From contig CAZOVA010000001.1 of the NCBI GenBank assembly GCA_964583625.1, positions 159,349-223,348 on the forward strand: a DNA stretch of 64,000 nt. Reading direction: 5' to 3'. This stretch comes from an uncultured Pseudomonadales bacterium (GTDB lineage: Bacteria > Patescibacteriota > Microgenomatia > UBA1400 > PJMF01). Below are positions 1 through 64,000 of this stretch, in pieces. The position numbers were made by a program, and so were the translations under genes. The notes beneath the pieces are model-generated. The model was not told the DNA's origin. It worked only from the letters and a program-made list of their open reading frames with translations, and searched no databases. How positions within the stretch are numbered: position 1 is the first letter of the stretch; every line of letters starts with the position of its first letter.

Positions 1-8650: not shown

Positions 8651-11600
8651 ATGTCTTCGTTTAGCGACCATTTTCAAAGTGAGTTACAAAAATTAAATCC
8701 GCAACAGAGAGAGGCAGTAGAGTCTTTGGAGGGACCAGTCCTAGTTTTTGCTGGTCCAGGAACGGGTAAAACTCAAGTTTTGACCTTGCGGATTGCCAAT
8801 CTTATTGATCAAGGCTTAGCTGGCCCAGAAAATATCTTAGCCCTTACTTTTACTAAGGCAGCAGCAGCTAACATGCAAAAAAGATTGGCAGAATTGATTG
8901 GCATGACCGCTTTTTCTGTCACCTGTCAAACTTTTCATGGCTTTTGCCAGGAAATCATTACGGCTCACGGTGAAGATTTCCCTTTTGCTTATGAGAGTCA
9001 AGTTTTGGATGAGCTGACTGCTAGGGAAATAATGGAAGAGATAATTGACAGTTTACCTTTGCAAATTTTGCGTCCAGCGGGGGATAAATTTCATTATCTC
9101 AAAACCCTATTAGATAAAATTAATGCTTTAAAACAAGAAAATATTACTGTAGACAAATATGCCGTCCTCTTGGAAGCCGCTCGTCAAGAACAACTCGATT
9201 TTATAGCTCAAGAACAAAGTAAGAAAAAACCCAGACAAGGGGAAATCATCAAAAGCCAAAAAAAACTGCAAAAGCAAGAGGAGTTATTATTGGTTTACAC
9301 TGCTTATCAAAAAGAGATACAAGCAAAGGGCTTTCATGACTATGCTGATATTATTTTACGCACCATTGATGTTTTAAAAAATAAAACTGAACTTTTAAGT
9401 TCTTATCAGGAACAATTTCAATATCTACTAATAGATGAATATCAAGATGCTAATAATGCTCAAAGTCAACTAGCTCAGCTTTTGACATCCTATTGGCAAG
9501 ATCAAGCTAATATTTTTGCTGTTGGGGATGCTCAGCAGTCAATTTACCGTTTCCAAGGAGCAAATTTGGAAAATTTTCTTCATTTTAAAAAGATTTATCC
9601 AGAAGCTAAAGTAATTGAACTCAAAACTGGCTACCGTTGTGGCGATTATCATTATCAGTTAGCGCAGACATTGTTTGACACCGCTGAAGGGGAGCAAAAA
9701 TTATTACCAGTCAGTGGTGAACCTTTGCAAAATTTTGCTCGACGCAAAGGGGAAGCGACCGCCATCACCTCTTATCCCAATCGATTAACAGAGCTCTTAG
9801 AATTAGCGGAAAGAATTCAAAGTTTGCACCAGGAAGGGGTACCTTGGGAAGAGATGGCTGTTTTATACCGGAATAATAATGAATCAGAGGATATTTTGAC
9901 CGTTTTAACTCAGTATCAAATTCCTGTGGAGATAGAGGGGGGGACAGATGTCTTAGCTCAAGAAATAATTAATCAATGGCTCATGTTGTGGCGTTTTTTT
10001 GCAACCGTAGATGATAAGCGACTACATGATTATTATTTAGGACAAATTCTTTGGCAACCATGGTGGAATTTGGACCCCTTAGAGATTATGCAAGTTTTGC
10101 AAACAGCCAAAAAAGAAAAACAAAACTTATTAACAGTCATGTTGCAAACAAAAGACAAAAATCAGAACTCCTCAAAGCGGTGGACAGTTAATAAGCTGGC
10201 TCAACAATTGAGCAAATGGTTAAAAGATAGTTATGAACAAAAAGCTGATCGTTTCAATCAACAATTGATGCAGGACAGCCAACTTTTACCTTTTCTCGCT
10301 CAGCAAAAAAACTATTTACCTTTATTAACTTATTTTTATAGTTTGCAAAAAAGATTGCAGTCCTGGGTCAGTAAAAGTCAATCACCACTATTACTTTCTC
10401 AAGCTCTTAGTAAAATTGATTTAATGCAAAACCATCATCTCAAATTGGAAGCGCAAGATCTGAATTTAGGCGAGGGAGCAGTGGCTTTGGCTACAGCTCA
10501 TAAAGCTAAGGGGAGAGAATGGCAGTATGTTTTTTTAGTTGGTTTAAATAAAAATAATTGGCACAAAAAAGATCGCCAACTTTTACCTTTACCTGAAGGA
10601 ATTATGACCTTGCAAACCATCGGTCATGAGGAAAAAGAAGACGAAACTAAGAGATTACTTTTTGTGGCTTTGACTAGAGCAAAAAATAAAACCTTTATTA
10701 GTTGGCATGAACAGGAAGAAGAAGAATCTTTAAGTCCTCCCAAATTGCCATCTCCTTTAGTTTACCTTCTAAAAGAAAAGGCGCCGTCACACACTTGGAA
10801 AGAAGTATCCAGTCAGGTGACTGGCGAAAAAACACAGGCGGCGATGACAACCTTATTGCAATTACCTCCAGAGCATGATTTTTCGGTGGCGGCGCGGCGC
10901 TTTCTTCACCAACAAGCAAAAAAATTAATTATGTCTCCTTCCGTTTTGAACGCTTATTTAGAGGATCAAGATTCTTTTTGGCAAAATTATCTTCTTGACG
11001 CTCCGCTAGAACCCACTACGCCAGCAAAAGAGTTTGGTAGTAGTTTACATTTTGCCTTAGAAAAACTATATCAACCTCGGACTAGGAATGAAGGGTTTTT
11101 ACCTCTAGATCAAGTGCAAAAAATTTTTGCACAAGACTTTTTGCAAAAAGATATTGATGAGGCAAGTAAAAAAAGCTTCCTAGCTTTAGGTAAACAATCA
11201 TTAGCTGCTTATATTCAAACCTACGGTCAAACGGATCTCGAAACTAAAACTTTGGCAGTGGAAAAAAAATTTGGTTATCAATTCAAATTACAAGTTCAAG
11301 GGGTCCCAATCAAAGGAAAAATTGATCGTTTAGATTTTATTGACGACAAGCATCAAACCTTGCGGGTTATTGATTATAAATCAAGCAGTTATTTTAGTTT
11401 GAATGCCTTACTCTCCGGAGAATTTGGTCGAAAAAAACTCAGTGAAAGAGAAAAATTATTGCCTTCTTTTTTACAAAGTAGTATCAAAAGACAATTACTT
11501 TTTTATAAACTTTTATGCCAACTGGAACCGAACTTTCCTTATCAAGTTGAAATTGGAGCAATTGACTTTATCAAAAAATCTAGTTCTGAGAAAAAACTAG

Positions 11601-11707
11601 TGCGTCATCAAATTTCTCTTCCCAATGAAGAAGTAGAAGCTTTGAAAAATTTAATTAAAGAAATTTATGATGAAATTTTATCTTTAAAATTTTTATCGAT
11701 TGATTAA
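8651..11707 (+). CDS. UvrD/PcrA-type SF1 helicase fused to C-terminal RecB-family PD-(D/E)xK nuclease (AddA-like single-chain helicase-nuclease)
   Basis: Helicase motifs I GPGTGKT, II DEYQD, III GDAQQSIYRFQGA, VI VALTRAK. C-terminal nuclease motifs GSSLHFALE, GKIDRLDFID, VIDYKSS, QLLFYKLL. Confidence 0.8.
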   Translation: MSSFSDHFQSELQKLNPQQREAVESLEGPVLVFAGPGTGKTQVLTLRIANLIDQGLAGPENILALTFTKAAAANMQKRLAELIGMTAFSVTCQTFHGFCQEIITAHGEDFPFAYESQVLDELTAREIMEEIIDSLPLQILRPAGDKFHYLKTLLDKINALKQENITVDKYAVLLEAARQEQLDFIAQEQSKKKPRQGEIIKSQKKLQKQEELLLVYTAYQKEIQAKGFHDYADIILRTIDVLKNKTELLSSYQEQFQYLLIDEYQDANNAQSQLAQLLTSYWQDQANIFAVGDAQQSIYRFQGANLENFLHFKKIYPEAKVIELKTGYRCGDYHYQLAQTLFDTAEGEQKLLPVSGEPLQNFARRKGEATAITSYPNRLTELLELAERIQSLHQEGVPWEEMAVLYRNNNESEDILTVLTQYQIPVEIEGGTDVLAQEIINQWLMLWRFFATVDDKRLHDYYLGQILWQPWWNLDPLEIMQVLQTAKKEKQNLLTVMLQTKDKNQNSSKRWTVNKLAQQLSKWLKDSYEQKADRFNQQLMQDSQLLPFLAQQKNYLPLLTYFYSLQKRLQSWVSKSQSPLLLSQALSKIDLMQNHHLKLEAQDLNLGEGAVALATAHKAKGREWQYVFLVGLNKNNWHKKDRQLLPLPEGIMTLQTIGHEEKEDETKRLLFVALTRAKNKTFISWHEQEEEESLSPPKLPSPLVYLLKEKAPSHTWKEVSSQVTGEKTQAAMTTLLQLPPEHDFSVAARRFLHQQAKKLIMSPSVLNAYLEDQDSFWQNYLLDAPLEPTTPAKEFGSSLHFALEKLYQPRTRNEGFLPLDQVQKIFAQDFLQKDIDEASKKSFLALGKQSLAAYIQTYGQTDLETKTLAVEKKFGYQFKLQVQGVPIKGKIDRLDFIDDKHQTLRVIDYKSSSYFSLNALLSGEFGRKKLSEREKLLPSFLQSSIKRQLLFYKLLCQLEPNFPYQVEIGAIDFIKKSSSEKKLVRHQISLPNEEVEALKNLIKEIYDEILSLKFLSID

Positions 11708-11726
11708 AATGTGTTAAACTATTTTT

Positions 11727-13601
11727 ATGGAAAATAATCATCACTCTCCAACAGAACAAAACCCTTCTGTCTTTAAAGGAGAGTCTGTTAAGGAAAACTT
11801 TCAATCAGCTCTTGAAGAAAATACTCCAACTCCTCAACAATTACAAGAACTGGTAGCGGCTTTAAGCGAATCTCTTTATGTTCCCTTAGGAAATCTATAT
11901 TTAAGCGATACTGATATTGGTAGAGAATATGAAGCTTTAAGTGAATCTTTTGATAAAGCTAAAAAAGAACTTTTGCAGTTATTAGATAATAATAATTTAT
12001 CAGCAGAGGATAAAATTTATTTAATTCGAAACTTTTATTTCAGAATGATTGCTGATGGGATAATGTCACCCCTAGAGACAGCTAGCGGTCAATTGGCTCT
12101 AAGAACTTTGGAAGAAAGAGATATTAAAGAGTCGAGAGATATTCATTTGTCAATTATGAGAGGTCAGGGTATTTCTGAGGAAAAAATCTTGGACATTCTT
12201 CAACAAAAAGATGAAGAATTTCGCATTCGAGCTCGTGAGCGTGCTTTAAAAGGAATGGAAAGGACCGGTCTAAATTTTGCTTTGGAAGGATTGAGACAGC
12301 AAAAAGCTGATAATGTAAAAAAAGCTTTTAATGCTTTTTTACAAGAAAATGAAATAAAAAATTCGGTTGCAGTCAGAGAAATAATGCTTAATGAAGAAAA
12401 CCAAATAACTAATCAGTCTCAATTGGAGACAGATTTTGCCGATGGTAACTTTCTTTTTCATAGCACTGGAGTAGATAAGGCTTTGCAAATTTTACAATCA
12501 GGTTTTTTAGTTAATAGCTTAGCTTTACGAAAACAAGGAAAAGCTTTAAACGGAGCGACTAATAATTCTGGCATCGAGGGCATTTCTTGGAGTTTGAATC
12601 AAATCAGCGCCATGCCAGGAGATCGCTATCATCTAGTAGGCTTTGTCAGCAATATTGATAGTATTTTAGCCAATGATATGCAACTCACTGTACCTTCGCG
12701 CGCTGCTCCTTATGAAGTTATTCAGGTGGGAAAAGATTTGTCGGCCCAGGATTTTTATGCCTATAAAAATCAACTTGAACTGTATGAGGATTTTGGTTTT
12801 GGTGATAAAAATAGTGTTTTGTCCAATTTGATATTTCTTAGGTCTGAAGCAGATAATCAAGGGGACAAAGCAACAATTTTTCCTTCAATGATTTTAGAAA
12901 AATTAAAGTCAGAACCAGAATTTTTTCTCCAGGAAGAAAATTTAGATCAATACTATTCTTTTGAGGGAGACAGTATTTTACTAAGTGAAGATTTATTACA
13001 ACAAACAGAAATTCCCACTGGCTTAGTTTTTTTAAGAGCATTGATAAAAAGCGGGCAACTTCAGGCCCTTCATCGTTTTAGTGGAGTTGAAAATTTGAGT
13101 CAGGCAGTAGAGGTTTTGCGTAACAAAGAAGCTTATGATGATTTTATGAATGTTTTTAATAAACAAATCAAGAAAAATAGCCAGGAGATGAATAAATTTG
13201 ATGGACAAATAAAGCCTTTGGCCCAACCAGTTTCTGAAATGTTTTTTGTGGTTCCCGATCATGATTTGTCTTCTTGGAAAGAAATATTATCTCGTTGCGC
13301 GCAACAACCAAAAGGACTTTTGATTTATGATGGACAAAAAGTTCGTTTAGAAAATTTTGCTTCTCGTCACAGCGGTGACCATAATCAATTAACTCAAATT
13401 TTACGTCAGGCTATTCCGGCTAAAAGTGAAGCAGAAGGAGGTTTGAGTTATGGTCAATATTTCTTACAAAAAGACATGGCTACGACTGGAAGGACAGGTC
13501 ATCGTCTCCATGTTTTGAGAGAAAAAGATACTCAGAACCGTCAAACATTAACCAAAGAAAAATGGTTGGATTATAAAAAAAGTTTAGCAAACGATACCTA
13601 A
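11727..13601 (+). CDS. Acidic cytoplasmic hypothetical protein (624 aa) with a candidate ADP-ribosyltransferase/Tpt1-like H-Y-E motif set in its middle
   Basis: 20 nt downstream of the helicase-nuclease. FLFHSTGVDKALQILQSGF resembles PARP/Tpt1 'HG[ST]...IL..G[LF]'. Downstream GISWS and PYEVIQ sit at plausible Y/E positions. No signal peptide or TM. Confidence 0.4.
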   Translation: MENNHHSPTEQNPSVFKGESVKENFQSALEENTPTPQQLQELVAALSESLYVPLGNLYLSDTDIGREYEALSESFDKAKKELLQLLDNNNLSAEDKIYLIRNFYFRMIADGIMSPLETASGQLALRTLEERDIKESRDIHLSIMRGQGISEEKILDILQQKDEEFRIRARERALKGMERTGLNFALEGLRQQKADNVKKAFNAFLQENEIKNSVAVREIMLNEENQITNQSQLETDFADGNFLFHSTGVDKALQILQSGFLVNSLALRKQGKALNGATNNSGIEGISWSLNQISAMPGDRYHLVGFVSNIDSILANDMQLTVPSRAAPYEVIQVGKDLSAQDFYAYKNQLELYEDFGFGDKNSVLSNLIFLRSEADNQGDKATIFPSMILEKLKSEPEFFLQEENLDQYYSFEGDSILLSEDLLQQTEIPTGLVFLRALIKSGQLQALHRFSGVENLSQAVEVLRNKEAYDDFMNVFNKQIKKNSQEMNKFDGQIKPLAQPVSEMFFVVPDHDLSSWKEILSRCAQQPKGLLIYDGQKVRLENFASRHSGDHNQLTQILRQAIPAKSEAEGGLSYGQYFLQKDMATTGRTGHRLHVLREKDTQNRQTLTKEKWLDYKKSLANDT

Positions 13602-13715
13602 AATAATTTTTTTAAACTCTATTATAAAAAATTGTTTATTAATCAATACTTTTGAGTTATTAGGTTTGTAATGACTTTATTAGTGAATGAAATTTATTAA
13701 CAATAAATGGGCAGA

Positions 13716-14333
13716 TTATTGGAAAAGTCTTGGCCTGCCTAATTTATAAACCAAATTGGTTGCCCTTTCACCCAAAGGTTTAGCTGGGATACCAGCAACA
13801 ATGGTTTTGGCTGGGACATTTTTAGTTACAATTGCTCCAGCAGCAACCACCGCTCCTTTGCCAATCGTAACTCCAGGTAAGATAATTGCCCTGGGTCCAA
13901 TAAAAACATAATCTTCAATAACAATTGGTTCTTCAATAGCTGACCAAGCACTATCTTTAAGGTCGTGTTCGCTTGTCCACAGCATTACTTCACTGGCGAT
14001 ATCGACATGATTACCAATTTTTAAACCTCCCTGAGAATTAGGTAATTGTCTTCTCCCATCTAAAGTGGCTTTTTCGCCAATCAAAGTGTCATCGCCAATG
14101 GTGATATGTCTAGGATCATAAATACGAGCTTGCATATGAATGGCAGAGCCACGACCAATTTTCATCCCACTTAGGCGATAAAAGAACTTACGTAAAATAT
14201 GAGAAGGTAAATTACCGACAAACCACCAAAGAAAGCCAGTTAAAAACTCCAAGTACCAAGCTAAAAAACGTCCCTTTATTTTTTCTTGGATTTGTTTTTG
14301 GTTAAGCTTCTTTCCATCCTTATCTTTGATCAT
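13716..14333 (-). CDS. Left-handed beta-helix (hexapeptide-repeat) acyl/acetyltransferase, membrane-associated N-terminus (WcaF/galactoside-O-acetyltransferase-like)
   Basis: Repeated [LIV]GxxxxIG hexapeptide repeats ([32 protein letters not shown]). Hydrophobic N-terminal segment. Confidence 0.75.
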
Positions 14334-14365
14334 AGATAAAAAGATTATACTATAAAAAACTTAAA

Positions 14366-14398
14366 TAAAAATAAGCCCCGCCCTCAAAGAGGGCGGGG
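14366..14398 (-). terminator. Rho-independent terminator (CCCCGCCCT/AGGGCGGGG stem, U-run on minus strand) downstream of the DsbA-like gene
   Basis: GC-rich 9-bp hairpin with an A-run on the + strand (T-run on the minus strand), immediately 3' of the minus-strand gene ending at 14425. Confidence 0.6.
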
Positions 14399-14424
14399 TT
14401 AAAAGGGTTAACAAAACTTGTATC

Positions 14425-15510
14425 TTAGATCTCGCAACTAGCTCCAGGTGTCTCACTGGCACAACAGATCATTTGTTGATAGGCTTCAGCGGTACGACCT
14501 CCGAAATCGAAGTCTGCCACTGCCTGCTCATCATTCATAAAGAAACTTGGAGTTCCTTGAATGGCATGTTGGTTGGCTGCCTCGAAATCAGCTTTAATGG
14601 CTGTTAAACCACTACCATCAGTCATACAAGCATCAACAACAGCAGTATTGACTTTGGCGGTTGTTTGACACTTAGTAGTTTCGCCTTCATTCACCATACA
14701 ACCAATGTAATCCCAAAAGGTGTTAGGATCTTTTTTTCGGATACAAACCTGACGGAGATTTTCTGTTCCGCTTTCTTCACCTCCTAAAAAGGAGATAACT
14801 TTATTATCAGCATCAACCGTGCCGGTATAATTCAACTTTAGGTTTTTAGCTAAATCTGGATTATTTTTTATAGCTTGGGCCATAGCTTCTTCTGCATCTT
14901 GACAATGTCCGCAGTCGGAGGTGACATAAGCAACCAATTTTGGTTCGGCTACTTTATTCAAGGTTTCACAGGTTGCAGTCTCTGTATTGGCAGTTTGATC
15001 AGAACCAGCTCCGTCTTGTAAAAAGTCTTCTACTATGATACCAGTGTCAACAAAGAAGCGCTTCCCATCTTTGGTTACTGCAGAGGTAAATTCTTCATCA
15101 TAGTCTTTGAATTTTATTGAGAAAGTGAATAAACCATTTTCCTCTTTAAGTTTGCCCAATTGCTCAACTTCCATTCCTCCACCTAAATTTCCTACCAATC
15201 CAGGCAAAAATTTATTAATTTTACTGATCTGGATTTGATCTTTGATGGTATTTCCAATAATAATTGCCGCCACGGTTAATAAAACTGCACCAATAAAAGT
15301 ACCCCAGGCAAATCGACCACTATTTGTTTTTTGTTGTTTTTGTGTTTGTTGCATTTCCATCTTTTTCAATTCTTTTTTCGCTTCTTCAACGATATCTACT
15401 TTTTTAACTGTTGGCTTAGAGCTTTTTTTTGCTGGTTTAGATGATGCCTTTCTAACCATTTTATTTTTTTTCTTTTCTGCCATAATGTCATTACATCTAA
15501 TTTGATTCAA
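14425..15510 (-). CDS. Membrane-anchored thiol:disulfide oxidoreductase, DsbA/thioredoxin fold with PDI-like CGHC active site
   Basis: Lys-rich cytoplasmic N-tail, one TM (FAWGTFIGAVLLTVAAIIIG), extracytoplasmic domain with SDCGHCQ motif. Additional Cys pairs near the C-terminus (CCASETPGASC). An internal alternative start at ~15483 is possible. Confidence 0.7.
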   Translation of the reverse strand: MNQIRCNDIMAEKKKNKMVRKASSKPAKKSSKPTVKKVDIVEEAKKELKKMEMQQTQKQQKTNSGRFAWGTFIGAVLLTVAAIIIGNTIKDQIQISKINKFLPGLVGNLGGGMEVEQLGKLKEENGLFTFSIKFKDYDEEFTSAVTKDGKRFFVDTGIIVEDFLQDGAGSDQTANTETATCETLNKVAEPKLVAYVTSDCGHCQDAEEAMAQAIKNNPDLAKNLKLNYTGTVDADNKVISFLGGEESGTENLRQVCIRKKDPNTFWDYIGCMVNEGETTKCQTTAKVNTAVVDACMTDGSGLTAIKADFEAANQHAIQGTPSFFMNDEQAVADFDFGGRTAEAYQQMICCASETPGASCEI

Positions 15511-15700
15511 ACTTTTTGAACAAAAGATTTTATCAAACCAGAGTTTCCTTTCTTTTTATTTTTTTTCTAAAATATACACAAACCAAAGATAGACAAAAAA
15601 CTGTCTCACTGTAATTTATAACATTTTTTTAATTTGTCAAGAAGTAAAAATTGTTTTAAAACTAATCAAACCTCAGCAGCTTAATAAAAAAGATGCTATA

Positions 15701-16048
15701 ATGAGATCTATGTCAAAGCTTTATTTTTTTCTATTATCGACGGTTTCTTTAGTTATTTCTGCTTTTGTTATACCAGGTGTGAGATTGGCCAATTTTGCTA
15801 GTGCATTGGTGGCGGTGATTATGATTAGTTTAGTGAACATTTTTATTAAACCAGTTTTACAGCTTCTAGCTTTTCCGCTCAATATTTTTACTTTAGGACT
15901 CTTTTCTTTGGTCGTCAATGGTTTGCTATTTTTACTAGTGGCAGCAATTGTGCCTGGCTTTGAAATAGCCAATCTTTGGTGGGCTATTTTGATGGCTGTC
16001 GTCTACTCAATTATCACTGCTTTTTTGGCTTATATTTTTGATGAATAG
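15701..16048 (+). CDS. Small 4-TM membrane protein of the 'phage holin family 4_2'/YvlD-like (DUF360) type
   Basis: 115 aa, four hydrophobic helices, VPGxxxxxFxxAL...PGFE pattern characteristic of this family. Confidence 0.55.
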   Translation: MRSMSKLYFFLLSTVSLVISAFVIPGVRLANFASALVAVIMISLVNIFIKPVLQLLAFPLNIFTLGLFSLVVNGLLFLLVAAIVPGFEIANLWWAILMAVVYSIITAFLAYIFDE

Positions 16049-16103
16049 AGTTTTATAGTGAGGAAAATAATTTTAAATTGGAGAGAGATGATTTAATTTA
16101 TTT

Positions 16104-17138
16104 ATGAAAGATTTTTTTATTAAACTTAAACACTGGTTAAAAAAGAACTATAAAAAAATTATTGTTTTTATTTTAATTCTAATTTTATTAATTTTTTGGT
16201 GGCAAAAAAAAGAAACAAATCAAGAAGTTTGGGAAACCATCTATCCTCAAGAAGAAGATTTGCTTACCTCTTTAACTGTTTCTGGCAAGATAGATGCCAC
16301 AAGTCGAGTGCGATTATTTTTTAGTGCTGGAGGGAAACTTACTTATCTTGGAGCGAAAGAGGGAGATGTAGTAAAGAAATGGCAAAGAATTGCCACTATT
16401 GATCAAGCAGCCCTAAACAAGCAAATGCAGCAAAACCTCAATCTTTATATGAAAGAGCGTTATCAGTTTGAAGATGTTAAAGATGATAATAAAGATAAAA
16501 TCCTAGACACTAAAGAAACAAGAGCCTTTGCTCAAAAACAATTTGATTTAGATAATAGCGTTCTCAATGTAGAACTGCAACAGATAGCTATTAATAATAC
16601 TGCTTTAAATGCCCCTTTTGCTGGAATCATGACAGTTGTCCCAAAAACTGTAGCTGGGGTAGCAATTTCTCCAACAGAATTTTTCGAGATCACTGATCCT
16701 AATACTTTGGTTTTTCGAGCCACAGTAGATGAGGTGGATATTAGCCAATTAAGAAAAGGCTTGGAAGCGACAATTGTTTTGGATGCCTATGAGGACGAAG
16801 AAATAAAAACTCAAATTTCTTTTATTTCTTATGTTAGTGCGGAATCAACTACTGGGACAGTTTTTTTAGTGGAATTTCCATTTAATAGCAATGACTTAAA
16901 CAAATATCGTCTGGGGATGAATGGCGATGTTACAATCAAATTGGCAGAGAAAAAATCAGTCTTAACCCTGCCTTTGGAAGCAATTATTGAACGGGATGAT
17001 AAAAAATTTGTTTACCTAAAAAATCAAGAGACTGGGGAAAAAGTTGAACAAGAAATTACGACTGGTCTGGAAAATGATGAAAAAGTGGAGGTCACATCTG
17101 GTTTAAACCCCAATCAAGAAATTATTTTACCAGATTAA
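16104..17138 (+). CDS. Efflux periplasmic adaptor (HlyD/MacA-like membrane fusion protein)
   Basis: N-terminal TM, coiled-coil/lipoyl-like segments, beta-barrel C-terminus. First gene of the operon with the ABC ATPase and FtsX-type permease. Confidence 0.75.
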   Translation: MKDFFIKLKHWLKKNYKKIIVFILILILLIFWWQKKETNQEVWETIYPQEEDLLTSLTVSGKIDATSRVRLFFSAGGKLTYLGAKEGDVVKKWQRIATIDQAALNKQMQQNLNLYMKERYQFEDVKDDNKDKILDTKETRAFAQKQFDLDNSVLNVELQQIAINNTALNAPFAGIMTVVPKTVAGVAISPTEFFEITDPNTLVFRATVDEVDISQLRKGLEATIVLDAYEDEEIKTQISFISYVSAESTTGTVFLVEFPFNSNDLNKYRLGMNGDVTIKLAEKKSVLTLPLEAIIERDDKKFVYLKNQETGEKVEQEITTGLENDEKVEVTSGLNPNQEIILPD

Positions 17139-17147
17139 AGCAAAGTT

Positions 17148-17840
17148 ATGGCTTTACTAAGACTATCTAAAGTGAATAAAGATTATCAAGTAGGGGATAC
17201 TCTTATAAAAGCACTTGACAATATCAACTTAGAAATCGAAGAAAAAGAATTTATCGCTATTATGGGCGTTTCTGGTTCTGGTAAATCTACTTTTTTACAG
17301 GTAGCTAGCATGCTGGCCGAACCCACTAGCGGAAAAATTTATTTAAATGGAAAAGAAGTGTCATCTTTCAATGAAAAACAGCGTGCTCGCTTGCGCAATC
17401 AACAAATTGGTTTTATTTTTCAAGCCTTCAATCTTTTAGCCCGTACTAGCGCTTTGGATAATGTTTTACTGCCTCTTTTTTATGCTGGTGAAGACGTCAA
17501 TAGCAGAAAAATAAAAGAAAGAGGGATTGCTATTTTGGAAAAAATTGGTTTAGGAGACCGACTAAATAATACTCCCGCCCAACTTTCTGGCGGGCAACAG
17601 CAAAGAGTGGCGATTGCGCGTGCCCTGGTTAATAATCCATCTTTGATTTTCGCTGATGAGCCAACGGGCAATCTTGATTCTAAAAGTACTGAAGATATTA
17701 AAAAGATTCTCACTCAACTTCATCGTGAAGGAAAAACGATCGTCATGGTAACTCACGAAGAAGACATTGCTGACATCGCTCAAAGGAAGGTTATTTTTAA
17801 GGATGGAAAAATTATTAGTGATAGTCAACAAAAAAAATGA
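17148..17840 (+). CDS. ABC transporter ATP-binding protein (MacB/LolD-type)
   Basis: Walker [10 protein letters not shown], signature [15 protein letters not shown], Walker [13 protein letters not shown]. Confidence 0.9.
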
Positions 17841-19057
17841 AAACTAAAGTTATTTTTTTTCTAGCAATTAAAGCTATTCTACTTAATAAAAGCCGATCTT
17901 TTCTGACCATGTTAGGAGTCATCATTGGTGTTTGTTCAGTGGTGCTTTTAACCAGCATTGGTAATGGTTTGCAGTTTTATATCACCGACCAGTTTAATGA
18001 TCTAGGAGCGAATCTAATTTATGTTATGCCTGGTAGTCCTTTTGGTGAGGGTGGAGGAATGGGAGGAGAGCAAGCGATTATTTCCACTACTCAACCAATT
18101 TTAAAAAAAGAACAATTTACAAAAATCATGCGTCAAAATAGAGCCTTAATCAAAAATGGATCTATTACTACCTATGCCTTGGCCAAAGCGAAAACCAATC
18201 TTACAAGTAAACAAGTGATGGTTTACGGTGTCTATGAATCTTTTGCCCAACTTTATAATTTTCCAGCCACAAGAGGAAGATGGTTTAGCAAACAAGAAAA
18301 TGAGCAAGCAGAAAGGGTAGTAGTTTTAGGTTCTGAAGCGGCAACCGAATTTTTTGGTAATATAGATCCTATCAACAAAAAAATTCAACTCAATGGTCAA
18401 AGTTATCGAATATTAGGTGTTTTAGGTGATAAAGGTGGTAGTTTTGGTGGACCAAACTTTGACAATTATATTTATTTGCCAGCAGAAAGTCTTTTAAAAT
18501 TTTTTGATACTGATTTAATTGATTCTTTTATGTTTGAAATTCGACAGAAAGAGCAAATTCCTGAAGCGATTGCTGCTATTAAAAAATTTATGAGTGTTAA
18601 TGAAAAACTGGAAGATGACGAGTTTAGTGTTTTTGATCAAACACAATTGTTGACGACGATTAATAGTATTTTAGGAGTTCTAACTTTGGGCTTGGGTGGT
18701 ATTTCCGCTATTTCCTTGGTCGTCGGTGGTATTGGCATCATGAATATTATGTTGGTGTCTGTGAGTGAAAGAACTAGAGAAATTGGTTTGCGTAAAGCCT
18801 TAGGAGCAACGCCAAATTTAATTATGCTGCAATTTTTATTTGAGGCAGCTTTATTGTCGGTTATTGGTGGCTTGATTGGTTTGCTTTTAGCTTATGGTGG
18901 TTCTTTATTAATGCAGGCCTATTTTCCAGCGAGAGTCACCTCAGATTCAGTGATTTTAGCTTTTGGTATTTCTTTGGCGGTTGGCTTAGTTTTTGGAGTA
19001 GCCCCCGCCAGAGCCGCTGCTAAACTTTCTCCAATTGAAGCTTTGCGTTACGAATAA
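17837..19057 (+). CDS. ABC transporter permease, FtsX/MacB-type (4 TM with large periplasmic loop)
   Basis: MacB_PCD-like periplasmic domain and C-terminal FtsX-like helices. ATGA overlap with the upstream ATPase. Confidence 0.85.
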   Translation: MKTKVIFFLAIKAILLNKSRSFLTMLGVIIGVCSVVLLTSIGNGLQFYITDQFNDLGANLIYVMPGSPFGEGGGMGGEQAIISTTQPILKKEQFTKIMRQNRALIKNGSITTYALAKAKTNLTSKQVMVYGVYESFAQLYNFPATRGRWFSKQENEQAERVVVLGSEAATEFFGNIDPINKKIQLNGQSYRILGVLGDKGGSFGGPNFDNYIYLPAESLLKFFDTDLIDSFMFEIRQKEQIPEAIAAIKKFMSVNEKLEDDEFSVFDQTQLLTTINSILGVLTLGLGGISAISLVVGGIGIMNIMLVSVSERTREIGLRKALGATPNLIMLQFLFEAALLSVIGGLIGLLLAYGGSLLMQAYFPARVTSDSVILAFGISLAVGLVFGVAPARAAAKLSPIEALRYE

Positions 19058-19179
19058 TTTTCTTTACTATTTGTAATTTTTCTATCATTTTTGTTTGTTA
19101 TTTTAAGGGCTAAGATGGAGAATTAGTTGCTGTAGCTAGCCAGCGTGTTTCTCTAAATATTAATTAGTAGAAAGATTTT

Positions 19180-19623
19180 ATGGCAAAAAAACCAGCTGAT
19201 CCTCAAGAAGAGGACAAAACGCAAAAAAAGGAACGTAAGGATTATACTTCTTTGAAAGCTTGGCAGAGAGGTCACGAGCTCAATCTAGCTTTGGCAGAGA
19301 TTTGTAGTGAATATGAAGCCGAATTAACAAGCAAGCCTTGGTGCAAAAAACTTAAACAAACTTTAGAAAACGCTTGTGTTTATTTAATGGAAGCTTATCG
19401 GCGTTTTCCTGTGCCAATCAAACAAAATTATTATGAGCAGGCCTTGTTTTCTATTAGCCAAGCCCAGTATATATCATTGTTGGGTCAAGAATTAGGCATT
19501 TGGGACTTGCAAGATTTTATAATCAAGTTGCAAGACTATTATAGTTTGACTACGGCCACCTTAATTAATTTTCTTGACTCTCAAAACAAGAAAAACCAGT
19601 CGGCGAAGAACCTTCAAGCATAG
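19180..19623 (+). CDS. Four-helix-bundle protein (23S rRNA intervening-sequence protein family-like)
   Basis: LKAWQRGHELNLALAEI matches the family's L.vWQkAheLal motif. 147 aa, helical. Confidence 0.45.
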   Translation: MAKKPADPQEEDKTQKKERKDYTSLKAWQRGHELNLALAEICSEYEAELTSKPWCKKLKQTLENACVYLMEAYRRFPVPIKQNYYEQALFSISQAQYISLLGQELGIWDLQDFIIKLQDYYSLTTATLINFLDSQNKKNQSAKNLQA

Positions 19624-19674
19624 TAAGTGTAATTTTATAGTTGACAAAAAAAGAAAAACAGGGTAGTGTAAAAA

Positions 19675-19708
19675 GCGCTTCTTATCTTAATTCAAAGATA
19701 GGAAGCGC
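19675..19708 (+). promoter_or_regulatory. Imperfect 12-bp inverted repeat (GCGCTTCTTATC / GATAGGAAGCGC, 10-nt loop) in the recA leader
   Basis: Located between a TTGACA promoter (19641-19646) and the recA ATG at 19742. Candidate operator or leader hairpin. Confidence 0.35.
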
Positions 19709-19741
19709 TCAACACTAACTTTTTAGAAAGGTCAAGTCTTT

Positions 19742-20803
19742 ATGGCTGATAAAAATAGTAAAAACAGTAAAATTGAGAAAATGGATAAATTAGTTGCTTC
19801 TCAAGACCAAGAAAAAAATTTGGCGGTCAGTGCGGCGATGGCTCAAATTGAAAAACAATTTGGTAAGGGAGCAATTATGAAAATGGAGGACAGCTTGAAA
19901 AACATGGCTACGGTGCCAGTAGTTTCTACTGGTTCTCTGACCTTAAATTTAGCCTTAGGTATTGGGGGTTTCCCCAAAGGAAGAATAGTAGAGGTTTATG
20001 GACCAGAAGCCTCTGGTAAAACCACTCTTTGTTTACACGCTATTGCTGATGTCCAAAAAAAAGGAGGAACCGCTGCCTTTATTGATGTAGAACACGCTTT
20101 GGATCCAGTTCGCGCCAAAGCTATTGGCGTTGATTTGAGCAAAATGCTAATTTCTCAACCAGACTATGGAGAGCAAGCTTTGGAAATTGCTGAGACGCTC
20201 ATTCGTTCTGGGGGAGTAGATATTTTAGTCATTGATTCGGTAGCAGCTTTAGTGCCAAAAAGCGAAATCGAGGGAGATATGGGTGATCCGCAAATGGGGA
20301 CTCATGCTCGGTTGATGTCGCAAGCGATGAGAAAATTAACAGCCGCAATTAATAAAACTAAAACTTTGGTGATTTTTACCAATCAAATTCGGATGAAAAT
20401 TGGAATTATGTTTGGTAACCCTGAAACTACTACTGGAGGACAAGCTCTTAAGTTTTATGCTTCCCAAAGATTGGATATTCGTAAAATTGGCAATGTCCAA
20501 GAGGGAGATAAAATCGTTGGCAGTCGCCATCGAGTGAAGGTGACAAAAAATAAGTTGGCTCCACCTTTCAGAGTGGCCGAATTTGAGATGGATCAAAACG
20601 GTATTTCCTGGGTTGGCGATCTAGTAGATGTTGGCGTAGAATATGGCCTTTTAGAAAAAAGTGGTAGCTTTTATAAACATCAAGGAGAGATTATCGGGCA
20701 AGGTAAAGAGGCGGCTAAAAAAACCCTCGCGGCTGATATTTCTTTGATGAAAGAAATTGAAAAAGGCATTTGGACGGAAATCAAAAAACGTAATAATATT
20801 TAA
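19742..20803 (+). CDS. recA: Recombinase RecA
   Basis: Walker [10 protein letters not shown], RecA L1/L2 loop signatures, 353 aa. Confidence 0.95.
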
Positions 20804-20888
20804 AGCTAATAGCTGTCTTATCTCAATAGTTTATTCTCTCTAGCTTAGATTGTGTTTTATTGATTGCTGTGTTAAAATTTTAAGATTA

Positions 20889-22148
20889 ATGAAAATTCAA
20901 AAAGTCAGTGAACAAGATTGGCACGGTCGGACAGTTTTAGTAAGAGTTGATTATAATGTGCCCTTAGTTTCTCAAAGAGGAAAATTGGTTGTCGGTGATC
21001 CCAGAAGAATTAAAGCGAGCTATGACACGGTCAATACTTTATTAAAAAATGGTAATAAAGTCGTATTACTAACTCATCTTGGTCGCCCCAACCCAGAGGA
21101 TTTAGTTCGTTTTTCCTTAAGACCAATTTTTGATTTTTTACAAAAAAATACAGCTTGGAATTTATTTTGGTTGGAAAACCCTCTTGATCCTAAAGCTAAA
21201 GATTTAATAGATTCTTTACCACTAAAAAGTGTTGTTTTAGTGCAAAACTTGCGCTACTTTAAGGGGGAAAAAGCCAATGATCCTGATTTTGCTTTGGCTG
21301 TTTCTAAGTTGGGAGACTGTTATGTCAATGATGCTTTTTCAGCTAGCCATCGTGCTCACGCTTCCATTGTCTCTGTCCCCAAATTAGTGCCGGCCGCCGC
21401 TGGCCTCACTCTTTTAGGTGAATTGGAAGCTTTGAGTAAAATTCTAGCACAACCCAAAAGACCGCTCATCATTATTGTGGGCGGGGCTAAAATTTCTGAC
21501 AAGATCGATTCAATAGTCAATCTCTCTAAAATCGCTGACGCGATTTTGATCGGTGGTGGGGTAGCTAATAACTTTTTTCGTGCTGTTGGTTTAGCTATTC
21601 AAAAATCATATTTACAGGACGTACCAGCAGATTTAAATAAAATTGGTCTGAGCTATGTTGATCTGGCTGGCAATATTATTGAGGACAATCTAAGTGAGCG
21701 CTTACTGAAAGATGGTTATATTCCTTTACCAAAAATTATTTATCCCGTTGATGTGATAGCTGCTACTTCTCCAGACGCTAGGAAAACGCAAATAGTGGAT
21801 TTGACTAGCGCTCAGAAGATTAGCGAAAGAGGCGAGTTGATGTATCTAGACATTGGTCCCAAAACCATTCGTCTTTATAAAGAGTTGATTAATCAAGCAA
21901 AAACTGTTTTTTGGAATGGTCCCTTAGGCTATTTTGAAAAGCCTCTTTTTGCCAAGGGAACGCAAAAAATTGCTCAAGCTACTGCTCGGGCAAAAGCTTT
22001 TAGTTTGGTGGGAGGAGGCGACACGATTGCTGCTTTAGATCGTTTTCATCAGTTGAAAGGTATTAATTATATTAGTCTAGCTGGAGGAGCGACTTTGGAA
22101 TTCTTAGCGGGTAAAAAATTACCTGGGCTAAAAATTTTAGAAAATTGA
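20889..22148 (+). CDS. pgk: Phosphoglycerate kinase (start moved to ATG 20889 from ORF-track 20850)
   Basis: N-terminal RVDYNVPL, hinge, C-terminal GGGDT and GGGA nucleotide-binding motifs. Confidence 0.9.
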   Translation: MKIQKVSEQDWHGRTVLVRVDYNVPLVSQRGKLVVGDPRRIKASYDTVNTLLKNGNKVVLLTHLGRPNPEDLVRFSLRPIFDFLQKNTAWNLFWLENPLDPKAKDLIDSLPLKSVVLVQNLRYFKGEKANDPDFALAVSKLGDCYVNDAFSASHRAHASIVSVPKLVPAAAGLTLLGELEALSKILAQPKRPLIIIVGGAKISDKIDSIVNLSKIADAILIGGGVANNFFRAVGLAIQKSYLQDVPADLNKIGLSYVDLAGNIIEDNLSERLLKDGYIPLPKIIYPVDVIAATSPDARKTQIVDLTSAQKISERGELMYLDIGPKTIRLYKELINQAKTVFWNGPLGYFEKPLFAKGTQKIAQATARAKAFSLVGGGDTIAALDRFHQLKGINYISLAGGATLEFLAGKKLPGLKILEN

Positions 22149-22365
22149 GTTTATGGACAGTGAAGGCTCTCGTTCTCTATATTACGAACAAAAAAAAGAG
22201 AATCTTAAGGAAAGTTTGATTTTCCAGTTTAGTAAAGTTCTTAGGTGGCTTTTGCAGACCGCGCTAATGGGTCTTAAGGCAATGATCAAAGCTTTAAGTG
22301 AAGCTTTGCAAATGTTCTTCCGTTTTTAGAGATTTTTTTGTTGTAGAATACAGGTATTATTGTTT

Positions 22366-22442
22366 GCGCCCATAGCTCAAGTGGTTAGAGCACCAAGCTT
22401 ATACCTTGGCGGTTCGAGGTTCGAGTCCTTGTGGGCGCACCA
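22366..22442 (+). tRNA. tRNA-Ile, anticodon TAT (UAU; decodes AUA)
   Basis: Acceptor GCGCCCA/TGGGCGC. Ile-like D-arm GCTCAAGTGGTTAGAGC. Anticodon stem CCAAG/CTTGG with loop CTTATAC. T-arm CGAGGTTCGAGTCCTTG. Discriminator A, CCA encoded. Confidence 0.85.
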
Positions 22443-22614
22443 TAACTGGATTTAAGAAATTTTTGCCTGTTTTAGTTATTGTTATAGATTTTATCTTTTA
22501 TTTTCTAAAAAGATAATGGCAAGAATTTCTGCTTAAGCTATATTGTTTAGCAGTATTAAGGGAGGAGTGAAGCGTGGAGTATTTTTAGATGAGGTTTTAA
22601 TAAAATAACAACCT

Positions 22615-23502
22615 ATGAAAAACAAATCGTTAACAGCCTATCTCATTATCATTACTTTATTAAGCATTGGCTTTATTGTTCTGATGAAAAGTTTAGGTCA
22701 ACAGGGGAATTCCTTAGCAGCTTTGTATATGCTTGGTCCAGCGCTTGCAGCCATCATAACAAGAATTTTTTTTCACAATAAAAAATTCAAGGACGCCAAC
22801 TTAAGGTTTGGAAAAGCTAAAGACTATTTTAAGTTCTGGGGCGTCTCCCTCGCTATTTCTATTTTAACAGTTGGTATTTATACTTTGCTTGGTTCTATAA
22901 GATGGGATTTATCAGGTCAAGTATTTTTAAATCAATTAGCTCAACAGTTTGCTCTTACTGGGCAAAGCATTAACGATCTTCCCCCTGGTTTTACACCACA
23001 AACGATGCTGATTATTTTTTTTATTGGTGAATTGACGATCTTCAATTTTTTACCAGGAATCATTGCTGGGTTTGGGGAAGAATTTGGTTGGCGAGGGTTA
23101 ATGTTCCCACAAATGTATAAGATTAAGCCCTGGGTTGGTTTTATTGTCGGTGGTCTAGTTTGGTATGCTTGGCACATTCCATTAACTTTTATAATTCCGC
23201 AAACACATGATTTTACTCTAACACAAACTATTTTCAATGGAATAGTTCTTGCTATCGGTTCAATCTGTACACATACTTTTTTAGCCTATGTTTATACAAA
23301 ATCTCAAAATATTTGGGTTACCTCTTTAGCGCACGCGACTTTAAATAATGTGGCCAGATCATTTGCTTATTTTATAGTTCTTCAAAACCAGCTGGGAGCG
23401 AATATTGGATTGACGATATTAATGCTAATAATTGTTGCCGCTTTATATTTTTCCAAAGAATGGCATGTTTTTGAAAACTATTTTAGTAAAAAGACGGATT
23501 AA
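22615..23502 (+). CDS. CPBP-family intramembrane metalloprotease (CAAX protease/Abi)
   Basis: EExxxR motif (GEEFGWRG) and FxxxH (WYAWHIP), HxxxN (HATLNN), 6-8 TM. Confidence 0.8.
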   Translation: MKNKSLTAYLIIITLLSIGFIVLMKSLGQQGNSLAALYMLGPALAAIITRIFFHNKKFKDANLRFGKAKDYFKFWGVSLAISILTVGIYTLLGSIRWDLSGQVFLNQLAQQFALTGQSINDLPPGFTPQTMLIIFFIGELTIFNFLPGIIAGFGEEFGWRGLMFPQMYKIKPWVGFIVGGLVWYAWHIPLTFIIPQTHDFTLTQTIFNGIVLAIGSICTHTFLAYVYTKSQNIWVTSLAHATLNNVARSFAYFIVLQNQLGANIGLTILMLIIVAALYFSKEWHVFENYFSKKTD

Positions 23503-23585
23503 AATCTTCAAGATACAGAGAAATATTTTATTTTTTAATTCTGTTGATTTTAATAAAAAACCTAATGAGTAAAAATTAAATTTAT

Positions 23586-23948
23586 TTAGTTTTCACTTTC
23601 CACTCGATCAACCACTGTTTTGCAATAAAGATATTTACTTTTATCGACTATTTTTTCCGCTAGATCTTTATTTTCGCCAGCCCGACTAGCTTCTTCATTG
23701 ACAGCTCCTAAATTTTGCCAGAGATTTTCCCCTCTTTGTGTTACATTCTTCAAACCACTACCAAAATTATCCATAAAGTTTTCTACTTGCTGTTCGTCAA
23801 CATTAAATTGCATACTTTTGCCACTTAGGCTAGCGAGAGGGAGAGAAACACAAGAACGTAGTTCTTTTTTAGTAAAAAAGTGATAGCCAAAAAATAATAC
23901 CAAAGCCAGTAAAACAATTTGCAAAATAAATCGAAAAATTTTTAACAT
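23586..23948 (-). CDS. Small N-terminally membrane-anchored hypothetical protein
   Basis: Single N-terminal TM, then a hydrophilic 95-aa domain. Immediately downstream (same strand) of the pilin-like array. Confidence 0.45.
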   Translation of the reverse strand: MLKIFRFILQIVLLALVLFFGYHFFTKKELRSCVSLPLASLSGKSMQFNVDEQQVENFMDNFGSGLKNVTQRGENLWQNLGAVNEEASRAGENKDLAEKIVDKSKYLYCKTVVDRVESEN

Positions 23949-23960
23949 ATGCGTTTTTAT

Positions 23961-24329
23961 TTAGAAACCAGGGTTGAGCTCATCAATACCTGCCACTCCT
24001 AAAACCAACTTCCACAAAGCAAAAGCAGAGGCAGTAATCAAGAGACCGATGGCAGCATAAACCATTCTGTCTCTTCCGACTGTCTTTTTACTGGTTTCTC
24101 CCGAAGAAGTGATTAGAGTGATTCCTCCCCAAATTAAAAAGAAGAGGGAAGTGACAGCTGCTCCAAAAAATATCAATTGGGCAATTTTTCCTACTAAGAT
24201 AGCCCAATTAATTGTTCCATCACTATAAATTCCGCCCGCTCCTTGGAGCAAGCTACTTCCTTCACCGCCAATTTGACCCAAAAGAACCTCATTTTCTTCA
24301 GCTTGTATGTCTTTTATTAAATTAATCAT
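23961..24329 (-). CDS. Pilin-like two-helix hairpin membrane protein, paralog 1 (TrbC/VirB2-type topology)
   Basis: ~40-aa hydrophilic N-terminus, TM1, basic loop (SSGETSKKTVGRDR), TM2, C-terminal ...ELNPGF. Shares N-terminal (L)IKDIQAEE and C-terminal LNPT motifs with the neighbours. Confidence 0.6.
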   Translation of the reverse strand: MINLIKDIQAEENEVLLGQIGGEGSSLLQGAGGIYSDGTINWAILVGKIAQLIFFGAAVTSLFFLIWGGITLITSSGETSKKTVGRDRMVYAAIGLLITASAFALWKLVLGVAGIDELNPGF

Positions 24330-24346
24330 TTTTACTCCTTTACTTT

Positions 24347-24721
24347 TTACTCAATAGTTGGGTTCAAGATAGCATCTGGACTGCCAAATAAAGCATTGCC
24401 TATCCAGCCAGCAATCATCCAAGCGGAAGCGACCAAAAGTAAACCCAAAGTGGTCCAAAGAATTCTTTTCATTTCTTCGGAAAAAACTTTTGGATCTCTT
24501 GCTCCTTGAACAATTTTTAAACCAGAAGTAATAATGGTAAAAAGAAACCAAATGCCAGCAATGACAGTTGCTAGTCCTAAGGCATTGTTGACAAAATTAA
24601 TTGGTCCTGTCAATTTCCCACCTTTTTCAATATCATCATAAGTATAGCCACCTCCTATTGGATCAATGGATCCAAAGATAGAACTTTCTGTAGCTTGAAT
24701 AGTTTTAATTAAGTTTAACAT
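24347..24721 (-). CDS. Pilin-like two-helix hairpin membrane protein, paralog 2
   Basis: Same architecture. Loop motif SGLKIVQGARDPKVFSEEMKRIL is shared nearly verbatim with paralog 3. Confidence 0.6.
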   Translation of the reverse strand: MLNLIKTIQATESSIFGSIDPIGGGYTYDDIEKGGKLTGPINFVNNALGLATVIAGIWFLFTIITSGLKIVQGARDPKVFSEEMKRILWTTLGLLLVASAWMIAGWIGNALFGSPDAILNPTIE

Positions 24722-24733
24722 ATTTTTTATTCC

Positions 24734-25405
24734 TCAAATACTGCCTCTTTCTTGTGTTTTTCCTGGCCCCTTGATAGTGGGCTTGAGTAAGAAATCTTCT
24801 TCACCATAGAAGGTTTTACTCACAAAGCCAACAATGATGTAAGCGAAAACTATTAATAATAATCCCAAAGAACTTAATAATAGACGCTTCATATTTTCTC
24901 CAAAGTTTTTTGGGTCTTTACCGCCGATGATCACTTGCACACCAGACCAAAGCATGATGATCAGTAAAATACTAGCGGTAATGATTACCAGAAAATTAAT
25001 GATTTTATTAATAAAAGGAGTAATGCCTGATAAACTTTGAAAGTCGGTGGCTGTTCCCTCTACGGGAGTGATTTGTCCATAAACATAATCACCATCTAGT
25101 GTTGGATTGACTTGATCTAAACAAAACCTAGTTTTTCTATAGGTAATTCTACCATTTTCCCTACACGAAACATTAATATCAGTATAGTTAGGATAACCAG
25201 CGCTACAATCCCCACTTTCATCAGGGCAACGAACATGGTCCTTAAGAGAGGCCGGAAAGGAAGCTGTAATTTCAGCGCAAAGATCTGGATCATCACAGTT
25301 TCTGAATGAACCCGTTCCCGTACCCTCTTCATTAAGAGAAAAGACTTTTCCATTAGCGATGAAGAAGAAAATAAATATCAATGAAAAAATAATGCTTTTT
25401 TTCAT
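24734..25405 (-). CDS. Pilin-like hairpin module fused to a signal-peptide-led Cys-rich N-terminal ectodomain, paralog 3
   Basis: Signal peptide MKKSIIFSLIFIFFFIANG. ~130-aa ectodomain with 7 Cys. C-terminal module WSGVQVIIGGKDPKNFGENMKRLL...LKPTIKG. Confidence 0.6.
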   Translation of the reverse strand: MKKSIIFSLIFIFFFIANGKVFSLNEEGTGTGSFRNCDDPDLCAEITASFPASLKDHVRCPDESGDCSAGYPNYTDINVSCRENGRITYRKTRFCLDQVNPTLDGDYVYGQITPVEGTATDFQSLSGITPFINKIINFLVIITASILLIIMLWSGVQVIIGGKDPKNFGENMKRLLLSSLGLLLIVFAYIIVGFVSKTFYGEEDFLLKPTIKGPGKTQERGSI

Positions 25406-25770
25406 AAAGCCTGGACTCCTGTAACTGTTTCAATAATTCTCACTATCCAATAAGCGGCTAACATAATCATTAAACCAATCACTCCAGTAGTCAAATATTG
25501 TCGCGTACTTTCTAGAGCTTTGGATTTATCCTTCATAAAAATCAACTTATATCCAGAAAAGAGAATTAAAGCAAAAAACAAAATACCGCCCAACATAATT
25601 AAGTTTTTAGCAATGATATTAATCATTGAGCCAGTACTACTATATACAGATCTAACTCTAGTGCCAGCAGTTTGATTGAGGAGAAAATCATTAAAATATT
25701 CATAGGTCTCACTATTGGCAGTAGGGGGGCCGATAGTGGCTTGAGCGGTAGCTTGAATAGCTTCTGTCAT
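25402..25770 (-). CDS. Pilin-like two-helix hairpin membrane protein, paralog 4 (identical to paralog 5)
   Basis: 122 aa. TM1-FSGYKLIFMKDKSK loop-TM2. ATGA-type overlaps with neighbours at both ends. Confidence 0.6.
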   Translation of the reverse strand: MTEAIQATAQATIGPPTANSETYEYFNDFLLNQTAGTRVRSVYSSTGSMINIIAKNLIMLGGILFFALILFSGYKLIFMKDKSKALESTRQYLTTGVIGLMIMLAAYWIVRIIETVTGVQAL

Positions 25771-26135
25771 AAAGCCTGGACTCCTGTAACTGTTTCAATA
25801 ATTCTCACTATCCAATAAGCGGCTAACATAATCATTAAACCAATCACTCCAGTAGTCAAATATTGTCGCGTACTTTCTAGAGCTTTGGATTTATCCTTCA
25901 TAAAAATCAACTTATATCCAGAAAAGAGAATTAAAGCAAAAAACAAAATACCGCCCAACATAATTAAGTTTTTAGCAATGATATTAATCATTGAGCCAGT
26001 ACTACTATATACAGATCTAACTCTAGTGCCAGCAGTTTGATTGAGGAGAAAATCATTAAAATATTCATAGGTCTCACTATTGGCAGTAGGGGGGCCGATA
26101 GTGGCTTGAGCGGTAGCTTGAATAGCTTCTGTCAT
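25767..26135 (-). CDS. Pilin-like two-helix hairpin membrane protein, paralog 5 (100% identical copy of paralog 4)
   Basis: Identical 122-aa translation. Part of an exact 365-bp tandem duplication. Confidence 0.55.
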   Translation of the reverse strand: MTEAIQATAQATIGPPTANSETYEYFNDFLLNQTAGTRVRSVYSSTGSMINIIAKNLIMLGGILFFALILFSGYKLIFMKDKSKALESTRQYLTTGVIGLMIMLAAYWIVRIIETVTGVQAL

Positions 26136-26224
26136 AAAGCCTGGACTCCTGTAACTGTTTCAATAATTCTCATCTTTTTAATTATATCATCTTTTACTTT
26201 TTTATACATTAAATATGCTTTTTG

Positions 26225-27022
26225 CTATTTGTTTAAGTAAAAATAAATTATTAATACCAATAATAAGCCCAAAGCGCCAATTATCAAATTTCTGCGGTCG
26301 GGGAAAGTGGTTCTATCTTTATTTTTTACTGAGATTAGTTTATAAGTGGAAAAAAGAACTAAGATAAAAAACAAAATCCCGCTGAAGAGAAGAAAATTTT
26401 TAATTGCATTATTTTCCGTCTGGCTTAGATTTTGGTTTTGAGTCGTGATTGTTTTTTCATCGTCTTTTAGTTCAAGACTGTCGTCATCATCGCTCTCTTG
26501 AGAAGCAACTAAATTAATATTAATATCAGAAATAGAGGACTCAGTGGCTGTGAGATCAGAAGTAGAAACGGGTGAGTCAGCAAAGACAATATTATTTTTA
26601 CCCACCAACTCTTGACAATTGTCGCTATCACATCTTTTTGTGTCAGCGCACCAGGTAGAAATTTGTGGACCAGTTTTAAGGCATTGATTAAAATTTAAAT
26701 TCGGATTACAGGAAAAGTCTGTTTTTTCAGTTCCATCATTAATCTTAGTTAAACATGAACCTGAGAAAAAGTCGATTGGCATCTCCATAATGGCATCCGT
26801 TTTTTGACATAAATCACTGTTCTCTTTGTATTCTCCCTCTAGTGGTGAGTCTAAAAATGAACTCTCGCAAAAAATTTTCATTTGTTCGCAATTATCCTCT
26901 CCAGAGGATTTATAACAAAGATTATATTTAAGACAGGAACAGCTATTTTCTGCTCCCACTATTGAGATTTTCACTAAATTTAGAAGAAAAATTAAAACCA
27001 AAACACTTAAAAATTTTTTCAT
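26225..27022 (-). CDS. Pilin-like hairpin module fused to signal-peptide-led Cys-rich plus acidic Ser/Asp-rich ectodomain, paralog 6
   Basis: Signal peptide. ~14 Cys in the N-terminal domain. Acidic low-complexity linker (SQESDDDDSLELKDDEK). C-terminal FSGILFFILVLFSTYKLISVKNKDR...GALGLLLVLIIY. Confidence 0.6.
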   Translation of the reverse strand: MKKFLSVLVLIFLLNLVKISIVGAENSCSCLKYNLCYKSSGEDNCEQMKIFCESSFLDSPLEGEYKENSDLCQKTDAIMEMPIDFFSGSCLTKINDGTEKTDFSCNPNLNFNQCLKTGPQISTWCADTKRCDSDNCQELVGKNNIVFADSPVSTSDLTATESSISDININLVASQESDDDDSLELKDDEKTITTQNQNLSQTENNAIKNFLLFSGILFFILVLFSTYKLISVKNKDRTTFPDRRNLIIGALGLLLVLIIYFYLNK

Positions 27023-27083
27023 TTTTACTTTTTTATATCTTTATAATCGTCTTTTCTTCTTTTATACCTTATAATAATCTCTA

Positions 27084-27635
27084 ATGTCAAGAGGGCAAAA
27101 AATCTTTACTGACGAAAAAATTTTGCTAGCCTCTCTACGCGCTGGTGACAGCGCAGCAGTAGAGTACTGGTATCGTCAATACAGCGCTCGTTTAACCGCT
27201 TTTATTCAGGCAAAAGTGGGTTCAACTCATGACGTTCAGGACTTAACTCAAGAAACTTTCATTTGTTGTCTTCAGAACTTGCATAATTTTTCTGGTCATA
27301 GTCGCTTGTGGACTTGGATGTGTGCCATCGCCAAACATGAAGTAGCGGATTACTATCGCAAGCTTTATGCTAAAAAAGTTTTAAAACTCCTTCCATTATC
27401 GGACTTTCTGACTCAGGTAGAACTTTATGACTCGACAGAGTTGGCTGAAAAATTGGAATATGTTTGGCAAAAAATTGGCGCCCACTATAAAGAATTACTT
27501 TTAGAAAAGTACCTTGATAAACATCAAGTCAAAGAAATGGCGCGCGCGCGCGGTAAAACAGTCAAGACAATTGAAAGTGAGCTTTGGCGCGCGCGCCAGG
27601 CTTTTAAGTCAGCTTACCGTGAACTTGAGGATTAA
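27084..27635 (+). CDS. ECF-type sigma-70 family sigma factor
   Basis: Region 2 (DLTQETFICCLQNLHNF) and region 4 HTH (VKEMARARGKTVKTIESELWRARQAF). 183 aa. Divergent from the pilin-like array. Confidence 0.75.
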   Translation: MSRGQKIFTDEKILLASLRAGDSAAVEYWYRQYSARLTAFIQAKVGSTHDVQDLTQETFICCLQNLHNFSGHSRLWTWMCAIAKHEVADYYRKLYAKKVLKLLPLSDFLTQVELYDSTELAEKLEYVWQKIGAHYKELLLEKYLDKHQVKEMARARGKTVKTIESELWRARQAFKSAYRELED

Positions 27636-27657
27636 GGATTCGTAAATTGACTTCAGT

Positions 27658-27849
27658 ATGAATGAAAAAAAATTTCTCAAACAATTAAAAAAACAAGCCC
27701 AAGACCAAGCTCCCCTGGCGAAACTTCATCTTTTTCCCAGCAAACTTCAGCCTTTTACTGCTTGGATTTGGCAGCATTCTTGGAAGTTTTGGCTACTTTT
27801 ATCTTTAATTAGTGCTTTTATTTTTGAAAAACAGTGGGGGAGATGCTAA
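27658..27849 (+). CDS. Small single-TM protein immediately downstream of the ECF sigma (candidate minimal anti-sigma factor)
   Basis: 63 aa, cytoplasmic basic N-terminus then one TM. Position is typical for an anti-sigma partner. Confidence 0.35.
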   Translation: MNEKKFLKQLKKQAQDQAPLAKLHLFPSKLQPFTAWIWQHSWKFWLLLSLISAFIFEKQWGRC

Positions 27850-28175
27850 TGAAAAAAAACCAGTTTTTCAATTTTAGCTTATCCTTTTTTTATGCTTTGG
27901 TAAAAATTGCCGTCGGTCTATTACTTCATCCTTATCAAACGATGTTTTCTTTAATTAAAGAAAAAGTTTTTTGGAGTTTAGTTTTTACCCCTACCTTAGT
28001 TTTTATTTTTTTAACCTTTTTTTGGCGCTTGGCAATTCGTTCTTTGGTCTTGTATTTTTTTAATGCTACTTGTTTATTAATGACGATTAAAACCAGCGTT
28101 TTATTCTTTTGTTTTTTTTGGCAGTTAGCGCTTTTTTATTTGTGGCTAAAGTTTTATTATTTCTGGCGACGGTAA
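27834..28175 (+). CDS. Small polytopic membrane protein (3-4 TM), hypothetical
   Basis: Highly hydrophobic, Phe/Leu-rich. Overlaps the previous ORF by 16 nt. Confidence 0.35.
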   Translation: MGEMLMKKNQFFNFSLSFFYALVKIAVGLLLHPYQTMFSLIKEKVFWSLVFTPTLVFIFLTFFWRLAIRSLVLYFFNATCLLMTIKTSVLFFCFFWQLALFYLWLKFYYFWRR

Positions 28176-28268
28176 GTAATTTGTAAAGGTAGACTTGATA
28201 TTTAAATCTTAGACTGTCTTTTATTAATGGCTAATTTTTATTTTTAAACGTCAGTTATAATAGTCACT

Positions 28269-28970
28269 ATGACGACTAAAAAATATTCTTTAAAACACTT
28301 AGCTTTAATTCCTGATGGCAATCGTCGTTGGGCTAAGGCTCAGGGTTTACCAGCTTTAATGGGGCACAAAAGAGTAGTAGAAAAGGTTTTTCCTGAATTG
28401 GTAGAGACAGTTCTGACTTTGAAAATTCCCTATTTTACCATTTGGGGCTTTAGTACTGAAAACTGGCAGAGAAGTGATGAAGAAGTAGATGGTCTTTTTC
28501 AGTTAGGAAAAATGTTTTTAGAAGGCTATGGAGAAAAACTACATTCTCAAGGAGTAAAAATTACTATTATTGGCCGACGTGACAATATTTCGGCAGAATT
28601 TAATCAATTAATTGAAAAATGGGAAGAGAAGACAGAGAATAACCAGGCTCTTCAATTGATAATTGCCTTCAACTATGGTGGACGTGATGAGATCGTCCGA
28701 GCGGTTAATAAAATTTTGGCTAGAGGAAAGATCAAAGAAGTGGGGGAGAAAAGCTTTAGCGATTATTTAGATACTTCGATTACTGATATTCCTGACCCCG
28801 ATCTAGTTATCCGTACTTCTGGAGAGCAAAGACTTTCTGGTTTTATGAGCTGGCAGTCTGCTTATAGCGAACTTTACTTTAGCGCTAAAACTATGCCTGA
28901 ATGGACTAAAAAAGATTTATTGATTGCTCTAGATGACTATCAAGAACGAAAGCGTCGTTATGGCAAATAA
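28269..28970 (+). CDS. uppS: Undecaprenyl-diphosphate synthase (cis-isoprenyl transferase)
   Basis: HLALIPDGNRRWA motif, ...RTSGE..LS.F..WQ C-terminal motif. 233 aa. Confidence 0.9.
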   Translation: MTTKKYSLKHLALIPDGNRRWAKAQGLPALMGHKRVVEKVFPELVETVLTLKIPYFTIWGFSTENWQRSDEEVDGLFQLGKMFLEGYGEKLHSQGVKITIIGRRDNISAEFNQLIEKWEEKTENNQALQLIIAFNYGGRDEIVRAVNKILARGKIKEVGEKSFSDYLDTSITDIPDPDLVIRTSGEQRLSGFMSWQSAYSELYFSAKTMPEWTKKDLLIALDDYQERKRRYGK

Positions 28971-29520
28971 AGTTATTGGTGTTTTTGGAGGGAGTTTTAG
29001 TCCACCGCACTTAGGTCATCGACAAGTAGTCAGCCAAATTTTAAATAAAAATTTAGCCGATGAAGTTTGGCTTCTTCCTTGTGGGGAACACGCCTTTGGC
29101 AAGGACCTTCTGCCCGTTAAACAAAGATTGACGCAGTTGGCAGCAATGATCAAAACCTTATCTCCCCCTTTGCAAAAAAGAGTTAGGGTAGAGGAGTTTG
29201 AGTTGAAAAATTCAGGAATGAGTATTACTTATGACACCCTTATGGCTTTGAAAGCAAGAGAACCGAATTTGCATTTTCAATTTATTATTGGTACTGATCA
29301 GGTAAAAACGTTTGACCAGTGGCATCATTATCAAGATCTATTAGAAAAGTTCCCCACGCTGGTTTATCCGCGGGAACCAAATTTACAGCCTCCCCTATTA
29401 TCAGGAATGATTTTGTTACAAAATTTTCCAACTATTAATGTTTCTTCGACCCTAATTAAAAAAATGCAACAAGCAAATAATTCAGCTTGGAAAAAATTAG
29501 TTTTTAGTCCCCTCAATTAA
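28960..29520 (+). CDS. nadD: Nicotinate-nucleotide adenylyltransferase (start at ATG 28960, 11-nt overlap with uppS)
   Basis: GVFGGSFSPPHLGH (HxGH nucleotidyltransferase motif). ~186 aa. Confidence 0.85.
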   Translation: MANKVIGVFGGSFSPPHLGHRQVVSQILNKNLADEVWLLPCGEHAFGKDLLPVKQRLTQLAAMIKTLSPPLQKRVRVEEFELKNSGMSITYDTLMALKAREPNLHFQFIIGTDQVKTFDQWHHYQDLLEKFPTLVYPREPNLQPPLLSGMILLQNFPTINVSSTLIKKMQQANNSAWKKLVFSPLN

Positions 29521-29541
29521 TTTTTCGTTTTTATTTCGGTT

Positions 29542-30318
29542 TTAATTATGAGACTGATTCCCTATTTGCAAATCTAAGACTACTGGAACGTGATCGCTCC
29601 CTAAAAAATGCGAAGCTATTTTAGACGATTCTATAATATTTAACAGACTATTTGATGAAAAAAAATAATCAATTCGCCAACCGACATTTCTTTCTCGGGC
29701 ACGAGTTTTATAGTCCCACCAACTATATTCTATTTTTTCTGGGCCGTGAATTTTTCTCCAAACATCAACAAAACCAGCCTTTATTACTTGATCTAACCAA
29801 GCTCTCTCCTCTGGTAAGAAGCCAGTATTTTTTTCATTGGCTTTTGGTCTGGCCAAATCAATTTCCTGATGGGCGGTATTGATGTCTCCGCAAAAAATAA
29901 CTGGTTTTATTTGTTCTAGTTCCTTGATATAAGTTAAATATTTTTGATAGTATTCAAGTTTGTACTTCAGTCTTGCTGGCCCCATTCCCCCATTGGGGAA
30001 ATAGGTATTGAGGAGAAAAAATTGGGGAAATTCTAGAGCAACAGTTCTTCCCTCTTGAGAGATTAGTTCTGGCGGTGAGACTCTTTTGATTTGAGAAATT
30101 AGTTTTTCTTTGACTAGGGTGAGAGTTCCAGAGTAGCCAGCTCTTTCCCCAAAGCACCAAAACTCTTCATATCCAGAAAGAACTGGCAATAATAATTGTT
30201 GGTGGGTTTTTGTTTCTTGTAAACAGATAACATCGGGATCAAGGGTTTTTATCTGTTTCTCAAAGTCTTTTTTTAAAATAGATCTAAGACCGTTGACATT
30301 CCAAGTAATAATTCTCAT
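29542..30318 (-). CDS. xth: Exodeoxyribonuclease III (AP endonuclease, EEP family)
   Basis: MRIITWNVNGLR N-terminus, ...LQETK..., C-terminal SDHVPV motif. Confidence 0.9.
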   Translation of the reverse strand: MRIITWNVNGLRSILKKDFEKQIKTLDPDVICLQETKTHQQLLLPVLSGYEEFWCFGERAGYSGTLTLVKEKLISQIKRVSPPELISQEGRTVALEFPQFFLLNTYFPNGGMGPARLKYKLEYYQKYLTYIKELEQIKPVIFCGDINTAHQEIDLARPKANEKNTGFLPEERAWLDQVIKAGFVDVWRKIHGPEKIEYSWWDYKTRARERNVGWRIDYFFSSNSLLNIIESSKIASHFLGSDHVPVVLDLQIGNQSHN

Positions 30319-33284
30319 TCACTTTTTCCGCAACACTTTTTGTATTTTTTTCCTGAGCCACAAGGACAAGGATCATTTCTGCCGATTTTAACTTTTTTCT
30401 CCTTTTTAAATTGATCAGCAGCAACATTAGTTTCTTGTTGATACTTGGCTGCTTGGCGTGAGAGCGCTGCCGCCAAACTTTGCCCTTCCCCTCCTTGAGT
30501 TGAGCTTTGTGGAATTGCAGGAGGGTTCACTTTCCCTTTTTCTGTTAGGTCTGTCGCCAACTCAGCATTAGTTCCTTGAGTTTGCATGTTTTTTTGCAAC
30601 TTTTCTTGTTCCACTCTTTGAGCCGCCAAAAATTCTGGATTAATTTGAATTTTAAAAATTCTTTCAGCTACTAGTTGCTTGATGTTTTGCATTAGCTTCT
30701 CAAAGAGAATAAAAGCCTCTTGCCGATATTCTGCTAAAACTGTATTTTTATCTCCTCTCATCCAAATCCCTTGTCGTAAGTCTTCGATCGCATCCAGATG
30801 GTCCATCCATAGTTGATCAATAGTTCCCAAAATCACTTGTTTTTCCATTTCTCTGGCTATTTCTGGGCCAACAGCTTGATTTTTTACTTGATAGGTTTTA
30901 TGAATAATGTCTTGCAAGTGAACAATAATCTTTTCCTGATCATCTTTGAGAGCAATCAATTGCTTTTCAAGATTTTGTCGTGATTCTTGGTCAAAAGGAA
31001 TAATTTTATTGATTTCTTTTACTATTTGAGTGGCAGCGGCTTTTGTTTCCTCTGTTGCTGTTAAGTTTTCTTCTGTCAGAACCTCTTTATTTTCTTGAGG
31101 ATTACTAATTAAAGCGCTCTGAACTATTCTTACCACTGTTTCGTCTAGATAACTAAGAATCTCTTCACTTAAATTTTTACCAGCTTTTTTCGCTTCATTT
31201 TCCGCAGTTTCTGCCAGATCTAAACTAGAGAGTTCCAAAAACTGTCGTCTTTTTTTATAAATTACTTCTCTCTGCTTATTCATCACATCGTCAAACTCCA
31301 CCAGCCTTTGTCTTTGATCAAAGAAAAAACCTTCAACTTTGGTTTGCGATGCCTCGATAGTTTTACTTACCATGCCGGCTTCAATCGGTTGGCTATCAGG
31401 GATTTTAAGAAAGTCCATCATTTTTGCTACTTGCTCACCTCCAAAGATGCGCATAATTTCATCTTCTAGAGACATGTAAAAACGCGAAGCTCCAGGATCC
31501 CCCTGTCTGCCAGATCGACCGCGAAGCTGATTATCAATTCTTCTTGATTCATGTCTTTCTGTGCCCAAAACCATTAGTCCACCAGTGTTAATGACTTCTC
31601 TATTGTCTTTTGTCCATTGCTTCATGTCAGCGTCATATTTTTTCCGATCATATTTTAAAGGTTTTAGACTGAGACGATAATCTTTTAGCTCTGGTTTGGC
31701 TCCACCCAAGACAATATCGACTCCCCTACCAGCAATATTTGTAGCCACTGTAATAGCGCCCTTTTTGCCTGCTTGAGCAATAATGAAGGCTTCTTTTTCA
31801 TTATTTTTTGCATTAAGAACTTCATGAGGAATTCTTTTTTTATGCATTAAGTCAGAAATGAGCTGGTTATGATAAATTGACCGTGTACCAATTAAAATTG
31901 GCTGACCAGTCTGGTGAACTTCCTCAACAGCATTAACAAAGGCGCTGTATTTAGCAGCGGCTGTTTTATAAACAATGTCTGATAAATCAGTTCTTTTTAT
32001 TGGTAAATTGGTGGGTACAACGAGGACATCCATTTTATAAATCTTTTTAAATTCTTCTGCTTCGGTTGCCGCCGTACCAGTCATGCCAGCCAATTTTTCA
32101 TAAAGGCGAAAATAGTTTTGTAAAGAAATAGTTGCTAGAGTACGCGATTCTTGTTGAATTTTTACTTTTTCTTTTGCCTCAATTGCTTGATGCAAACCAT
32201 TACTGTAGCGCCTGCCATACATCAGCCGACCAGTATGCTCATCAACAATAATTACCTGATTATCTCTAACAATATATTCTTTATCTCTCTGATATAGAGT
32301 TTGAGCTCGGAGGGCATTTTCAATATAATGAATAGTTTCAAAACTTTCTTCATAGAGGTTTTTTACTTGAAGTTTTTGTTCGATTCTTTTTACGCCCAAA
32401 TCGGTCAAAGTGGCAGTTTTGGCTTTTTCATCCAAAGTAAAATCAGCACCTTTGGTCAAACCAGTGATCATTTGCGCAAACTGCAAATATTTCTCTGCTG
32501 GTTCACTGTCTGGAGCGCTAATAATTAAAGGAGTTCTCGCTTCATCAATGAGAATTGAATCAGCCTCATCAACAATAGCATAATAATGAGGGGTATCAAC
32601 TCTTTGAACCATATTGCTCAAATTAGGGACCATATTGTCACGTAAATAGTCAAAACCAAATTCATTATTAGTTCCGTAAAGAATGTCACACAGATAAGCT
32701 TCTTTTCTACTGATAGGGGCGAAATGTTCCAAACGCTCATCTCCACGATCTTCTCCGTTTAGGCCAGATTGATAGATTTTTGCTTGATCGTGAATAATGA
32801 CGGCTGTTTTTAAACCCAAGAAATGATAAATACCACCCATCCAGCCAGCCCCCACTTCTGCAAGGTAGTCATTGACTGTCACCAAATGAACTCCTTTGCC
32901 TAAAAGCGCATTTAAGTACAAAGGACAGGTAACAGTTAGAGTTTTGCCTTCCCCAGTTTTTTGTTCAGTTATCTTGCCATAATGAAGACCAATAGCTGCT
33001 AGCAACTGCACATCAAAGTGGCGCATACCCAAAAGGCGTCGGGAAACTTCGCGAACAGTAGCATAAGCCTCTGGTAGAACATCAGCTAAGACCTGACTTT
33101 CGCTTTGACCTTGAGTTAGACCACGATTGATGCTAGCTTTGAATTTAGCAGTTTGCTCTGCCAATTTTTTATCGCTTAGGGCCTTGATTTGTGGTTCAAG
33201 ATTATTGATTTGTTCGACAATGGTTCGATACTTTTTTAAAGTTTTTTCATTTTCGTCAAAAATTTGTTCTAAAAACTTCCACAT
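30315..33284 (-). CDS. secA: Preprotein translocase ATPase SecA, with C-terminal zinc-binding tail
   Basis: DEAD-like motor motifs. C-terminal CPCGSGKKYKKCCG. 989 aa. 4-nt overlap with xth. Confidence 0.95.
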   Translation of the reverse strand: MWKFLEQIFDENEKTLKKYRTIVEQINNLEPQIKALSDKKLAEQTAKFKASINRGLTQGQSESQVLADVLPEAYATVREVSRRLLGMRHFDVQLLAAIGLHYGKITEQKTGEGKTLTVTCPLYLNALLGKGVHLVTVNDYLAEVGAGWMGGIYHFLGLKTAVIIHDQAKIYQSGLNGEDRGDERLEHFAPISRKEAYLCDILYGTNNEFGFDYLRDNMVPNLSNMVQRVDTPHYYAIVDEADSILIDEARTPLIISAPDSEPAEKYLQFAQMITGLTKGADFTLDEKAKTATLTDLGVKRIEQKLQVKNLYEESFETIHYIENALRAQTLYQRDKEYIVRDNQVIIVDEHTGRLMYGRRYSNGLHQAIEAKEKVKIQQESRTLATISLQNYFRLYEKLAGMTGTAATEAEEFKKIYKMDVLVVPTNLPIKRTDLSDIVYKTAAAKYSAFVNAVEEVHQTGQPILIGTRSIYHNQLISDLMHKKRIPHEVLNAKNNEKEAFIIAQAGKKGAITVATNIAGRGVDIVLGGAKPELKDYRLSLKPLKYDRKKYDADMKQWTKDNREVINTGGLMVLGTERHESRRIDNQLRGRSGRQGDPGASRFYMSLEDEIMRIFGGEQVAKMMDFLKIPDSQPIEAGMVSKTIEASQTKVEGFFFDQRQRLVEFDDVMNKQREVIYKKRRQFLELSSLDLAETAENEAKKAGKNLSEEILSYLDETVVRIVQSALISNPQENKEVLTEENLTATEETKAAATQIVKEINKIIPFDQESRQNLEKQLIALKDDQEKIIVHLQDIIHKTYQVKNQAVGPEIAREMEKQVILGTIDQLWMDHLDAIEDLRQGIWMRGDKNTVLAEYRQEAFILFEKLMQNIKQLVAERIFKIQINPEFLAAQRVEQEKLQKNMQTQGTNAELATDLTEKGKVNPPAIPQSSTQGGEGQSLAAALSRQAAKYQQETNVAADQFKKEKKVKIGRNDPCPCGSGKKYKKCCGKSE

Positions 33285-33324
33285 GTTTATCCTTTTTCAA
33301 TTCATCACTCGATATTATAGAAAT

Positions 33325-34215
33325 TTAAATCTTATTATTTTTAATTGCTTCCGCTATCTTTTTACCATATTTTTCATAGTCTAAAACATATTTGAGATGA
33401 GCAAAAAAATAGTTTTCAGGATCACCAGTAGTTAACCATTGTCCTTGCGCTCTGGCAGTCAAAACTTTGGCTTTTTTTGCTAGTTTATCAATAGCGTCTG
33501 CTGTCCAAAGCTCATCGTCTTTGCCAATTTCCTCATTATTGAGAAATTCAAAAATGCTCGGGCGGAGAAGATAACGACCATAAGAAGCCAATTGTGAAGG
33601 AGCATTTTCCATTTTTGGTTTTTCTATCACTGTTTCAACGCTCTCTCCGTCAGCTTTAAATTTGACACTACCATATTTTTCAATTTCTTTACCCTCTACC
33701 TCTTGAACGCCGATAATTGCCTGCACATCAGGATTGAGGGCAAACTTATCAACTAAAGCTTTAGCTGTTCCTATCTTACCAAAAACCACATCATCACTAT
33801 AAAGAGCTAAAAATGCCTCTTCATTTTTTAAGAAGTCTTGAGCAGAAGCAATAGGCGAACCATTACCATAAGGCAAAGCTGGATCTTGGGTAATCACTAC
33901 AATTTTTGGATAATCCAAGACATGTTGCACGGGTTGATAACGATCTTCTTTTCCTTGAGCAGCTAATTGTTTACGAATTCGGTTGACATTATTATTAAAA
34001 TAGTCCTCATAGATGGGTTTTCCCTCGGGTGTGGCGACAATAATGATTTCCTCAATCCCTGCCTGGACACACTCCTCAACTACCAACTGCATAATCGGGC
34101 GGTTCCCTAGAGGAAGCATGGCTTTAGGAATAGTTTTGGTGATGGGGAGATAGCGACTGGCAAAACCAGCATCAGTGATGACTGCTTTTTTTACTTTAAT
34201 CATTTTTCCTTTCAA
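33325..34215 (-). CDS. galU: UTP--glucose-1-phosphate uridylyltransferase
   Basis: KAVITDAGFASRYLPITKTIPKAMLPLGNRP N-terminal sugar-nucleotidyltransferase motif. 296 aa. Confidence 0.8.
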   Translation of the reverse strand: MKGKMIKVKKAVITDAGFASRYLPITKTIPKAMLPLGNRPIMQLVVEECVQAGIEEIIIVATPEGKPIYEDYFNNNVNRIRKQLAAQGKEDRYQPVQHVLDYPKIVVITQDPALPYGNGSPIASAQDFLKNEEAFLALYSDDVVFGKIGTAKALVDKFALNPDVQAIIGVQEVEGKEIEKYGSVKFKADGESVETVIEKPKMENAPSQLASYGRYLLRPSIFEFLNNEEIGKDDELWTADAIDKLAKKAKVLTARAQGQWLTTGDPENYFFAHLKYVLDYEKYGKKIAEAIKNNKI

Positions 34216-34250
34216 GCTTTAATCTTTAAAGATCAGACGTTCATTATACT

Positions 34251-34658
34251 CTACTTTTTACCATTCACTTTGCTAATTAAATTTTTTTGCCAATCGAGAC
34301 TTTGACTATCTTTAGCTGATAAATCGTGGATTGCTCCCATCATTTTTTTAGCATCAATGCCATAAACTTCTTGCGCTTTCTGAGCAAACTTTTGTTGTAA
34401 TCGTCTTTGAACGAGAGGATTTTTTTGATACTCTTCTTGTTGTATTTTAAGAAGAAGATTTTTTAATTTGTTCTTATCACGATAACTAATCTTTGGTTTA
34501 AAATTTTGACTTTGATTGTCGGTTATTTTTTTTTGATTAACCTCGACCGTTATGTGATTTTTGGACAAAGATAGTTTACTTTTATCATTATTGCTGGAAA
34601 TTTTTTGTTTGAGATTGGAAACATAACTCATCATAATAAAATTTTTTCTTAGGAACAA
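34251..34658 (-). CDS. Basic, Lys/Gln-rich hypothetical protein
   Basis: ORF only. 10-nt overlap with the gltX 3' end. No recognisable motif. Confidence 0.35.
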   Translation of the reverse strand: MFLRKNFIMMSYVSNLKQKISSNNDKSKLSLSKNHITVEVNQKKITDNQSQNFKPKISYRDKNKLKNLLLKIQQEEYQKNPLVQRRLQQKFAQKAQEVYGIDAKKMMGAIHDLSAKDSQSLDWQKNLISKVNGKK

Positions 34659-36112
34659 ATTTTTTCTGCCAAACTAAGTCGGCGGAGAACTGTTTCTTTG
34701 CCTAGAACAGCCATAGTTTCAAAAAGAGGCGGAGTCGCTGTCTTCCCCGTCACTGACACTCTGATCATCATAAAATACTGACTTTTTTTATAATTTTTCT
34801 CTTCGACGATTTGTCGCATTACTTTTTCAATGTCTGCTATTGTCCAAGAAATAGTTTCTAAAAAGCTTTTAGTAATAGTCAGCTGAGCGCGCACCAACTC
34901 TAAGTCAGCCTTTTTTAATAATAAGTCTCTATCAGGAGTAAAATCTTGCCAAAAAAAGTCTGTTAAACTAGCAAAATCTGCCAAGGTGACTAATCTTTCA
35001 AAAACCAAAGGCAGGATATCATCAATCTTTTCTAAAGGAAAACCTTCTGGCATAAAGCCCCCTGCCATAATTTTTTTTGCTAAAACAGATAATCCCTGTT
35101 CCGCCACCATTTTTCTGATATAGTAACCATTGAACCAATTAAGCTTATCTAAATCGAAAACTGGAGCGGTGGTTTGCACTCGATCCAAGGTAACAGTTTG
35201 CAAAAATTCTTCTAAATCAAAAACTTCTTTTCCCTCAGGATGAGACCAACCCAAAAGAGCCATAAAATTGATCATCGCTTCTGGTAGATAGCCTTTTTCT
35301 CGATAAGAAAGAATAGAGACATCATTCTTGCGTTTAGAAATTTTACTATGATCAGCATTACGAATGAGAGGCATATGGGCAATGACTGGTATTTGCCAAC
35401 CAAAAGCTTCGTAGAGAAGTAGATGTTTGGGAGTAGAAGAGATCCACTCTTCTCCTCTTAAAATGTGAGTAACTGCCATAAGATGATCATCTACGACCAC
35501 AGCTAAATGATAAGTAGGAAAACCATCAGTTTTAATTAAAACTTGATCATCGATCAAATCAGACTGAAACTCAATTTTCCCCCTAATCATATCTTCCCAG
35601 AAAATAGTTTTACCTTTGGGAACTTTGAGGCGAATCACAAAAGGAGTTTTCTCTGCCAGTTTTTTTGCTACCACTGTCGGATCAGCTTCTCGCCAGCGAC
35701 CATCATATCTTGGCAGTTCGCCACGAGCGATTTGGTCCTTGCGCATTTGCTCCAATTCTTCTTTAGTAGCAAAACAATAGTAAGCGGCACCTTTAGCAAT
35801 TAGTTCTTGAGCATATTTTTGGTAAATAGGTAATCTTTCCGATTGATGATAGGGCTCATGCGGTCCTCCCTTGATTCCTCCTTCATCATAATCAATTCCC
35901 AACCAAGCTAAACCCTCATAAATTTTTGCTTCTGCTTCAGCTACAAAACGAGCCCTGTCTGTGTCCTCAATTCTTAAAATAAATTGACCGCCACTTTGTC
36001 TAGCTAGAGCCAAATTAAACATTGATAGCCAAGCGGTACCGATATGAGCAATCCCTGTCGGCGAGGGAGCAATTCTCGTTCTCTTCTTCATGATAATTCT
36101 ATTATACCTCAA
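34649..36112 (-). CDS. gltX: Glutamyl-tRNA synthetase
   Basis: HIGH (PSPTGIAHIGTA) and KMSKS (KISKRK) motifs. 487 aa. Start may be the internal ATG ~36091. Confidence 0.9.
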   Translation of the reverse strand: MRYNRIIMKKRTRIAPSPTGIAHIGTAWLSMFNLALARQSGGQFILRIEDTDRARFVAEAEAKIYEGLAWLGIDYDEGGIKGGPHEPYHQSERLPIYQKYAQELIAKGAAYYCFATKEELEQMRKDQIARGELPRYDGRWREADPTVVAKKLAEKTPFVIRLKVPKGKTIFWEDMIRGKIEFQSDLIDDQVLIKTDGFPTYHLAVVVDDHLMAVTHILRGEEWISSTPKHLLLYEAFGWQIPVIAHMPLIRNADHSKISKRKNDVSILSYREKGYLPEAMINFMALLGWSHPEGKEVFDLEEFLQTVTLDRVQTTAPVFDLDKLNWFNGYYIRKMVAEQGLSVLAKKIMAGGFMPEGFPLEKIDDILPLVFERLVTLADFASLTDFFWQDFTPDRDLLLKKADLELVRAQLTITKSFLETISWTIADIEKVMRQIVEEKNYKKSQYFMMIRVSVTGKTATPPLFETMAVLGKETVLRRLSLAEKICS

Positions 36113-36119
36113 TCAGACT

Positions 36120-37277
36120 TTATCTTGCGAGCATATTGGGGTGAATCGCTGGGACATAGGCTAAGAAATCATTTTCTCCACGAAAAATATATATTGGGAG
36201 TAAATATTCTTGTTCTTTGTGCGACTCATAATAACCCATCTCCACTTGATTAATGACAGCATTTTTTATTTTACGAGGATTGATTACATAAGCTTCGCCC
36301 AACTGTAGATTTTGCCAGGCCTCAGCCACGCTTCGCAAGTAGTAAGTAGCTTTATTACTAAGATCAAGATTATAATGATAATATTCCATTTCTCCCACAA
36401 TATCCACCCCATTGTAGTCTCTACCCACTACTCCATAGATACTAGCGATATTATTGGGACCATAGAAACTATAAGTAGTAGGTTGACCATTGATTAGTCC
36501 AGGCAGAGGATTACGGGTTAAGTTCACAGTGAGATAGTCAGCTTCGAGAACATTTTCAACCAATTCAAGTTTGCCATCAATGTTTTTGGCATATTTCACC
36601 TCAGCTTTTTGATCATTCAAATCTGTAGGTAAAATACCAGCAACAGCCAAATAGTTTTTGAGAGCCGCGATCGCTTTTGTTCTATCTGGTAAATATTTTT
36701 CACCACTTTCAGTAATTAGACCAAAAACATTACTAACCGCCAAATAATCAGTTTTGAGAGAAGTAAACATAGTTTTTAAGTCTATTTGTAACTCTTCTTT
36801 GAAAGGAGGTCCAGGATATGAGAAAAGATAGGTTCGTGAGTCTAAAATTTGCGGATCTGATTCAAAGTTTAAATTTTTAGCTATTTGTCTAGCTTTTTCT
36901 TCAGCCGTCAGTGAAAAGGTGGGCGGTTTTAATTTATAAACTTCTGCCATAGTATAAGGAGCAGCCGTTTTAATTCCAAACATAGGCCAACCAGCACTGT
37001 TTTTTAAATCAATACCAGCAATTTTTAATTCATAACTTTGTGGTCGGTTAGCACTAGTCTGAGCGGGGAAAATAATTGCAGGTAATGCGCCAAAAACAAA
37101 GTCTGGACTAGGCAAGCTGGCTGTTTTTGTGGCATCAGGCGTAGGTTTGAGTTTGGCATAAATACTTCGCCCAAATTCGAAAATAGTAACAGCAATCAGC
37201 AGAGCAACTCCAAAAGTTAAAATAGATCTGGTCTTATCCATGAAAACGCTCAAAGTCAATTTTTTTTCTTCTGCCAT
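36120..37277 (-). CDS. N-terminally anchored extracytoplasmic hypothetical protein
   Basis: Single N-terminal TM, then a 350-aa hydrophilic domain. Sits between gltX and the D,D-carboxypeptidase. Confidence 0.5.
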   Translation of the reverse strand: MAEEKKLTLSVFMDKTRSILTFGVALLIAVTIFEFGRSIYAKLKPTPDATKTASLPSPDFVFGALPAIIFPAQTSANRPQSYELKIAGIDLKNSAGWPMFGIKTAAPYTMAEVYKLKPPTFSLTAEEKARQIAKNLNFESDPQILDSRTYLFSYPGPPFKEELQIDLKTMFTSLKTDYLAVSNVFGLITESGEKYLPDRTKAIAALKNYLAVAGILPTDLNDQKAEVKYAKNIDGKLELVENVLEADYLTVNLTRNPLPGLINGQPTTYSFYGPNNIASIYGVVGRDYNGVDIVGEMEYYHYNLDLSNKATYYLRSVAEAWQNLQLGEAYVINPRKIKNAVINQVEMGYYESHKEQEYLLPIYIFRGENDFLAYVPAIHPNMLAR

Positions 37278-37292
37278 AATTCTATTTTTATT

Positions 37293-38234
37293 TTATTCTG
37301 TTACAGTTTGCCACTGATAATTATCCCAGACAAAATTTGCCAGTTTAATAGTTTCATTATAACGATTTCGGGCGGATAATACAACTACAATAATTTTTTG
37401 TTTATCTTTTTGGATAAGCGAGATTAAGACTTCACCAGCTAAGGGGGTGGTCCCAGTTTTGACCCCAAAAACATTATAAACCAGGTCTTTCCTTTGAAGC
37501 AATTGATTGGTATTGGAAATTTGCCAGCTGCGACCGCTATCATTTTTGACCGTGGTTTGTATTTGGCTAACGATCTCCGCCAAATAAGGATCTCTTTCTA
37601 ATTCCAAAGCAAGAATTGCTAAATCAAAAGCCGTAGTTTGTTGCTCTCTCTGATCAAAGCCTTGAGGATTAGCAAAGTAACTATTTTTTAGTCCTAAAAG
37701 TTGTGCTTTTTCGTTCATTTTTTTTATGAAGGCCTCTTTACCGCCACTAAGATGATTGGCCAAAATTTCTGAGGCCTGATTATTGGAATTAATTAGCATA
37801 GCCTTAATTAATAAATCAAAATTCACTCTTTCACCTACTGTCAGTCTTAAAGAATTTCCTCCCGTCAAGTCTTGTTCGTTGATGATAAAAGGAGTCTGCT
37901 GCTGGTAAGCTTCTCTAGCCACCAAGGCGGTCATCATTTTCACCGCCGAGGCAGGGTAAAGGGGTAAAAAAGCATTTTCTTGAGCTAAAATATTTTTAGT
38001 TTCGGCCTCCATGACCAAAAAAGCTTTAGCATTGATCTTTGGTTGAACTAAAGGAAAGTTTTTTGGTTTAACTACTGTTTTTTGATCGAGAAACCAACCT
38101 TGGCGTTCATTAATCGTCAAAATTTCTTTTTTTGGTTCTTTGTAAGTAAAGCTTAAATAAAGATTACCAATAACAATTAATGTCAGCATTAATAATAAAA
38201 GCCAGTTTATTTTTTTTAAATTTTGTTTTTGCAC
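37293..38234 (-). CDS. D-alanyl-D-alanine carboxypeptidase (peptidase S11, PBP5/6-like)
   Basis: SxxK (SAVKMMTA), SxN (NSNN), KTG (VKTGTT) motifs. N-terminal signal/TM. Confidence 0.85.
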   Translation of the reverse strand: MQKQNLKKINWLLLLMLTLIVIGNLYLSFTYKEPKKEILTINERQGWFLDQKTVVKPKNFPLVQPKINAKAFLVMEAETKNILAQENAFLPLYPASAVKMMTALVAREAYQQQTPFIINEQDLTGGNSLRLTVGERVNFDLLIKAMLINSNNQASEILANHLSGGKEAFIKKMNEKAQLLGLKNSYFANPQGFDQREQQTTAFDLAILALELERDPYLAEIVSQIQTTVKNDSGRSWQISNTNQLLQRKDLVYNVFGVKTGTTPLAGEVLISLIQKDKQKIIVVVLSARNRYNETIKLANFVWDNYQWQTVTE

Positions 38235-38251
38235 TCTTTTTTAATTTTAGA

Positions 38252-41044
38252 TTAATCGTTTTTGAATTTCAATTGAGTTTGGGTTTTAGCTTCAATTTCT
38301 GCTTGCCAACCGTGAGGAATGGTTTCTACTTCATAAGTAAACTCATCTCCTTCTTTCAAACCCAATTTTTTTCTTTCATCGGCAATTTTTCTCATCAGTT
38401 CTCTTGCTTCACCTTCATTAATTAATTCTTGAGTCAAAGTCAATTCAAAAACAGCAGTTTCTGCAAGATCTTTCTCTATTTTTGACAATTGTAAATTTTT
38501 AACATTGAGTTCAGCTTGCAAAATCTCTCTCGCTTCTTGATTTAAAATCACTGGCTCTTTCATTTTGAAAGTAACCAGACTTAATGGTTGGCGCAGTTTG
38601 AAGCCAGTAGCTTTTCTTGCACTTCTCCCAATTTCTAACATTTTTTTGAGTTGGTTAATTTGTTCAATTAAATCTTTATTCCCATCTTCCTCTTTACTAA
38701 CTGGCCAAGAAGTCAAATGAACACTTTCCAAACCACCACCTAAGTTTTGATAAAGAATCTCGGCGAAAAAAGGAATAAAGGGGGCAAAAAGCTGACTTAA
38801 GGTCATTAAAGCTTCTCCCAATATTTTTCTTGAAGCTGATTCATTTCTCAATCTTTCACGAGAGAGCCTCACGTAAAAAGTAGAGAGTTCTCCGACAAAC
38901 TCCACTAGTTCTCTACCAGCCCTAACAACATCATAGTCCTGTAAGCTTTTGGTCACTATAGCGGTCAATTTTTTAGTTTTAAAAGATAAATATTGGTCTA
39001 AAATAAAACTAGTGGATAGGCTCTCCCCTTCAGTTGGTAGACCGCCCCCAGCCTGGCGCCAAAAAACATAAATATTCCATAAAATTACCAATACTTGACG
39101 GCGCAAATGACCGACCTCTTGTTCGTCAAAGTTTAAATTTTCTGCCTTCATGACGGGTGAAGTCATAAGGTAAAGACGTAAAGCATCAGCCCCGTATTGA
39201 TCAAAAATTTTTTTAGGTTCAGGATAGTTTTTCAACTTCTTACTCATTTTTTTGCCGTCAGCTGCCAGAATAATGCCATTGACTAAGACATTTTTAAAAG
39301 CTGCTTCATTTTTTAAAGCAGTAGCCAAAACATGCAAAGTATAAAACCAGCCCCTGGTTTGATCTTGACCTTCAGAAATAAAATCAGCGGGGAAATTTTT
39401 TGCACTAGCATAGGGCATACTTCCACTTTCAAACCAGCAATCTAAAACCTCATTAACTCGATGATATTTTTCTCCATCCTTCTCAATGATAATTTTATCG
39501 ACAAAATGTTTATGAAGGTCTGTAATTTTCTGTCCACTAAGATTTTCTAACTCTGCTTTACTCCCCAAACATAAAAAATCTCCTTTTTCATTTTGCCACA
39601 AAGGCAATGGTGTTCCCCAAAAACGCTGGCGAGAAATTGCCCAATCACGAGCTCCCTGTAGCCACTTACCGAATCGTCCATGTTTTAGGTGCTCGGGTTG
39701 CCAGTTAATTTTTTCATTATTGATAATTAGTTGCTCTTTTAGAGCGGTGACTTTTACAAAGAAACTAGTAGTAGCATAATTCAACAAGGGGTGATCACAA
39801 CGCCAGCAATGAGGATAACTATGTTTAATTTTCTCCTTACGATAAAGACTATGGTTTTCATTAAGATACTTAATGATAGCAATATCAGTTGGTTGCACCG
39901 CTTTTTCCTCTATCTCTAGACGAACTTTCATGCCAGCAAAATCTGTCACTTCTTCAGTAAATTCCCCATCTAAATTAACATGATGTTTGAGTGGCAGACC
40001 TTCTCTTTTGCCCAGAGCAAAATCATTTTCTCCGTAAGCAGGAGCAATATGAACAATCCCAGTCCCGTCTTCCATAGTCACAAAATCAGCTTCAACAATA
40101 TGAAAAGCATTTTTAGTTTGAGCAAAATAAGGAAAAAGAGGCTCATACTCTCTTCCTACCAATTCACTACCTAATAAAGTTAATTTAATTTGATATGAGG
40201 TGTCTTTTACTACTTCCGCCAAACGTTTACTAGCAACAATCAAATATTCTTCTTCATTTTCAAGATCAAGAATACTATATTCCTCGTGAGGGTTGACAGC
40301 TAAAAGAAAGTTTCCTGGCAAAGTCCAAGCAGTAGTGGTCCAAGCTAAAAAAGCAGTTTTTTTGTCCAGACCTAAAGCGCTATAATTTTTTAATCTAAAT
40401 TTAACAAATAAGGATAAATCAGTGATATCCTTATAGCCCTGAGTAACCTCAAAGTTTGACAAAGGAGTGCTACACCGAGGGCAAATATGCATCGGCTTAT
40501 AGTCTTGATAGATCAAGTTTTTATCCCAAAGATTTTTGAAAACACCCCAAACACTCTCCATAAAATCTGGATCCATAGTTTTATAATCATGATCCATATC
40601 GACAAATCGACCCAACCGCCTAATAGTTTGTCGCCACTGATTGGCATAAGTCATTACTTTGCCCCGACAAGTTTCACAAAAATTATCGACGCCATAATTT
40701 TCAATATCTCGACGATTTTCAAGATTGAATTCTTTTTCGACAATATTTTCTATTGGCAATCCGTGGCAATCCCAACCCCAAGTTCTTTTAACATAACGAC
40801 CCAGCATTGTTTGAAAACGAGGGAAAAGATCTTTAGTTGTACTAGCTACCAGATGACCGTAATGAGGTAGCCCAGTGGCAAAAGGAGGCCCGTCATAAAA
40901 AATCCACGGTTGACCATTTTTAGTTTGGTCTAGACTTTTTTGAAAAATTTTCTTTTCCTCCCAATAATCAGCAATTTTTTCTTCCCATTGAGGAAAATCT
41001 GGTGTTTGGCTTAAATTTTTTATTTTTAAATCAGCTTTTTGCAT
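38252..41044 (-). CDS. ileS: Isoleucyl-tRNA synthetase, eukaryote/archaeal-like type 2 (start at ATG 41044; ORF-track 41101)
   Basis: HIGH (PFATGLPHYGHL), KMSKS (KMSKKLKN), editing domain, no C-terminal zinc finger of the type-1 enzymes. Confidence 0.9.
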   Translation of the reverse strand: MQKADLKIKNLSQTPDFPQWEEKIADYWEEKKIFQKSLDQTKNGQPWIFYDGPPFATGLPHYGHLVASTTKDLFPRFQTMLGRYVKRTWGWDCHGLPIENIVEKEFNLENRRDIENYGVDNFCETCRGKVMTYANQWRQTIRRLGRFVDMDHDYKTMDPDFMESVWGVFKNLWDKNLIYQDYKPMHICPRCSTPLSNFEVTQGYKDITDLSLFVKFRLKNYSALGLDKKTAFLAWTTTAWTLPGNFLLAVNPHEEYSILDLENEEEYLIVASKRLAEVVKDTSYQIKLTLLGSELVGREYEPLFPYFAQTKNAFHIVEADFVTMEDGTGIVHIAPAYGENDFALGKREGLPLKHHVNLDGEFTEEVTDFAGMKVRLEIEEKAVQPTDIAIIKYLNENHSLYRKEKIKHSYPHCWRCDHPLLNYATTSFFVKVTALKEQLIINNEKINWQPEHLKHGRFGKWLQGARDWAISRQRFWGTPLPLWQNEKGDFLCLGSKAELENLSGQKITDLHKHFVDKIIIEKDGEKYHRVNEVLDCWFESGSMPYASAKNFPADFISEGQDQTRGWFYTLHVLATALKNEAAFKNVLVNGIILAADGKKMSKKLKNYPEPKKIFDQYGADALRLYLMTSPVMKAENLNFDEQEVGHLRRQVLVILWNIYVFWRQAGGGLPTEGESLSTSFILDQYLSFKTKKLTAIVTKSLQDYDVVRAGRELVEFVGELSTFYVRLSRERLRNESASRKILGEALMTLSQLFAPFIPFFAEILYQNLGGGLESVHLTSWPVSKEEDGNKDLIEQINQLKKMLEIGRSARKATGFKLRQPLSLVTFKMKEPVILNQEAREILQAELNVKNLQLSKIEKDLAETAVFELTLTQELINEGEARELMRKIADERKKLGLKEGDEFTYEVETIPHGWQAEIEAKTQTQLKFKND

Positions 41045-41200
41045 TTTTATATTATAGCATGCAGGATCTTGAGAAATAAGCTTTGCGCTAATATTAAACA
41101 AAGTAAATAATTCACACTAATTTGATAAAACTGGACAAAGTTAAAGAGATTTGCACAACTTTTTATGTTTAGCAATCAAGAAATTTTGCCTTACAGTTTG

Positions 41201-41273
41201 AGCCTTCATCGGGATTCGAACCCGAGACCTCAGTCTTACCAAGACTGCGCTCTACCACCTGAGCTATGAAGGC
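41201..41273 (-). tRNA. tRNA-Thr (anticodon GGT), CCA not encoded
   Basis: Reverse-complement reads GCCTTCATAGCTCAGGTGGTAGAGCGCAGTCTTGGTAAGACTGAGGTCTCGGGTTCGAATCCCGATGAAGGCT. Anticodon loop TTGGTAA. Confidence 0.9.
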
Positions 41274-41309
41274 ATCAAAGATAGCAAATTATAGCATAGG
41301 ATTTATCTT

Positions 41310-41702
41310 TTAAATAAAACGGTAAAACCATAAAATAGCTAAGATCGCGCCCAAACTATCAAAACCGATATCACGAGCAGTCGCAGTTCTTCCTATGACG
41401 AAGCTTTGATGATATTCATCCAAACAAGCATAAAGAAGCGTTAGGAGTAAAGCTAAAAACCATTTGTGCTTTATTTTCCTACCCGTCTGTTTTTCCCACT
41501 GGCTAAAAGCCCTCAGCCACAAAAGACAGAGAAAAGAAAAAACAGCGATATGAGCAGTTTTCTTTAAGATGAAATCTCCCCAAAAAATATCCAAACTAGG
41601 TAAAACTGGTTGCGCAGATAAGAAAAAAATTACTCCCATCCACAAAAAAGGCCAAATAAAGGCTCTAATAGTCGACCAAAAATTCTTCTTGTGATTTTTC
41701 AT
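41310..41702 (-). CDS. VanZ-family membrane protein
   Basis: 4 TM. LDEYHQSFVIGRTATARDIGFD matches VanZ DE.HQ..PGR...D..D. Confidence 0.75.
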   Translation of the reverse strand: MKNHKKNFWSTIRAFIWPFLWMGVIFFLSAQPVLPSLDIFWGDFILKKTAHIAVFSFLCLLWLRAFSQWEKQTGRKIKHKWFLALLLTLLYACLDEYHQSFVIGRTATARDIGFDSLGAILAILWFYRFI

Positions 41703-42921
41703 TTTTGGAAGCTAAATAATTTTGCCAGCTATAATCTAGTAAAATTACTAGGCCCCCTATTATAACTATAATTGCTAAACTCCCAAAGAGTAATTTTTCT
41801 GGAAGGAGACTTTTCGTCTGGAGTTTAGCAGCGGGACTTGTTTCCCAGTCAGTCTCCATCATTGATGAAACAACCACTTTTTCCATTGATTGATAATTGG
41901 TTTTTGGTAAACTAAAAAGCTTATTTTTTTGCCACTGGCTTTGATTGTTTTTTATTGCTAAATCGATCTTAGTTTCTTTTTTATCTTCTTTTTCAGTTTC
42001 AGTCTCTTCGGATATGGAAACGGGTTTTTTAATTTTTTCTTCTAAGATTGTTTTTTCATTTGGGCTATCAATTAATTCGTGCCATTTCCCGAGACTTTCT
42101 ACCATAAGGGCTCCTTTATTTTGGCAAGCAGGATAATCAATTTCTATTTGAGTTTCACCATCAGTATCAAGTAAAAAAACCTTGCCTCCAGTATTAGGAG
42201 CTAAGCCACTGGCAAACTCTATTCGCTTACCAGCATTAGATGGTAAAACTAAGTCTGTTAAAGTCCGACTAGTGCCGTTTTGATTTTGTAATTTAAATCC
42301 ACGCATATTTACCGCAAAACTCGATAAATTTTTTAAGTAAAGCCATTCCTTTTCCCCAGTTTGGGGGCAAGGGTAAAATTCCAAAGCTTGTAATTGAATA
42401 AGTTTTTCTTCTTCTGTTAGTTCCGCTCTTTCTTGACAAAAATAATTACTTTTAGCTTTTGTTGGCAGATCACAGACTTGCCATTTTGTTTCCCCATCGT
42501 TTTTTCGAGCATAACTTTTCCCCATTAAATTACCTGGGTAAGTGATGCTATCAATTAAGTTTTGTTGATTGTCATAAAGATAAATAGTGTCGCCACTATT
42601 ATCCATAATGTTTCCAGTTTCTAAGATAAAAAATTCTTTAGCTTCAATACTAGCTTCTTTGTCCTTAGTCAAAAAACGGATATTGTTTTTGGCGTCAACA
42701 ATTTTGTATTCATGTATTTTTACCGCTAAATTTTGCGGATTATAGATTTCCAGCCATTCTTTTTCTTCACTATTTACTTGAGGATAAGGGAAAAGTTCGT
42801 TAATAATTAAACTAGCTTGGCAGTAGGCAGGATTAAAAAATCGCAGTAAGAGAAAACTTAAAAACAAAAATTTTTTCATCATTAAAAGATTATTGATAAA
42901 AAAATAATAAAAAAATGACAA
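41665..42921 (-). CDS. Secreted/membrane-anchored protein with two lamin-tail-domain (LTD)-like modules
   Basis: Signal peptide. LIINELFPYPQVNSEEKEWLEIYNP and LQALEFYPCPQTGEKEWLYLKN (LTD hallmark INE...EWIEL.N). C-terminal TM anchor. Confidence 0.6.
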   Translation of the reverse strand: MSFFYYFFINNLLMMKKFLFLSFLLLRFFNPAYCQASLIINELFPYPQVNSEEKEWLEIYNPQNLAVKIHEYKIVDAKNNIRFLTKDKEASIEAKEFFILETGNIMDNSGDTIYLYDNQQNLIDSITYPGNLMGKSYARKNDGETKWQVCDLPTKAKSNYFCQERAELTEEEKLIQLQALEFYPCPQTGEKEWLYLKNLSSFAVNMRGFKLQNQNGTSRTLTDLVLPSNAGKRIEFASGLAPNTGGKVFLLDTDGETQIEIDYPACQNKGALMVESLGKWHELIDSPNEKTILEEKIKKPVSISEETETEKEDKKETKIDLAIKNNQSQWQKNKLFSLPKTNYQSMEKVVVSSMMETDWETSPAAKLQTKSLLPEKLLFGSLAIIVIIGGLVILLDYSWQNYLASKNEKSQEEFLVDY

Positions 42922-42977
42922 TTAGCAGGTTTTGAAAATTTGTCTTTGGAGTTTTTTTTTGTTAAAATGTTTCCATT

Positions 42978-44630
42978 ATGTCAATTAAAACTTTTTCTGT
43001 TGACAGCCCAGTGGCTTATTTTAGTGCTGAATTTGCTGTCGATAATCGTTTACCCATTTATGCTGGCGGCTTAGGTGTCTTAGCTGGAGATATTCTCAAG
43101 CAAGCGGCTGACTTAGAGATGCACATGGTAGGAGTTGGACTTTTATATAAGGGGGAAGAAGCCAAACAGCTCATTACAGCTGAGGGAATTCAAAAGGAAG
43201 AAGATCATAGTTATATTCCAGAGAACAATGGTCTAGAATTGATCCGTGATACTACTGGTAATCCACTTTTTATTAAAGTTCATTTGACTCAGGTTGACGT
43301 TTGGTTACAAATCTGGCGCTATCAGATTGGTAAAACAGTTGCCCTCTACCTTTTAGATCCAGATAATTATCGTAATCATTCACATGAGAGACGTTTGGCT
43401 TGGGCTCTTTATGCTGGTACACAAGAAGAAATTATCAAACAACAATTAGTTTTAGGTATTGGTGGAGTCAAAGCTCTTAAAGCTTTAAATTTAACCCCAG
43501 CCTTATATCACGTCAATGAAGGGCGACCGAGTTTCTTACATTGGCAATTGATTCGCCAAGCCATGGATGATCAAGGTCTTAATTATAAAAAAGCCAAGCA
43601 GACGGCTATTGATAAAACTTACTATACTAATCACACCATTGTCTCGGCTGGTAATCAGACTTATGATCTAGACCTCATGAAAGCTTATTGTAAATATTAT
43701 AGCCAGAAAATGGATATTGATGTCACTACTTTACTTAAAGACGGAACTGATAAAAAAGGCCGCTTTGATGTCACCCTATTTGCTCTTAATACTTCTTGTC
43801 GGGCTTCTAGTGTCAGTTTGCCTCATTTAGCTATTTGTAAAAAACAATGGCCCAAATATAACTGGGTGAATGTCACGAATGCTGTTCACTTTCCCACCTG
43901 GAATGATCAAAGATTTTTAAATTCAGAGGTGACAGATGAAGAATTATGGCATTTTCATCTAGAAAATAAGAAAAACACCGCTCAACTTATCAGCCAAAGA
44001 ACTGGTTTTAGTTATGATCCTAACAGCCTAGTAATTGTTTGGGCTCGTCGCTTTGCAACTTATAAGCAACCAGACTTACTTTTCCGCGATATTGCTCGTT
44101 TGCAACAAATTTTACTTTCCACTAATCGTCCGATTCAATTAATCATGGCAGGCAAAGCGCATGTTTTTGACGAAAACGGCAAGAGAATGATTAGAGAAAT
44201 TATTGGCTATATGACTCAAGATTTGCCAGGAAGAGCGTTATTTGTACCAAACTATAATATGGAAATGGGCGCGGCTTTGACTAGAGGGGCGGATGTTTGG
44301 CTCAATACACCCAAACCAGGAGAAGAAGCTAGTGGCACCAGCGGTATGAAAGCGATTAGTAATGGAGTTTTACAACTGAGTTCTCATGATGGCTGGGCAG
44401 CAGAATTCGATTGGAGTGACGAAAGCACTGGTTGGGCTTTGGATAGTCATAATCTTTATGAAAGCCTGATGTTTTTATTAAAGGACAAAATTATCCCTCT
44501 TTTTTATCAAAGAGACAATCGAGACATCCCGACTAAGTGGTTGCAAATGATGCGCAACTCTATTAAATTGTCCGCTCAGTATAATGCTGAGAGGATGATG
44601 CTGGACTATTGTAATAATCTTTATCCTTGA
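42978..44630 (+). CDS. Alpha-glucan (glycogen/maltodextrin) phosphorylase family protein, short bacterial type
   Basis: N-terminal YFSAEF...IYAGGLGVLAGD...VGLLYK. PLP-lysine motif EASGTSGMKA. Confidence 0.8.
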   Translation: MSIKTFSVDSPVAYFSAEFAVDNRLPIYAGGLGVLAGDILKQAADLEMHMVGVGLLYKGEEAKQLITAEGIQKEEDHSYIPENNGLELIRDTTGNPLFIKVHLTQVDVWLQIWRYQIGKTVALYLLDPDNYRNHSHERRLAWALYAGTQEEIIKQQLVLGIGGVKALKALNLTPALYHVNEGRPSFLHWQLIRQAMDDQGLNYKKAKQTAIDKTYYTNHTIVSAGNQTYDLDLMKAYCKYYSQKMDIDVTTLLKDGTDKKGRFDVTLFALNTSCRASSVSLPHLAICKKQWPKYNWVNVTNAVHFPTWNDQRFLNSEVTDEELWHFHLENKKNTAQLISQRTGFSYDPNSLVIVWARRFATYKQPDLLFRDIARLQQILLSTNRPIQLIMAGKAHVFDENGKRMIREIIGYMTQDLPGRALFVPNYNMEMGAALTRGADVWLNTPKPGEEASGTSGMKAISNGVLQLSSHDGWAAEFDWSDESTGWALDSHNLYESLMFLLKDKIIPLFYQRDNRDIPTKWLQMMRNSIKLSAQYNAERMMLDYCNNLYP

Positions 44631-44653
44631 GAACTATGCTAAAATGATAAAGT

Positions 44654-47600
44654 ATGTCTGAACTAGCCTTACATTATGCGGGAATAGATGAAAAAGATTT
44701 TACTTTTAAAAAATCTGCCGACAAGAAAAAACAAAATTCTCAAAAAGAAGCAGAGATAACTGAAGAAGCCGAGGTTAGTCGTGAAATAGATTTTTATCTT
44801 CAACAAATCGACGATGAATGGGAAAAACCGCCTTCGACTTTGGAGGTTTTAAGCCCGGTTTTAGTTAAAGAAAAAGAGTTTTTTTCTGAGAAAGAAAAAG
44901 ATGTTGATATTAGTGATAAAATTGCTCAAGCAATTAATGATCAGTTCATCGCTAATAAGATAGAAACCAACTCAGAGGCAACTAGGTTTTTAACTGACCT
45001 GGGACAAAGAATGATTGAGGGGACAGAACTAAGTCAATTGCGGGTTTTTATTATTAAAAAAGGAGAAACAATTAATGCGAGTGCTTTCCCCGATGGGACA
45101 ATTTTTTTTACTCAGGCTTTGCTCAACTGTTTAGACACTGTTGATGAGATTGGAGCTGTTCTAGCTCACGAAATAGGTCATCTACTTAATAAAACCACCG
45201 TGAGCACTTATGGCAGTGAAAACTCAATTGGTCTAGGCTGGGCGCATGAAATGGCCAGTGACATCACTTCTCAATCTTTATTAGAAAAAGTTGGGCTTAA
45301 CTCTGGTGCTTTAGTGTCTGCTTTGAAAAAAATTGATGCAAAAGGCACAAAAGATGATACGTCAAGAAATAAAAGAGATATTGTTCATCAAAGTGCTCAA
45401 GCTAGAGCCTTTGAGTTTAAATTGGTTACGCAAAAACTAGACTCTCACACCAGCGATATTGATCAAACCCCCAAAGAACAATATGACTTTCTGCGCTCAG
45501 CAGAGATCCAGCCGACCAATTTTGAAATTTTGAAAAAAACTATCGATTTACGAAGCGAAGCTTTAATGACTCGAGTGCTAGAGAAGATGTCAGCCGAAGA
45601 CTTGGTTAAAACTAATCGTTTTTTGAGTGAATCTTTGAGTAAAAAGATCGAAGAGGAACAAGGTTTTTACGAGGAAACCCAAATTTATTATGATTTAGAA
45701 TCTGCTTTTATTCTTCAGACTAAAAAATCTTTAGATCAACTTTTGCAAAGAAGACTGGTCGCAGAATTGGATATCGATGAATCAGTGGCTAAGGCTATTT
45801 TTCTTATTAATGGAACTTCTAGAGAGTTTAATGATAAAGGATTAAGAGAGTTACAGCTTTTTAATTCATTTGAAGAAGTTTTGCAGGGTTTGGACGACCT
45901 ATCTTTTTGGGATAACTTTTTCAAACAAAAGAGAAATTTTTCTCCCTCTTTGCAGAAATTACTTTTCCAACCTTCGTCATATCATTATATAAATAAAGCT
46001 CCTAGAGCTCAATATCAAGAAATTTTTTTTGATCCCAAACGGTGTTTAGTAGCAGGAATGTTGAATTCTTCCTTCTATAGTTTAGAGCGTCAAAGCCCAG
46101 AAGAAGGAACTTTCTTTATTGATCCTAAAAAGTTTTTTATTCTATTTGATAGAATTTCTAATGAGCTCAATGAAGATATTAAAAAACATTTAATCGCAAG
46201 TTTTTTCTTTTTTTATTTTTATTCTAATTCTTTGGAAAATAGAGCAAAAATTTTCAGTTATGAAGAGCAAAAAGACTTTTTTACTGGGCTCAAAGCTAGA
46301 GGAATTAAATTTAATTTTATTAAGGAAAGAACAGACTCTGGTGAAAAAGGCCTAGAATTTGTAGAAAGCTTTTTTTCATCAAATACAATCGAAGCTTGGC
46401 GATTAGCTTATGGTGAATCAGCAGAACAAGACAATGAAGATGAGGGAATAGAAAAACTCTTTCAAGACTTTATTGATCAGCTCTCTTTTTTGGGGGGACA
46501 AAAAAATAGCGGTTCTTCCAAATCTTCACCTAAAGGTTTTACTCGTCAACTATCAGATTTTACGGAAAAAGTTCAAAATTTGCGCGTAAAAAGAGATATT
46601 TCTGATGAGAGTTGGGAAAAAATAATAACTGTTCTTAAAGAGAAACTGACAGCTCTTCATTTACCAGCCAGGGATCGCATTCTTGATCACGAAAACTTTT
46701 TTAGGCCAGTAGGACTAAAACATCAAATTGAAAATGAATCAGTTCAGCAGGAAAACCAAAAAGTTTTTGAATTTAAGACAGCTCTTTATATTTTCACCGT
46801 TTTGGATTGTCGAGAAAAAAACCAGCAAACTAGCCGACTAGCTAAGTTTTTAGCCGAATCGGATCTAAACTTTGAGACTTATGACTGGAAACAGCTTATT
46901 TATTTACTTCAGGGTATTTGGGCAAAAAAATTTCAAATGAGAACCTTTTTACAATCGGAACTTGGGTCAGAGGGAACTTTGCCTCCTTTTGGGTTTAGTG
47001 GGAACTATGATTTTACTCAATTGGAGAGTTTGTTACCAATTAAAATTCTTTTGGAAAAAATTGATCAAGCTTTTGTGCCCGCCGAAAACTTGGAAAAATT
47101 TTTAGTGTTAATAAAAGAGAAAAAAGACTTTTTAAATAATTTTTATCTTCCGAACTCGCCTCATATCTCTCCTGATGATGAGAATCTTTTTGATGACTCT
47201 TGGCACGAAATTTATTTTTGGAAAAATGAAAGAGAAAATCTTCTTTCTTTAATTCAAAATCTTGATCTTAGTAAAGAAAAAGCGACCGATTTCCCCACGA
47301 TTATTAATCTAATCACAGAGATCCTACCCAATGATGCTTCTTTGTCAGAGGTAAAAAATAAACTAACTTTGGCTTATCTGCGACAGAAAGAAATTCCCTT
47401 TGATCAAAGAGCAGACTTTTTCTTTCAGCAGACCGATTCAGAACTAGAGGGGGTAGAAATTCTAGCTAGCGAGATTGACGACTTAGCTGTTTATAAAAAT
47501 TTTAAAAGTAAAATAGACGCTTATCGAAAACGTTGGCAAAAAGAAAAAAAAGATCTTTCTTTGATAGCCTTAGCAGACTTTTTTTCCAGTTTTTTTAAAG

Positions 47601-49684
47601 ATCAAATTAAGGTTTTTCAAACAGCCATTCCCGAGCAAAAATTTATCAAAGAGCAGAATAATCAGCTACTCCTTCGATGGCTTGAGCTTTATGATGATAG
47701 ATTTGATCAAAAAACAGAAAAATTTTTTTTCAAAAGAGAAGGAGGACTTCAGATTAGATCTTTGGCAGATATTTATATTACCTTAAATAATTTGTCCGCT
47801 AAAGAGCGTGGCTTATTAATTAATAAGCTACTCAATGACACCAATGGCTCTCTCACTAGCCAAGAAAGACGCTTTCAGTTAGCAAAAATTGTCGACCAAG
47901 TAATTAATCTTGATCAAGATCAATTTATCACTCAAATGGTCACTATTTTAGTTGGTAAAGGAAAGGCAGAAAGCATTAGCTTGCCCTTGCTAGCTCTTTT
48001 TCAACCACTAATATTTAAAAATTTACAAACAGAAAACCTGCAGGCTTCTCGCTTTTTGAATGATATTAGAGAACAAACAGTGACTGAAATTCAAACTAAA
48101 AGAAAATTGACCAAAAAGGAAGCTGAAACAGTAATAAAACAGGAACTAATTGAACCATTGCTTTCTTCAGAAAAAAGTCTGATTAATGAAACGGTCTTGT
48201 CTTTTGATCCAGAATATAGTGAGAGACAAGATCTAGCAAGAAAGATTGATTATATAGCTAATAGCTCCACGAGAGACATAACTTTCTTTGGGCCAGATTA
48301 TATTCATCAACCAGAATCAAGAGCGGCTCTTTTAGCTCAGGAAAGTAATGAAGCTTATCATTTTATTTTTCAAACCCTTCTAGCTAAAATCAAACTTTTG
48401 GAAGAAACCGCAGAGAGGGAACCAGAAGCAGAAAAGGTGGTTGAAAATCAACAAATTGAAGCTATTGTTGGGAGTTTGGAGGCGGGCGGAGCAGTTATGG
48501 TGCGCCAATTGCAATTAGCAACCCAATTTGTCAAATTTGACTCTGCTTGGCAAAAAAGATTGAGTCGGACTTTGGATAGTAATCCAGGATTAAGTAAACT
48601 GGAGGCTTGGCAAAATCTTTACCATTGGACCATTGAGGTCAAACCAGAAAATGAGCAAGAGAAAAAAGAGCAATTGGAATTACAGGAGCTCTTTCAGCAT
48701 TACCGTTTGGGTCAAAAAGTGGGCGGAGGTAGTTTGAATACTATCTTTGAACTCATTCCTTTGAACCCCGAAAGTCATCCACCGGCAGTGATTAGAATTC
48801 AGAACCCCAATGTAGCCGCCAATGTTATGGATATGTCTCAAACTCTAGCTGAAGCCTATGACGCTCTAAAAGAGAATCCCAGTCTGAAAAAAGAAGCTCG
48901 GATTGGAGCGATGATCAATGATCTATCGAGAAAATGGTGCTTATCCGACATTAGAGACCCTCGTTTTCTAGATGATGATAATCAATTTCGACTGGTTTTA
49001 GCTGCTTTTCGTCCTAGTGATGAAGGAGCAGTTGTCTCTGCTCCAGAATTAGGGCTGACTCAGGCTAAAGTTAAAGTGGAACAATTAGCTCCAGGGGAAA
49101 CTTTGAATAAACTTTTAACTAGCCCAGACATCAGCGAAGAAGACAAAAATCGTTTGAGAAAAACCTTTTGTGAGCTTTTTCTTCATCAGTTGGATTTTGA
49201 AAAAAACAAAGTAGTGAACAGTCAAGGGAGAGAAGAAATTATTGTCCATTCCGATCAACATTTGGGAAATTATATGGCAGAGATTTTACCAGATGGTTCA
49301 ATTAATTTTTCTGTGATTGATCGCAATATGTATTTGCATTTGGAGGCGGATGATGTGCAAGTTATAAAAACTCTCTTATCTGAAAAGGGTGGCGGTTTAG
49401 AGTTTGTCCGGAAATTGGTTGACCGTGTTTTAGATATTAATAAAATTCTTAATCCAGTAGATCGTAAAAAAACTCAAGACCAGATTCGAAAAAAACTAAT
49501 TTTAAATGGGGTGAAAAATATTTTCCACCGTCGTCAAGGAGATGATCTAGAACAATTACAAATTATTTTTGAACAACTAGCTTTGCAGAACTATGAGATT
49601 CCTCTCAACTTGCAACTGATGATTCGTAATACCACCGCTTATAAAAATATCAAAGCTGAGTTGGACCGGGCAGAAAAAGACTAA
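44654..49684 (+). CDS. Giant (1676 aa) cytoplasmic multidomain protein: N-terminal M48-type Zn-metallopeptidase domain ... long helical middle ... C-terminal ABC1/UbiB-type atypical protein-kinase-like domain
   Basis: M48 signature NASAFPDGTIFFTQALL..DEIGAVLAHEIGHLL plus downstream HEMASD (third ligand) at ~44.95-45.3 kb. ABC1 motifs VRQLQLATQ..LDSNP, LGQKVGGGSLNTIFE, AVIRIQNP, HSDQHLGN...SVIDRN at ~48.45-49.45 kb. No TM segments. Confidence 0.65.
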   Translation: MSELALHYAGIDEKDFTFKKSADKKKQNSQKEAEITEEAEVSREIDFYLQQIDDEWEKPPSTLEVLSPVLVKEKEFFSEKEKDVDISDKIAQAINDQFIANKIETNSEATRFLTDLGQRMIEGTELSQLRVFIIKKGETINASAFPDGTIFFTQALLNCLDTVDEIGAVLAHEIGHLLNKTTVSTYGSENSIGLGWAHEMASDITSQSLLEKVGLNSGALVSALKKIDAKGTKDDTSRNKRDIVHQSAQARAFEFKLVTQKLDSHTSDIDQTPKEQYDFLRSAEIQPTNFEILKKTIDLRSEALMTRVLEKMSAEDLVKTNRFLSESLSKKIEEEQGFYEETQIYYDLESAFILQTKKSLDQLLQRRLVAELDIDESVAKAIFLINGTSREFNDKGLRELQLFNSFEEVLQGLDDLSFWDNFFKQKRNFSPSLQKLLFQPSSYHYINKAPRAQYQEIFFDPKRCLVAGMLNSSFYSLERQSPEEGTFFIDPKKFFILFDRISNELNEDIKKHLIASFFFFYFYSNSLENRAKIFSYEEQKDFFTGLKARGIKFNFIKERTDSGEKGLEFVESFFSSNTIEAWRLAYGESAEQDNEDEGIEKLFQDFIDQLSFLGGQKNSGSSKSSPKGFTRQLSDFTEKVQNLRVKRDISDESWEKIITVLKEKLTALHLPARDRILDHENFFRPVGLKHQIENESVQQENQKVFEFKTALYIFTVLDCREKNQQTSRLAKFLAESDLNFETYDWKQLIYLLQGIWAKKFQMRTFLQSELGSEGTLPPFGFSGNYDFTQLESLLPIKILLEKIDQAFVPAENLEKFLVLIKEKKDFLNNFYLPNSPHISPDDENLFDDSWHEIYFWKNERENLLSLIQNLDLSKEKATDFPTIINLITEILPNDASLSEVKNKLTLAYLRQKEIPFDQRADFFFQQTDSELEGVEILASEIDDLAVYKNFKSKIDAYRKRWQKEKKDLSLIALADFFSSFFKDQIKVFQTAIPEQKFIKEQNNQLLLRWLELYDDRFDQKTEKFFFKREGGLQIRSLADIYITLNNLSAKERGLLINKLLNDTNGSLTSQERRFQLAKIVDQVINLDQDQFITQMVTILVGKGKAESISLPLLALFQPLIFKNLQTENLQASRFLNDIREQTVTEIQTKRKLTKKEAETVIKQELIEPLLSSEKSLINETVLSFDPEYSERQDLARKIDYIANSSTRDITFFGPDYIHQPESRAALLAQESNEAYHFIFQTLLAKIKLLEETAEREPEAEKVVENQQIEAIVGSLEAGGAVMVRQLQLATQFVKFDSAWQKRLSRTLDSNPGLSKLEAWQNLYHWTIEVKPENEQEKKEQLELQELFQHYRLGQKVGGGSLNTIFELIPLNPESHPPAVIRIQNPNVAANVMDMSQTLAEAYDALKENPSLKKEARIGAMINDLSRKWCLSDIRDPRFLDDDNQFRLVLAAFRPSDEGAVVSAPELGLTQAKVKVEQLAPGETLNKLLTSPDISEEDKNRLRKTFCELFLHQLDFEKNKVVNSQGREEIIVHSDQHLGNYMAEILPDGSINFSVIDRNMYLHLEADDVQVIKTLLSEKGGGLEFVRKLVDRVLDINKILNPVDRKKTQDQIRKKLILNGVKNIFHRRQGDDLEQLQIIFEQLALQNYEIPLNLQLMIRNTTAYKNIKAELDRAEKD

Positions 49685-49837
49685 TTTCTCTTATTATGTT
49701 ATAATATGAAAGTTATTTATTAAATAAAACAAGGAGAAGAGCTTGAGCCTTCTCAAGAGCAAATAAGTTTTGTGATTTGTTTGTTCTTGCTGGATTCTTG
49801 AGTTTTTTCTTCCCTTGTTTACACAAAGAAAGGTCTT

Positions 49838-52078
49838 ATGGCTTATCCAAGTTATGATGATCAGTATGACACCACTATAAAAGTTGGTGATAAAGAAGTA
49901 AAAATTAATATTGGCAAGTTTGGTCAACAAGCGAGCGCCGATGTTTTAGCTCAGTGCGGTGAAACAATTGTCAATTGCACAGTAGCGATGGGCGGAGAAA
50001 GTAGTTTGGATTATTTTCCTCTATCAGTTGATTTTGCTGAGAAACTATATGCAGGCGGAATTATCAAAGGTTCTCGTTGGGTAAAACGTGATGGGCGTCC
50101 CTCTGATGCTTCAATTTTAAAATCAAGAATTATTGACCGATCAATCCGACCACTTTTTCCTGACGGATTTAGAAGAGAAGTCCAGGTAGTGAATACAGTT
50201 TTTTCCTATGATAAGGAAAATAGTGACGATATGATTGGCCTTTTGGCTACTGGGGTAGCTTTGGCAGTTAGTGACATTCCTTTTGCTGGACCCATTGCTG
50301 GAGTGAGAGTGGGTTATAACCCAAATACCAAGAATTTCATTTTCAATCCTAATGAATTGGAACAAGAAACTTCCACCTTGAATTTGGTGGTGGCTGGCGG
50401 TTTGGATTCTATTGTCATGGTGGAGGCTGACGCCCAAGAAGTTCCTGAGGACTTAATGCTCCAAGCTTTGGCAGCTGCTCAAAAAGAAATTGGTCAAATT
50501 TGTCAACAAATTGTCACCATTGCTGAAAAAGTGGGTAAAGCTAAAGCAGAATTTATCGATCCTCAAGTGGAACAAGCCAAAGAAAAAGAAATTTTAGCTC
50601 CGTTTTTCAAAGATTGGCCAATGGCCGAAATTGTAGAAAAAGAAGCCAATTTTGCTGTGGTTGATTTGGCAGAAAAATTTTCTGCTATCGCTGAAGATGA
50701 AAAGGTAATTGCGGCAGAGATCACTTTGCCCGCCATTAAAAATTATTGGCATGAACTAAAAGCTGCTTTTATTCGTCAGAAAATTTTGGATCAAGGATTG
50801 CGTCCCGATGGCCGCCAAACTGCTGAAATTCGACCAATCACTTGCGAAATTGATGTTTTTCCGCGGACTCACGGGAGCGCGATGTTCAAAAGAGGAGCAA
50901 CTCAGGCGGTGACAATTACAACTTTGGGTTCTCCTTCTTTAGGACAATTGGTCGAGGATATGGGGGGAGAAGATGTTCGCCATTATATGCATTTTTATAG
51001 TATGCCTCCCTATGCTTCTGGAGAAGCTGGGCGTTTAGGTTCTCCCAAGCGTCGTGAAATTGGTCACGGAGCTTTGGCCGAAAGAGCTTTATTACCAGTT
51101 ATTCCAGATCAAGAAACTTTCCCTTATACCATTCATGTAGTCTCGGAAATTTTAAGCTCCAATGGTTCCACTTCGCAAGCCTCAGTTTGCGGTAGCACCC
51201 TGTCTCTTATGGCAGCTGGTGTACCTATCAAGAGGCCAGTTGCTGGGATTGCTATGGGATTAATTTCCTCTGGTGAGAAATACCAAATTTTGTCTGATAT
51301 CAAAGATGTTGAAGATCACTGCGGTGATATGGACTTCAAAGTAGCGGGGACCACCTATGGCATTACCGCTTTGCAAATGGATATTAAAATCAGTGGTATT
51401 AATATGGAGATTTTAAGCAAAGCTTTGGCTCAAGCCCGTGAAGGCAGACTTCATATTTTAGATAAAATGTTGGCTTGTATCAATGAACCAAGAAAAAACA
51501 TTAGTCGTTATGCTCCTAAGATTGTACAGATCACTATTCCTGCTGATCGAATTGGAGAGTTAATTGGCCCTGGCGGTAAAAATATCAAAGCCTTGATTGA
51601 AACTTCTGGTGCTCAAATTGATGTGGAAGAAGATGAAGAGAAAAAACTTGGTTTGGTTAATATTTCTTCTCCAGAACAAGAGTCTTTGGAGAAAGCTGTT
51701 TCTCTAGTACAGAGCATGATGCAAGAAGACAATATTGGCGACGAACATGAGGGAACAGTAACTAGAATTGAAAATTATGGCGCTTTTGTTAGCTATGGCT
51801 ATAATAAAGAGGGACTAGTTCATGTGAGCGCTATGTCGACTTCATACTTAGACGATCCGCACAAGGTAGTCAATTTAGGAGACAGAGTTCATGTCAGAAT
51901 TAGTGAAATTCAACCAGATGGTAAAGTAAAATTATCTATGTTGACAGAAGAACAGGAAGCCGCCGCCCGCGCTTCCCGTCCAGCGCGTCCCGATTTCCGG
52001 GGCGGGCGGCAGAGAAGTAATGATCGCTCTTTCGCCAATCGTTTGCGCTCCAATAGCAGTCGTCGCTTTAAGAGATAA
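49838..52078 (+). CDS. pnp: Polynucleotide phosphorylase with Arg/Gly-rich C-terminal tail
   Basis: Two RNase PH domains, KH and S1 domains. C-terminal ...RASRPARPDFRGGRQRSNDRS... 746 aa. Confidence 0.95.
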   Translation: MAYPSYDDQYDTTIKVGDKEVKINIGKFGQQASADVLAQCGETIVNCTVAMGGESSLDYFPLSVDFAEKLYAGGIIKGSRWVKRDGRPSDASILKSRIIDRSIRPLFPDGFRREVQVVNTVFSYDKENSDDMIGLLATGVALAVSDIPFAGPIAGVRVGYNPNTKNFIFNPNELEQETSTLNLVVAGGLDSIVMVEADAQEVPEDLMLQALAAAQKEIGQICQQIVTIAEKVGKAKAEFIDPQVEQAKEKEILAPFFKDWPMAEIVEKEANFAVVDLAEKFSAIAEDEKVIAAEITLPAIKNYWHELKAAFIRQKILDQGLRPDGRQTAEIRPITCEIDVFPRTHGSAMFKRGATQAVTITTLGSPSLGQLVEDMGGEDVRHYMHFYSMPPYASGEAGRLGSPKRREIGHGALAERALLPVIPDQETFPYTIHVVSEILSSNGSTSQASVCGSTLSLMAAGVPIKRPVAGIAMGLISSGEKYQILSDIKDVEDHCGDMDFKVAGTTYGITALQMDIKISGINMEILSKALAQAREGRLHILDKMLACINEPRKNISRYAPKIVQITIPADRIGELIGPGGKNIKALIETSGAQIDVEEDEEKKLGLVNISSPEQESLEKAVSLVQSMMQEDNIGDEHEGTVTRIENYGAFVSYGYNKEGLVHVSAMSTSYLDDPHKVVNLGDRVHVRISEIQPDGKVKLSMLTEEQEAAARASRPARPDFRGGRQRSNDRSFANRLRSNSSRRFKR

Positions 52079-52103
52079 AGTTTATTAATAAAAATAACTA
52101 AAA

Positions 52104-52143
52104 AACCTTGCTTGTCTGAAAAGATAAGCAAGGTTTATTTTTG
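52104..52143 (+). terminator. Rho-independent terminator after pnp (AACCTTGCTT/AAGCAAGGTT stem, T-run)
   Basis: 10-bp perfect stem, 12-nt loop, followed by TATTTTTT. Confidence 0.6.
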
Positions 52144-52304
52144 ACAAGTTTAACGAGTTTTTTCTTTTTGAAGTGATGGTATAATTTCTCAATTATGGCT
52201 AATAAAAATCTCACTGCCGCCAAAAAAGCAAAAACCCTACAGCTGAAAATTGTCAAATGTTATGCAAAACTCACAATCGAGCGAAAGGTAACTCTTAAAT
52301 TTTT

Positions 52305-52835
52305 ATGATTCAAAAAGATTTCATCAATGCCGACCAACTTAATCTTGATAGTTTTGCTTTAGCCAAGAAAATCTATGATTCTGGTTTTCGCCCCGACGCC
52401 ATCATTGCTCTTTGGCGCGGTGGTTCACTGGTTGGGATTGCAGTACAAGAATTTTTTGCTTATAAAAAAGTACCTCATTATCACAGCATCGTCAAAACTT
52501 TTGCTTATCAAGGGATTGATCAGAGGAGTGAGGTGGAAGTGGAGCCCATGGAGCATATCTTTTCCCATCTCTCAAAGAAGACAAAAGTTCTTCTAGTTGA
52601 CGACATTTTTGACACTGGCTCTACCATACAAGCAGTGAAAAAAGCCTTAGAGCCGCTAGTGGCCCAAATAAAAACAGCCGTTGTTTTTTATAAGCCTAAG
52701 AGACGCTTGGTTGATTTTTCCCCAGACTATTATTTGCACGAAACAGATAGCTGGTTGGTTTTACCTCACGAACTACTAGGTTTAACTGATGAAGAGCTGA
52801 AAATCAAAGATAGTCGGTTGCATAAACTTTTATAA
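52305..52835 (+). CDS. Type I phosphoribosyltransferase (purine salvage, Hpt/Xpt-like)
   Basis: PRPP-binding motif [14 protein letters not shown]. 176 aa. Confidence 0.7.
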
Positions 52836-52921
52836 AAAACTCAATTTTTTATCCTTTTTTGTCTGTTATAATGGCAATATTAAAAATTAGCTTTATTAAC
52901 CTAATATCAGAAAGGATTTTT

Positions 52922-53608
52922 ATGAGTTCTCCTCAAGAAACGACAGTCAATAGTTTTCCCCTTATTGGTGAAATGTTACCAGAATTGAAAGTGATCACGA
53001 CTCACGGACCAAAAACTCTTCCAGCAGATTATGCGGGTAAATGGTGGGTGCTTTTTAGCCATCCAGCAGATTTTACTCCAGTTTGCACCACGGAGTTTGT
53101 CGCTTTTCAAAAACTTTACCCTAAATTTCGAGAGTTAAATTGTGAATTGGTCGGTTTGAGCATGGATCAAGTTTTCTCTCATATCAAATGGGAAGAGTGG
53201 ATCAAAGAAAAGCTGGATGTGCAAATTGAATTTCCTATTATTGCCGACACGGGAAAAGTGGCCACTAGACTAGGATTTTTACATCCAGGAAAAAATAATG
53301 ACACTAATACGGTGAGAGCTGTTTTTGTCATTGATCCTGAGGGAAAAGTGCGGACAATTCTTTATTATCCTCAAGAATTGGGTCGCTATATGGAGGAAAT
53401 TGTCCGGATTGTCAAAGGCTTACAAATTGTGGACGCCAATAAAGTGGCTTTACCAGCCAACTGGCCCAATAATGAGCTTTTTGCAGATGATGTCATTGTC
53501 CCTCCAGCCAAGGATGTCAAAACCGCCAAAGAAAGATTGGCTCAAGCTAAATCGGGTGAACTAACTTGTCTTGATTGGTGGTTGTGTCACAAACCGCTTA
53601 AAAAATAA
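52922..53608 (+). CDS. 1-Cys peroxiredoxin (Prx6-like); start moved to ATG 52922
   Basis: [13 protein letters not shown] peroxidatic-Cys motif. ~228 aa. Extended -10 TGTTATAAT upstream. Confidence 0.85.
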
Positions 53609-53691
53609 GTCTTTGGCAAAAAATACTTGACCTAACTTGATTTTTTAGCCTTTTAGTATTAAAATATCGGCTCTGGCGTTCTTTTAAAATT

Positions 53692-54107
53692 GGGGATGTA
53701 TTGCTTTGATGTGAAAATTACTTTTTACTGGCTAAGTATCTTTGATTGGTAGATATAAAAAATTAATCAAAATTTAACTGCCGATAAATTCGTGCAAAAA
53801 GCAAAATCATTATTGCTAGACACTTCTCGTGGCTTAGCTGATGCTTTTGCTCCAACAAAAGCAGCTTATTTAGTTGCTTAAGTAGGCATTCGCAGAATCT
53901 AGTTTTATCGTCGCTAATTTGCGGGTGAAAAAACAGCCGATACCTCTTTTTCAAGAATAAATGCGCTTGAAAAAATTGCAACTCAAACATTTGCTGGTTA
54001 AAATCTAGTTTTTCAATTTACTTATTTAACTAAAGACAAAAATTGAATATTTTAGTAGAAGGTAAAAGTGATTGTTTACAGACACGAGGTCAAACTCGTC
54101 ATCTCCA
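53692..54107 (+). ncRNA. ssrA: tmRNA (transfer-messenger RNA) with tag ORF ADAFAPTKAAYLVA*
   Basis: 5' GGGGATG pairs with 3' CATCTCC, giving the G3:U70 Ala identity pair. T-arm-like ACGAG-GTCAAA-CTCGT abuts the acceptor 3' strand, then discriminator A. Internal frame gct gat gct ttt gct cca aca aaa gca gct tat tta gtt gct taa at 53837-53881. Confidence 0.7.
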
Positions 54108-54112
54108 CATTT

Positions 54113-54472
54113 TTATTTATTTTTCCCACCTCGCCAATTGCTGAGACCTAAGATGATATTGCCCCAACCAGCTAACCAGAGCAGAAATGGCACTAAGTGA
54201 TAAAGGGCAACCCTAGTCAGCCACCGCCCCCGATAGTATCCCTCTTCTAGAAAAAGAGTGGCAATAGTCTGTTCAGTCAAGTCTTTGACAATGTGTTTTT
54301 GATATTCAAAATGAATAATGAGAAATAAAAAACCTAGTAAAAACCAAACATAACGCCTTTGTGGTTTTTTCAGTAAAAGTAATAAACTGCTTATTAGCGC
54401 CACGGCTAAACCAATGAGTAATTGATTGTGGATATAGGTAAAATAAATTAACTGAAATAAACCCTGTTTCAT
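54113..54472 (-). CDS. Small 3-TM membrane protein, hypothetical
   Basis: ORF with three hydrophobic helices. 4-nt overlap with the upstream CAP-domain gene. Confidence 0.45.
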   Translation of the reverse strand: MKQGLFQLIYFTYIHNQLLIGLAVALISSLLLLLKKPQRRYVWFLLGFLFLIIHFEYQKHIVKDLTEQTIATLFLEEGYYRGRWLTRVALYHLVPFLLWLAGWGNIILGLSNWRGGKNK

Positions 54473-55215
54473 TTTCTTTTCTTATAGCTATTGCCCTTTA
54501 GATTAAAGACGATTAAACCAACAATTAAAAAAATTAGAATAATAAAGGACTTTTTTATTCTTGTGCCAAACCAGCTATTCTTATTAGCTAATAATTCTGA
54601 TTCTGGCATCACTTCACCAGCTAAAACCAAACTGTCACTTTGGTGATCATAAATAGCCACTTCGCGGTTGTGCTGAGCACTCAGTTTTGGTTGAGCAAAG
54701 AAATTAACAATTAAAAGTACTGGCTCACCGTTTATTTCTCCATCTAAAATCGCCAAACCGATATCACTAAAATTACCATTGAGAATATTAGCTCGATGAG
54801 TCGCTGAATTCATCCAGGCTGCCACCAAACTAGCTTCATTTTGGAAGTCTCTACCCAAATTTTCACCAGCACTTTGGTAAATATAGCCAGCTTGGCTGAT
54901 AAAGCTCCAAGGTTGCACTCCCTGTGGGCTGACATGAGCCCAATAGTTAGTGGCAAACATATTTTCTCCCTTAACTTGAGCTGCCTGATTCAACTGTTCA
55001 TGAAAAACTAATGGACCAAAACCTTTTTTGCCTCTCTCTAAATTGAGAAGGCGTAAAATTTCTTCCTTTTGCAATTTAGTAGAGACGCCTAGAACTTTAG
55101 TGGTTGACAGAGGTACAGAATTAATTAAAAAATTTAATATTATTGCCAAGAAAAAAACGGTGGCTGGAAAAACTAATTTCCAATTAATAATGGTTCTTTT
55201 TTTACTCATAAACAA
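54469..55215 (-). CDS. CAP/SCP (PR-1-like) domain protein, N-terminally membrane-anchored
   Basis: LNLERGKKGFGPL..., HVSPQG, GENLG, WMNSATHRANIL (CAP motifs). Confidence 0.7.
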   Translation of the reverse strand: MFMSKKRTIINWKLVFPATVFFLAIILNFLINSVPLSTTKVLGVSTKLQKEEILRLLNLERGKKGFGPLVFHEQLNQAAQVKGENMFATNYWAHVSPQGVQPWSFISQAGYIYQSAGENLGRDFQNEASLVAAWMNSATHRANILNGNFSDIGLAILDGEINGEPVLLIVNFFAQPKLSAQHNREVAIYDHQSDSLVLAGEVMPESELLANKNSWFGTRIKKSFIILIFLIVGLIVFNLKGNSYKKRK

Positions 55216-55822
55216 CTTCTAGCCATTCTTCCTGAGTAATTTTCCAACGCTTGTTTATTTTTTTCAATTGAACTTTTCCTACAAGATCTTCTTGTTTTAA
55301 GTGAACGGTCAGATTAGCCTGATCGCCATTAAGGCTCTCATCAATCATCACAATATCTTGATAATTGGGAGTTAAATTTTTGAGGACATAAAGAGCTCTA
55401 TCTTGACTTTCCAAAGGCACCAGGGTTATCAAGCTGGTCATTGCTCGATCAGTTCTCCCCTCAGGTGTTAAAACATTTTCTTTTTTAATTTGTGAAAATT
55501 CGGCAAAATCTTTTGCTTGACTGAGGGCTTCTTTGATAGCCAAATAGGTTTCAGCTGCTTTAAGATTTTGCCAGTCTATTGCAGGCGACAAAGAAGGAGC
55601 TTCGGATTCTTCCCCTGTCGCTTCCACTGTTGCTTCAAGCAAATGAGCTGAACCAGAACTTTCAATCAAATCGATTGGCAGATCATTTAAAATCACGGCT
55701 GGAGGAGCTTGAAGAGAGCTTCTAGTTTTTTGTAAATAAAAAATACCTATTACGGTCAGAGCAATCGCCAAAACAAAAAAAATGGTTGTTGTCCACTGAT
55801 TGGCGAAACTTTTTTTAGTCAT
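55202..55822 (-). CDS. N-terminally anchored hypothetical protein
   Basis: Single TM near the N-terminus. Acidic extracytoplasmic region. Overlaps the CAP gene start by 14 nt. Confidence 0.45.
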   Translation of the reverse strand: MTKKSFANQWTTTIFFVLAIALTVIGIFYLQKTRSSLQAPPAVILNDLPIDLIESSGSAHLLEATVEATGEESEAPSLSPAIDWQNLKAAETYLAIKEALSQAKDFAEFSQIKKENVLTPEGRTDRAMTSLITLVPLESQDRALYVLKNLTPNYQDIVMIDESLNGDQANLTVHLKQEDLVGKVQLKKINKRWKITQEEWLEVVYE

Positions 55823-55911
55823 AATAAATCAGCTCTTCCTCAATTCATTATAAGATAAAAAAAGCTAAACTGCAATTTGGCTTTGCTCTTTCTCTTGCTA
55901 TAATAAGACTC

Positions 55912-56463
55912 ATGTTGGACTACTTATCTTTGATCAATAAATATTACCCAGTTGGCACAAAAATGCATAAGATTTTTTTGATCCATGCTGTTTTAGTAAC
56001 TAATAAAGCTCTAGAAATTGCTAGACGTCTTAATTTGAGCTTACCAGAACAGGAATTTATTGAAGAGGCGGCCATGCTGCACGATCTCGGAGTGATGAAA
56101 ACTAAATCTCCCAAAATGGATTGCATCGGAGAATTGCCTTATATCGCTCATGGAGTTACTGGAGCTGAGATTTTACGAGCTGAAGGTTTGCCCAAACACG
56201 CTTTGGTAGCAGAGCGTCATATAGGGGTTGGTTTGACCAAAAAAGAGATTGAGACGAGAAACCTCCCTTTGCCCACTCAAGACTTCAGTCCTCAAAGCTT
56301 AGCCGAAAAAATTATCACTTATGCCGACCTTTTTTTCTCCAAAAGGGAAGCGGTTTTATGGCAAGCAGATAGTCCAGCCAAAATTGAAGCTGAATTGCAA
56401 CAATTTGGAGAAGAACAGGTAGAAATTTTTCAAGCTTGGCAGAGAGAGTTTGAAGGACAATAA
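55912..56463 (+). CDS. HD-domain phosphohydrolase (YqeK-like size)
   Basis: H...HD (AMLHDLGV) ... H ... D metal-binding pattern. 183 aa. Confidence 0.6.
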   Translation: MLDYLSLINKYYPVGTKMHKIFLIHAVLVTNKALEIARRLNLSLPEQEFIEEAAMLHDLGVMKTKSPKMDCIGELPYIAHGVTGAEILRAEGLPKHALVAERHIGVGLTKKEIETRNLPLPTQDFSPQSLAEKIITYADLFFSKREAVLWQADSPAKIEAELQQFGEEQVEIFQAWQREFEGQ

Positions 56464-56612
56464 ATTTAAAAAAGCTCAAAAAAGTAGTATTAGAGTTTGA
56501 GACAAATAAAAATTTCATCAACTAAATTAAGCCTATTTATCAGTTTTTAAGTTTGGAAATTAAAATAGAGCAACTCCATTTTTATCAATTCTTATGGTAT
56601 AATACCCACCTT

Positions 56613-56921
56613 ATGCAATATGCTATCATCGCTTTACAAGGCAAACAATACAAAGTTTCTCCTGGTGACAAACTCACGGTAGATTTATTATCGTCCGCTG
56701 TCGGAGATAAAATCGAAGTAACTGATGTTTTATTAGTTAATAAAGACGGTAAAATAGAAGTAGGAACTCCCTTGGTCAAAGCCAAAGTAATTTTGAAAGT
56801 TTTGGAAAAGGGCAAAGATAAAAAAATTAGAGTGGCTCAATACAAAGCTAAGTCGAAGTATCGCAAAGTTTACGGTCATCGCCAAAATATTACCAATGTG
56901 GAAGTGATGAGTATTGATTAA
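56613..56921 (+). CDS. rplU: 50S ribosomal protein L21 (start at ATG 56613; ORF-track 56553)
   Basis: MQYAIIALQGKQYKVSPGDKL...KIRVAQYKAKSKYRK. Extended -10 TGGTATAAT at 56595-56603. Confidence 0.9.
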   Translation: MQYAIIALQGKQYKVSPGDKLTVDLLSSAVGDKIEVTDVLLVNKDGKIEVGTPLVKAKVILKVLEKGKDKKIRVAQYKAKSKYRKVYGHRQNITNVEVMSID

Positions 56922-56967
56922 AATTTAAACCAGTAAAGACGGTTGCGCCAGAAAGGGCGCGGTAAAA

Positions 56968-58143
56968 ATGCAAGAATATCTTTTTCTTTTAGGGAGTACT
57001 CCAGAACTATCTTTTGCCGAGCTACAGGCTATTTTTGGCCAAAAAGTAAGGCGTTTTCATAGTCACATTGCTATTGTCAGTCTAGATCAGAAACTAGATG
57101 CAGTTTTCACTCTCAAACAATTGGGTGGAACGATTAAAATAGCGCAAATTTTTAAAGAATTGTCCACAGATATTAGTGAAAATGATTTGCAAGCAGAATT
57201 AGTAGCTTACTTTTTAAATCTCAAGCAAAATAGAATTCATTTTTCTTTAGGAGAAATTGGTCGTGATCACTTAGAAAAATTTGATTTAGTTTCCCTCAAA
57301 GACGCCTTGCAAGAACAAGGTCTAAAAGTGAGATTTAGTGATCGTGCTCGGTCTGGTGCCAGTGCGGCCCTTCTTTTACATCGCCGAGAGCTAATTGACA
57401 TTCTTTTGGCCCAAGGGGAAAGTCTTTTATTGGCAAGAACTCTAGCCGTTCAAGACATTGATGATTGGACCTTGCGCGATCGGGAAAAACCTTATGCTGA
57501 TCGGCAAAAAGGGATGCTTCCTCCCAAACTAGCTAGAATAATGGTGAATTTGGCTGTCGGACCATTAGCTTTAGAAGAAAATAAGGTTCAAACGACCACT
57601 CTATATGACCCTTTTTGCGGCACAGGGACAATTTTATTAGAGGCAGCCTTTTATCCTTTGGCAGTTTTTGGCAGTGATTTAGATATTCGCGCGGTTTTAG
57701 GGGCGCGGGAAAATTTAGACTGGTGGAGCGAAACTTATCAACGGTCATTAAAGGCCGAAACTTTTGCTACTGAGGTAACAAAAACTACCCCCTCTCAGTT
57801 AAAAAATAAAAAAATTAATTTTCTAGTAACAGAGCCGTTTTTAGGAAAACAAACACCAAAAAGTAGTGAGTTACCAGGAATCTTCAGAGGCTTGGGAAAA
57901 CTTTATTTAGGAGCTTTTCGCCACTGGAGTAAAATTTTGGCTTCTCAGGCCCAATTAGTGGTAATTTTCCCGCGGGTCAAAGCTGATAATGGTCAACTTT
58001 TTTCTCTCGACTTTTTGTTTGACAAATTAGCCCCTCTTGGCTATAATAAGCGCTCTTCTGGTCTGTTTTATGCCCGACCGCAAGCGATTATTGAAAGAGA
58101 AATTGTCATTTTTCAGTATCAACAACCAGAAATTGAAAGGTAA
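56968..58143 (+). CDS. Two-domain protein: N-terminal THUMP-like/unknown domain + C-terminal class I SAM-dependent methyltransferase (UPF0020/Trm11/RlmL-like)
   Basis: Motif [17 protein letters not shown], motif II-like GSDLD. Located between rplU and rpmA. Confidence 0.6.
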
Positions 58144-58151
58144 AAAATAAT

Positions 58152-58403
58152 ATGTCAAAAGTAAAAGCTGGTGGTAGTGTCCGTCAACACTCACAAGGAG
58201 CACGCAAAAGTAAAGTCTTAGGTCTGAAAAAAAGTGGTGGCCAAGAAGTGAAAACGGGGCAAATTATTGTTCGCCAAAGAGGAGCGAAATATAAACCTGG
58301 AAAAAATGTTGGTTTGGGAAGTGATCACACTATTTTTGCCATGAAAGATGGCATTGTTGCCTTCTCCAAACGTTTTGGTCGGACTATCATTAATGTTCAA
58401 TAA
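58152..58403 (+). CDS. rpmA: 50S ribosomal protein L27 (no N-terminal propeptide)
   Basis: MSKVKAGGS...[26 protein letters not shown]. 83 aa. Confidence 0.9.
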
Positions 58404-58487
58404 ATTTTTACTAAAATTAGTAAAAATTTTTCCTTTTCAGCAACTCCAAAAGAAGATTGATTTTCTTAGTTTATAATAGGCCTTATC

Positions 58488-60137
58488 ATGGTGATTAGCC
58501 AGTATTTACTTGATTATTTAAAAGCTTATCAAGAAGCTTATGATTATCAACATCAACCATTAATTAATAGTTTTGAAATTGATGATCTAGCTTTAAGTGT
58601 CGGTAAATTTTACGAAAAAATTCGAAAAGTGATTGACTGGAAAGATGAAAATGCTTTGCGACGAGGAGCGATCACTAGAGCTTTCAAACGTAAATTAATT
58701 GGCCAATTTTATGGTCTCAATCAAAAGTATACGCGCGAGACCAATCGCCAGTTAGCCTCAGAATTTGTTTTTGAATTAATGCGCAGTGGCTATTTTGACA
58801 ATAAACTGATTAATACTTTCAAAGTCCAACAAGTGGAAGAAATACTCTTCAAATATGCCCAAATTTTAATCGCTCTCAATTTACAAAAGCAAACAGTTAC
58901 CAAGCGAAAAGACTTAAAGCAAAAAATTAAATTTCAAACTTGGATCTTGCAAATCGCTTCCTGCGAAATTGAAGATTGTTTAGCTCCAGCTTTCAAAGAA
59001 GAAGCTTTGGCTAAAATGATGATTGATGTTTTGCAAAAAAGGATCAAGGTCCTACCCAGAGAAAAGCTTTCGGCTCTGGAAGAGAAAAAGATTATTCTTA
59101 TGTCTGTTTGGCGAGCTCTTTTTGGAGCTGATGACTACTTGGTTGCTTATAAATTGATTGTTTTTGAACACCAAAATCTTTTACGGGCGGAAAATTTTAT
59201 TCCTGATAAGCTTTTGGAGGAGTTTTTTCAAGCTCAAAATAAAATTAATCAGGATTTGAATTCTAAAACCAATCGTAATTTTTTACGTTTGGCAAATAAA
59301 TATGATGCTGCCTTTCGTTTAATTGGTGATATTACTGACAAAATCGCTCCCACCAAGTTAGAAGAAGCCAAATCAGTTTGGCAAGATGAAGAAAAAATAG
59401 AGAAGCTTTACAACCAGATTTATCAAGATCGTTACAAAAGTCTCAAGCGGCGTTTGTTGAGAACCTCTTTTTGGACCACCTTGTCGATTTTAGTTGGCAA
59501 TGCTTTTAGTGTGGTGGCTATTGAAGGGCCAGTAGCTTATCTTTTAGGTTTAGATTTTGGTTGGTTTTCTATCATCATGGATATTTTGATTCCTACTTTT
59601 GCGATGTTTTTATTAGTGATGATGATTAGACCACCTGACAAAAAGAATCAGCCTATAGTTTGGCAGGAAATTTTAAAAATTGGTCAAAAAAGCGAGAAAG
59701 AAGATGTCTATGAGATAAGAATCCGTTCTCGTGGAGACAAAAAACTCGTTCATGGCATTTTTTATTTTTTTGTTTTTGTAGCTGGCGCCTTTGGTTTATG
59801 GTTTTTTTATTTTATTTTTGATTTAGTCGGTATGCCTTGGACTTCCATTTATCTCAATATTGTCTACATTACTATGGTAGTTTCGGCTTCTTTAGGCATT
59901 CGTCATCAAGCGAGTGAGATTACTATTTATGAAAAAAGTAGTTTGTTTGACTTCATTTTGGACATTTTTTCTATTCCTTTAGCAAGAATCGGTCGTTGGT
60001 TTTCTCGCAAATGGAAAGAATATAATATTTTCTCTATTTTTTTCAGTGTTTTGATTGATACTCCTCTATCATTTTTTATCAGTTTTATTGAAGACTGGCG
60101 AGAATTTTTGAGAGAAAAAAAAGCCGAGTTTAACTAA
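58488..60137 (+). CDS. Hypothetical protein with ~330-aa soluble N-terminal domain and C-terminal 5-6 TM domain
   Basis: ORF, hydropathy pattern only. Confidence 0.5.
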   Translation: MVISQYLLDYLKAYQEAYDYQHQPLINSFEIDDLALSVGKFYEKIRKVIDWKDENALRRGAITRAFKRKLIGQFYGLNQKYTRETNRQLASEFVFELMRSGYFDNKLINTFKVQQVEEILFKYAQILIALNLQKQTVTKRKDLKQKIKFQTWILQIASCEIEDCLAPAFKEEALAKMMIDVLQKRIKVLPREKLSALEEKKIILMSVWRALFGADDYLVAYKLIVFEHQNLLRAENFIPDKLLEEFFQAQNKINQDLNSKTNRNFLRLANKYDAAFRLIGDITDKIAPTKLEEAKSVWQDEEKIEKLYNQIYQDRYKSLKRRLLRTSFWTTLSILVGNAFSVVAIEGPVAYLLGLDFGWFSIIMDILIPTFAMFLLVMMIRPPDKKNQPIVWQEILKIGQKSEKEDVYEIRIRSRGDKKLVHGIFYFFVFVAGAFGLWFFYFIFDLVGMPWTSIYLNIVYITMVVSASLGIRHQASEITIYEKSSLFDFILDIFSIPLARIGRWFSRKWKEYNIFSIFFSVLIDTPLSFFISFIEDWREFLREKKAEFN

Positions 60138-60174
60138 AAACTTTAGTAAATTTTTACTGACTCTTTCAAAAAAG

Positions 60175-60357
60175 TTATGGCAAAATTAATTCGACCTCTC
60201 CACTAGCTTCCGAACCAGATTCTGGCAATAGAAATTCTTGCCCCGAATCACTTCTCGCAAGGGGAGAAAAATCAGAAACCAAATAGAGAAAAAATAAAAA
60301 AATTATTATTGCGCCTGCTAATGAGCCATAAATCCATTGAACTTCTTGTTTGGTCAT
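60175..60357 (-). CDS. Small single-TM protein downstream of secF (4-nt overlap)
   Basis: 60 aa. TM GSLAGAIIIFLFFLYLV. Overlap with the secF stop suggests translational coupling. Confidence 0.35.
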   Translation of the reverse strand: MTKQEVQWIYGSLAGAIIIFLFFLYLVSDFSPLARSDSGQEFLLPESGSEASGEVELILP

Positions 60358-61277
60358 AATTTTTTTCCCTTATTTAGTTTGAATTTTTTTCTATCAGCAA
60401 AAAATAAGAGCAGAGGAACGCTGACAAAAGGAGAGGAATAAGTGCCAAAGATAACGCCCAAAACCAAAGCCAAAGAAAAGTCGCGCAGGGTTTCTCCTCC
60501 CAAAAGTAAAAGAGCCAACAGCATAAAAACCACCGTTAGGGAATTATTGAGAGAGCGAGAAAGAGTAGCTGAGACAGCGGCATTACTCACTTCGCTTAGA
60601 GATTGATTGAGGAATTTATTTTTCAACTCTTTAATTCGATCATAAATAACCACCGTGTCGTGAACAGAAAAAGAAATAGTGGTTAATAGGGCAGTGACGA
60701 AAAGAATATCTACTTCTGTCTGAAAATAGGCTCCCAAAAGACTAAAAATACCACTTAAAATGAGAGTGTCATGGATGACCGCTAAGAAAGCAGCCAGGCC
60801 ATAATCAAGCTCATCAAAACGAAACTGTAGATAAATCACCAAAATAACACAAGCGATGATAACAGCAATTAGAGTTTTTTTAATTAGCTCAGAACCCAAA
60901 GTAGCGCCAATGGTTTCAAAACTCACTTGTTCAACATTAGCAACTTTGGAATTAAGTTCTGCCAATAATTGCTCCTTTTCTTCATTTTCTAAGGGAGACA
61001 AACGTAAAATAATTTGCTGATCTTCAGTTTTTTTAATACTAGATATTTTGTAGTTTGGGGAAATTTTTTCTCGAATAGCGTCTTCAGTTAAAAGGCCACT
61101 CTCGCTCGCTTCGCTGGTGCGAAGGGTTAATAAACTGCCTCCAGTAAAATCAATCCCAGGTCTTAAACCAAACATTAACAAACTGACCACTGCTGGCACT
61201 AAAAATAAAGCAGAAAGAAAAAAATAAAGCCAATAATTTTTATAAAGTTTCATTTTAATTGTTTTTCCCTTACCCAA
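60354..61277 (-). CDS. secF: Protein translocase subunit SecF
   Basis: 6 TM with periplasmic loop. Follows secD with a 28-nt overlap. Confidence 0.85.
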   Translation of the reverse strand: MGKGKTIKMKLYKNYWLYFFLSALFLVPAVVSLLMFGLRPGIDFTGGSLLTLRTSEASESGLLTEDAIREKISPNYKISSIKKTEDQQIILRLSPLENEEKEQLLAELNSKVANVEQVSFETIGATLGSELIKKTLIAVIIACVILVIYLQFRFDELDYGLAAFLAVIHDTLILSGIFSLLGAYFQTEVDILFVTALLTTISFSVHDTVVIYDRIKELKNKFLNQSLSEVSNAAVSATLSRSLNNSLTVVFMLLALLLLGGETLRDFSLALVLGVIFGTYSSPFVSVPLLLFFADRKKFKLNKGKKL

Positions 61278-62647
61278 ATTCTCATCAAAACTCGACTAAC
61301 AAATATACCCGTAAAAAGTCCCACTAAAACTCCTAGTAATAAGGTAATTCCAAAACCGCGAATAACGCCGCTACTATTTAAAAAACCAAAGTTAAAGGGA
61401 TTAATGAGAATAATGGCAATCATGATGGTAATAATATTAGCATCACGGATACTGTCCCAAGCTCGGCCGAAACTTATTTCTCTAGCTTGATTGAGCTTTT
61501 TTCCACTATGTAGTTCTTCTTGCAAACGAGAAAAAATGAGAATATTGGAATCTACAGCCATGCCAATAGAAAGCAAAAGAGCAGCAATCCCAGGAAGGGT
61601 AAGAGTGATGGCAAAAATTTTATAAATCGCCAAAATAATAATGGCATAGATTATTAAACCAATATTGGCTAATAAGCCTTTTTTTCCATAATTTAAAATC
61701 ATAAAAAGAGAAACTAAAACAATGCCAACCAGCCCAGCAAAAATACTTTTATTGATGCTATCTGTTCCCAAGCTTGCCTCCACTTGTCTTTGTTGTAAGA
61801 TAGATAAGGGAACTGGTAAAGCCCCAGAGTTGAGTTGAACTGCCAACTCTCGACTGCTATCGGCCGTGAACTGACCAGAAATAATGGCTTGCCCATCAAC
61901 AATAGCATTTTTGATTTGTGGGACAGTCACTGGCCAGTCATCAATAAAAATTCCCAAGATTCCGCCGATATTATCTTTGGTAATTTGGGCAAAAATATCT
62001 CTACCCTCTGGAGTAAATTCTAAAACAATAATTGGTTGGCCCGTTTGCTGATCAAAACTAGCGCTAGCTTTTTTCAACATTGCTCCTGTTAAATCAGTCT
62101 TTTTGAAAGATTCTAGATAGTAATAGTACTGATTTAGAAGTTCTGCCTGATCTTCTTTTGGAGTAAGATCTAGATTGGCCGCTTGACTGGCATCTTGTAA
62201 GCGAAAATCCATCAGTGCCGTTGTGCCAATTAAAGAAAGAGCTTGATTGACATTTTCCAAACCAGCCAGTTCAACAATAATGCGATAATCTTGACCATTG
62301 ATGGCTGTTTGGATAGTAGGTTCACTTACACCATAAGCGTCCACCCTTTGGCGCACCACTTCTACCGCGCTAGTTAAGGCATCAAGCCTATCAGCTGGCT
62401 CGATCTCCTTCATATCTGCTTGGAGAATAATTTCTACTCCCCCAGCAATATCCAAACCTTTTTTTAGAGGCCAAGTTAATTGATAAGTTTTACCAAAAAA
62501 AGTGGGTTGTAATAAATTTTTATCAAAACTTATTTGTTGTTTACCGATCTGCCACTGCCAACTATTGGGTAAAGCGATGAAAGCGCAAATGAGAGTAATG
62601 CCCAAAATCCACACAAATTCTCGCACCACTTTACTCTTTTTGAGCAT
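61250..62647 (-). CDS. secD: Protein translocase subunit SecD
   Basis: N-terminal TM, large periplasmic P1 domain, C-terminal 5-TM SSD-like bundle. 465 aa. Confidence 0.85.
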   Translation of the reverse strand: MLKKSKVVREFVWILGITLICAFIALPNSWQWQIGKQQISFDKNLLQPTFFGKTYQLTWPLKKGLDIAGGVEIILQADMKEIEPADRLDALTSAVEVVRQRVDAYGVSEPTIQTAINGQDYRIIVELAGLENVNQALSLIGTTALMDFRLQDASQAANLDLTPKEDQAELLNQYYYYLESFKKTDLTGAMLKKASASFDQQTGQPIIVLEFTPEGRDIFAQITKDNIGGILGIFIDDWPVTVPQIKNAIVDGQAIISGQFTADSSRELAVQLNSGALPVPLSILQQRQVEASLGTDSINKSIFAGLVGIVLVSLFMILNYGKKGLLANIGLIIYAIIILAIYKIFAITLTLPGIAALLLSIGMAVDSNILIFSRLQEELHSGKKLNQAREISFGRAWDSIRDANIITIMIAIILINPFNFGFLNSSGVIRGFGITLLLGVLVGLFTGIFVSRVLMRIWVREKQLK

Positions 62648-62700
62648 AAATTATTTAATAATTTTCCTTTTGCTGTAATAAACAAGAGAGATTATAACAT

Positions 62701-62735
62701 ATAAAAAATCCCCTCTTTTATTTCTAAAAGAGGGG
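62701..62735 (-). terminator. Rho-independent terminator (CCCCTCTTTT/AAAAGAGGGG) for the YtxH-like gene
   Basis: 10-bp stem, 6-nt loop, U-run on the minus strand (A-run at 62702-62709 on +). Confidence 0.55.
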
Positions 62736-62752
62736 AACTCAGTTTTTATTTA

Positions 62753-63190
62753 TTAATCCAACATTTGACTAAATTTTCGCCACTCGCTAGTTAGATAGCG
62801 TTTCATTTTTGCTAAATGACCCTGATCGTATTTTTTACTACTTTGCAATTTTTCTATGACATTGTCAACCATTTCTTGATAGCGATTTTTGTCAATTTTA
62901 TCCAAACTTTTTTCAAAAGTTTTTACTTGAGTATTCCATAGACGTCTAGCATCATTAAAAAGAGAAGTGGTTAAAGCATTAACTTCACCAAAAATATCTT
63001 TCACTTTTTGTTCCATTAATTCTTTTTCTTCCTCAATATAATCGCTTAATTCGCCAATTTTATCTTTGACCATTTTTCGATTTTCTTTACCTGAACGGGG
63101 AGCGAGGAAAAACATCGCTGCTGCGCCAGCTGCTGCTCCAAATAACATCCCACTCAAAGTAGACCAAAATTTTTCTCCAGAATTGCTCAT
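62753..63190 (-). CDS. YtxH-like (DUF948) stress/coiled-coil protein with N-terminal Gly/Ala-zipper TM
   Basis: LFGAAAGAAAMFFLAPRSGKENR matches the YtxH N-terminal signature. Coiled-coil remainder. Confidence 0.6.
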   Translation of the reverse strand: MSNSGEKFWSTLSGMLFGAAAGAAAMFFLAPRSGKENRKMVKDKIGELSDYIEEEKELMEQKVKDIFGEVNALTTSLFNDARRLWNTQVKTFEKSLDKIDKNRYQEMVDNVIEKLQSSKKYDQGHLAKMKRYLTSEWRKFSQMLD

Positions 63191-63268
63191 ATTGCTTGTC
63201 TTTCTACTACTTTTATGCTAATATATTATGACATCTTTTAGAGATAAAGTCAAATATAAAACTGATAT

Positions 63269-64000
63269 TATGTTCAATTTTTTTCAAGGAAAAAAACCCC
63301 CCGTTGAGCAAGAGGTTTCGTCTTCTAGACGTTTTTTTAGTTTGGAAGTCTCGGAAAAAATAGTTCAAGCTGCCCTGTGGGAGGTGGAGCAAAATGTTAA
63401 AGTTTTAGCTAAAAGCGAAACCAAACCTTATTTTAATGAAACAGATCTTTTAGTGAAACTTGATCAGTGTCTACAGGAATTAGGTCCAGAAGGGCAAAGT
63501 GTTCAGCAAACTTTTTTTCATCTCGACTCTTCTTTTTTTGACCAAAACGGTCTTTTAAAAGAGAAAAAACCTCTTTTTGAAAATATCACTGAGTCTTTGC
63601 AGTTGACCTCTTTAGGGTTTATCACCAATACTGAGGCGGTAATTAATGCCAAAATTGAACAAAACCCACAACTAGACAAACAACTAGTGGTAGAGTTTAT
63701 CAATAATAAAACTATTTTTAGTCTTTATCAGAAAAAAAATTTACTTGATCAATATATAGCTGAAGCTGAAACAGACTTTGTCACCCAATTCAAAACTGCT
63801 TTGGTCCAAATGGCTGGTCAAATTGGAATTGATTATAGTGGGTTTTTTATCGACAATAATGATGAACTTGCTCCTAGTCCTGAGGAAAAAGCTCCTATTT
63901 TCGTCAACTTCATTTCCTCTTTGCTTCCCACTTTGGAATTACAAGAAAAAGTAGAACTATTACCCACAACTCTTCCGATGAGGGCAGAAATTTTGGGTAG
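63269..64000 (+). CDS. Hypothetical protein, 3'-truncated by window end (not in ORF track)
   Basis: ATG at 63269. Open reading frame (MFNFFQGKKPPVEQEVSSS...) continues uninterrupted to the window edge. Confidence 0.5.

Follow-up and report, generated by a model that had tools for sequence, protein, structure and literature searches.

Most bacteria read AUA by means of the essential enzyme TilS, which turns the encoded C34 of tRNA-Ile2(CAU) into lysidine. Eukaryotic tRNA-Ile(UAU) genes carry an intron that directs pseudouridylation, and the anticodon of the cytoplasmic minor tRNA-Ile is pseudouridine-A-pseudouridine. Lineages without the lysidine system have also been described. Bifidobacterium and Neorickettsia have no tilS and combine a tRNA-Ile(UAU) with an isoleucyl-tRNA synthetase (IleRS) of the eukaryote type, IleRS2 (PMC3575796), a type that naturally serves the minor tRNA-Ile with a UAU-derived anticodon in eukaryotes (PMC3575796). 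In M. mobile, replacement of a Trp in the Zn domain of IleRS1 by Arg provides a different route to charging a tRNA-Ile with a UAU anticodon, and a tRNA-Ile(UAU) is likewise found in archaea that lack tiaS (PMC3575796).

The window, meaning the whole 64-kb stretch of DNA analysed here, was found to include a real, conserved chromosomal tRNA-Ile gene with a UAU anticodon (77 bases, GCGCCCATAGCTCAAGTGGTTAGAGCACCAAGCTTATACCTTGGCGGTTCGAGGTTCGAGTCCTTGTGGGCGCACCA). With a probability of about 0.85, it is a functional, vertically inherited minor tRNA-Ile(UAU), which would be expressed, charged by IleRS2 and used to read AUA without lysidine. The features of the gene are as follows.

22366..22442, forward strand: tRNA-Ile(UAU) gene, with a 74-nt body to discriminator A73 followed by an encoded CCA (ARAGORN, Rfam and stem pairing).
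22397..22403, forward strand: anticodon loop CTTATAC, containing the TAT anticodon.
22399..22401, forward strand: anticodon TAT, positions 34-36, read from the sequence (ARAGORN places the anticodon at gene position 35).

ARAGORN, which names the isotype from the anticodon alone, called a tRNA-Ile with anticodon tat at exactly 22366..22442 on the forward strand. The Rfam model RF00005 matched the same interval at full length (model positions 1-71) with 67.4 bits against a gathering score of 29 (E = 1.6e-12), and no non-canonical pairs were flagged. The cloverleaf parse accounts for 21 of 21 stem pairs, with a single G-U at 50:64, and is made up of an acceptor stem GCGCCCA/TGGGCGC, a D stem GCTC/GAGC, an anticodon stem CCAAG/CTTGG and a T stem CGAGG/CCTTG. 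The 7-nt loop C32-U33-U34-A35-U36-A37-C38 includes U33 and A37, and A37 directly follows U36, the arrangement expected for t6A. The sequence-only reading had proposed a tRNA-Ile whose UAU anticodon is encoded in the genome, and a check with ARAGORN; the scan returned the same coordinates, the fold bears the proposal out, and the loop, the anticodon stem and the other sequence details that it quoted are all correct. Nureki et al. are said to have reported, in 1994, an E. coli Ile identity set of A73, C4:G69, U12:A23, C29:G41, A37 and A38. A73, C4:G69, U12:A23 and A37 are present in the window tRNA, and A29:U41 and C38 replace C29:G41 and A38, though these rules were defined for IleRS1 and the IleRS of the window is of another type. 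ARAGORN identified two other tRNAs in the 64-kb window, Tyr-GTA and Thr-GGT.

The gene is located 217 bp downstream of pgk in the order recA-pgk-tRNA, with recA and an HlyD-ABC-FtsX export system upstream and a CAAX protease gene, followed by a cluster of T4SS_pilin (PF18895) paralogs, downstream. The GC content of the window is 36% and that around the tRNA is unremarkable. Stop codon use is standard, with TGA absent inside open reading frames (ORFs). The same neighbourhood, with proteins 45-64% identical, is present in two species-representative metagenome-assembled genomes (MAGs), L080 (Candidatus Paceibacterota) and L052, and their tRNA-Ile genes, 86-89% identical to that of the window, also have the UAU anticodon. 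Since such distant relatives share the neighbourhood, the tRNA is old and has been inherited vertically together with its UAU anticodon. On the basis of the PF18895 pilin paralogs, the source names of the IleRS homologues (mostly Patescibacteria, Pacebacteria, Woesebacteria, Microgenomates or Magasanikbacteria where named among the matches listed) and the synteny with the Paceibacterota MAG, the host is taken to be an ultra-small Patescibacteria (CPR) bacterium near Paceibacterota. One candidate control element precedes the gene.

22345..22350, forward strand: -10-like hexamer TAGAAT, 15 nt upstream of the mature 5' end, a putative promoter element judged from its sequence.

A scan for promoter and terminator consensus sequences near the tRNA revealed no better site; matches in the region were at chance level and none was convincing. 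Public gene calls place a 58-aa ORF with no family match between pgk and the tRNA (22153..22329, forward strand), and this ORF may be spurious or may overlap the tRNA promoter region. Other observations were made elsewhere in the window. Six small ORFs of 120-223 aa lie in a row on the reverse strand at 23586..26135, and three of these match T4SS_pilin (PF18895), two above the Pfam threshold and one below; we take this paralog cluster to be of the kind found at Patescibacteria pilin loci. A 1676-aa ORF (44654..49684, forward strand) has a Peptidase_M48-like stretch near its N-terminus as its sole recognisable part. Adjoining the tRNA-Tyr gene (359..444) is a gene (523..1584, forward strand) for a 353-aa class II aminoacyl-tRNA synthetase core (tRNA-synt_2, D/K/N type), which is too short to include an anticodon-binding domain and could be an EpmA/PoxA-like or AsnA-like paralog, not a true synthetase.

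The 3' end of the tRNA gene coincides with the edge of a mobile element in two independent assemblies, L001 and L002.

22437..22442, forward strand: mobile-element junction, from the alignment and flanking 22-mers, with the window representing the unoccupied site.

In L001 and L002, identity with the window stops after tRNA position 72 (..GGGCGC) and the sequence passes into a prophage-like element (L001, 12698..20006; L002, 12698..17870). Its genes encode a large serine integrase of 528 aa (phrog_95), an ImmA-like protease with an HTH repressor, a regulator resembling Cro and a DNA methyltransferase. At this junction the otherwise invariant discriminator A73 is changed to T and the encoded CCA is lost; integration of the element may thus damage the AUA decoder in strains of the L001/L002 type. 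The site is empty in the window and in 12 other assemblies. The attR end of the element was not found, as every contig with the downstream CAAX protease gene has an empty site.

The window was also found to carry an ileS gene, which had gone unmentioned in the sequence-only reading.

38252..41101, reverse strand: ileS, isoleucyl-tRNA synthetase of the eukaryote/archaeal type, IleRS2 (NCBIfam TIGR00392, 854.5 bits; PDB matches; ARD3 motif).
38375..38401, reverse strand: codons for residues 907-915 of the IleRS base-34 pocket, with A907, R910, K911 and L915 (alignment to 8C8V, 8WND and 9W01).

The public gene call predicts a protein of 930 aa, with a start 19 codons into the ORF. Its best PDB matches are human and yeast cytoplasmic IleRS at ~706 bits, versus 321 bits for S. 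aureus IleRS1, and its ARD3 motif, ARELMRKIADERKKLGL, aligns with those of P. megaterium, yeast and human IleRS2. No Zn-binding domain and no C-x-R-C-W motif is present in the window enzyme. In IleRS2, A35 and U36 are read by the motifs WNxYxF and YVRxxR of ARD1. The window enzyme has both, and from the motifs we infer that they correspond to N647, F651 and R721 of the P. megaterium enzyme. The IleRS2 type is the most informative companion feature of the tRNA-Ile(UAU).

In P. megaterium IleRS2, base 34 is read by a pocket made up of Q961, R964, K965 and L969, and the substitution Q961A lowers the efficiency on GAU tRNA ~ten-fold (bioRxiv 10.64898/2026.02.03.703510). R910, K911 and L915 are kept in the window enzyme, and the pocket Arg is invariant in 119 of 119 homologues, whereas A907 stands at the position of Q961, which is Gln in the P. 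megaterium, yeast and human enzymes. This column is Q in 65 of the 119 homologues, N in 31, A in 15, S in 4, and G and K in one each. Among the matches listed, this residue is A, S, N or G in the nearest relatives (P0002-P0021) and Q in nearly all of the more distant Patescibacteria IleRS2. By analogy with the P. megaterium enzyme, the change from Gln to Ala could relax the readout of the wobble base. A UAU-type tRNA is served by Gln-bearing eukaryotic enzymes as well; the change is therefore not a requirement, and it is an observation, not a mechanism.

When set beside the described systems, the window matches the Bifidobacterium/Neorickettsia route by its IleRS2 and its UAU tRNA; no tilS was found in the 64 kb. 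An encoded UAU on an Ile-like body, IleRS2 and a reduced-genome lineage are shared, but the phylum is different (Patescibacteria), and the Ala in place of Gln in the IleRS pocket may be a further difference. The anticodon and the reading of AUA without lysidine are common to the window and to tRNA-Ile2(UAU) of M. mobile. However, M. mobile IleRS1 has Arg865 in place of the Zn-domain Trp, and because the window IleRS has no Zn-binding domain this determinant cannot apply; assignment to the M. mobile sub-type (Arg or Lys for the Zn-domain Trp, W890 in S. aureus and W905 in E. coli) was therefore rejected, the window IleRS being of type 2. The eukaryotic cytoplasmic minor tRNA-Ile(UAU) shares both the anticodon sequence and the synthetase type, although the window gene is intronless with no Pus1-type system evident, and the eukaryotic IleRS keeps the pocket Gln. 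In the archaeal tRNA-Ile(UAU) the same encoded U34 takes the place of a modified C34, but in another domain and as a replacement for agmatidine and TiaS, not for lysidine and TilS. The canonical tRNA-Ile2(CAU) with TilS serves the same codon and amino acid in the same role of minor Ile acceptor. In the window base 34 is U, not C, and there is no TilS; as the base is T in all 14 assemblies of the locus and in all 120 listed metagenome tRNAs (see below), the canonical lysidine system was rejected for this tRNA. The switch from Met to Ile identity by TilS is not needed, because base 34 is U, not C.

The prevalence of such genes was examined in a collection with one genome per species (185,579 species) using a pattern in which a CUUAUA loop comes after an Ile-like D-arm. 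At least 120 matches were obtained, and ARAGORN called a tRNA-Ile(tat) at 102 of the 120 loci listed. A hand tally of the record titles placed the matches listed in the following label groups.

CPR/Patescibacteria: 57 (Saccharibacteria, Parcubacteria/Paceibacterota, Nomura-, Taylor-, Uhr-, Kaiser-, Magasanik-, Dojka-, Curtiss-, Shapiro-, Kuenen-, Woese-, Peri- and Moraniibacteria).
Archaea, mostly DPANN: 20.
Unclassified "bacterium": 18.
Other (Chloroflexota, Ignavibacteria, Actinomyces, Planctomycetota, "Gammaproteobacteria" and others): 25.

A set of 96 unique tRNA(UAU) sequences has A73 throughout (96/96) and compensatory changes in every stem; U12:A23 was fixed by the search pattern in this set and hence provides no evidence. 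A UAU anticodon had been described in the sequence-only reading as rare and known from only a few lineages. Taniguchi et al. 2013 listed nine bacterial species without tilS, in three clades, and cited 371 unique tDNA-Ile(TAT) from metagenomes (PMC3575796). Together with the species-representative matches and at least 120 metagenome tRNAs, these numbers contradict that description, which is true for cultured bacteria in 2013 and not for today's genome collections. Both in CPR bacteria and in DPANN archaea, the UAU solution seems to be common. As no paper connecting lysidine with CPR/Patescibacteria was found in the open-access literature, the prevalence of tRNA-Ile(UAU) in CPR may be under-described; the papers listed by a wider literature search on tilS and tiaS do not mention tilS.

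Several further observations were made on the loci fetched. CPR-like tRNA-Ile(UAU) genes are present in TPA_asm MAGs labelled Gammaproteobacteria or Pseudomonadales (L052, L008, L028, L031, L045, L064, L084, L095, L113 and L126), and L052 carries the Pseudomonadales label yet has CPR-type synteny and protein similarity to the window; these labels therefore look unreliable. In two Actinomyces loci (L015, 2809.., sp. ZJ308; L112, sp. oral taxon 170), the tRNA-Ile(UAU) is 95 nt long with ~20 nt extra after the anticodon stem (GTGTCGTGCCTGATAAGCACAAGG region), which might represent a variable arm of unusual length or an intervening sequence. A ValRS-like gene adjoins the tRNA-Ile(UAU) in the CPR genomes L018, L057, L079, L105 and L125, a context that differs from that in the window (pgk). 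These neighbours had come up as ileS by tblastn and were rejected as such on their ValRS-like C-termini, and the only true ileS neighbour among the fetched loci is in an archaeon (L059). The commonest neighbouring tRNAs across the fetched loci were tRNA-Val(GAC/UAC), with 27 calls.

AUA codons are in regular use in the window, where 57 non-overlapping ORFs contain 170 of them (8.8 per 1000 codons), including those in recA, pgk, secA, ileS, pnp and gltX. The earlier statement that AUA codons are abundant is overstated, as AUA is the rarest Ile codon with 11.5% of the total (AUU, 69.7%; AUC, 18.8%). A usage of 8.8 per 1000 falls in the "medium" band of PMC12514573.

Other explanations of the gene were weighed against this reading. 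As one C-to-T change turns CAT into TAT, the true anticodon might be CAT, belonging to a tRNA-Ile2 or a tRNA-Met, with the T arising from a sequencing or assembly error or from a rare strain polymorphism. Base 34 is T in 14 of 14 independent assemblies of the locus, which derive from differing samples and pipelines (ENA and Logan samples). Metagenome contigs were also scanned with a pattern retaining the D-arm, an anticodon stem CCNAG/CTNGG and a loop CT-N-ATAC in which position 34 was left free. This gave at least 120 matches, and all 120 of those listed have T with no C, so that among the matches listed a tRNA body of the window type occurs solely as a UAU species. ARAGORN calls from the listed genome-scan loci were tat in 107 of 107. 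Neither a scanner nor an independent assembly gives another anticodon, such as might follow from the sequencing error in the loop that had been considered earlier, and an error or strain polymorphism is refuted by these data, its chance being negligible. The exact window tRNA had no match in JGI metagenomes and is absent from the matches listed in the species-representative scan, in which the nearest is 89% identical. It is also very improbable that an amino acid different from Ile, such as Met, is loaded onto the UAU tRNA, or that this is a tRNA-like RNA with no role in translation. AUA does mean Met in some mitochondrial codes, the isotype was named by ARAGORN without an isotype-specific model, and two of the E. 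coli Ile identity elements are missing. However, when the window IleRS was aligned with 119 homologues and the columns under its own codons were scored, those under its AUA codons were occupied by I in 23%, V in 29% and L in 9% of cases and by M in none (0%; six codons, of which two fall in poorly aligned columns), whereas those under its AUG codons were 60% M. Judged from these six ileS codons, AUA is an Ile-type codon in this genome. Further points against a different meaning are A73 in 96 of 96 family members, C4:G69 in the window tRNA and in 68 of the 96, the placing of A37 after U36, and the window ORFs, which show neither recoding of TGA nor another departure from the code. tRNAs for rare codons are frequent in phages, and a prophage-like element abuts the tRNA in both L001 and L002, as might be seen if the gene had been supplied by a phage or mobile element and stood outside the decoding set of the host. 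This origin has hardly any probability, as the tRNA falls on the chromosomal side of the junction, every assembly with an empty site has it, recA-pgk and the CAAX protease gene flank it at unremarkable GC, and both tRNA and neighbourhood are kept in relatives at 45-64% protein identity. The tRNA serves the element as an attachment site and is not part of its cargo.

A more substantial alternative, though one given somewhat less than an even chance, is that the genome also has TilS and a tRNA-Ile2(CAU), which would make the UAU tRNA a second and partly redundant reader of AUA and the decoding strategy not really distinct. A redundant reader of this kind has been proposed for Lactobacillus casei, Cyanothece and Ferrimonas. 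Bacteria with both systems are described (PMC3575796), and the part of the genome inspected is 64 kb. In this window, no ORF with a PP-loop (SGGxDS), no TilS among the ORFs annotated with Pfam or NCBIfam and no CAU-type tRNA-Ile (ARAGORN) was found. There was also no PP-loop protein in 1.6 Mb around the tRNA-Ile(UAU) of ~240 other genomes or contigs, a comparison of low power as ~1.6 would be expected if all had tilS. The CAT tRNAs that lie beside TAT tRNAs elsewhere were considered as Ile2 paralogs and rejected, being 57-72% identical and of the initiator or elongator Met types. In many bacteria, tilS, hpt and ftsH are linked. An hpt-like phosphoribosyltransferase gene follows pnp in the window (52305..52835, forward strand) with no tilS or ftsH nearby, which is weak evidence against a TilS in this genome. 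Southlakia, a cultured CPR member of the Saccharibacteria, has TilS beside FtsH, and CPR are therefore not uniformly free of tilS. Its gene table includes one tRNA-Ile only, and this hints that TilS and tRNA-Ile(UAU) tend to exclude each other. On balance, we lean slightly towards a genome without tilS in which the tRNA-Ile(UAU) is the sole AUA decoder.

If the gene is the functional minor tRNA-Ile favoured here, it would be transcribed from an AT-rich promoter with a short leader and processed at its 5' end, CCA addition being presumably unnecessary, and A37 would be modified to t6A. IleRS2, the single visible IleRS of the genome, would charge it with isoleucine, probably reading A35 and U36 via ARD1 and base 34 via the Arg-centred pocket of ARD3. 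U34 would then form a Watson-Crick pair with AUA and the charged tRNA would insert Ile at ~1% of codons. The risk at AUG is a U-G wobble, and the simplest expectation by precedent would be that U34 is unmodified and AUG is discriminated against. In M. mobile, tRNA-Ile with an unmodified U34 binds AUA strongly and AUG weakly, with the ribosome contributing to the discrimination (PMC3575796). In a suppressor of a B. subtilis tilS deletion, tRNA-Ile with an unmodified U34 also shows strong binding to AUA and weak binding to AUG (PMC3919564). No gene for an enzyme modifying U34 or C34 was found by ORF annotation of the 64-kb window, which is part of the genome. By analogy with these two cases, an unmodified U34 with ribosomal discrimination against AUG is the likely working model, in which the state of U34 and the avoidance of AUG misreading would both follow the precedents.

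The window gene is an ordinary example of the known lysidine-independent AUA decoder associated with IleRS2 and will not surprise a specialist. It is of modest interest for how widely this solution seems to occur in CPR and DPANN, for its pairing here with a eukaryote-type IleRS, for the altered wobble-base pocket in the clade and for a tRNA 3' end that serves a prophage-like element as its integration site. A broader proposal, which we consider unlikely, is that an encoded U34 tRNA-Ile has broadly replaced lysidine in CPR and, in parallel, agmatidine in DPANN, and that the window clade has remodelled the base-34 pocket of IleRS2 (Gln to Ala, Ser, Asn or Gly). If true, this would be the largest radiation with AUA decoding free of modification, and the pocket change would be a second, independent protein-level adaptation to UAU, analogous to the Trp-to-Arg change in M. 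mobile IleRS1. A classic weak point of the genetic code is that AUA has to be read as Ile while the misreading of AUG (Met) is avoided. Each lineage free of TilS shows how tRNA, synthetase and ribosome can co-adapt, and marks TilS as a drug target that is not universal.

Follow-up and report, generated by a model that had tools for sequence, protein, structure and literature searches.

Six co-oriented minus-strand genes stand back to back with a sigma factor gene in a 64,000-nucleotide stretch of DNA (the window) from a Patescibacteria (CPR) bacterium. Are their products pilins of a T4SS, and is the sigma factor functionally tied to them? The features of the locus are listed below.

26225-27022, minus strand: gene A, pilin-like, 265 aa.
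26132-26224, minus strand: A-B spacer, with promoter element and remnant ORF.
25767-26135, minus strand: gene B, pilin-like, B-type, 122 aa.
25402-25770, minus strand: gene C, pilin-like, 122 aa, protein identical to B.
25397-26172, no strand: 365-bp tandem repeat, 2.13 copies, holding B, C and a 3' remnant.
24734-25405, minus strand: gene D, pilin-like, 223 aa, PF18895 match.
24347-24721, minus strand: gene E, pilin-like, 124 aa, PF18895 match.
23961-24329, minus strand: gene F, pilin-like, 122 aa.
23586-23948, minus strand: gene G, 120 aa, last gene of the co-oriented block.
27023-27083, no strand: divergent intergenic region, 61 bp, with -10-like boxes in both directions.
27084-27635, plus strand: ECF-type (group 4) sigma factor, 183 aa, matching Sigma70_r2 and TIGR02937.
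27658-27849, plus strand: 63-aa one-TM protein, conserved beside the sigma gene.
27834-28175, plus strand: multi-TM protein of ~113 aa, start GTG 27834 or ATG 27843.

The six consecutive genes were found at 23961-27022, where the first-pass annotation had placed them, and alignments revealed a common C-terminal module of helix, short K/R-rich loop and second helix in 6/6 genes. The proteins encoded by B and C are identical, and the six genes described as six paralogs therefore comprise five distinct ones. Coupling through ATGA overlaps, proposed for the array as a whole, was limited to the B/C and C/D junctions, so that gene C overlaps both of its neighbours, while the remaining junctions are spaced by 12-17 nt (D-E, E-F, F-G) or 89 nt (A-B). 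The (L)NPT motif said often to end the module was likewise present in part: an NPT-like ending occurs in D (LLKPTI plus a tail), E (ILNPTIE) and F (LNPGF) and in no other paralog. A seventh co-oriented gene, G, is conserved together with the array.

By a hydropathy scan, each of the six proteins has two hydrophobic segments, and no more, in its C-terminal part. With 4-6 K+R versus 2-3 D+E in the inter-helix loop and a net acidic character of the N-tails, the proteins fit an N-out/C-out topology, as had been proposed from the positive-inside rule. The array proteins are thus consistent with membrane helical hairpins whose two ends face outward and whose short basic loop faces inward. The predicted distribution of signal peptides was also borne out: signal-peptide-like segments, putatively cleavable, open A and D, and none is present in B, C, E or F, which have an N-tail of just 42-51 aa. 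In gene A this segment is followed by an acidic N-terminal ectodomain of ~180 aa and then by a B-type hairpin module. The ectodomain contains 12 Cys and the N-terminal domain of D contains 6, replacing earlier counts of ~14 and 7; both fit Cys-rich ectodomains on an outward-facing N-terminus. AlphaFold (AF2) gave confident helical hairpins for D and E (pLDDT 83-94), comprising helices 128-160 and 165-200 in D (pLDDT 83-90, with a low-confidence N-domain) and helices 40-72 and 77-112 in E (pLDDT >90, with residues 1-35 disordered). Fold searches with the hairpin returned non-specific matches, and the fold is that of a generic TM hairpin.

Family membership was assessed with profile HMMs. D (28.9 bits) and E (33.1 bits) exceed the PF18895 (T4SS_pilin) gathering score of 26.6, and F scored 22.7 bits, below it; gene A alone had no Pfam match. 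Across this genome and three relatives, PF18895 was matched by 13/17 array proteins (best E 3.8e-12) and PF04956 (TrbC/VirB2) weakly by 5/17 (best E 1.8e-5), the match of D to PF04956 being 20 bits, below the gathering score. Matches to the NCBIfam Mbov_0395 pilin-like conjugal transfer protein were also weak (E at E 1.1e-6, below cut-off). The remaining paralogs were joined to D and E by hhalign, which aligned the D/E-type with the B-type (Prob 96.3%, E 1.5e-9) and the F-type (Prob 95.7%), and gene A with the B-type profile (Prob 96.6%); gene B scored 187 bits against the B-type HMM. BLASTP between paralogs gave 1e-21 for D-E, 1e-12 for A-B and 8e-8 for E-F, and the similarity among array paralogs is far beyond chance. 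By this check, which the first-pass annotation had proposed for T4SS-pilin families, the locus is a set of VirB2-like T4SS pilin paralogs (family PF18895) arrayed on the chromosome. A direct link to bona fide, experimentally characterised VirB2 was not obtained: comparison by hhalign with the Agrobacterium type reached a Prob of 1.1%, and a profile search of the PDB matched nothing. At E<=1e-3, an exhaustive profile search recovered 56,000 cluster representatives; many members of the family are polyproteins.

Comparison with relatives revealed four paralog types in the fixed order B, D, E, F, followed by G. These four pilin types are ancient and orthologous, and the N-terminal Cys-rich domains alone are hypervariable; N-terminal ectodomains on the module range from 0 to >300 aa in many sizes. 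The description of a diversifying locus therefore suits the ectodomains but not the hairpin paralogs. The product of gene G begins with a TM helix at its N-terminus and also has a soluble domain, in which two Cys are conserved; it had no family match in profile searches, and its orthologs (49-57% identity in L007, L008, L009 and L049) follow the F-type gene in close relatives. Gene A is an extra paralog without an ortholog in L007-L009, nor was any match to its N-domain detected in relatives.

The A-B spacer contains the element AAAGATGATATAAT at 26181-26194, an exact 14-mer that is single copy in the window and occurs once each in L007, L008, L009 and L049, directly upstream of the sigma-proximal pilin gene; it is the ancestral promoter element of the first pilin. 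On its 3' side, at 26132-26173, lies a 13-codon remnant ORF, MRIIETVTGVQAL, whose terminating TGA overlaps the ATG of B and which represents a third, partial copy of the 365-bp repeat. Gene C is a recent tandem duplicate of B. The B/C duplication is also present in two independent ENA assemblies (L136, L137), and short-read Logan contigs break off at the repeat, 26 bp upstream of D. The B-type has been amplified twice in this genome: an older copy, together with a promoter copy, gave rise to A, and a recent event produced the B/C pair.

The divergent gene at 27084-27635 was confirmed as an ECF sigma factor by matches to Sigma70_r2 (49 bits) and TIGR02937 (56.6 bits, cut-off 42.9); it resembles known ECF sigmas in its length of 183 aa and in comprising no regions other than 2 and 4. 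At least 718 homologs were retrieved, some named 'Patescibacteria group bacterium'. The two small ORFs on its 3' side, suggested earlier as possible partners, are both real conserved genes. The 63-aa protein has a conserved N-terminal amphipathic helix (F6, L7, L10, A14, Q17; 8 sequences aligned) and one hydrophobic segment, and lies beside the sigma gene in 9/9 related array-bearing loci examined. Like the partners of ECF sigmas it is a small single-TM protein at the usual anti-sigma position, next to a putative target operon that is adjacent and divergent; unlike them it is far below canonical anti-sigma domain length and had no family match in profile searches. It is a candidate minimal anti-sigma factor. 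The ~113-aa protein, which as a third conserved member sets the unit apart from ECF sigma/anti-sigma modules, has 3-4 TM segments by hydropathy and a GLLLHPYQT motif (six sequences aligned), and tblastn matched it at 34-64% identity in L007-L009 and L049-L052.

The unit of sigma, 63-aa and 113-aa genes is divergent to a pilin array in 9/9 related loci examined (sigma identity 42-69%), where 4-9 module genes per locus are transcribed directly away from the sigma gene. No module gene was found beside unrelated ECF sigmas (0/117 loci), and one sigma homolog of 47% identity has no adjacent array. No mention of a sigma factor alongside Patescibacteria pilin arrays was found in the literature searched (PMC12102498, PMC10633639 among it); in related genomes, the constant back-to-back pairing of a pilin cluster with one sigma unit is the single feature absent from that literature.

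A check for an ECF-type -35/-10 upstream of 27022 had been proposed. When aligned with relatives, the 61-bp intergenic region displayed a near-invariant core. A TATAAT precedes the sigma ATG by 8 nt and TATAAA variants point towards gene A, the distance from TATAAT-type box to start codon being 6-8 nt on both sides. These promoters are the genome's ordinary -10, leaderless type, and no recognisable ECF promoter (GGAAC/CGT-like motif) was seen. The sigma linkage is real and conserved, but the claim that the array has its own regulator is therefore an argument from synteny only. It is quite conceivable, if somewhat less than an even prospect, that unit and array are neighbours by inherited synteny, with the housekeeping sigma transcribing the array and the ECF sigma other genes. 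The same box-to-ATG spacing is found at ~17 other (housekeeping) genes in the window, and close relatives are syntenic over a wide region including uppS, nadD, pgk and recA. Against this, the pairing still holds at sigma identities as low as 42%, amid differing neighbours (NUDIX, mevalonate-pathway and PrgI-family genes), the head-to-head layout is kept throughout with 31-65 bp between start codons, and ECF sigma genes often adjoin their targets.

Arrays of this kind have already been published for Patescibacteria (PMC12102498, PMC10633639, PMC12857230), and the locus is therefore of a known kind and a further example of it. The reference survey (Quinonero-Coronel et al. 2025, PMC12102498) reported 441 VirB2-like arrays of 2-11 genes each in 383 assemblies, with a mean identity of 25%, and a pilin gene near virB4 in only 1135/1948 assemblies. 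Named examples are the SEML1_0006-0019 region of Southlakia epibionticum (Wang et al. 2023, PMC10633639), whose pilin series is essential and lies within the T4SS cluster (PMC10633639; PMC12857230), and the 'Sec secreted array' of Nanosynbacter lyticus TM7x. The present array shares with them tandem PF18895/PF04956-type genes of low paralog identity, a chromosomal location in an ultrasmall monoderm bacterium and Sec signal peptides on some members. It differs in its pairing with an ECF sigma unit and in containing two 100% identical copies (maximum identity in published arrays, 54%). In contrast to the S. epibionticum array, it is separated by at least 24-37 kb from every virB4-like gene: as the first-pass annotation had stated, VirB4, VirD4 and VirB6 are absent from the window, and likewise within ~10 kb on either side, and no VirB4/VirD4-type ATPase was found from about -10 kb to +74 kb.

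Like the TrbC/VirB2/TraA pilins of diderms (PF04956; MPF-T, MPF-F), the array proteins are small, with two hydrophobic helices, a short basic loop, both termini outside, at times a long N-terminal leader, and the weak HMM similarity noted above. Unlike those pilins, they have no adjacent virB genes, their PF04956 matches in the window are all below the gathering score, and they include members with large Cys-rich ectodomains and members without a signal peptide, neither being characteristic of classical pilins. Multiple diverged pilin copies in tandem also characterize the virB2 paralogs of Bartonella and Anaplasma, which are read as surface variation or host-interaction range (as cited in PMC12102498). 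They belong to virB operons, and the organisms are intracellular pathogens with a diderm envelope; the paralog types here, more than just variable copies, are anciently fixed in order.

Overall, the best explanation is probably an array of pilin paralogs that form a T4SS-assembled structure, with the sigma unit functionally tied to the array. A monoderm-type (MPF-FATA-like) T4SS, with its genes at another place in the genome, would take the proteins out of the membrane and build them into a pilus-like or conduit structure. The conserved types may represent distinct major and minor subunits, with the variable ectodomains contacting the host cell, and the three-gene sigma unit could act as a membrane-signal-responsive regulator. 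Against this explanation, no visualised pilus of the family was found in the literature searched. Family members with 2-8 hairpins each are hard to square with a simple pilin subunit; they resemble polytopic membrane proteins. Together with the generic hairpin fold, the lack of a T4SS ATPase nearby and the fusion of hypervariable ectodomains of many sizes to the module, they favour a different role, in which the hairpin is a membrane anchor and the variable N-domains or acidic tails are shown on the surface as T4SS-independent adhesins or receptors. We consider this unlikely: B, C, E and F have no domain to display, yet conservation is highest in these members; that four types keep one order across deep divergence suggests assembly of different subunits; homologous arrays lie within the essential S. 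epibionticum T4SS cluster and, in L138, near PrgI-family and TraC-like genes; and weak TrbC/VirB2 matches recur.

A slimmer chance still is given to the array proteins being integral-membrane channel parts of a monoderm T4SS, which would line or gate the translocon in membrane and wall with no extended pilus. This draws on analogy with small 2-TM Gram-positive conjugation proteins and the 'pilin-like' protein of Mycoplasma ICEs, the best NCBIfam match being the Mbov_0395 family of wall-less monoderms. Patescibacteria T4SS are moreover of the MPF-FATA type, which generally lacks pili (PMC12102498, PMC10633639). Yet 4-9 paralogs per locus, some with large ectodomains, seem excessive for lining a channel, and reviews favour a pilus-like structure as likely, though unproven (PMC12857230).

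Links to T4SS genes speak for the best explanation. In L138, a relative, 3.6 kb separate the sigma-pilin unit from a VirB3-like gene of the PrgI family (29.1 bits, gathering score 27) and a large M23 peptidase; the TraC-like gene is also near this array. About 8 kb to the left of the window, a solitary PF18895 gene abuts a gene for a 1727-aa protein with an SLT domain.

Six consecutive minus-strand genes (A–F) and a seventh, co-oriented gene (G) lie divergent from an ECF sigma factor gene and the two small genes 3' of it:

26225-27022, minus strand: gene A, 265-aa pilin-like ORF
25767-26135, minus strand: gene B, 122-aa pilin-like ORF
25402-25770, minus strand: gene C, 122-aa pilin-like ORF
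24734-25405, minus strand: gene D, 223-aa pilin-like ORF
24347-24721, minus strand: gene E, 124-aa pilin-like ORF
23961-24329, minus strand: gene F, 122-aa pilin-like ORF
23586-23948, minus strand: gene G, 120-aa ORF after F
27084-27635, plus strand: ECF sigma factor gene
27658-27849, plus strand: 63-aa protein gene
27834-28175, plus strand: 113-aa protein gene

Alignments of A–F revealed a common C-terminal module of ~70 aa, as described in the first-pass annotation: two hydrophobic helices joined by a short Lys/Arg-rich loop. A hydropathy scan located two C-terminal hydrophobic segments in each protein. The module loops contain 4-6 Lys and Arg versus 2-3 Asp and Glu, and the N-tails are net acidic. 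A locally built module HMM matched exactly six genes in the 64 kb, and BLASTP between paralogs (D–E, 1e-21; A–B, 1e-12; E–F, 8e-8), together with profile-profile scores, places the module similarity of A–F beyond chance. AlphaFold2 modelled E as a confident helical hairpin (helices 40-72 and 77-112) with a disordered short N-tail, and D as a confident hairpin with helices 128-160 and 165-200 (pLDDT 83-94 for the two modelled hairpins). For the Cys-rich N-domain of D (pLDDT 40-65), no fold could be assigned. Several details of the initial description required correction. Six genes do share the module, but B and C are identical. An extra N-terminal signal-peptide-like segment is present in A and D as proposed, but these proteins contain 12 and 6 Cys, not ~14 and 7. 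ATGA overlaps are confined to the B/C and C/D junctions, and the NPT-like ending to D, E and F.

Family searches with Pfam profiles were carried out to assess the proposed relation to TrbC/VirB2 pilins. E (33.1 bits) and D (28.9 bits) exceed the gathering score of PF18895 (T4SS_pilin, 26.6 bits), F falls just under it (22.7 bits), and A, B and C have no match on their own. Comparison by hhalign linked the B-type to the D/E-type (Prob 96.3%, E 1.5e-9), the F-type to the D/E-type (95.7%) and A to the B-type (96.6%), so that all array members are homologous to those passing PF18895. Of the 17 array proteins in the window genome and three relatives, 13 matched PF18895 at E<=0.01 (best E 3.8e-12), and five matched PF04956 (TrbC/VirB2; best E 1.8e-5). 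No protein of the window array reaches the PF04956 gathering score of 27.9 bits; the sole PF04956 match in the window is D, under that score (20.0 bits, E 7.9e-4). NCBIfam returned weak matches only, to the Mycoplasma ICE 'Mbov_0395 pilin-like conjugal transfer protein'. When the array profile was aligned by hhalign with VirB2 from annotated Agrobacterium, Rhizobium and Novacetimonas plasmids, no significant match resulted (Prob 1.1%, 17 columns at the 'P..VNN' stretch that precedes helix 1); with three sequences in the template alignment, this is a weak test. Among PDB sequences, a profile search yielded chance GPCR matches only, and Foldseek found no significant match to the hairpin model, a two-helix fold too simple for such searches to discriminate. 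We infer the VirB2 link from the recurrent weak PF04956 matches, the naming by the Pfam curators and published annotation based on structure and context. A–F fit PF18895-family hairpins with a predicted N-out/C-out topology.

Other assignments for the array were excluded. Type IV (T4P) pilins were ruled out by the lack of a class III signal motif and of any T4P HMM match, and a sortase sorting signal at the C-terminal LNPT by the lack of both a TM segment and a charged tail after the motif. Family membership and the conserved multi-type array argue against holins or immunity proteins.

Syntenic loci were compared to determine how the array is conserved. Four loci (L007, L008, L009 and L049) encode a sigma factor with 66-69% identity to that of the window, followed by a ~64-aa gene and a ~113-aa gene; on the divergent side of each are a B-type, a D-type, an E-type and an F-type pilin gene, then G. 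A scan of genome contigs yielded two true relatives only.

Table. Identity between window proteins and their counterparts at L007, L008, L009 and L049.
RecA: 81-85%
SecA: 70-75%
PGK: 70-72%
Sigma factor: 66-69%
B: 42-61%
E: 41-60%
F: 47-61%
D hairpin module: 43-47%

The hairpins therefore evolve faster than housekeeping genes, yet do so as orthologous types. The N-terminal domain of D had no match at E<=1e-3 in three of the four relatives, and that of A had none in any of the four. The array had been proposed to be a diversifying locus; this applies to the N-terminal ectodomains, which are hypervariable, but the hairpins are kept as four types in fixed order. Among orthologs, signal peptides and Cys-rich inserts are gained or lost, which fits an outward-facing N-terminus, short tails needing no signal peptide. 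In L008, the gene after the array (4638-7217, minus strand) encodes a Cys-rich secreted protein of 859 aa that contains thrombospondin type 1 repeats (PF19030, E 1e-10), an unusual domain for bacteria.

The 183-aa product of the divergent gene was confirmed as a group-4 (ECF-type) sigma factor by PF04542 (49 bits) and TIGR02937 (56.6 bits versus a cut-off of 42.9). It consists of regions 2 and 4 only, with PF08281 under its gathering score (20.1 bits), and no specific NCBIfam sigma equivalog matched at cut-off (SigZ, 74 versus 212). At least 718 homologs were found, some named 'Patescibacteria group bacterium' in NCBI, fitting the lineage. The surroundings of ten homologs were examined. In nine of them (L007, L008, L009, L049, L050, L051, L052, L138 and L139; sigma identity 69% to 42%), 4-9 pilin-module genes are directly divergent, with 31-65 bp between start codons. 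Each of these nine arrays starts, at the sigma-proximal end, with a B-type gene and continues with D/E-type and finally F-like genes. The tenth homolog (47% identity, 173 aa) has no adjoining array. As a control, a metagenome scan with the sigma alignment, whose matches were mostly unrelated ECF sigmas, provided 117 loci of such unrelated sigmas (21-35% identity), and none contained module genes. The 63-aa single-TM protein, a candidate anti-sigma factor, is kept beside the sigma factor in all related loci; it has an N-terminal amphipathic helix, one hydrophobic segment and invariant residues F6, L7, L10, A14 and Q17, and family HMM searches returned no anti-sigma domain match. The 113-aa multi-TM protein, with a GLLLHPYQT motif, is kept in most of the nine array-bearing loci.

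Pilin arrays of this kind have been described previously. Quinonero-Coronel et al. (2025) searched 3,035 Patescibacteria genomes with PF04956 and PF18895, and found VirB2-like pilins in 1,948 assemblies, close to virB4 in 1,135 and away from it in ~40% of assemblies (PMC12102498). Their data include 441 arrays of 2-11 pilin genes in 383 assemblies, with a mean within-array identity of 25% and a maximum of 54%, arrays being especially common in Microgenomatia and Saccharimonadia (PMC12102498). The window array belongs to this kind. Its context appears undescribed so far, namely the ECF sigma unit conserved beside it and the fixed succession of pilin types; in a limited literature search, no mention of a sigma factor with Patescibacteria pilin arrays was found, and the pairing appears unreported.

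The first-pass annotation reported no VirB4-type gene in the window, and this was borne out by the absence of both T4SS family matches and, in unannotated ORFs, Walker A motifs. The ten largest window ORFs are housekeeping or unrelated genes, including those for a histidine kinase, an AddA/UvrD-like helicase, SecA, IleRS, GltX, PNPase, a phosphorylase and a giant M48-domain protein. Neither the 64-kb window nor the ~10 kb flanking it on each side, on a source contig of 271,983 bp, contains a virB4, virB6/prgH, prgI or trsD gene. A predicted pilin series within the Southlakia epibionticum T4SS cluster is essential (Wang et al. 2023, PMC10633639); that array sits inside the cluster, whereas no T4SS cluster lies within ~10 kb of the ends of the present window. 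Among the related loci, L138 has its sigma-pilin unit 3.6 kb from a PrgI-family (VirB3-like) gene (29.1 bits versus a gathering score of 27), with a TraC-like gene and a 1,362-aa M23 peptidase also nearby (10341-16549). In L139 (1-3184), a 1,128-aa protein with a faint SLT_3 match comes after the array. At L139 and L050-L052 the first gene, coming after the array, encodes a protein of 1,100-1,190 aa with a faint SLT_3 match, a cellulase domain or no match.

These results suggest that a monoderm-type T4SS, with its genes elsewhere in the genome, would pull the A–F proteins out of the membrane and build them into a pilus-like structure or conduit, in which the types would be distinct subunits and the ectodomains would contact the host. 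A 2025 review stresses how remarkable a pilus would be for a monoderm T4SS, and that proof of one is lacking (PMC12857230). An exhaustive profile search of the module family collected 56,000 representatives of 50%-identity clusters at E<=1e-3 (5,366 at E<=1e-10). Many members are polyproteins with 2-8 tandem hairpins per polypeptide, such as P0041 (312 aa) and P0034 (820 aa, eight hairpins in one protein), and these are hard to explain under a simple pilin-subunit model. Such polyproteins and the absent ATPase call for caution on the T4SS reading; the essential T4SS-embedded arrays of S. epibionticum and the PrgI-family neighbourhood of L138 favour it. It is rather unlikely that A–F are mere membrane anchors for surface display, and quite unlikely that they are channel components within the membrane that form no extended pilus. 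Overall, the initial observation was confirmed, and its interpretation supported in part.

Promoter regions were analyzed with respect to control of the array. The A–sigma intergenic core is near-invariant among close relatives and contains two TATAAT-type boxes, at 6-8 nt from the respective start codons. An ECF-type promoter was seen neither upstream of the sigma gene nor upstream of the array: the core contains TATAAT-type boxes only, and no GGAAC...CGT-like motif. The same box-to-start arrangement precedes ~17 other window genes, including pgk, uppS, ileS, gltX and L21, and the array promoter therefore looks like an ordinary one of leaderless type. A generic promoter scan showed no enrichment (22 sites versus 15.6 +/- 4 in shuffles). 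Many real start codons in the window have a TATAAT/TAAAAT box, often extended by TGn, 6-10 nt before them, for example 3718(-), 7087, 14333(-), 15710, 20889, 22615, 27084, 28269, 36091(-), 38234(-), 41044(-), 42978, 44654, 55912, 56613 and 58488. This pattern suggests that genes here are normally transcribed from -10-only promoters into leaderless or near-leaderless mRNAs.

Control of the array by the sigma factor is inferred from synteny. There is an appreciable possibility, somewhat short of even, that the association is synteny without regulation. We tentatively propose, with considerable doubt, that the sigma factor, the 63-aa and 113-aa proteins and the ordered array constitute one functional cassette across a large Patescibacteria clade, acting as a membrane-signal-controlled switch that sets the production or composition of the T4SS pilus. 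If true, the switch would cover the ectodomain-bearing, host-contacting subunits, and would provide the first regulatory handle on the essential Patescibacteria T4SS.

Patescibacteria account for a large share of uncultivated bacterial diversity, and the T4SS and pilin series are needed for epibiotic growth in the sole species tested. The locus adds nothing categorically new, and is a clean example of pilin paralogs as distinct, anciently fixed types, not interchangeable variants. It also exemplifies the concentration of host-facing variation in the Cys-rich N-terminal domains of some types, and a specific sigma unit travelling with the array. If the array is under its control, the sigma factor provides a testable way into the regulation of host attachment or exchange.

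The window array also carries a recent B-type amplification. The identical genes B and C are part of a 365-bp tandem repeat (2.13 copies, 25397-26172). Each of the four close relatives has the exact 14-mer AAAGATGATATAAT (an extended -10, TGnTATAAT) ahead of its sigma-proximal B-type gene, 5-8 nt before the ATG. In the window the 14-mer lies between A and B:

26181-26194: AAAGATGATATAAT, extended -10
26132-26173: 13-codon remnant ORF MRIIETVTGVQAL*, 7 nt after AAAGATGATATAAT, a third, partial repeat copy

The TGA of the remnant ORF overlaps the ATG of B. Gene A is B-like (43% module identity), has no ortholog in L007-L009, and has its own diverged copy of the promoter region, beside the sigma gene. 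In the simplest reading, an older duplication of the promoter and a B-type gene would have produced A, and a recent unequal-exchange event the identical pair. Six independent short-read Logan assemblies of the strain (L001-L006) all end 26 bp upstream of D, at the repeat, indicating that the B/C region is systematically lost or collapsed in short-read assemblies. Two independent ENA assemblies contain the B-to-C junction; the duplication is thus real, and an assembly artefact is ruled out. The copy number of the unit may vary. B and C lack the signal peptide seen in their closest orthologs; in more distant relatives, sigma-proximal B-type genes without one are the rule, so its absence does not point to decay. 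A one-mismatch copy of the 14-mer, AAAGATGCTATAAT (15689-15702, plus strand), lies 7 nt upstream of a Phage_holin_4_2-family gene (start 15710), and could reflect a shared promoter type or chance.

Further features were observed in and around the window. The 1,676-aa ORF at 44654-49684 (plus strand) contains an M48 peptidase segment (residues 113-185) as its sole recognisable domain, without TM segments. In the DNA left of the window (L047), ~8 kb from its start, is a solitary PF18895-like gene (1154-1609, 151 aa, 25.6 bits), directly followed by one for a 1,727-aa protein (1672-6855), a candidate VirB1-like cell-wall hydrolase in which SLT transglycosylase, peptidase C39-like and esterase/S9 domains were recognised. 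Just beyond the right end of the window is a sortase gene. A tRNA-Ile at 22366-22442 (plus strand) has a UAU anticodon, an uncommon solution; in bacteria AUA is usually decoded by a lysidine-modified CAU tRNA. Two small ORFs appear secreted (5674-6072, minus strand, and 8238-8570, plus strand): one has 15 Cys in 132 aa, and the other a signal peptide, a Thr/Ser/Pro-rich stretch and a C-terminal hydrophobic segment. The window also encodes a thioredoxin/DsbA-like protein (14425-15510) and a thioredoxin-thioredoxin reductase pair (4296-5589).

Follow-up and report, generated by a model that had tools for sequence, protein, structure and literature searches.

Probable recent tandem amplification of the first gene of a VirB2-like pilin operon in Patescibacteria/CPR, with informative junctions

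Arrays of VirB2-like pilin genes occur widely among CPR bacteria. Those of Patescibacteria/CPR (PF18895 T4SS_pilin / PF04956 TrbC) have been surveyed, and 441 arrays of 2-11 genes were described, with a within-array identity of 25% on average and 54% at most; a pilin gene lies near virB4 in 1,135 of 1,948 assemblies, and one cultivated Saccharibacterium cannot lead its epibiotic life without such an array (bioRxiv 10.1101/2025.01.22.634366). The locus analyzed here, located in a 64-kb window (the whole stretch of DNA under study), resembles these arrays in that small two-helix pilin-like genes, some with and some without Cys-rich ectodomains, stand in tandem on the chromosome of a Microgenomates-like genome, among housekeeping genes. 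It differs from them in that two of its members are 100% identical at the DNA level, in contrast to the maximum of 54% in the surveyed arrays, while the duplicated member alone scores under the Pfam cut-off and no T4SS machinery gene (virB4, virB6 or others) turned up in a Pfam scan that covered the ten largest ORFs of the window. We consider that the locus most probably represents a real, recent and lineage-specific tandem amplification, in which the first gene of a pilin operon in a tiny, uncultured Patescibacteria/CPR bacterium has reached a copy number of two or more, a reading to which we assign a probability of roughly 0.7. This reading draws directly on the repeat and its junctions, the independent assemblies, the single signal-peptide-bearing copy of relatives, the conservation of the promoter and a family assignment at the profile level, from which we infer the order of events, as well as transcription, translation and an effect on dosage.

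Positions 25402-26172 are taken up by a 365-bp unit that is repeated head to tail, without a mismatch, in 2.11 copies, an arrangement without assigned strand that was recovered by Tandem Repeats Finder (period 365, 2.1 copies, 100% matches, 0 indels, score 1542), by string identity and by self-BLAST. Letter for letter, 25402-25766 equals 25767-26131, and the 41 nt at 26132-26172 match both 25402-25442 and 25767-25807 exactly. Identity breaks off sharply at 26173 and at 25401, with no decay at the edges. In the self-BLAST of the 64-kb window the tandem repeat aligned over 406 nt at 100%, and no other internal repeat of at least 80 nt was found there. An exact repeat of 771 nt cannot be a product of chance. 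The original prediction had claimed an exact 365-bp tandem duplication with identical 122-aa ORFs, on which Tandem Repeats Finder, the string test and the ORF translations all agree; its layout stands as regards the two identical ORFs and is refined in that they lie on the minus strand, overlap by 4 nt (ATGA) and are accompanied by a partial copy of 41 nt. The upstream copy (copy 2; 25767..26135, minus strand; ORF list, hydropathy and AlphaFold) is the gene of a 122-aa VirB2-like pilin without signal peptide, and the downstream copy (copy 1; 25402..25770, minus strand; ORF list and junction sequences) encodes the same product. The ATG of copy 1 overlaps the TGA of copy 2, and the TGA of copy 1 overlaps the ATG of a 223-aa gene; because the ORFs share these 4 nt, the period is 365 and not 369.

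The tandem duplication is largely established as genuine, since both the head-to-tail repeat and its novel junction are present in independent data. A contig from another assembly (L001; ENA ERZ28614939, 2809 bp) runs colinearly with the window; it carries two copies plus the 41-nt piece and differs by 5 SNPs, all of which fall outside the repeat. A further contig (L002; ERZ15185696) holds one unit and the 41-nt element followed by 6 nt of the next unit (CAGAAG); since it continues with CAGAAG and not with the AAAAAA of the 223-aa gene, it contains the unit-to-unit junction (...GCTTTATGACAGAAGC preceded by ...TGGATAGTGAGAATT). Three contigs show this junction; they represent two independent samples or more, L002 possibly deriving from the same data set as the window. 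A pure assembly artefact, in which the graph loop of a genome with 1.1 units would have been walked twice, appears extremely improbable: de Bruijn loops can be over-traversed at k of 41 or less and the window comes from a metagenome-type assembly, but unit end, 41-nt element and unit start occur together in those contigs, one of them with 5 SNPs, and in a 1.1-copy genome the unit end would never meet the unit start across the 41 nt at k above 41. Of the assembly artefact initially feared, the wrong doubling of a single copy is thus largely excluded by the structure of L001 and the junction of L002.

The assemblies put the copy number at two or more. It is possible, although we do not favor it, that the number was mis-counted or is heterogeneous (at least three units, or a mixture of 1, 2, 3 and so on), the assemblers having taken the shortest path consistent with the junctions. 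Typical short reads do not span the 365-bp unit, for which reason assemblers count such loops unreliably, and the assembly graph is ambiguous at the 41-nt element, as all the Logan contigs end in it and L002 stops 6 nt beyond. Exact tandem repeats are, moreover, recombinationally unstable. Against this, the window and L001, which represent different samples and strains, both give exactly 2.1 copies, and a mis-count would alter the number of copies but not the kind of finding. The Logan k=31 contigs, from many runs, all break inside the 41-nt element; those with exact flanking proteins (L040-L044) stop 30 nt into it, as k=31 unitigs should, and with k=31 against a 41-nt element they say nothing on copy number.

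The duplicated gene is the first gene of a chromosomal VirB2-like pilin operon. The next gene (24734..25405, minus strand) encodes a Cys-rich 223-aa pilin with a signal peptide and a PF18895 domain (Pfam 28.9 bits, cut-off 26.6), and its ATG, which sits in the ATGA closing copy 1, is the same one recruited as start codon of the unit. The rest of the operon (23586..24721, minus strand) comprises two short-leader pilin paralogs, of 124 aa (PF18895) and 122 aa, and ends with a conserved gene of 120 aa; L003, L046 and L047 carry orthologues with the gene order preserved. On the other side of the repeat, a 265-aa paralog (26225..27022, minus strand) combines a signal peptide, a Cys-rich region, an acidic linker and a pilin hairpin. 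Its pilin domain shares 43% identity with the 122-aa protein, a higher value than with any homologue from another genome; relatives have a single intergenic region, to which both of those flanking its gene can be aligned, and a 15-nt repeat (TATAAAAAAGTAAAA) occurs at 27023-27037 and 26192-26206 only. Judging by these sequence relationships, the 265-aa gene appears to have arisen when the pilin gene was duplicated on an earlier occasion, promoter region included. A divergent ECF-type sigma factor gene (27084..27635, plus strand; Pfam Sigma70_r2, synteny) is a conserved neighbor of the pilin array, and recA is also present in the 64-kb window.

The 122-aa protein itself gave no match to PF18895 or PF04956 at E≤0.1 in Pfam, where its sole match, LNS2, was judged spurious. 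Likewise, the orthologues P0002, P0003, P0004 and P0006 scored 14-19 bits against the PF18895 cut-off of 26.6, and P0005 had no PF18895 match. When the orthologue profile A1 was compared by hhalign with the PF18895-positive 124-aa paralog, a probability of 77% (E 2e-5) was obtained over 72 columns covering both helices, and a profile search with A1 retrieved 14 proteins carrying precomputed PF18895 domains. The description of the product as pilin-like therefore holds at the profile level, the only one at which the 122-aa protein may be placed in the PF18895/VirB2-like superfamily. Hydropathy revealed two hydrophobic segments (48-80 and 92-116) and no hydrophobic stretch corresponding to an N-terminal signal/leader segment in the 122-aa protein. 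AlphaFold predicts a helical hairpin (H46-78/H82-117, pLDDT 81-89 there), whose loop would carry 4 K/R and 2 D/E while the N-tail is acidic, and these predicted charges agree with the way VirB2 is oriented (N-out, loop-in). Foldseek against the PDB returned nothing at E≤0.001; the Agrobacterium T-pilus (8exh, 8cue, 8fai) and the Aeropyrum conjugative pilus (8dfu) appeared with non-significant values (E 4-6, TM 0.34-0.60), and a sequence-profile search of the PDB yielded only innexin and CXCR4, which we regard as noise. A function as pilin may be presumed.

In each of six related loci the gene occurs once and encodes a signal peptide; five of these loci are sigma-adjacent and syntenic. In L003, L004, L005, L046 and L047/L048 the lone gene is the first of the array and adjoins the sigma factor gene, and in L045 the lone signal-peptide copy stands in another context, behind another pilin gene. 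This comparison of copy number supports the earlier claim of a very recent amplification, which is lineage-specific since all six loci hold a single copy. A hydrophobic N-terminus is found in 13 of the 13 closest homologues (P0002-P0014) and is missing from the window protein, whose unit begins at the end of the ancestral signal peptide (MTEAIQA...). The closest relative shares 61-62% protein identity; no genome of intermediate divergence appeared in the databases searched, and a JGI metagenome scan with the 122-aa query gave 281 pattern matches and 0 relatives. With no intermediate genome, the order of rearrangement is a reconstruction that involves at least three events. An old duplication held identical by gene conversion (concerted evolution) seems to us quite improbable. 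Both the window strain and the L001 strain already have the duplication with identical copies, and recA lies in the window; however, one copy is present in all related genomes examined, identity is perfect even in the 41-nt partial copy, which does not code for pilin, with abrupt edges, and the older 265-aa paralog at the same locus has diverged to 43% and has not been homogenized.

The 41-nt 'third copy' consists of the 12 codons that close the pilin gene, plus ATGA, and holds an AGGAG. The ancestral start codon immediately precedes it, and a conserved extended -10 (TGATATAAT) lies before that codon. Start codon and partial copy together form a 13-codon mini-ORF (MRIIETVTGVQAL, then stop; 26132..26173, minus strand; string identity, junctions), whose stop overlaps the ATG of copy 2 and whose ATG is the positional homologue of the gene-1 start in relatives, so that the promoter-proximal ATG now opens just 13 codons. 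The extended -10 (26181..26189, minus strand) precedes the mini-ORF ATG by 7 nt and is kept 6-7 nt before the gene-1 ATG in L003, L004, L005, L046 and L047. Window-wide, an offset histogram showed -10-like hexamers enriched 5-10 nt upstream of starts, and an SD-like motif occurs in only 13 of 47 genes. The position of TGATATAAT would imply a leaderless transcript beginning at the mini-ORF ATG; a literature search for published work on leaderless translation in Patescibacteria found none. A consensus promoter scan did not pick up the extended -10, because a -35 hexamer was required, and produced no more matches than shuffles; the promoter call rests on cross-genome conservation.

A Shine-Dalgarno AGGAG precedes the ATG of copy 2 by 10 nt (26146..26150, minus strand; junction sequences), and identical ones belong to copy 1 (25781-25785, minus strand) and to the 223-aa gene (25416-25420, minus strand). 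Since the mini-ORF repeats the same 12 codons, copy 2, copy 1 and the 223-aa pilin each follow an identical 41-nt coupling element. Orthologues also keep the ATGA overlap and an ACAGGA(G) motif in the C-terminal codons. RNA folding of leader and junction gave weak structures (-12.7 and -19 kcal/mol) and no obvious SD-sequestering hairpin. Without the signal peptide the product could have lost its function, and the units might be regarded as non-functional debris, 5'-truncated pilin pieces in decay, given that the segment they lack is present in every one of the 13 closest homologues and that the promoter-proximal ATG opens a mini-ORF only. We find this unlikely, since both ORFs are intact, with the AGGAG 10 nt upstream and the coupled ATGA, and the modelled charges would suit a VirB2 topology. 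In addition, arrays of this type retain short-leader members without signal peptide (MLNLIKTIQA..., MKLQLIPQAYAQ...); among them are orthologues of the duplicated gene itself (L017, L018, L020) and the 124-aa and 122-aa paralogs of the window, which have orthologues of their own in L003, L046 and L047.

Regarding the origin of the duplication, the mechanism first put forward, unequal crossing-over within the family, finds no usable substrate, as BLASTN detected no nucleotide homology between array paralogs and their longest match is 16 nt; recombination between different paralogs was rejected as the source on these grounds. The sole recombination substrate present is the 41-nt element flanking the unit. 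A mobile element was rejected as well, since the unit is not bordered by inverted repeats, a transposase is absent and GC is uniform (0.31-0.41). The unit runs from the signal-peptide end to the ATGA stop/start overlap, and each new copy consequently borrows the ATG of the downstream gene; it would also take the pilin's own last 12 codons, with their AGGAG, as ribosome-binding region. The process might have started with the older duplication of promoter and gene that gave rise to the 265-aa paralog, followed by an illegitimate junction between the ATGA and the signal-peptide end, which would have generated a 5'-truncated copy. A deletion at TGA microhomology could then have removed the signal-peptide-bearing copy, leaving 1.1 copies with the 41-nt repeat at both sides, and slippage or unequal crossing-over between 41-nt or whole-unit repeats may have produced today's 2.1 copies. 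The expected outcome would be a raised dose of the short-leader pilin subunit, and exact 365-bp repeats should go on growing and shrinking. A more speculative and rather doubtful proposal is that the locus displays, live, the birth of a VirB2-like array and the origin of a short-leader pilin, the 41 nt acting as a portable cassette for coupled, copy-number-variable subunit dosing in an episymbiont. With the ATGA overlap and an SD inside conserved C-terminal codons (E-T-x-T-G), any tandem copy ending at such a cassette would be translatable at once.

In the duplication-amplification of Salmonella and E. coli, short direct repeats recombine and RecA-dependent expansion or contraction follows. 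Our locus shares with this classical tandem amplification the exact head-to-tail repeat, a short (41-nt) direct repeat at the bounds, n.1 copies and the presence of recA; the mechanism is thus the usual one, whereas the short repeat is here a translation-coupling element (C-terminal codons, SD and ATGA), and every unit is therefore born with a start codon and a ribosome site. The silent pilS cassettes of Neisseria, which are of type IV, are 5'-truncated, lack promoter, RBS and start codon, and serve as gene-conversion donors. By analogy, the window copies could be compared with them as pilin copies minus part of the 5' leader that adjoin an expressed locus, but they have a start codon and an SD, are mutually identical and belong to a VirB2-type family. 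As far as its citation in the CPR survey goes, tandem virB2 amplification in the T4SS loci of Bartonella and Anaplasma (cited in 10.1101/2025.01.22.634366) likewise gave several tandem VirB2 paralogs by local duplication; those paralogs are diverged and are read as antigenic or host-range variants, in contrast to the window copies, which are identical, so that any effect can only be one of dosage. The practical value is modest, the locus flagging a spot where assemblies of short reads will mis-count copies and a candidate site of copy-number variation among strains. Overall, we regard it as a pilin array of a familiar type that has recently been amplified in tandem; the event is ordinary and the junctions are informative, as they suggest a simple route to a copy expressible from birth by means of the neighbor's ATG and the pilin's C-terminal SD. 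The arrays described so far are ancient and their members have drifted apart; the present locus catches the initial step, in which the duplicate is still exact, and documents the passage from a signal-peptide pilin to a short-leader form.

Tandem Repeats Finder reported the stretch 25402-26172 as the sole array in the 20-32 kb region, with a period of 365, 2.1 copies, 100% matches and no indels. Direct sequence comparison showed that 25767-26131 is identical to 25402-25766, that the first 41 nt of each unit recur at 26132-26172, and that identity ends abruptly on both sides. The period is 365 because the two 369-nt ORFs on the minus strand, which encode one and the same 122-aa product, overlap by ATGA. 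Self-BLAST detected no other repeat of at least 80 nt in the 64-kb window. Such an exact repeat cannot be chance, and the 365-bp tandem duplication of pilin-like genes announced in the original prediction is borne out by these data.

The exact 122-aa protein is on record in three contigs. One of them, L001 (ENA ERZ28614939, 2809 bp), is colinear with window positions 27414-24606 and carries two units plus the 41-nt piece, as the window does, differing from it by five SNPs, every one in the next gene. Another, L002 (ENA ERZ15185696, 960 bp), extends from the upstream gene across one unit and the 41-nt element and breaks off 6 nt into the next unit; these final 6 nt are CAGAAG, with which a unit begins, and not AAAAAA, with which the 223-aa gene that follows opens. 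Since in a one-copy genome the 41-nt element nowhere links a unit end with a unit start, the assembled sequences argue that the duplication is real, with at least two copies present in at least two samples. The assembly artefact proposed as an alternative is thus very unlikely in the form of a single copy wrongly doubled, against which both the L001 structure and the L002 junction speak. Logan contigs from many runs contain the exact flanking proteins, and every one breaks off after 30 nt of the 41-nt element, as expected of k=31 unitigs at a repeat, so that they are uninformative on copy number.

Read on the coding (minus) strand, the array lies divergent from an ECF-type sigma gene (27084-27635) and opens with a 265-aa gene (27022-26225) encoding a signal peptide, a Cys-rich region, an acidic linker and a pilin hairpin. 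After an 89-nt spacer follow copy 2 (26135-25767), copy 1 (25770-25402), a 223-aa gene (25405-24734; signal peptide, Cys-rich, PF18895), a 124-aa PF18895 gene, a 122-aa paralog and, last in the operon, a conserved 120-aa gene. GC content is uniform. The 3' part of the sigma-factor gene (27535-27605) contains two alternating (GC)n runs, GGCGCGCGCGCGCGG and GGCGCGCGCGCC, forming an inverted repeat 25 nt apart; they lie in the coding region of a genome of about 35% GC, encode ARARG and WRARQ, and were also flagged as terminator-like. The five SNPs between window and L001 all fall within 162 bp of the 223-aa gene (25160-25321), and each is an amino-acid change. The 223-aa protein's 90% cluster comprises eight variants, which differ at residues 29 (T/P/L), 35, 44, 45, 48 and 82, in the Cys-rich ectodomain, as well as at 193 and 204; the neighbouring 265-aa protein showed no variation in 29 contigs. 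The pattern suggests that an exposed pilin-associated domain is diversifying between strains.

The 122-aa protein alone gave no Pfam hit, and its orthologues score below the PF18895 threshold. The orthologue profile matched the PF18895-positive paralog of the window with a probability of 77% and an E of 2e-5 (hhalign), and many PF18895-annotated proteins were retrieved by profile search. AlphaFold2, run with 23 sequences, predicted a helical hairpin (46-78 and 82-117; pLDDT about 81-89) with a poorly defined N-tail and an overall mean pLDDT of 71, and the acidic N-tail and K/R-rich loop are consistent with the N-out, loop-in topology of VirB2. A Foldseek search against the PDB returned nothing significant, with T-pilus VirB2 and a conjugative pilin from an archaeon appearing only at E 4-6, and a PDB sequence search was empty. 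On profile evidence we class the protein as a divergent member of the VirB2-like/PF18895 superfamily, though not one that reaches the Pfam threshold. A scan limited to the window's ten largest ORFs turned up no gene of the T4SS machinery.

A first-pass protein search yielded only six sequences, the nearest non-identical one at 61% identity, and a profile search added further homologues. The orthologue of the duplicated gene is single-copy and first after the sigma factor in each of five genomes or contigs with conserved synteny (L003/L007, L004, L005/L006, L046 and L047/L048), where it shares an ATGA overlap with the Cys-rich pilin gene that follows or, in L046, abuts it; in L045 it is single too, placed behind another pilin gene. 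With a single copy in the relatives, the duplication is recent. A hydrophobic signal peptide stands at the N-terminus of each of the 13 closest homologues (P0002-P0014), some of which have a Cys-rich domain as well. The N-terminus of the window protein, MTEAIQATAQATIGPPTAN, aligns with homologue P0004 where the signal peptide ends and the mature part starts (LLIKQTAALELGEPTAT), and therefore the repeated unit corresponds to a 5'-truncated gene. Pseudogene status from truncation alone is countered by the short-leader members lacking a hydrophobic N-terminus (MLNLIKTIQA, MFNLISKVQA, MKLQLIPQAYAQ and others), which occur commonly in these arrays and are conserved there. Among them are orthologues of the duplicated gene in more distant Patescibacteria (L017, L018, L020) and the 124-aa and 122-aa paralogs of the window, with orthologues in L003, L046 and L047; such paralogs lie at window 24347-24721 and 23961-24329, at L003 7110-7484 and 7498-7854, and at many further loci. 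Many PF18895 array members carry, in place of the signal peptide, a recurrent 7-12-residue N-terminal motif, M-x-x-L-[IL]-x-x-[IV]-Q-A (or ...AYAQ, ...LIAQ), seemingly a conserved short leader or processing site. An informative feature of the duplication unit is that it would turn a signal-peptide pilin into the short-leader form.

The 41-nt element, TGAGAATTATTGAAACAGTTACAGGAGTCCAGGCTTTATGA, comprises the pilin's final 12 codons (RIIETVTGVQAL) and the ATGA stop/start overlap, with AGGAG 10 nt ahead of the ATG. It occurs three times, ahead of copy 2, copy 1 and the 223-aa gene, which consequently have an identical translation-initiation region. It is equally informative that, through this coupling element, the unit would have been born translatable. 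An A precedes the partial copy and creates a 13-codon mini-ORF (ATG AGA ATT ... TTA TGA; MRIIETVTGVQAL) with a stop codon that overlaps the copy-2 ATG. A perfect extended -10, TGATATAAT, lies 7 nt upstream of the mini-ORF. In L003, L004, L005, L046 and L047, the orthologous gene has this motif 6-7 nt ahead of its start codon, and the promoter/start region of about 50 nt aligns throughout with L003, L004 and L047 and less well with L046, so that the mini-ORF ATG is the pilin gene's ancestral start codon. Across the window, 12 of 47 genes show -10-like hexamers in the six offsets 5-10 nt upstream of start codons, against about 0.6 per offset elsewhere, and SD-like motifs precede only 13 of the 47, chiefly internal operon genes; first cistrons in this genome are thus probably expressed from leaderless mRNAs. 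The 265-aa ORF, its TAG and the mini-ORF share one frame. At L002 2-589, the source annotation calls a partial 195-aa gene in that frame, which reads past the TAG (window 26225-26227), continues over the spacer and enters the mini-ORF to end at its TGA, probably a gene-caller artefact.

The pilin domain of the 265-aa protein shares 43% identity with the 122-aa protein, versus 24-31% with homologues from other genomes. Both spacers, from the sigma gene to the 265-aa gene and from the stop of the latter to the mini-ORF, align to the single spacer that separates sigma gene and gene 1 in relatives, the downstream one being better preserved. Moreover, the 64 kb contain the 15-nt string TATAAAAAAGTAAAA at just two places, 26192-26206 and 27023-27037, corresponding positions of these promoter-bearing spacers 831 nt apart. 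Together, these sequence similarities argue that gene 1 and its promoter had been duplicated once before, the upstream copy diverging into the 265-aa paralog.

Different paralogs share no nucleotide homology, and hence unequal crossing-over within the family, suggested originally, is not borne out as the source. As an inferred minimal history, an illegitimate join of the terminal ATGA to the T2 codon (ACAGAAGC) near the signal-peptide end would have produced a truncated, in-frame second copy. A deletion via TGA microhomology might then have removed all between the ancestral ATG(A) and the GTG(A)GAATT of the first copy, leaving the mini-ORF and one unit, that is, 1.1 copies with a 41-nt direct repeat on both flanks. 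Slippage or unequal exchange between the 41-nt repeats, or between whole units, would have given 2.1 copies; the last two steps may be reversed in order, passing through three copies. Identity of the copies could alternatively reflect long-term concerted evolution, but the repeat edges are abrupt, the 41-nt non-pilin piece is perfectly identical, the relatives are single-copy and the older 265-aa paralog escaped homogenisation, all of which argue against it. The mechanism is ordinary duplication-amplification.

Among the 33 related loci examined, the only other recent duplicates were found in L039 (CAZTBN010000006.1), from a distantly related Patescibacteria genome, where a different, signal-peptide-bearing PF18895 paralog is tandemly duplicated (1075-1445 and 1599-1969; 97.6% over 371 nt, spacing 524). 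Surveying 3,035 CPR genomes, an earlier study described 441 VirB2 arrays of 2-11 genes each, commonest in Microgenomates and Saccharibacteria; it cites a pilin array essential in a cultivated Saccharibacterium as well as the amplification of virB2 in tandem in Bartonella and Anaplasma (bioRxiv 10.1101/2025.01.22.634366). The array of the window is of the same kind; however, identity within the surveyed arrays averages 25% and reaches at most 54% (bioRxiv 10.1101/2025.01.22.634366), a range beyond which the 100% identical pair falls, capturing the birth stage of an array member.

Follow-up and report, generated by a model that had tools for sequence, protein, structure and literature searches.

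The DNA analysed here, a single stretch of 64,000 nucleotides to which we refer as the window, very probably carries at 53692-54107 on its forward strand the ssrA gene of a member of the Patescibacteria (the candidate phyla radiation, CPR), encoding a standard one-piece tmRNA. The RNA is genuine and unusually divergent; it belongs to a known family, RF00023, its function is ordinary, and it is not a new kind of element. The initial annotation, made from the letters of the window alone, had proposed an unannotated tmRNA with these same ends, and the proposal has been borne out by a full-length match to the Rfam model, by syntenic orthologues that score above the curated threshold, and by covariation among them.

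The gene, its ends and its orthologues

When RF00023 was searched permissively against 53300-54500, the full length of the model (positions 1-374) matched 53692-54110 of the forward strand at 32.2 bits (bias 20.1; E 6.1e-11 for the 1.2 kb searched), which corresponds to an E-value of about 3e-9 after linear scaling to the whole window. The ends of this match coincide with those of the initial annotation, and a gene length of about 416 nt lies within the normal range of RF00023 tmRNAs. The gathering score of the family is 47 bits, which is a curation threshold and not a biological feature; with Rfam at its gathering thresholds the 64-kb window yields three tRNAs only and nothing at the tmRNA locus, and ARAGORN likewise reports three tRNAs and no tmRNA from the same 64 kb. 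The two detectors to which the initial annotation had looked for a check therefore give a divided answer, ARAGORN finding nothing and the RF00023 score falling below the gathering score, while the match itself is full-length and has a very low E-value. The particular elements that had been described (the complementary acceptor strands, G3:U70, the hairpin beside them, the discriminator, a frame opening at GCT, and a minus-strand open reading frame) were all found as described when the sequence was checked. The minimum free energy (MFE) fold of the 419 nt has -103.3 kcal/mol (z = -3.84, with 0/100 shuffles as stable), and closes the acceptor stem, the T arm and the long helix 2 unaided. The features of the locus are collected in Table 1.

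The window has a G+C content of about 36%, and the best named relatives of its PNPase belong to Patescibacteria/CPR, namely 'Candidatus Moranbacteria', Microgenomates and Pacebacteria. The same species is represented by two further assemblies, each from a different sample (L001, L002); neither has a gene call across 53609-54112, and both carry the identical tmRNA sequence. A promoter-like site ends 27 nt upstream of the mature 5' end, and the short leader that a transcript starting after it would carry would be cut off by RNase P. The initial annotation had also raised the matter of a canonical ssrA elsewhere in the genome; within the 64-kb window, to which this search extended, neither ARAGORN nor Rfam at gathering thresholds finds a second tmRNA/ssrA. 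A tblastn search with two SmpB queries found no smpB in the 64 kb visible or in the fetched flanks of the relatives.

Table 1. Features of the tmRNA locus, in positions of the window, followed by the tmRNA genes of four relatives, in positions of their own contigs
Feature	Position	Strand	Basis and details
Promoter-like site, TTGATT-17 nt-TAAAAT	53637..53665	+	Consensus scan, 9/12 matches; weak
tmRNA (ssrA) gene	53692..54107	+	416 nt to discriminator A; RF00023 match, orthologues, identical copies in two samples
Acceptor stem, 5' strand, GGGGAUG	53692..53698	+	Sequence; pairs with CAUCUCC at 54100-54106
D-loop analogue, UAUUGCUUUGA	53699..53709	+	Alignment A3; without the usual GG..UUCGAC motif
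Helix 2, 5' strand	53710..53735	+	MFE fold; pairs with 54052-54080
Pseudoknot PK1	53737..53768	+	Window stems read by hand; S1 UAUCU (53737-41)/AGAUA (53751-55), S2 GAUUG (53744-48)/UAAUC (53764-68)
Tag reading frame	53780..53881	+	GCC 53780-53782, 33 sense codons, UAA 53879-53881; encodes ADKFVQKAKSLLLDTSRGLADAFAPTKAAYLVA
Helix 5, AAGCAGC - UUAUUUA - GUUGCUU	53859..53879	+	Rfam alignment
Pseudoknot PK2	53887..53942	+	Automated search; S1 CAUUCGCAGA/UUUGCGGGUG, S2 UAUCG/CGAUA
Pseudoknot PK3	53947..53993	+	Automated search; S1 UUUUUCAAG/CUUGAAAAA, S2 UAAAUG/CAUUUG
Pseudoknot PK4	53995..54047	+	Automated search; S1 UGGUUAAA/UUUAACUA, S2 UUCAAUUU/AAAUUGAA
T arm, 5-bp stem ACGAG/CUCGU, 6-nt loop GUCAAA	54084..54099	+	Sequence; abuts 3' acceptor strand
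Acceptor stem, 3' strand CAUCUCC and discriminator A (54107)	54100..54107	+	Sequence
75-aa ORF, ATG-initiated, antisense to tmRNA	53763..53990	-	ORF list; spurious
L084 tmRNA	12862-13276	+	Rfam 69.8 bits; tag of 32 codons, ADKFVSKAKSLLLDTVGAVANVFAPANYAYVA
L086 tmRNA	12417-12825	-	Rfam 63.2 bits; tag of 32 codons, ADKFVSKAKSKLLDTAGALANTFAPVNYAFVA
L148 tmRNA	4749-5159	+	Rfam 60.6 bits; tag of 32 codons, ADKFVSKAKSLLLDTASAVASAFAPANYAYVA
L144 tmRNA	10346-10751	-	Rfam 60.3 bits; tag of 32 codons, ADKFVSKAKSKILDTAGALANAIAPVNYALVA

Relatives were sought as contigs encoding PNPases 70-75% identical to that of the window, and in four distinct relatives an RF00023 match adjoins pnp, every one above the gathering score (L084 is GCA_030539095.1, JAUNST010000001.1; two of the others are also grouped with a second locus, as L086/L087 and L144/L145). 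ARAGORN detects none of these four tmRNAs. In L086 and L144 the gene stands in inverted orientation to pnp. The window RNA is the most divergent of the five, with 55-63% identity to the others, which are 62-83% identical among themselves; since its orthologues pass the curated RF00023 threshold, it is best regarded as a divergent member of a known family. Further look-ups guided by PNPase (P0012, P0014, P0015, P0022, P0002, P0004 and P0026) led to contigs that have no tmRNA within reach, either because synteny is lost or because the contigs are too short. Genome contigs scanned with the neighbouring phosphoribosyltransferase protein came from distant phyla only (Kiritimatiellia and spirochaetes, at most 54% identity) and offered no useful synteny, and a scan of metagenome contigs with the resume motif TTAACTGCNGAYAAATTYGT returned 56 loci, in none of which nhmmer finds a related tmRNA; the single weak hit among them (L143) had no Rfam match, and we take all 56 to be chance matches.

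Covarying helices, pseudoknots and the tag frame

The structure was evaluated on an alignment (A3) of the five sequences with exact ends, which represent about three independent lineages. RNAalifold recovers from it the acceptor stem, the T arm, helix 2 and several hairpins, with compensatory change in 34/108 pairs. For a stricter count we took 87 pairs, comprising the acceptor stem, helix 2, one PK1 stem, helix 5, both PK2 stems, one PK4 stem and the T arm. Across these, 92.5% of alignment cells are paired, a share that drops to 32-52% once the 3' partners are shifted by 1-3 columns; the number of pairs with changes on both sides drops likewise, from 32 to 2-8, and 0/500 shuffles reach either observed value. 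The acceptor stem has seven pairs, including G3:U70, the alanine identity pair; all seven are invariant in the five sequences, and the stem is present in the MFE fold. The T stem is paired throughout and covaries at two positions (ACGGG/CCCGU, ACGAG/CUCGU and AAGGG/CCCUU among the five sequences). Helix 2 consists of two segments, 90% and 97% paired, in which 8/25 pairs have changed on both sides, and helix 5, which ends on the first base of the stop codon, is 94% paired with 4/7 pairs so changed.

Among the pseudoknot stems, PK2 S1, PK2 S2 and PK4 S2 covary on A3. In PK2 S2, 3/7 pairs have changed on both sides, the relatives having UGAUUAAC/GUUAAUCG (GAUUAAC/GUUAAUC) and GAUUGAU/GUCAAUC (GAUUGA/UCAAUC) at this place; in PK4 S2, which is 98% paired, 5/9 have done so. 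MAFFT misaligns PK1, PK3 and PK4 in part, and we therefore took four segments from the alignment and looked in each of them, one sequence at a time, for the best H-type pseudoknot, with mononucleotide shuffles as the control. In the window PK2 scores 33 (shuffles 24.0 +/- 2.7) and PK3 scores 32 (shuffles 20.6 +/- 2.4; 0/100 as high), PK3 being represented in relatives by CGAUCAG/CUGAUCG with UAACGCG/UGCGUUA, among others. PK2-PK4 recur at equivalent places and with different sequences in most of the five, and stand well above shuffles in the window and most relatives; the automated picks differ, and are not significant, for PK2 and PK3 of L084 and PK3 of L144. PK1 is the least well supported of the four. 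Its S2 columns are 89% paired on A3, and relatives have other sequences at the equivalent place in the automated search (ACGUU/AACGU with GAGAAA/UUUCUC, and AGCGUUUU/AAAACGCU); that search returns the expected stems in L086 and L144 only, settles on different ones in the window and in L148, and in L084 does no better than on shuffled sequence.

The tag frame is where the initial annotation needs to be amended. It had placed an alanine-rich tag ending LVA in a frame opening at GCT 53837; the frame and the stop codon hold, and the start does not, only the last 14 of 33 codons having been found. The Rfam alignment sets the resume codon of the model on GCC 53780, which lies 11 nt after PK1 and in frame with TAA 53879-53881, and not on GCT 53837. 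The GCC lies within a 20-nt motif (UUAACU followed directly by GCC GAU AAA UUC GU) which the five sequences share without any change, and from it a frame of 32 or 33 codons runs open to UAA in every one, the two other frames having stops in all. This frame evolves in the manner of coding sequence. Its variable columns number 11/7/14 at codon positions 1/2/3, and about half of the codon differences are synonymous, with a spread of about 40%-65% among pairs. Serine is retained through a TCA/AGC switch and leucine through CTT/TTA/TTG/CTA/CTC, and the N-terminal part of the tag (ADKFV.KAKS.LLDT) is conserved at the amino-acid level. Conservation of the pseudo-translation is 0.78 in the tag frame, against 0.58 and 0.54 in the others. 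On sequences repaired in silico (see below) ARAGORN chooses GCC as well, and gives exactly these tags, with 32 residues for L144 and 33 for the window. From GCC 53780 onwards the frame behaves as conserved coding sequence, and the 14 residues first reported are accordingly the C-terminal part of a longer tag, which has 33 encoded residues and, with the charged alanine, would add 34.

The tRNA-like domain and alternative readings

The tRNA-like domain of the clade is atypical. The canonical tmRNA T-loop has seven nucleotides (UUCRANN) and begins with U; in the window it has six, and G stands where U54 is near-universal. The length of 6 nt is common to the T-loops of all five sequences, as is the G-C pair that closes them; the relatives, with UUCAAU or UUCGAU against GUCAAA in the window, keep U at the first position. 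Since orthologues with the same loop length pass the Rfam threshold, the short loop is to be regarded as a variant and not as grounds for excluding the RNA from the tmRNAs. The D-loop analogue reads UAUUGCUUUGAUG in the window and U-UUGUUUUGACG in the relatives, and GG is absent from all five; a D-loop like GG/UUCGAC, typical of the tmRNA family and not strictly defining for it, is thus missing from the window. The 5' motif is UUUGAU in the window and L084, and UUUGAC in the other relatives. Beyond the acceptor stem the 3' end reads A-C-A-U, and all five sequences have 'AC' followed by variable bases; CCA is not encoded in the gene, as it is not in the tRNA-Thr of the window, the tRNA-Tyr and tRNA-Ile of which do encode it. 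With C-A-U as the next bases, CCA would have to be completed after transcription, presumably by the CCA-adding enzyme.

Repair of these sequences in silico indicates what ARAGORN responds to. In L144 the tmRNA is found once any single nucleotide is inserted after the second T-loop base. The window tmRNA is detected only with both a 7-nt T-loop and GGNUUCGAC in the D-loop analogue, and in L084, L148 and L086 a 7-nt T-loop alone is insufficient; addition of CCA, or exchange of the T arm alone, leaves ARAGORN blind to the window and to these three relatives. The atypical tRNA-like domain, with its 6-nt T-loop and a D-loop analogue lacking GG, therefore contributes to the failure of ARAGORN, and it is probably also behind the sub-threshold Rfam score of the window. 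The deficit of the window, of about 30 bits, is plausibly accounted for by G at the first T-loop position, UUUGAU in place of UUUGAC, and AT-rich stems.

Divergence of this degree could also be read as decay, that is, the locus might be an ssrA relic, recognisable by ancestry and no longer functional. Degenerate tmRNA or SmpB is documented in reduced genomes (PMC4131195), and a relic would account for the low score in Rfam, at 32 bits where the orthologues have 60-70, for the aberrant T-loop with its G54 and six nucleotides, for the AT-rich drift, and for the position of the window copy as the most divergent of the five by the identities given above. A column-based count, in which 13/86 pairs of the window are unpaired, some owing to alignment register, also gives 11 pair-breaking changes unique to this lineage, among which there are again some register artefacts. 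The same count, however, gives 10 compensated double changes and 5 one-sided, pairing-keeping changes that are likewise unique to the window, and the compensated doubles speak for continuing selection on the structure. The acceptor stem, G3:U70 and the discriminator are untouched, the pseudoknot stems of the window are intact in its own sequence, the frame of 33 codons is uninterrupted and retains a hydrophobic ...LVA end, and the window contains no other tmRNA. The 6-nt T-loop, being common to orthologues that are otherwise well conserved, is a trait of the clade and not a sign of decay. We consequently regard a relic as highly improbable, and continue to read the locus as a functional tmRNA gene.

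A functional tmRNA might nevertheless have a short tag, with translation resuming at GCU 53837, the upstream frame serving as an untranslated spacer, and only the 14 residues ADAFAPTKAAYLVA being encoded. GCU is common as a resume codon, frame and stop codon would be unchanged, and tags of 10-14 residues are usual in well-studied bacteria. This reading is nonetheless very unlikely to be correct, given that PK1 is followed by GCU 53837 only after 68 nt, and by GCC 53780 after 11 nt, which is the usual spacing; moreover the 19 codons before 53837 are open in all five sequences and contain synonymous changes in Leu and Ser codons, the nucleotide-invariant motif is at 53780 while the relatives differ at 53837, and ARAGORN's own rule picks GCC. 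The long tag is preferred accordingly. The remaining alternative is that the locus codes for protein, the 75-aa minus-strand ORF being a real small gene and the resemblance to an RNA incidental, and to this we attach practically no weight. An ATG-initiated ORF of 75 codons does exist; yet it has no Pfam match, it is not called as a gene in the two independent same-species assemblies, and its frame is broken in all four relatives, in which the longest open frames on the minus strand have 27-64 codons and lie in differing frames, whereas the plus strand evolves through compensatory base-pair changes. The initial annotation had dismissed this ORF as probably spurious and was right to do so; it is a by-product of an AT-rich RNA gene.

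Proposed action and comparison with known systems

The mechanism of the family is established in its successive steps of processing, alanylation, SmpB/EF-Tu entry, template switch, tagging and proteolysis (PMC4383926, PMC3985003), and, judged by this analogy, the function of the window RNA is the textbook one of ribosome rescue. If it acts as other members do, RNase P would trim the 5' end of the transcript, the 3' end would be trimmed and its CCA completed, and AlaRS would charge the RNA with alanine through G3:U70. Together with SmpB and EF-Tu it would then enter the vacant A site of a ribosome that has stalled on reaching the end of a broken mRNA, where the nascent chain would move onto the alanine and, after a template switch to the GCC resume codon, have (A)ADKFVQKAKSLLLDTSRGLADAFAPTKAAYLVA appended to it. 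Termination at UAA would be normal, so that the ribosome would be recycled and the tagged protein degraded by way of its hydrophobic C-terminal ...YLVA.

The clade adds three unusual traits to this scheme, a T-loop one nucleotide shorter, a non-canonical D-loop analogue and a tag of 32-33 residues ending ...(Y/F/L)VA, and we found no description of such peculiarities of Patescibacteria tmRNAs in the searchable literature. They might signify that trans-translation in this clade employs a remodelled tRNA-like elbow together with a tag whose role goes beyond marking proteins for degradation, which we put forward as a doubtful suggestion. Were the elbow remodelled, through the 6-nt T-loop, the missing GG and, in the window species, G for U54, both partners in the D-loop/T-loop contact would have changed together, and recognition by SmpB, EF-Tu or modification enzymes would be altered. 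A tag of 33-34 residues with an N-terminal part conserved in amino-acid sequence may have a second function beyond that of a C-terminal degron, for example in binding an adaptor or a protease.

The practical consequence is for annotation. ARAGORN and the Rfam default cut-off both fail on the window copy, and a pipeline that depends on either would therefore report the genome as lacking ssrA. Claims that trans-translation has been lost from reduced CPR genomes should consequently be rechecked by comparative or sub-threshold searches. A RefSeq download of November 2012 pre-dates most CPR genomes. It was from RefSeq genomes downloaded in that month that the census of the tmRNA Website, with its 1716 unique sequences, was drawn (PMC4383926). 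The tag itself, with its C-terminal ...DAFAPTKAAYLVA, could serve to find tagged proteins in metaproteomes.

Among the closest analogues of the window RNA are its orthologues in other Patescibacteria, with which it has in common the pnp neighbourhood, the acceptor stem, the 6-nt T-loop and the motif UUAACU followed by GCCGAUAAAUUCGU. Their tags have 32 residues, start ADKFV.KAKS as in the window and end (Y/F/L)VA, and that of the window differs by one extra codon and by a C-terminal third that reads APTKAAYLVA against APANYAYVA. Unlike the window, the orthologues reach 60-70 bits with Rfam and have U first in the T-loop. With E. coli SsrA and RF00023 in general the window RNA shares the whole order of elements, from the acceptor stem with G3:U70 and discriminator A, the T arm and helix 2 to PK1, a resume GCN, the tag and PK2-PK4. 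Its tag frame is also of the RF00023 kind, in having no start codon or Shine-Dalgarno sequence, a GCN resume codon, a UAA at helix 5 and a hydrophobic/Ala C-terminus. There are three exceptions to this likeness, namely the 7-nt T-loop and the GG motif of the D-loop, which typify the family without defining it, and the curated score threshold. The ALAA tag ending is described as highly conserved outside Mycoplasma (PMC3985003), and from it the endings ...YLVA of the window and ...YVA/...FVA/...LVA of the relatives differ. In length, too, the 33 codons of the window tag, ending ...YLVA, stand apart from the 10 of the E. coli SsrA tag, ANDENYALAA.

Tags in Mycoplasma are much longer than the 10-11 residues of proteobacterial tags, and the long-tag tmRNAs of that genus resemble the window RNA in this respect and in having a C-terminus other than ALAA; their tag sequence is unrelated and their lineage is different. 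Those tags end AFA (PMC3985003). The degenerate tmRNA/SmpB pairs described from the reduced genomes of endosymbionts (Hudson, Lau and Williams 2014, PMC4131195) offer a further parallel, in that they too occur in small AT-rich genomes, escape standard finders or score low with them, and call for manual and comparative searching. Unlike these degenerate tmRNAs, however, the window RNA retains all of its domains and is maintained by compensatory change.

Gene order around ssrA

In the relatives that carry an orthologue, ssrA adjoins the PNPase gene pnp, yet its orientation relative to pnp is inverted in two related Patescibacteria contigs (L086 and L144), and only in the window species does a peroxiredoxin gene lie immediately 5' of it. 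The immediate neighbourhood of ssrA has therefore been rearranged, and close relatives differ by rearrangement directly around the gene. Between pnp and ssrA the window carries a phosphoribosyltransferase gene, which is present at the same position in three CPR relatives (L084, L148 and L151). Among the species-representative genomes searched (loci L004-L083), its nearest kin belong to Kiritimatiellia, Lentisphaerae and spirochaetes, and none of them exceeds 54% identity; such distant kinship may reflect either an old lateral transfer or a clade that is poorly represented.

Features of the window and of related contigs
Feature	Location	Strand	Remarks
tRNA-Tyr gene	window 359-444		3' CCA encoded
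tRNA-Ile gene	window 22366-22442	+	anticodon UAU; ARAGORN; Rfam tRNA 67.4 bits; 3' CCA encoded
tRNA-Thr gene	window 41200-41273		3' CCA not encoded
Phosphoribosyltransferase gene	window 52305-52835	+	between pnp and ssrA
ssrA (tmRNA)	window 53692-54107	+	3' CCA not encoded
8-bp hairpin	window 53842-53863	+	UGCUUUUG/CAAAAGCA; flagged 'terminator-like'
Helix 5, 5' strand	window 53859-53865
ssrA	L086 12417-12825		inverted
ssrA	L144 10346-10751		inverted
Hairpin 3' of tmRNA	L148 ~5172-5185		G+C-rich
Hairpin 3' of tmRNA	L144 ~10325-10340		G+C-rich

Hairpins within and beyond the tmRNA gene

The 8-bp hairpin lies within the tag reading frame and shares bases with the 5' strand of helix 5; it may be a second way in which the mRNA-like region can fold and, judged by alignment, looks to be missing in relatives. 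Downstream of the tmRNA 3' ends in L148 and L144 are G+C-rich hairpins (GCCACTT..AAGTGG, CCCGCCTGCAGCGGG) that look like terminators. The corresponding flank in the window holds a T-rich tract only, and the stop codon of a convergent 119-aa gene starts 3 nt past the end of the Rfam match.

Encoded CCA ends and AUA decoding

Two of the three tRNA genes encode their 3' CCA, while tRNA-Thr and the tmRNA do not, so that, from the gene sequences, the organism would have to depend on a CCA-adding enzyme for some tRNA-like RNAs. In most bacteria AUA is read by a CAU tRNA carrying the lysidine modification, and an isoleucine tRNA with a UAU anticodon is uncommon; the tRNA-Ile of the window may be informative about AUA decoding in this lineage.
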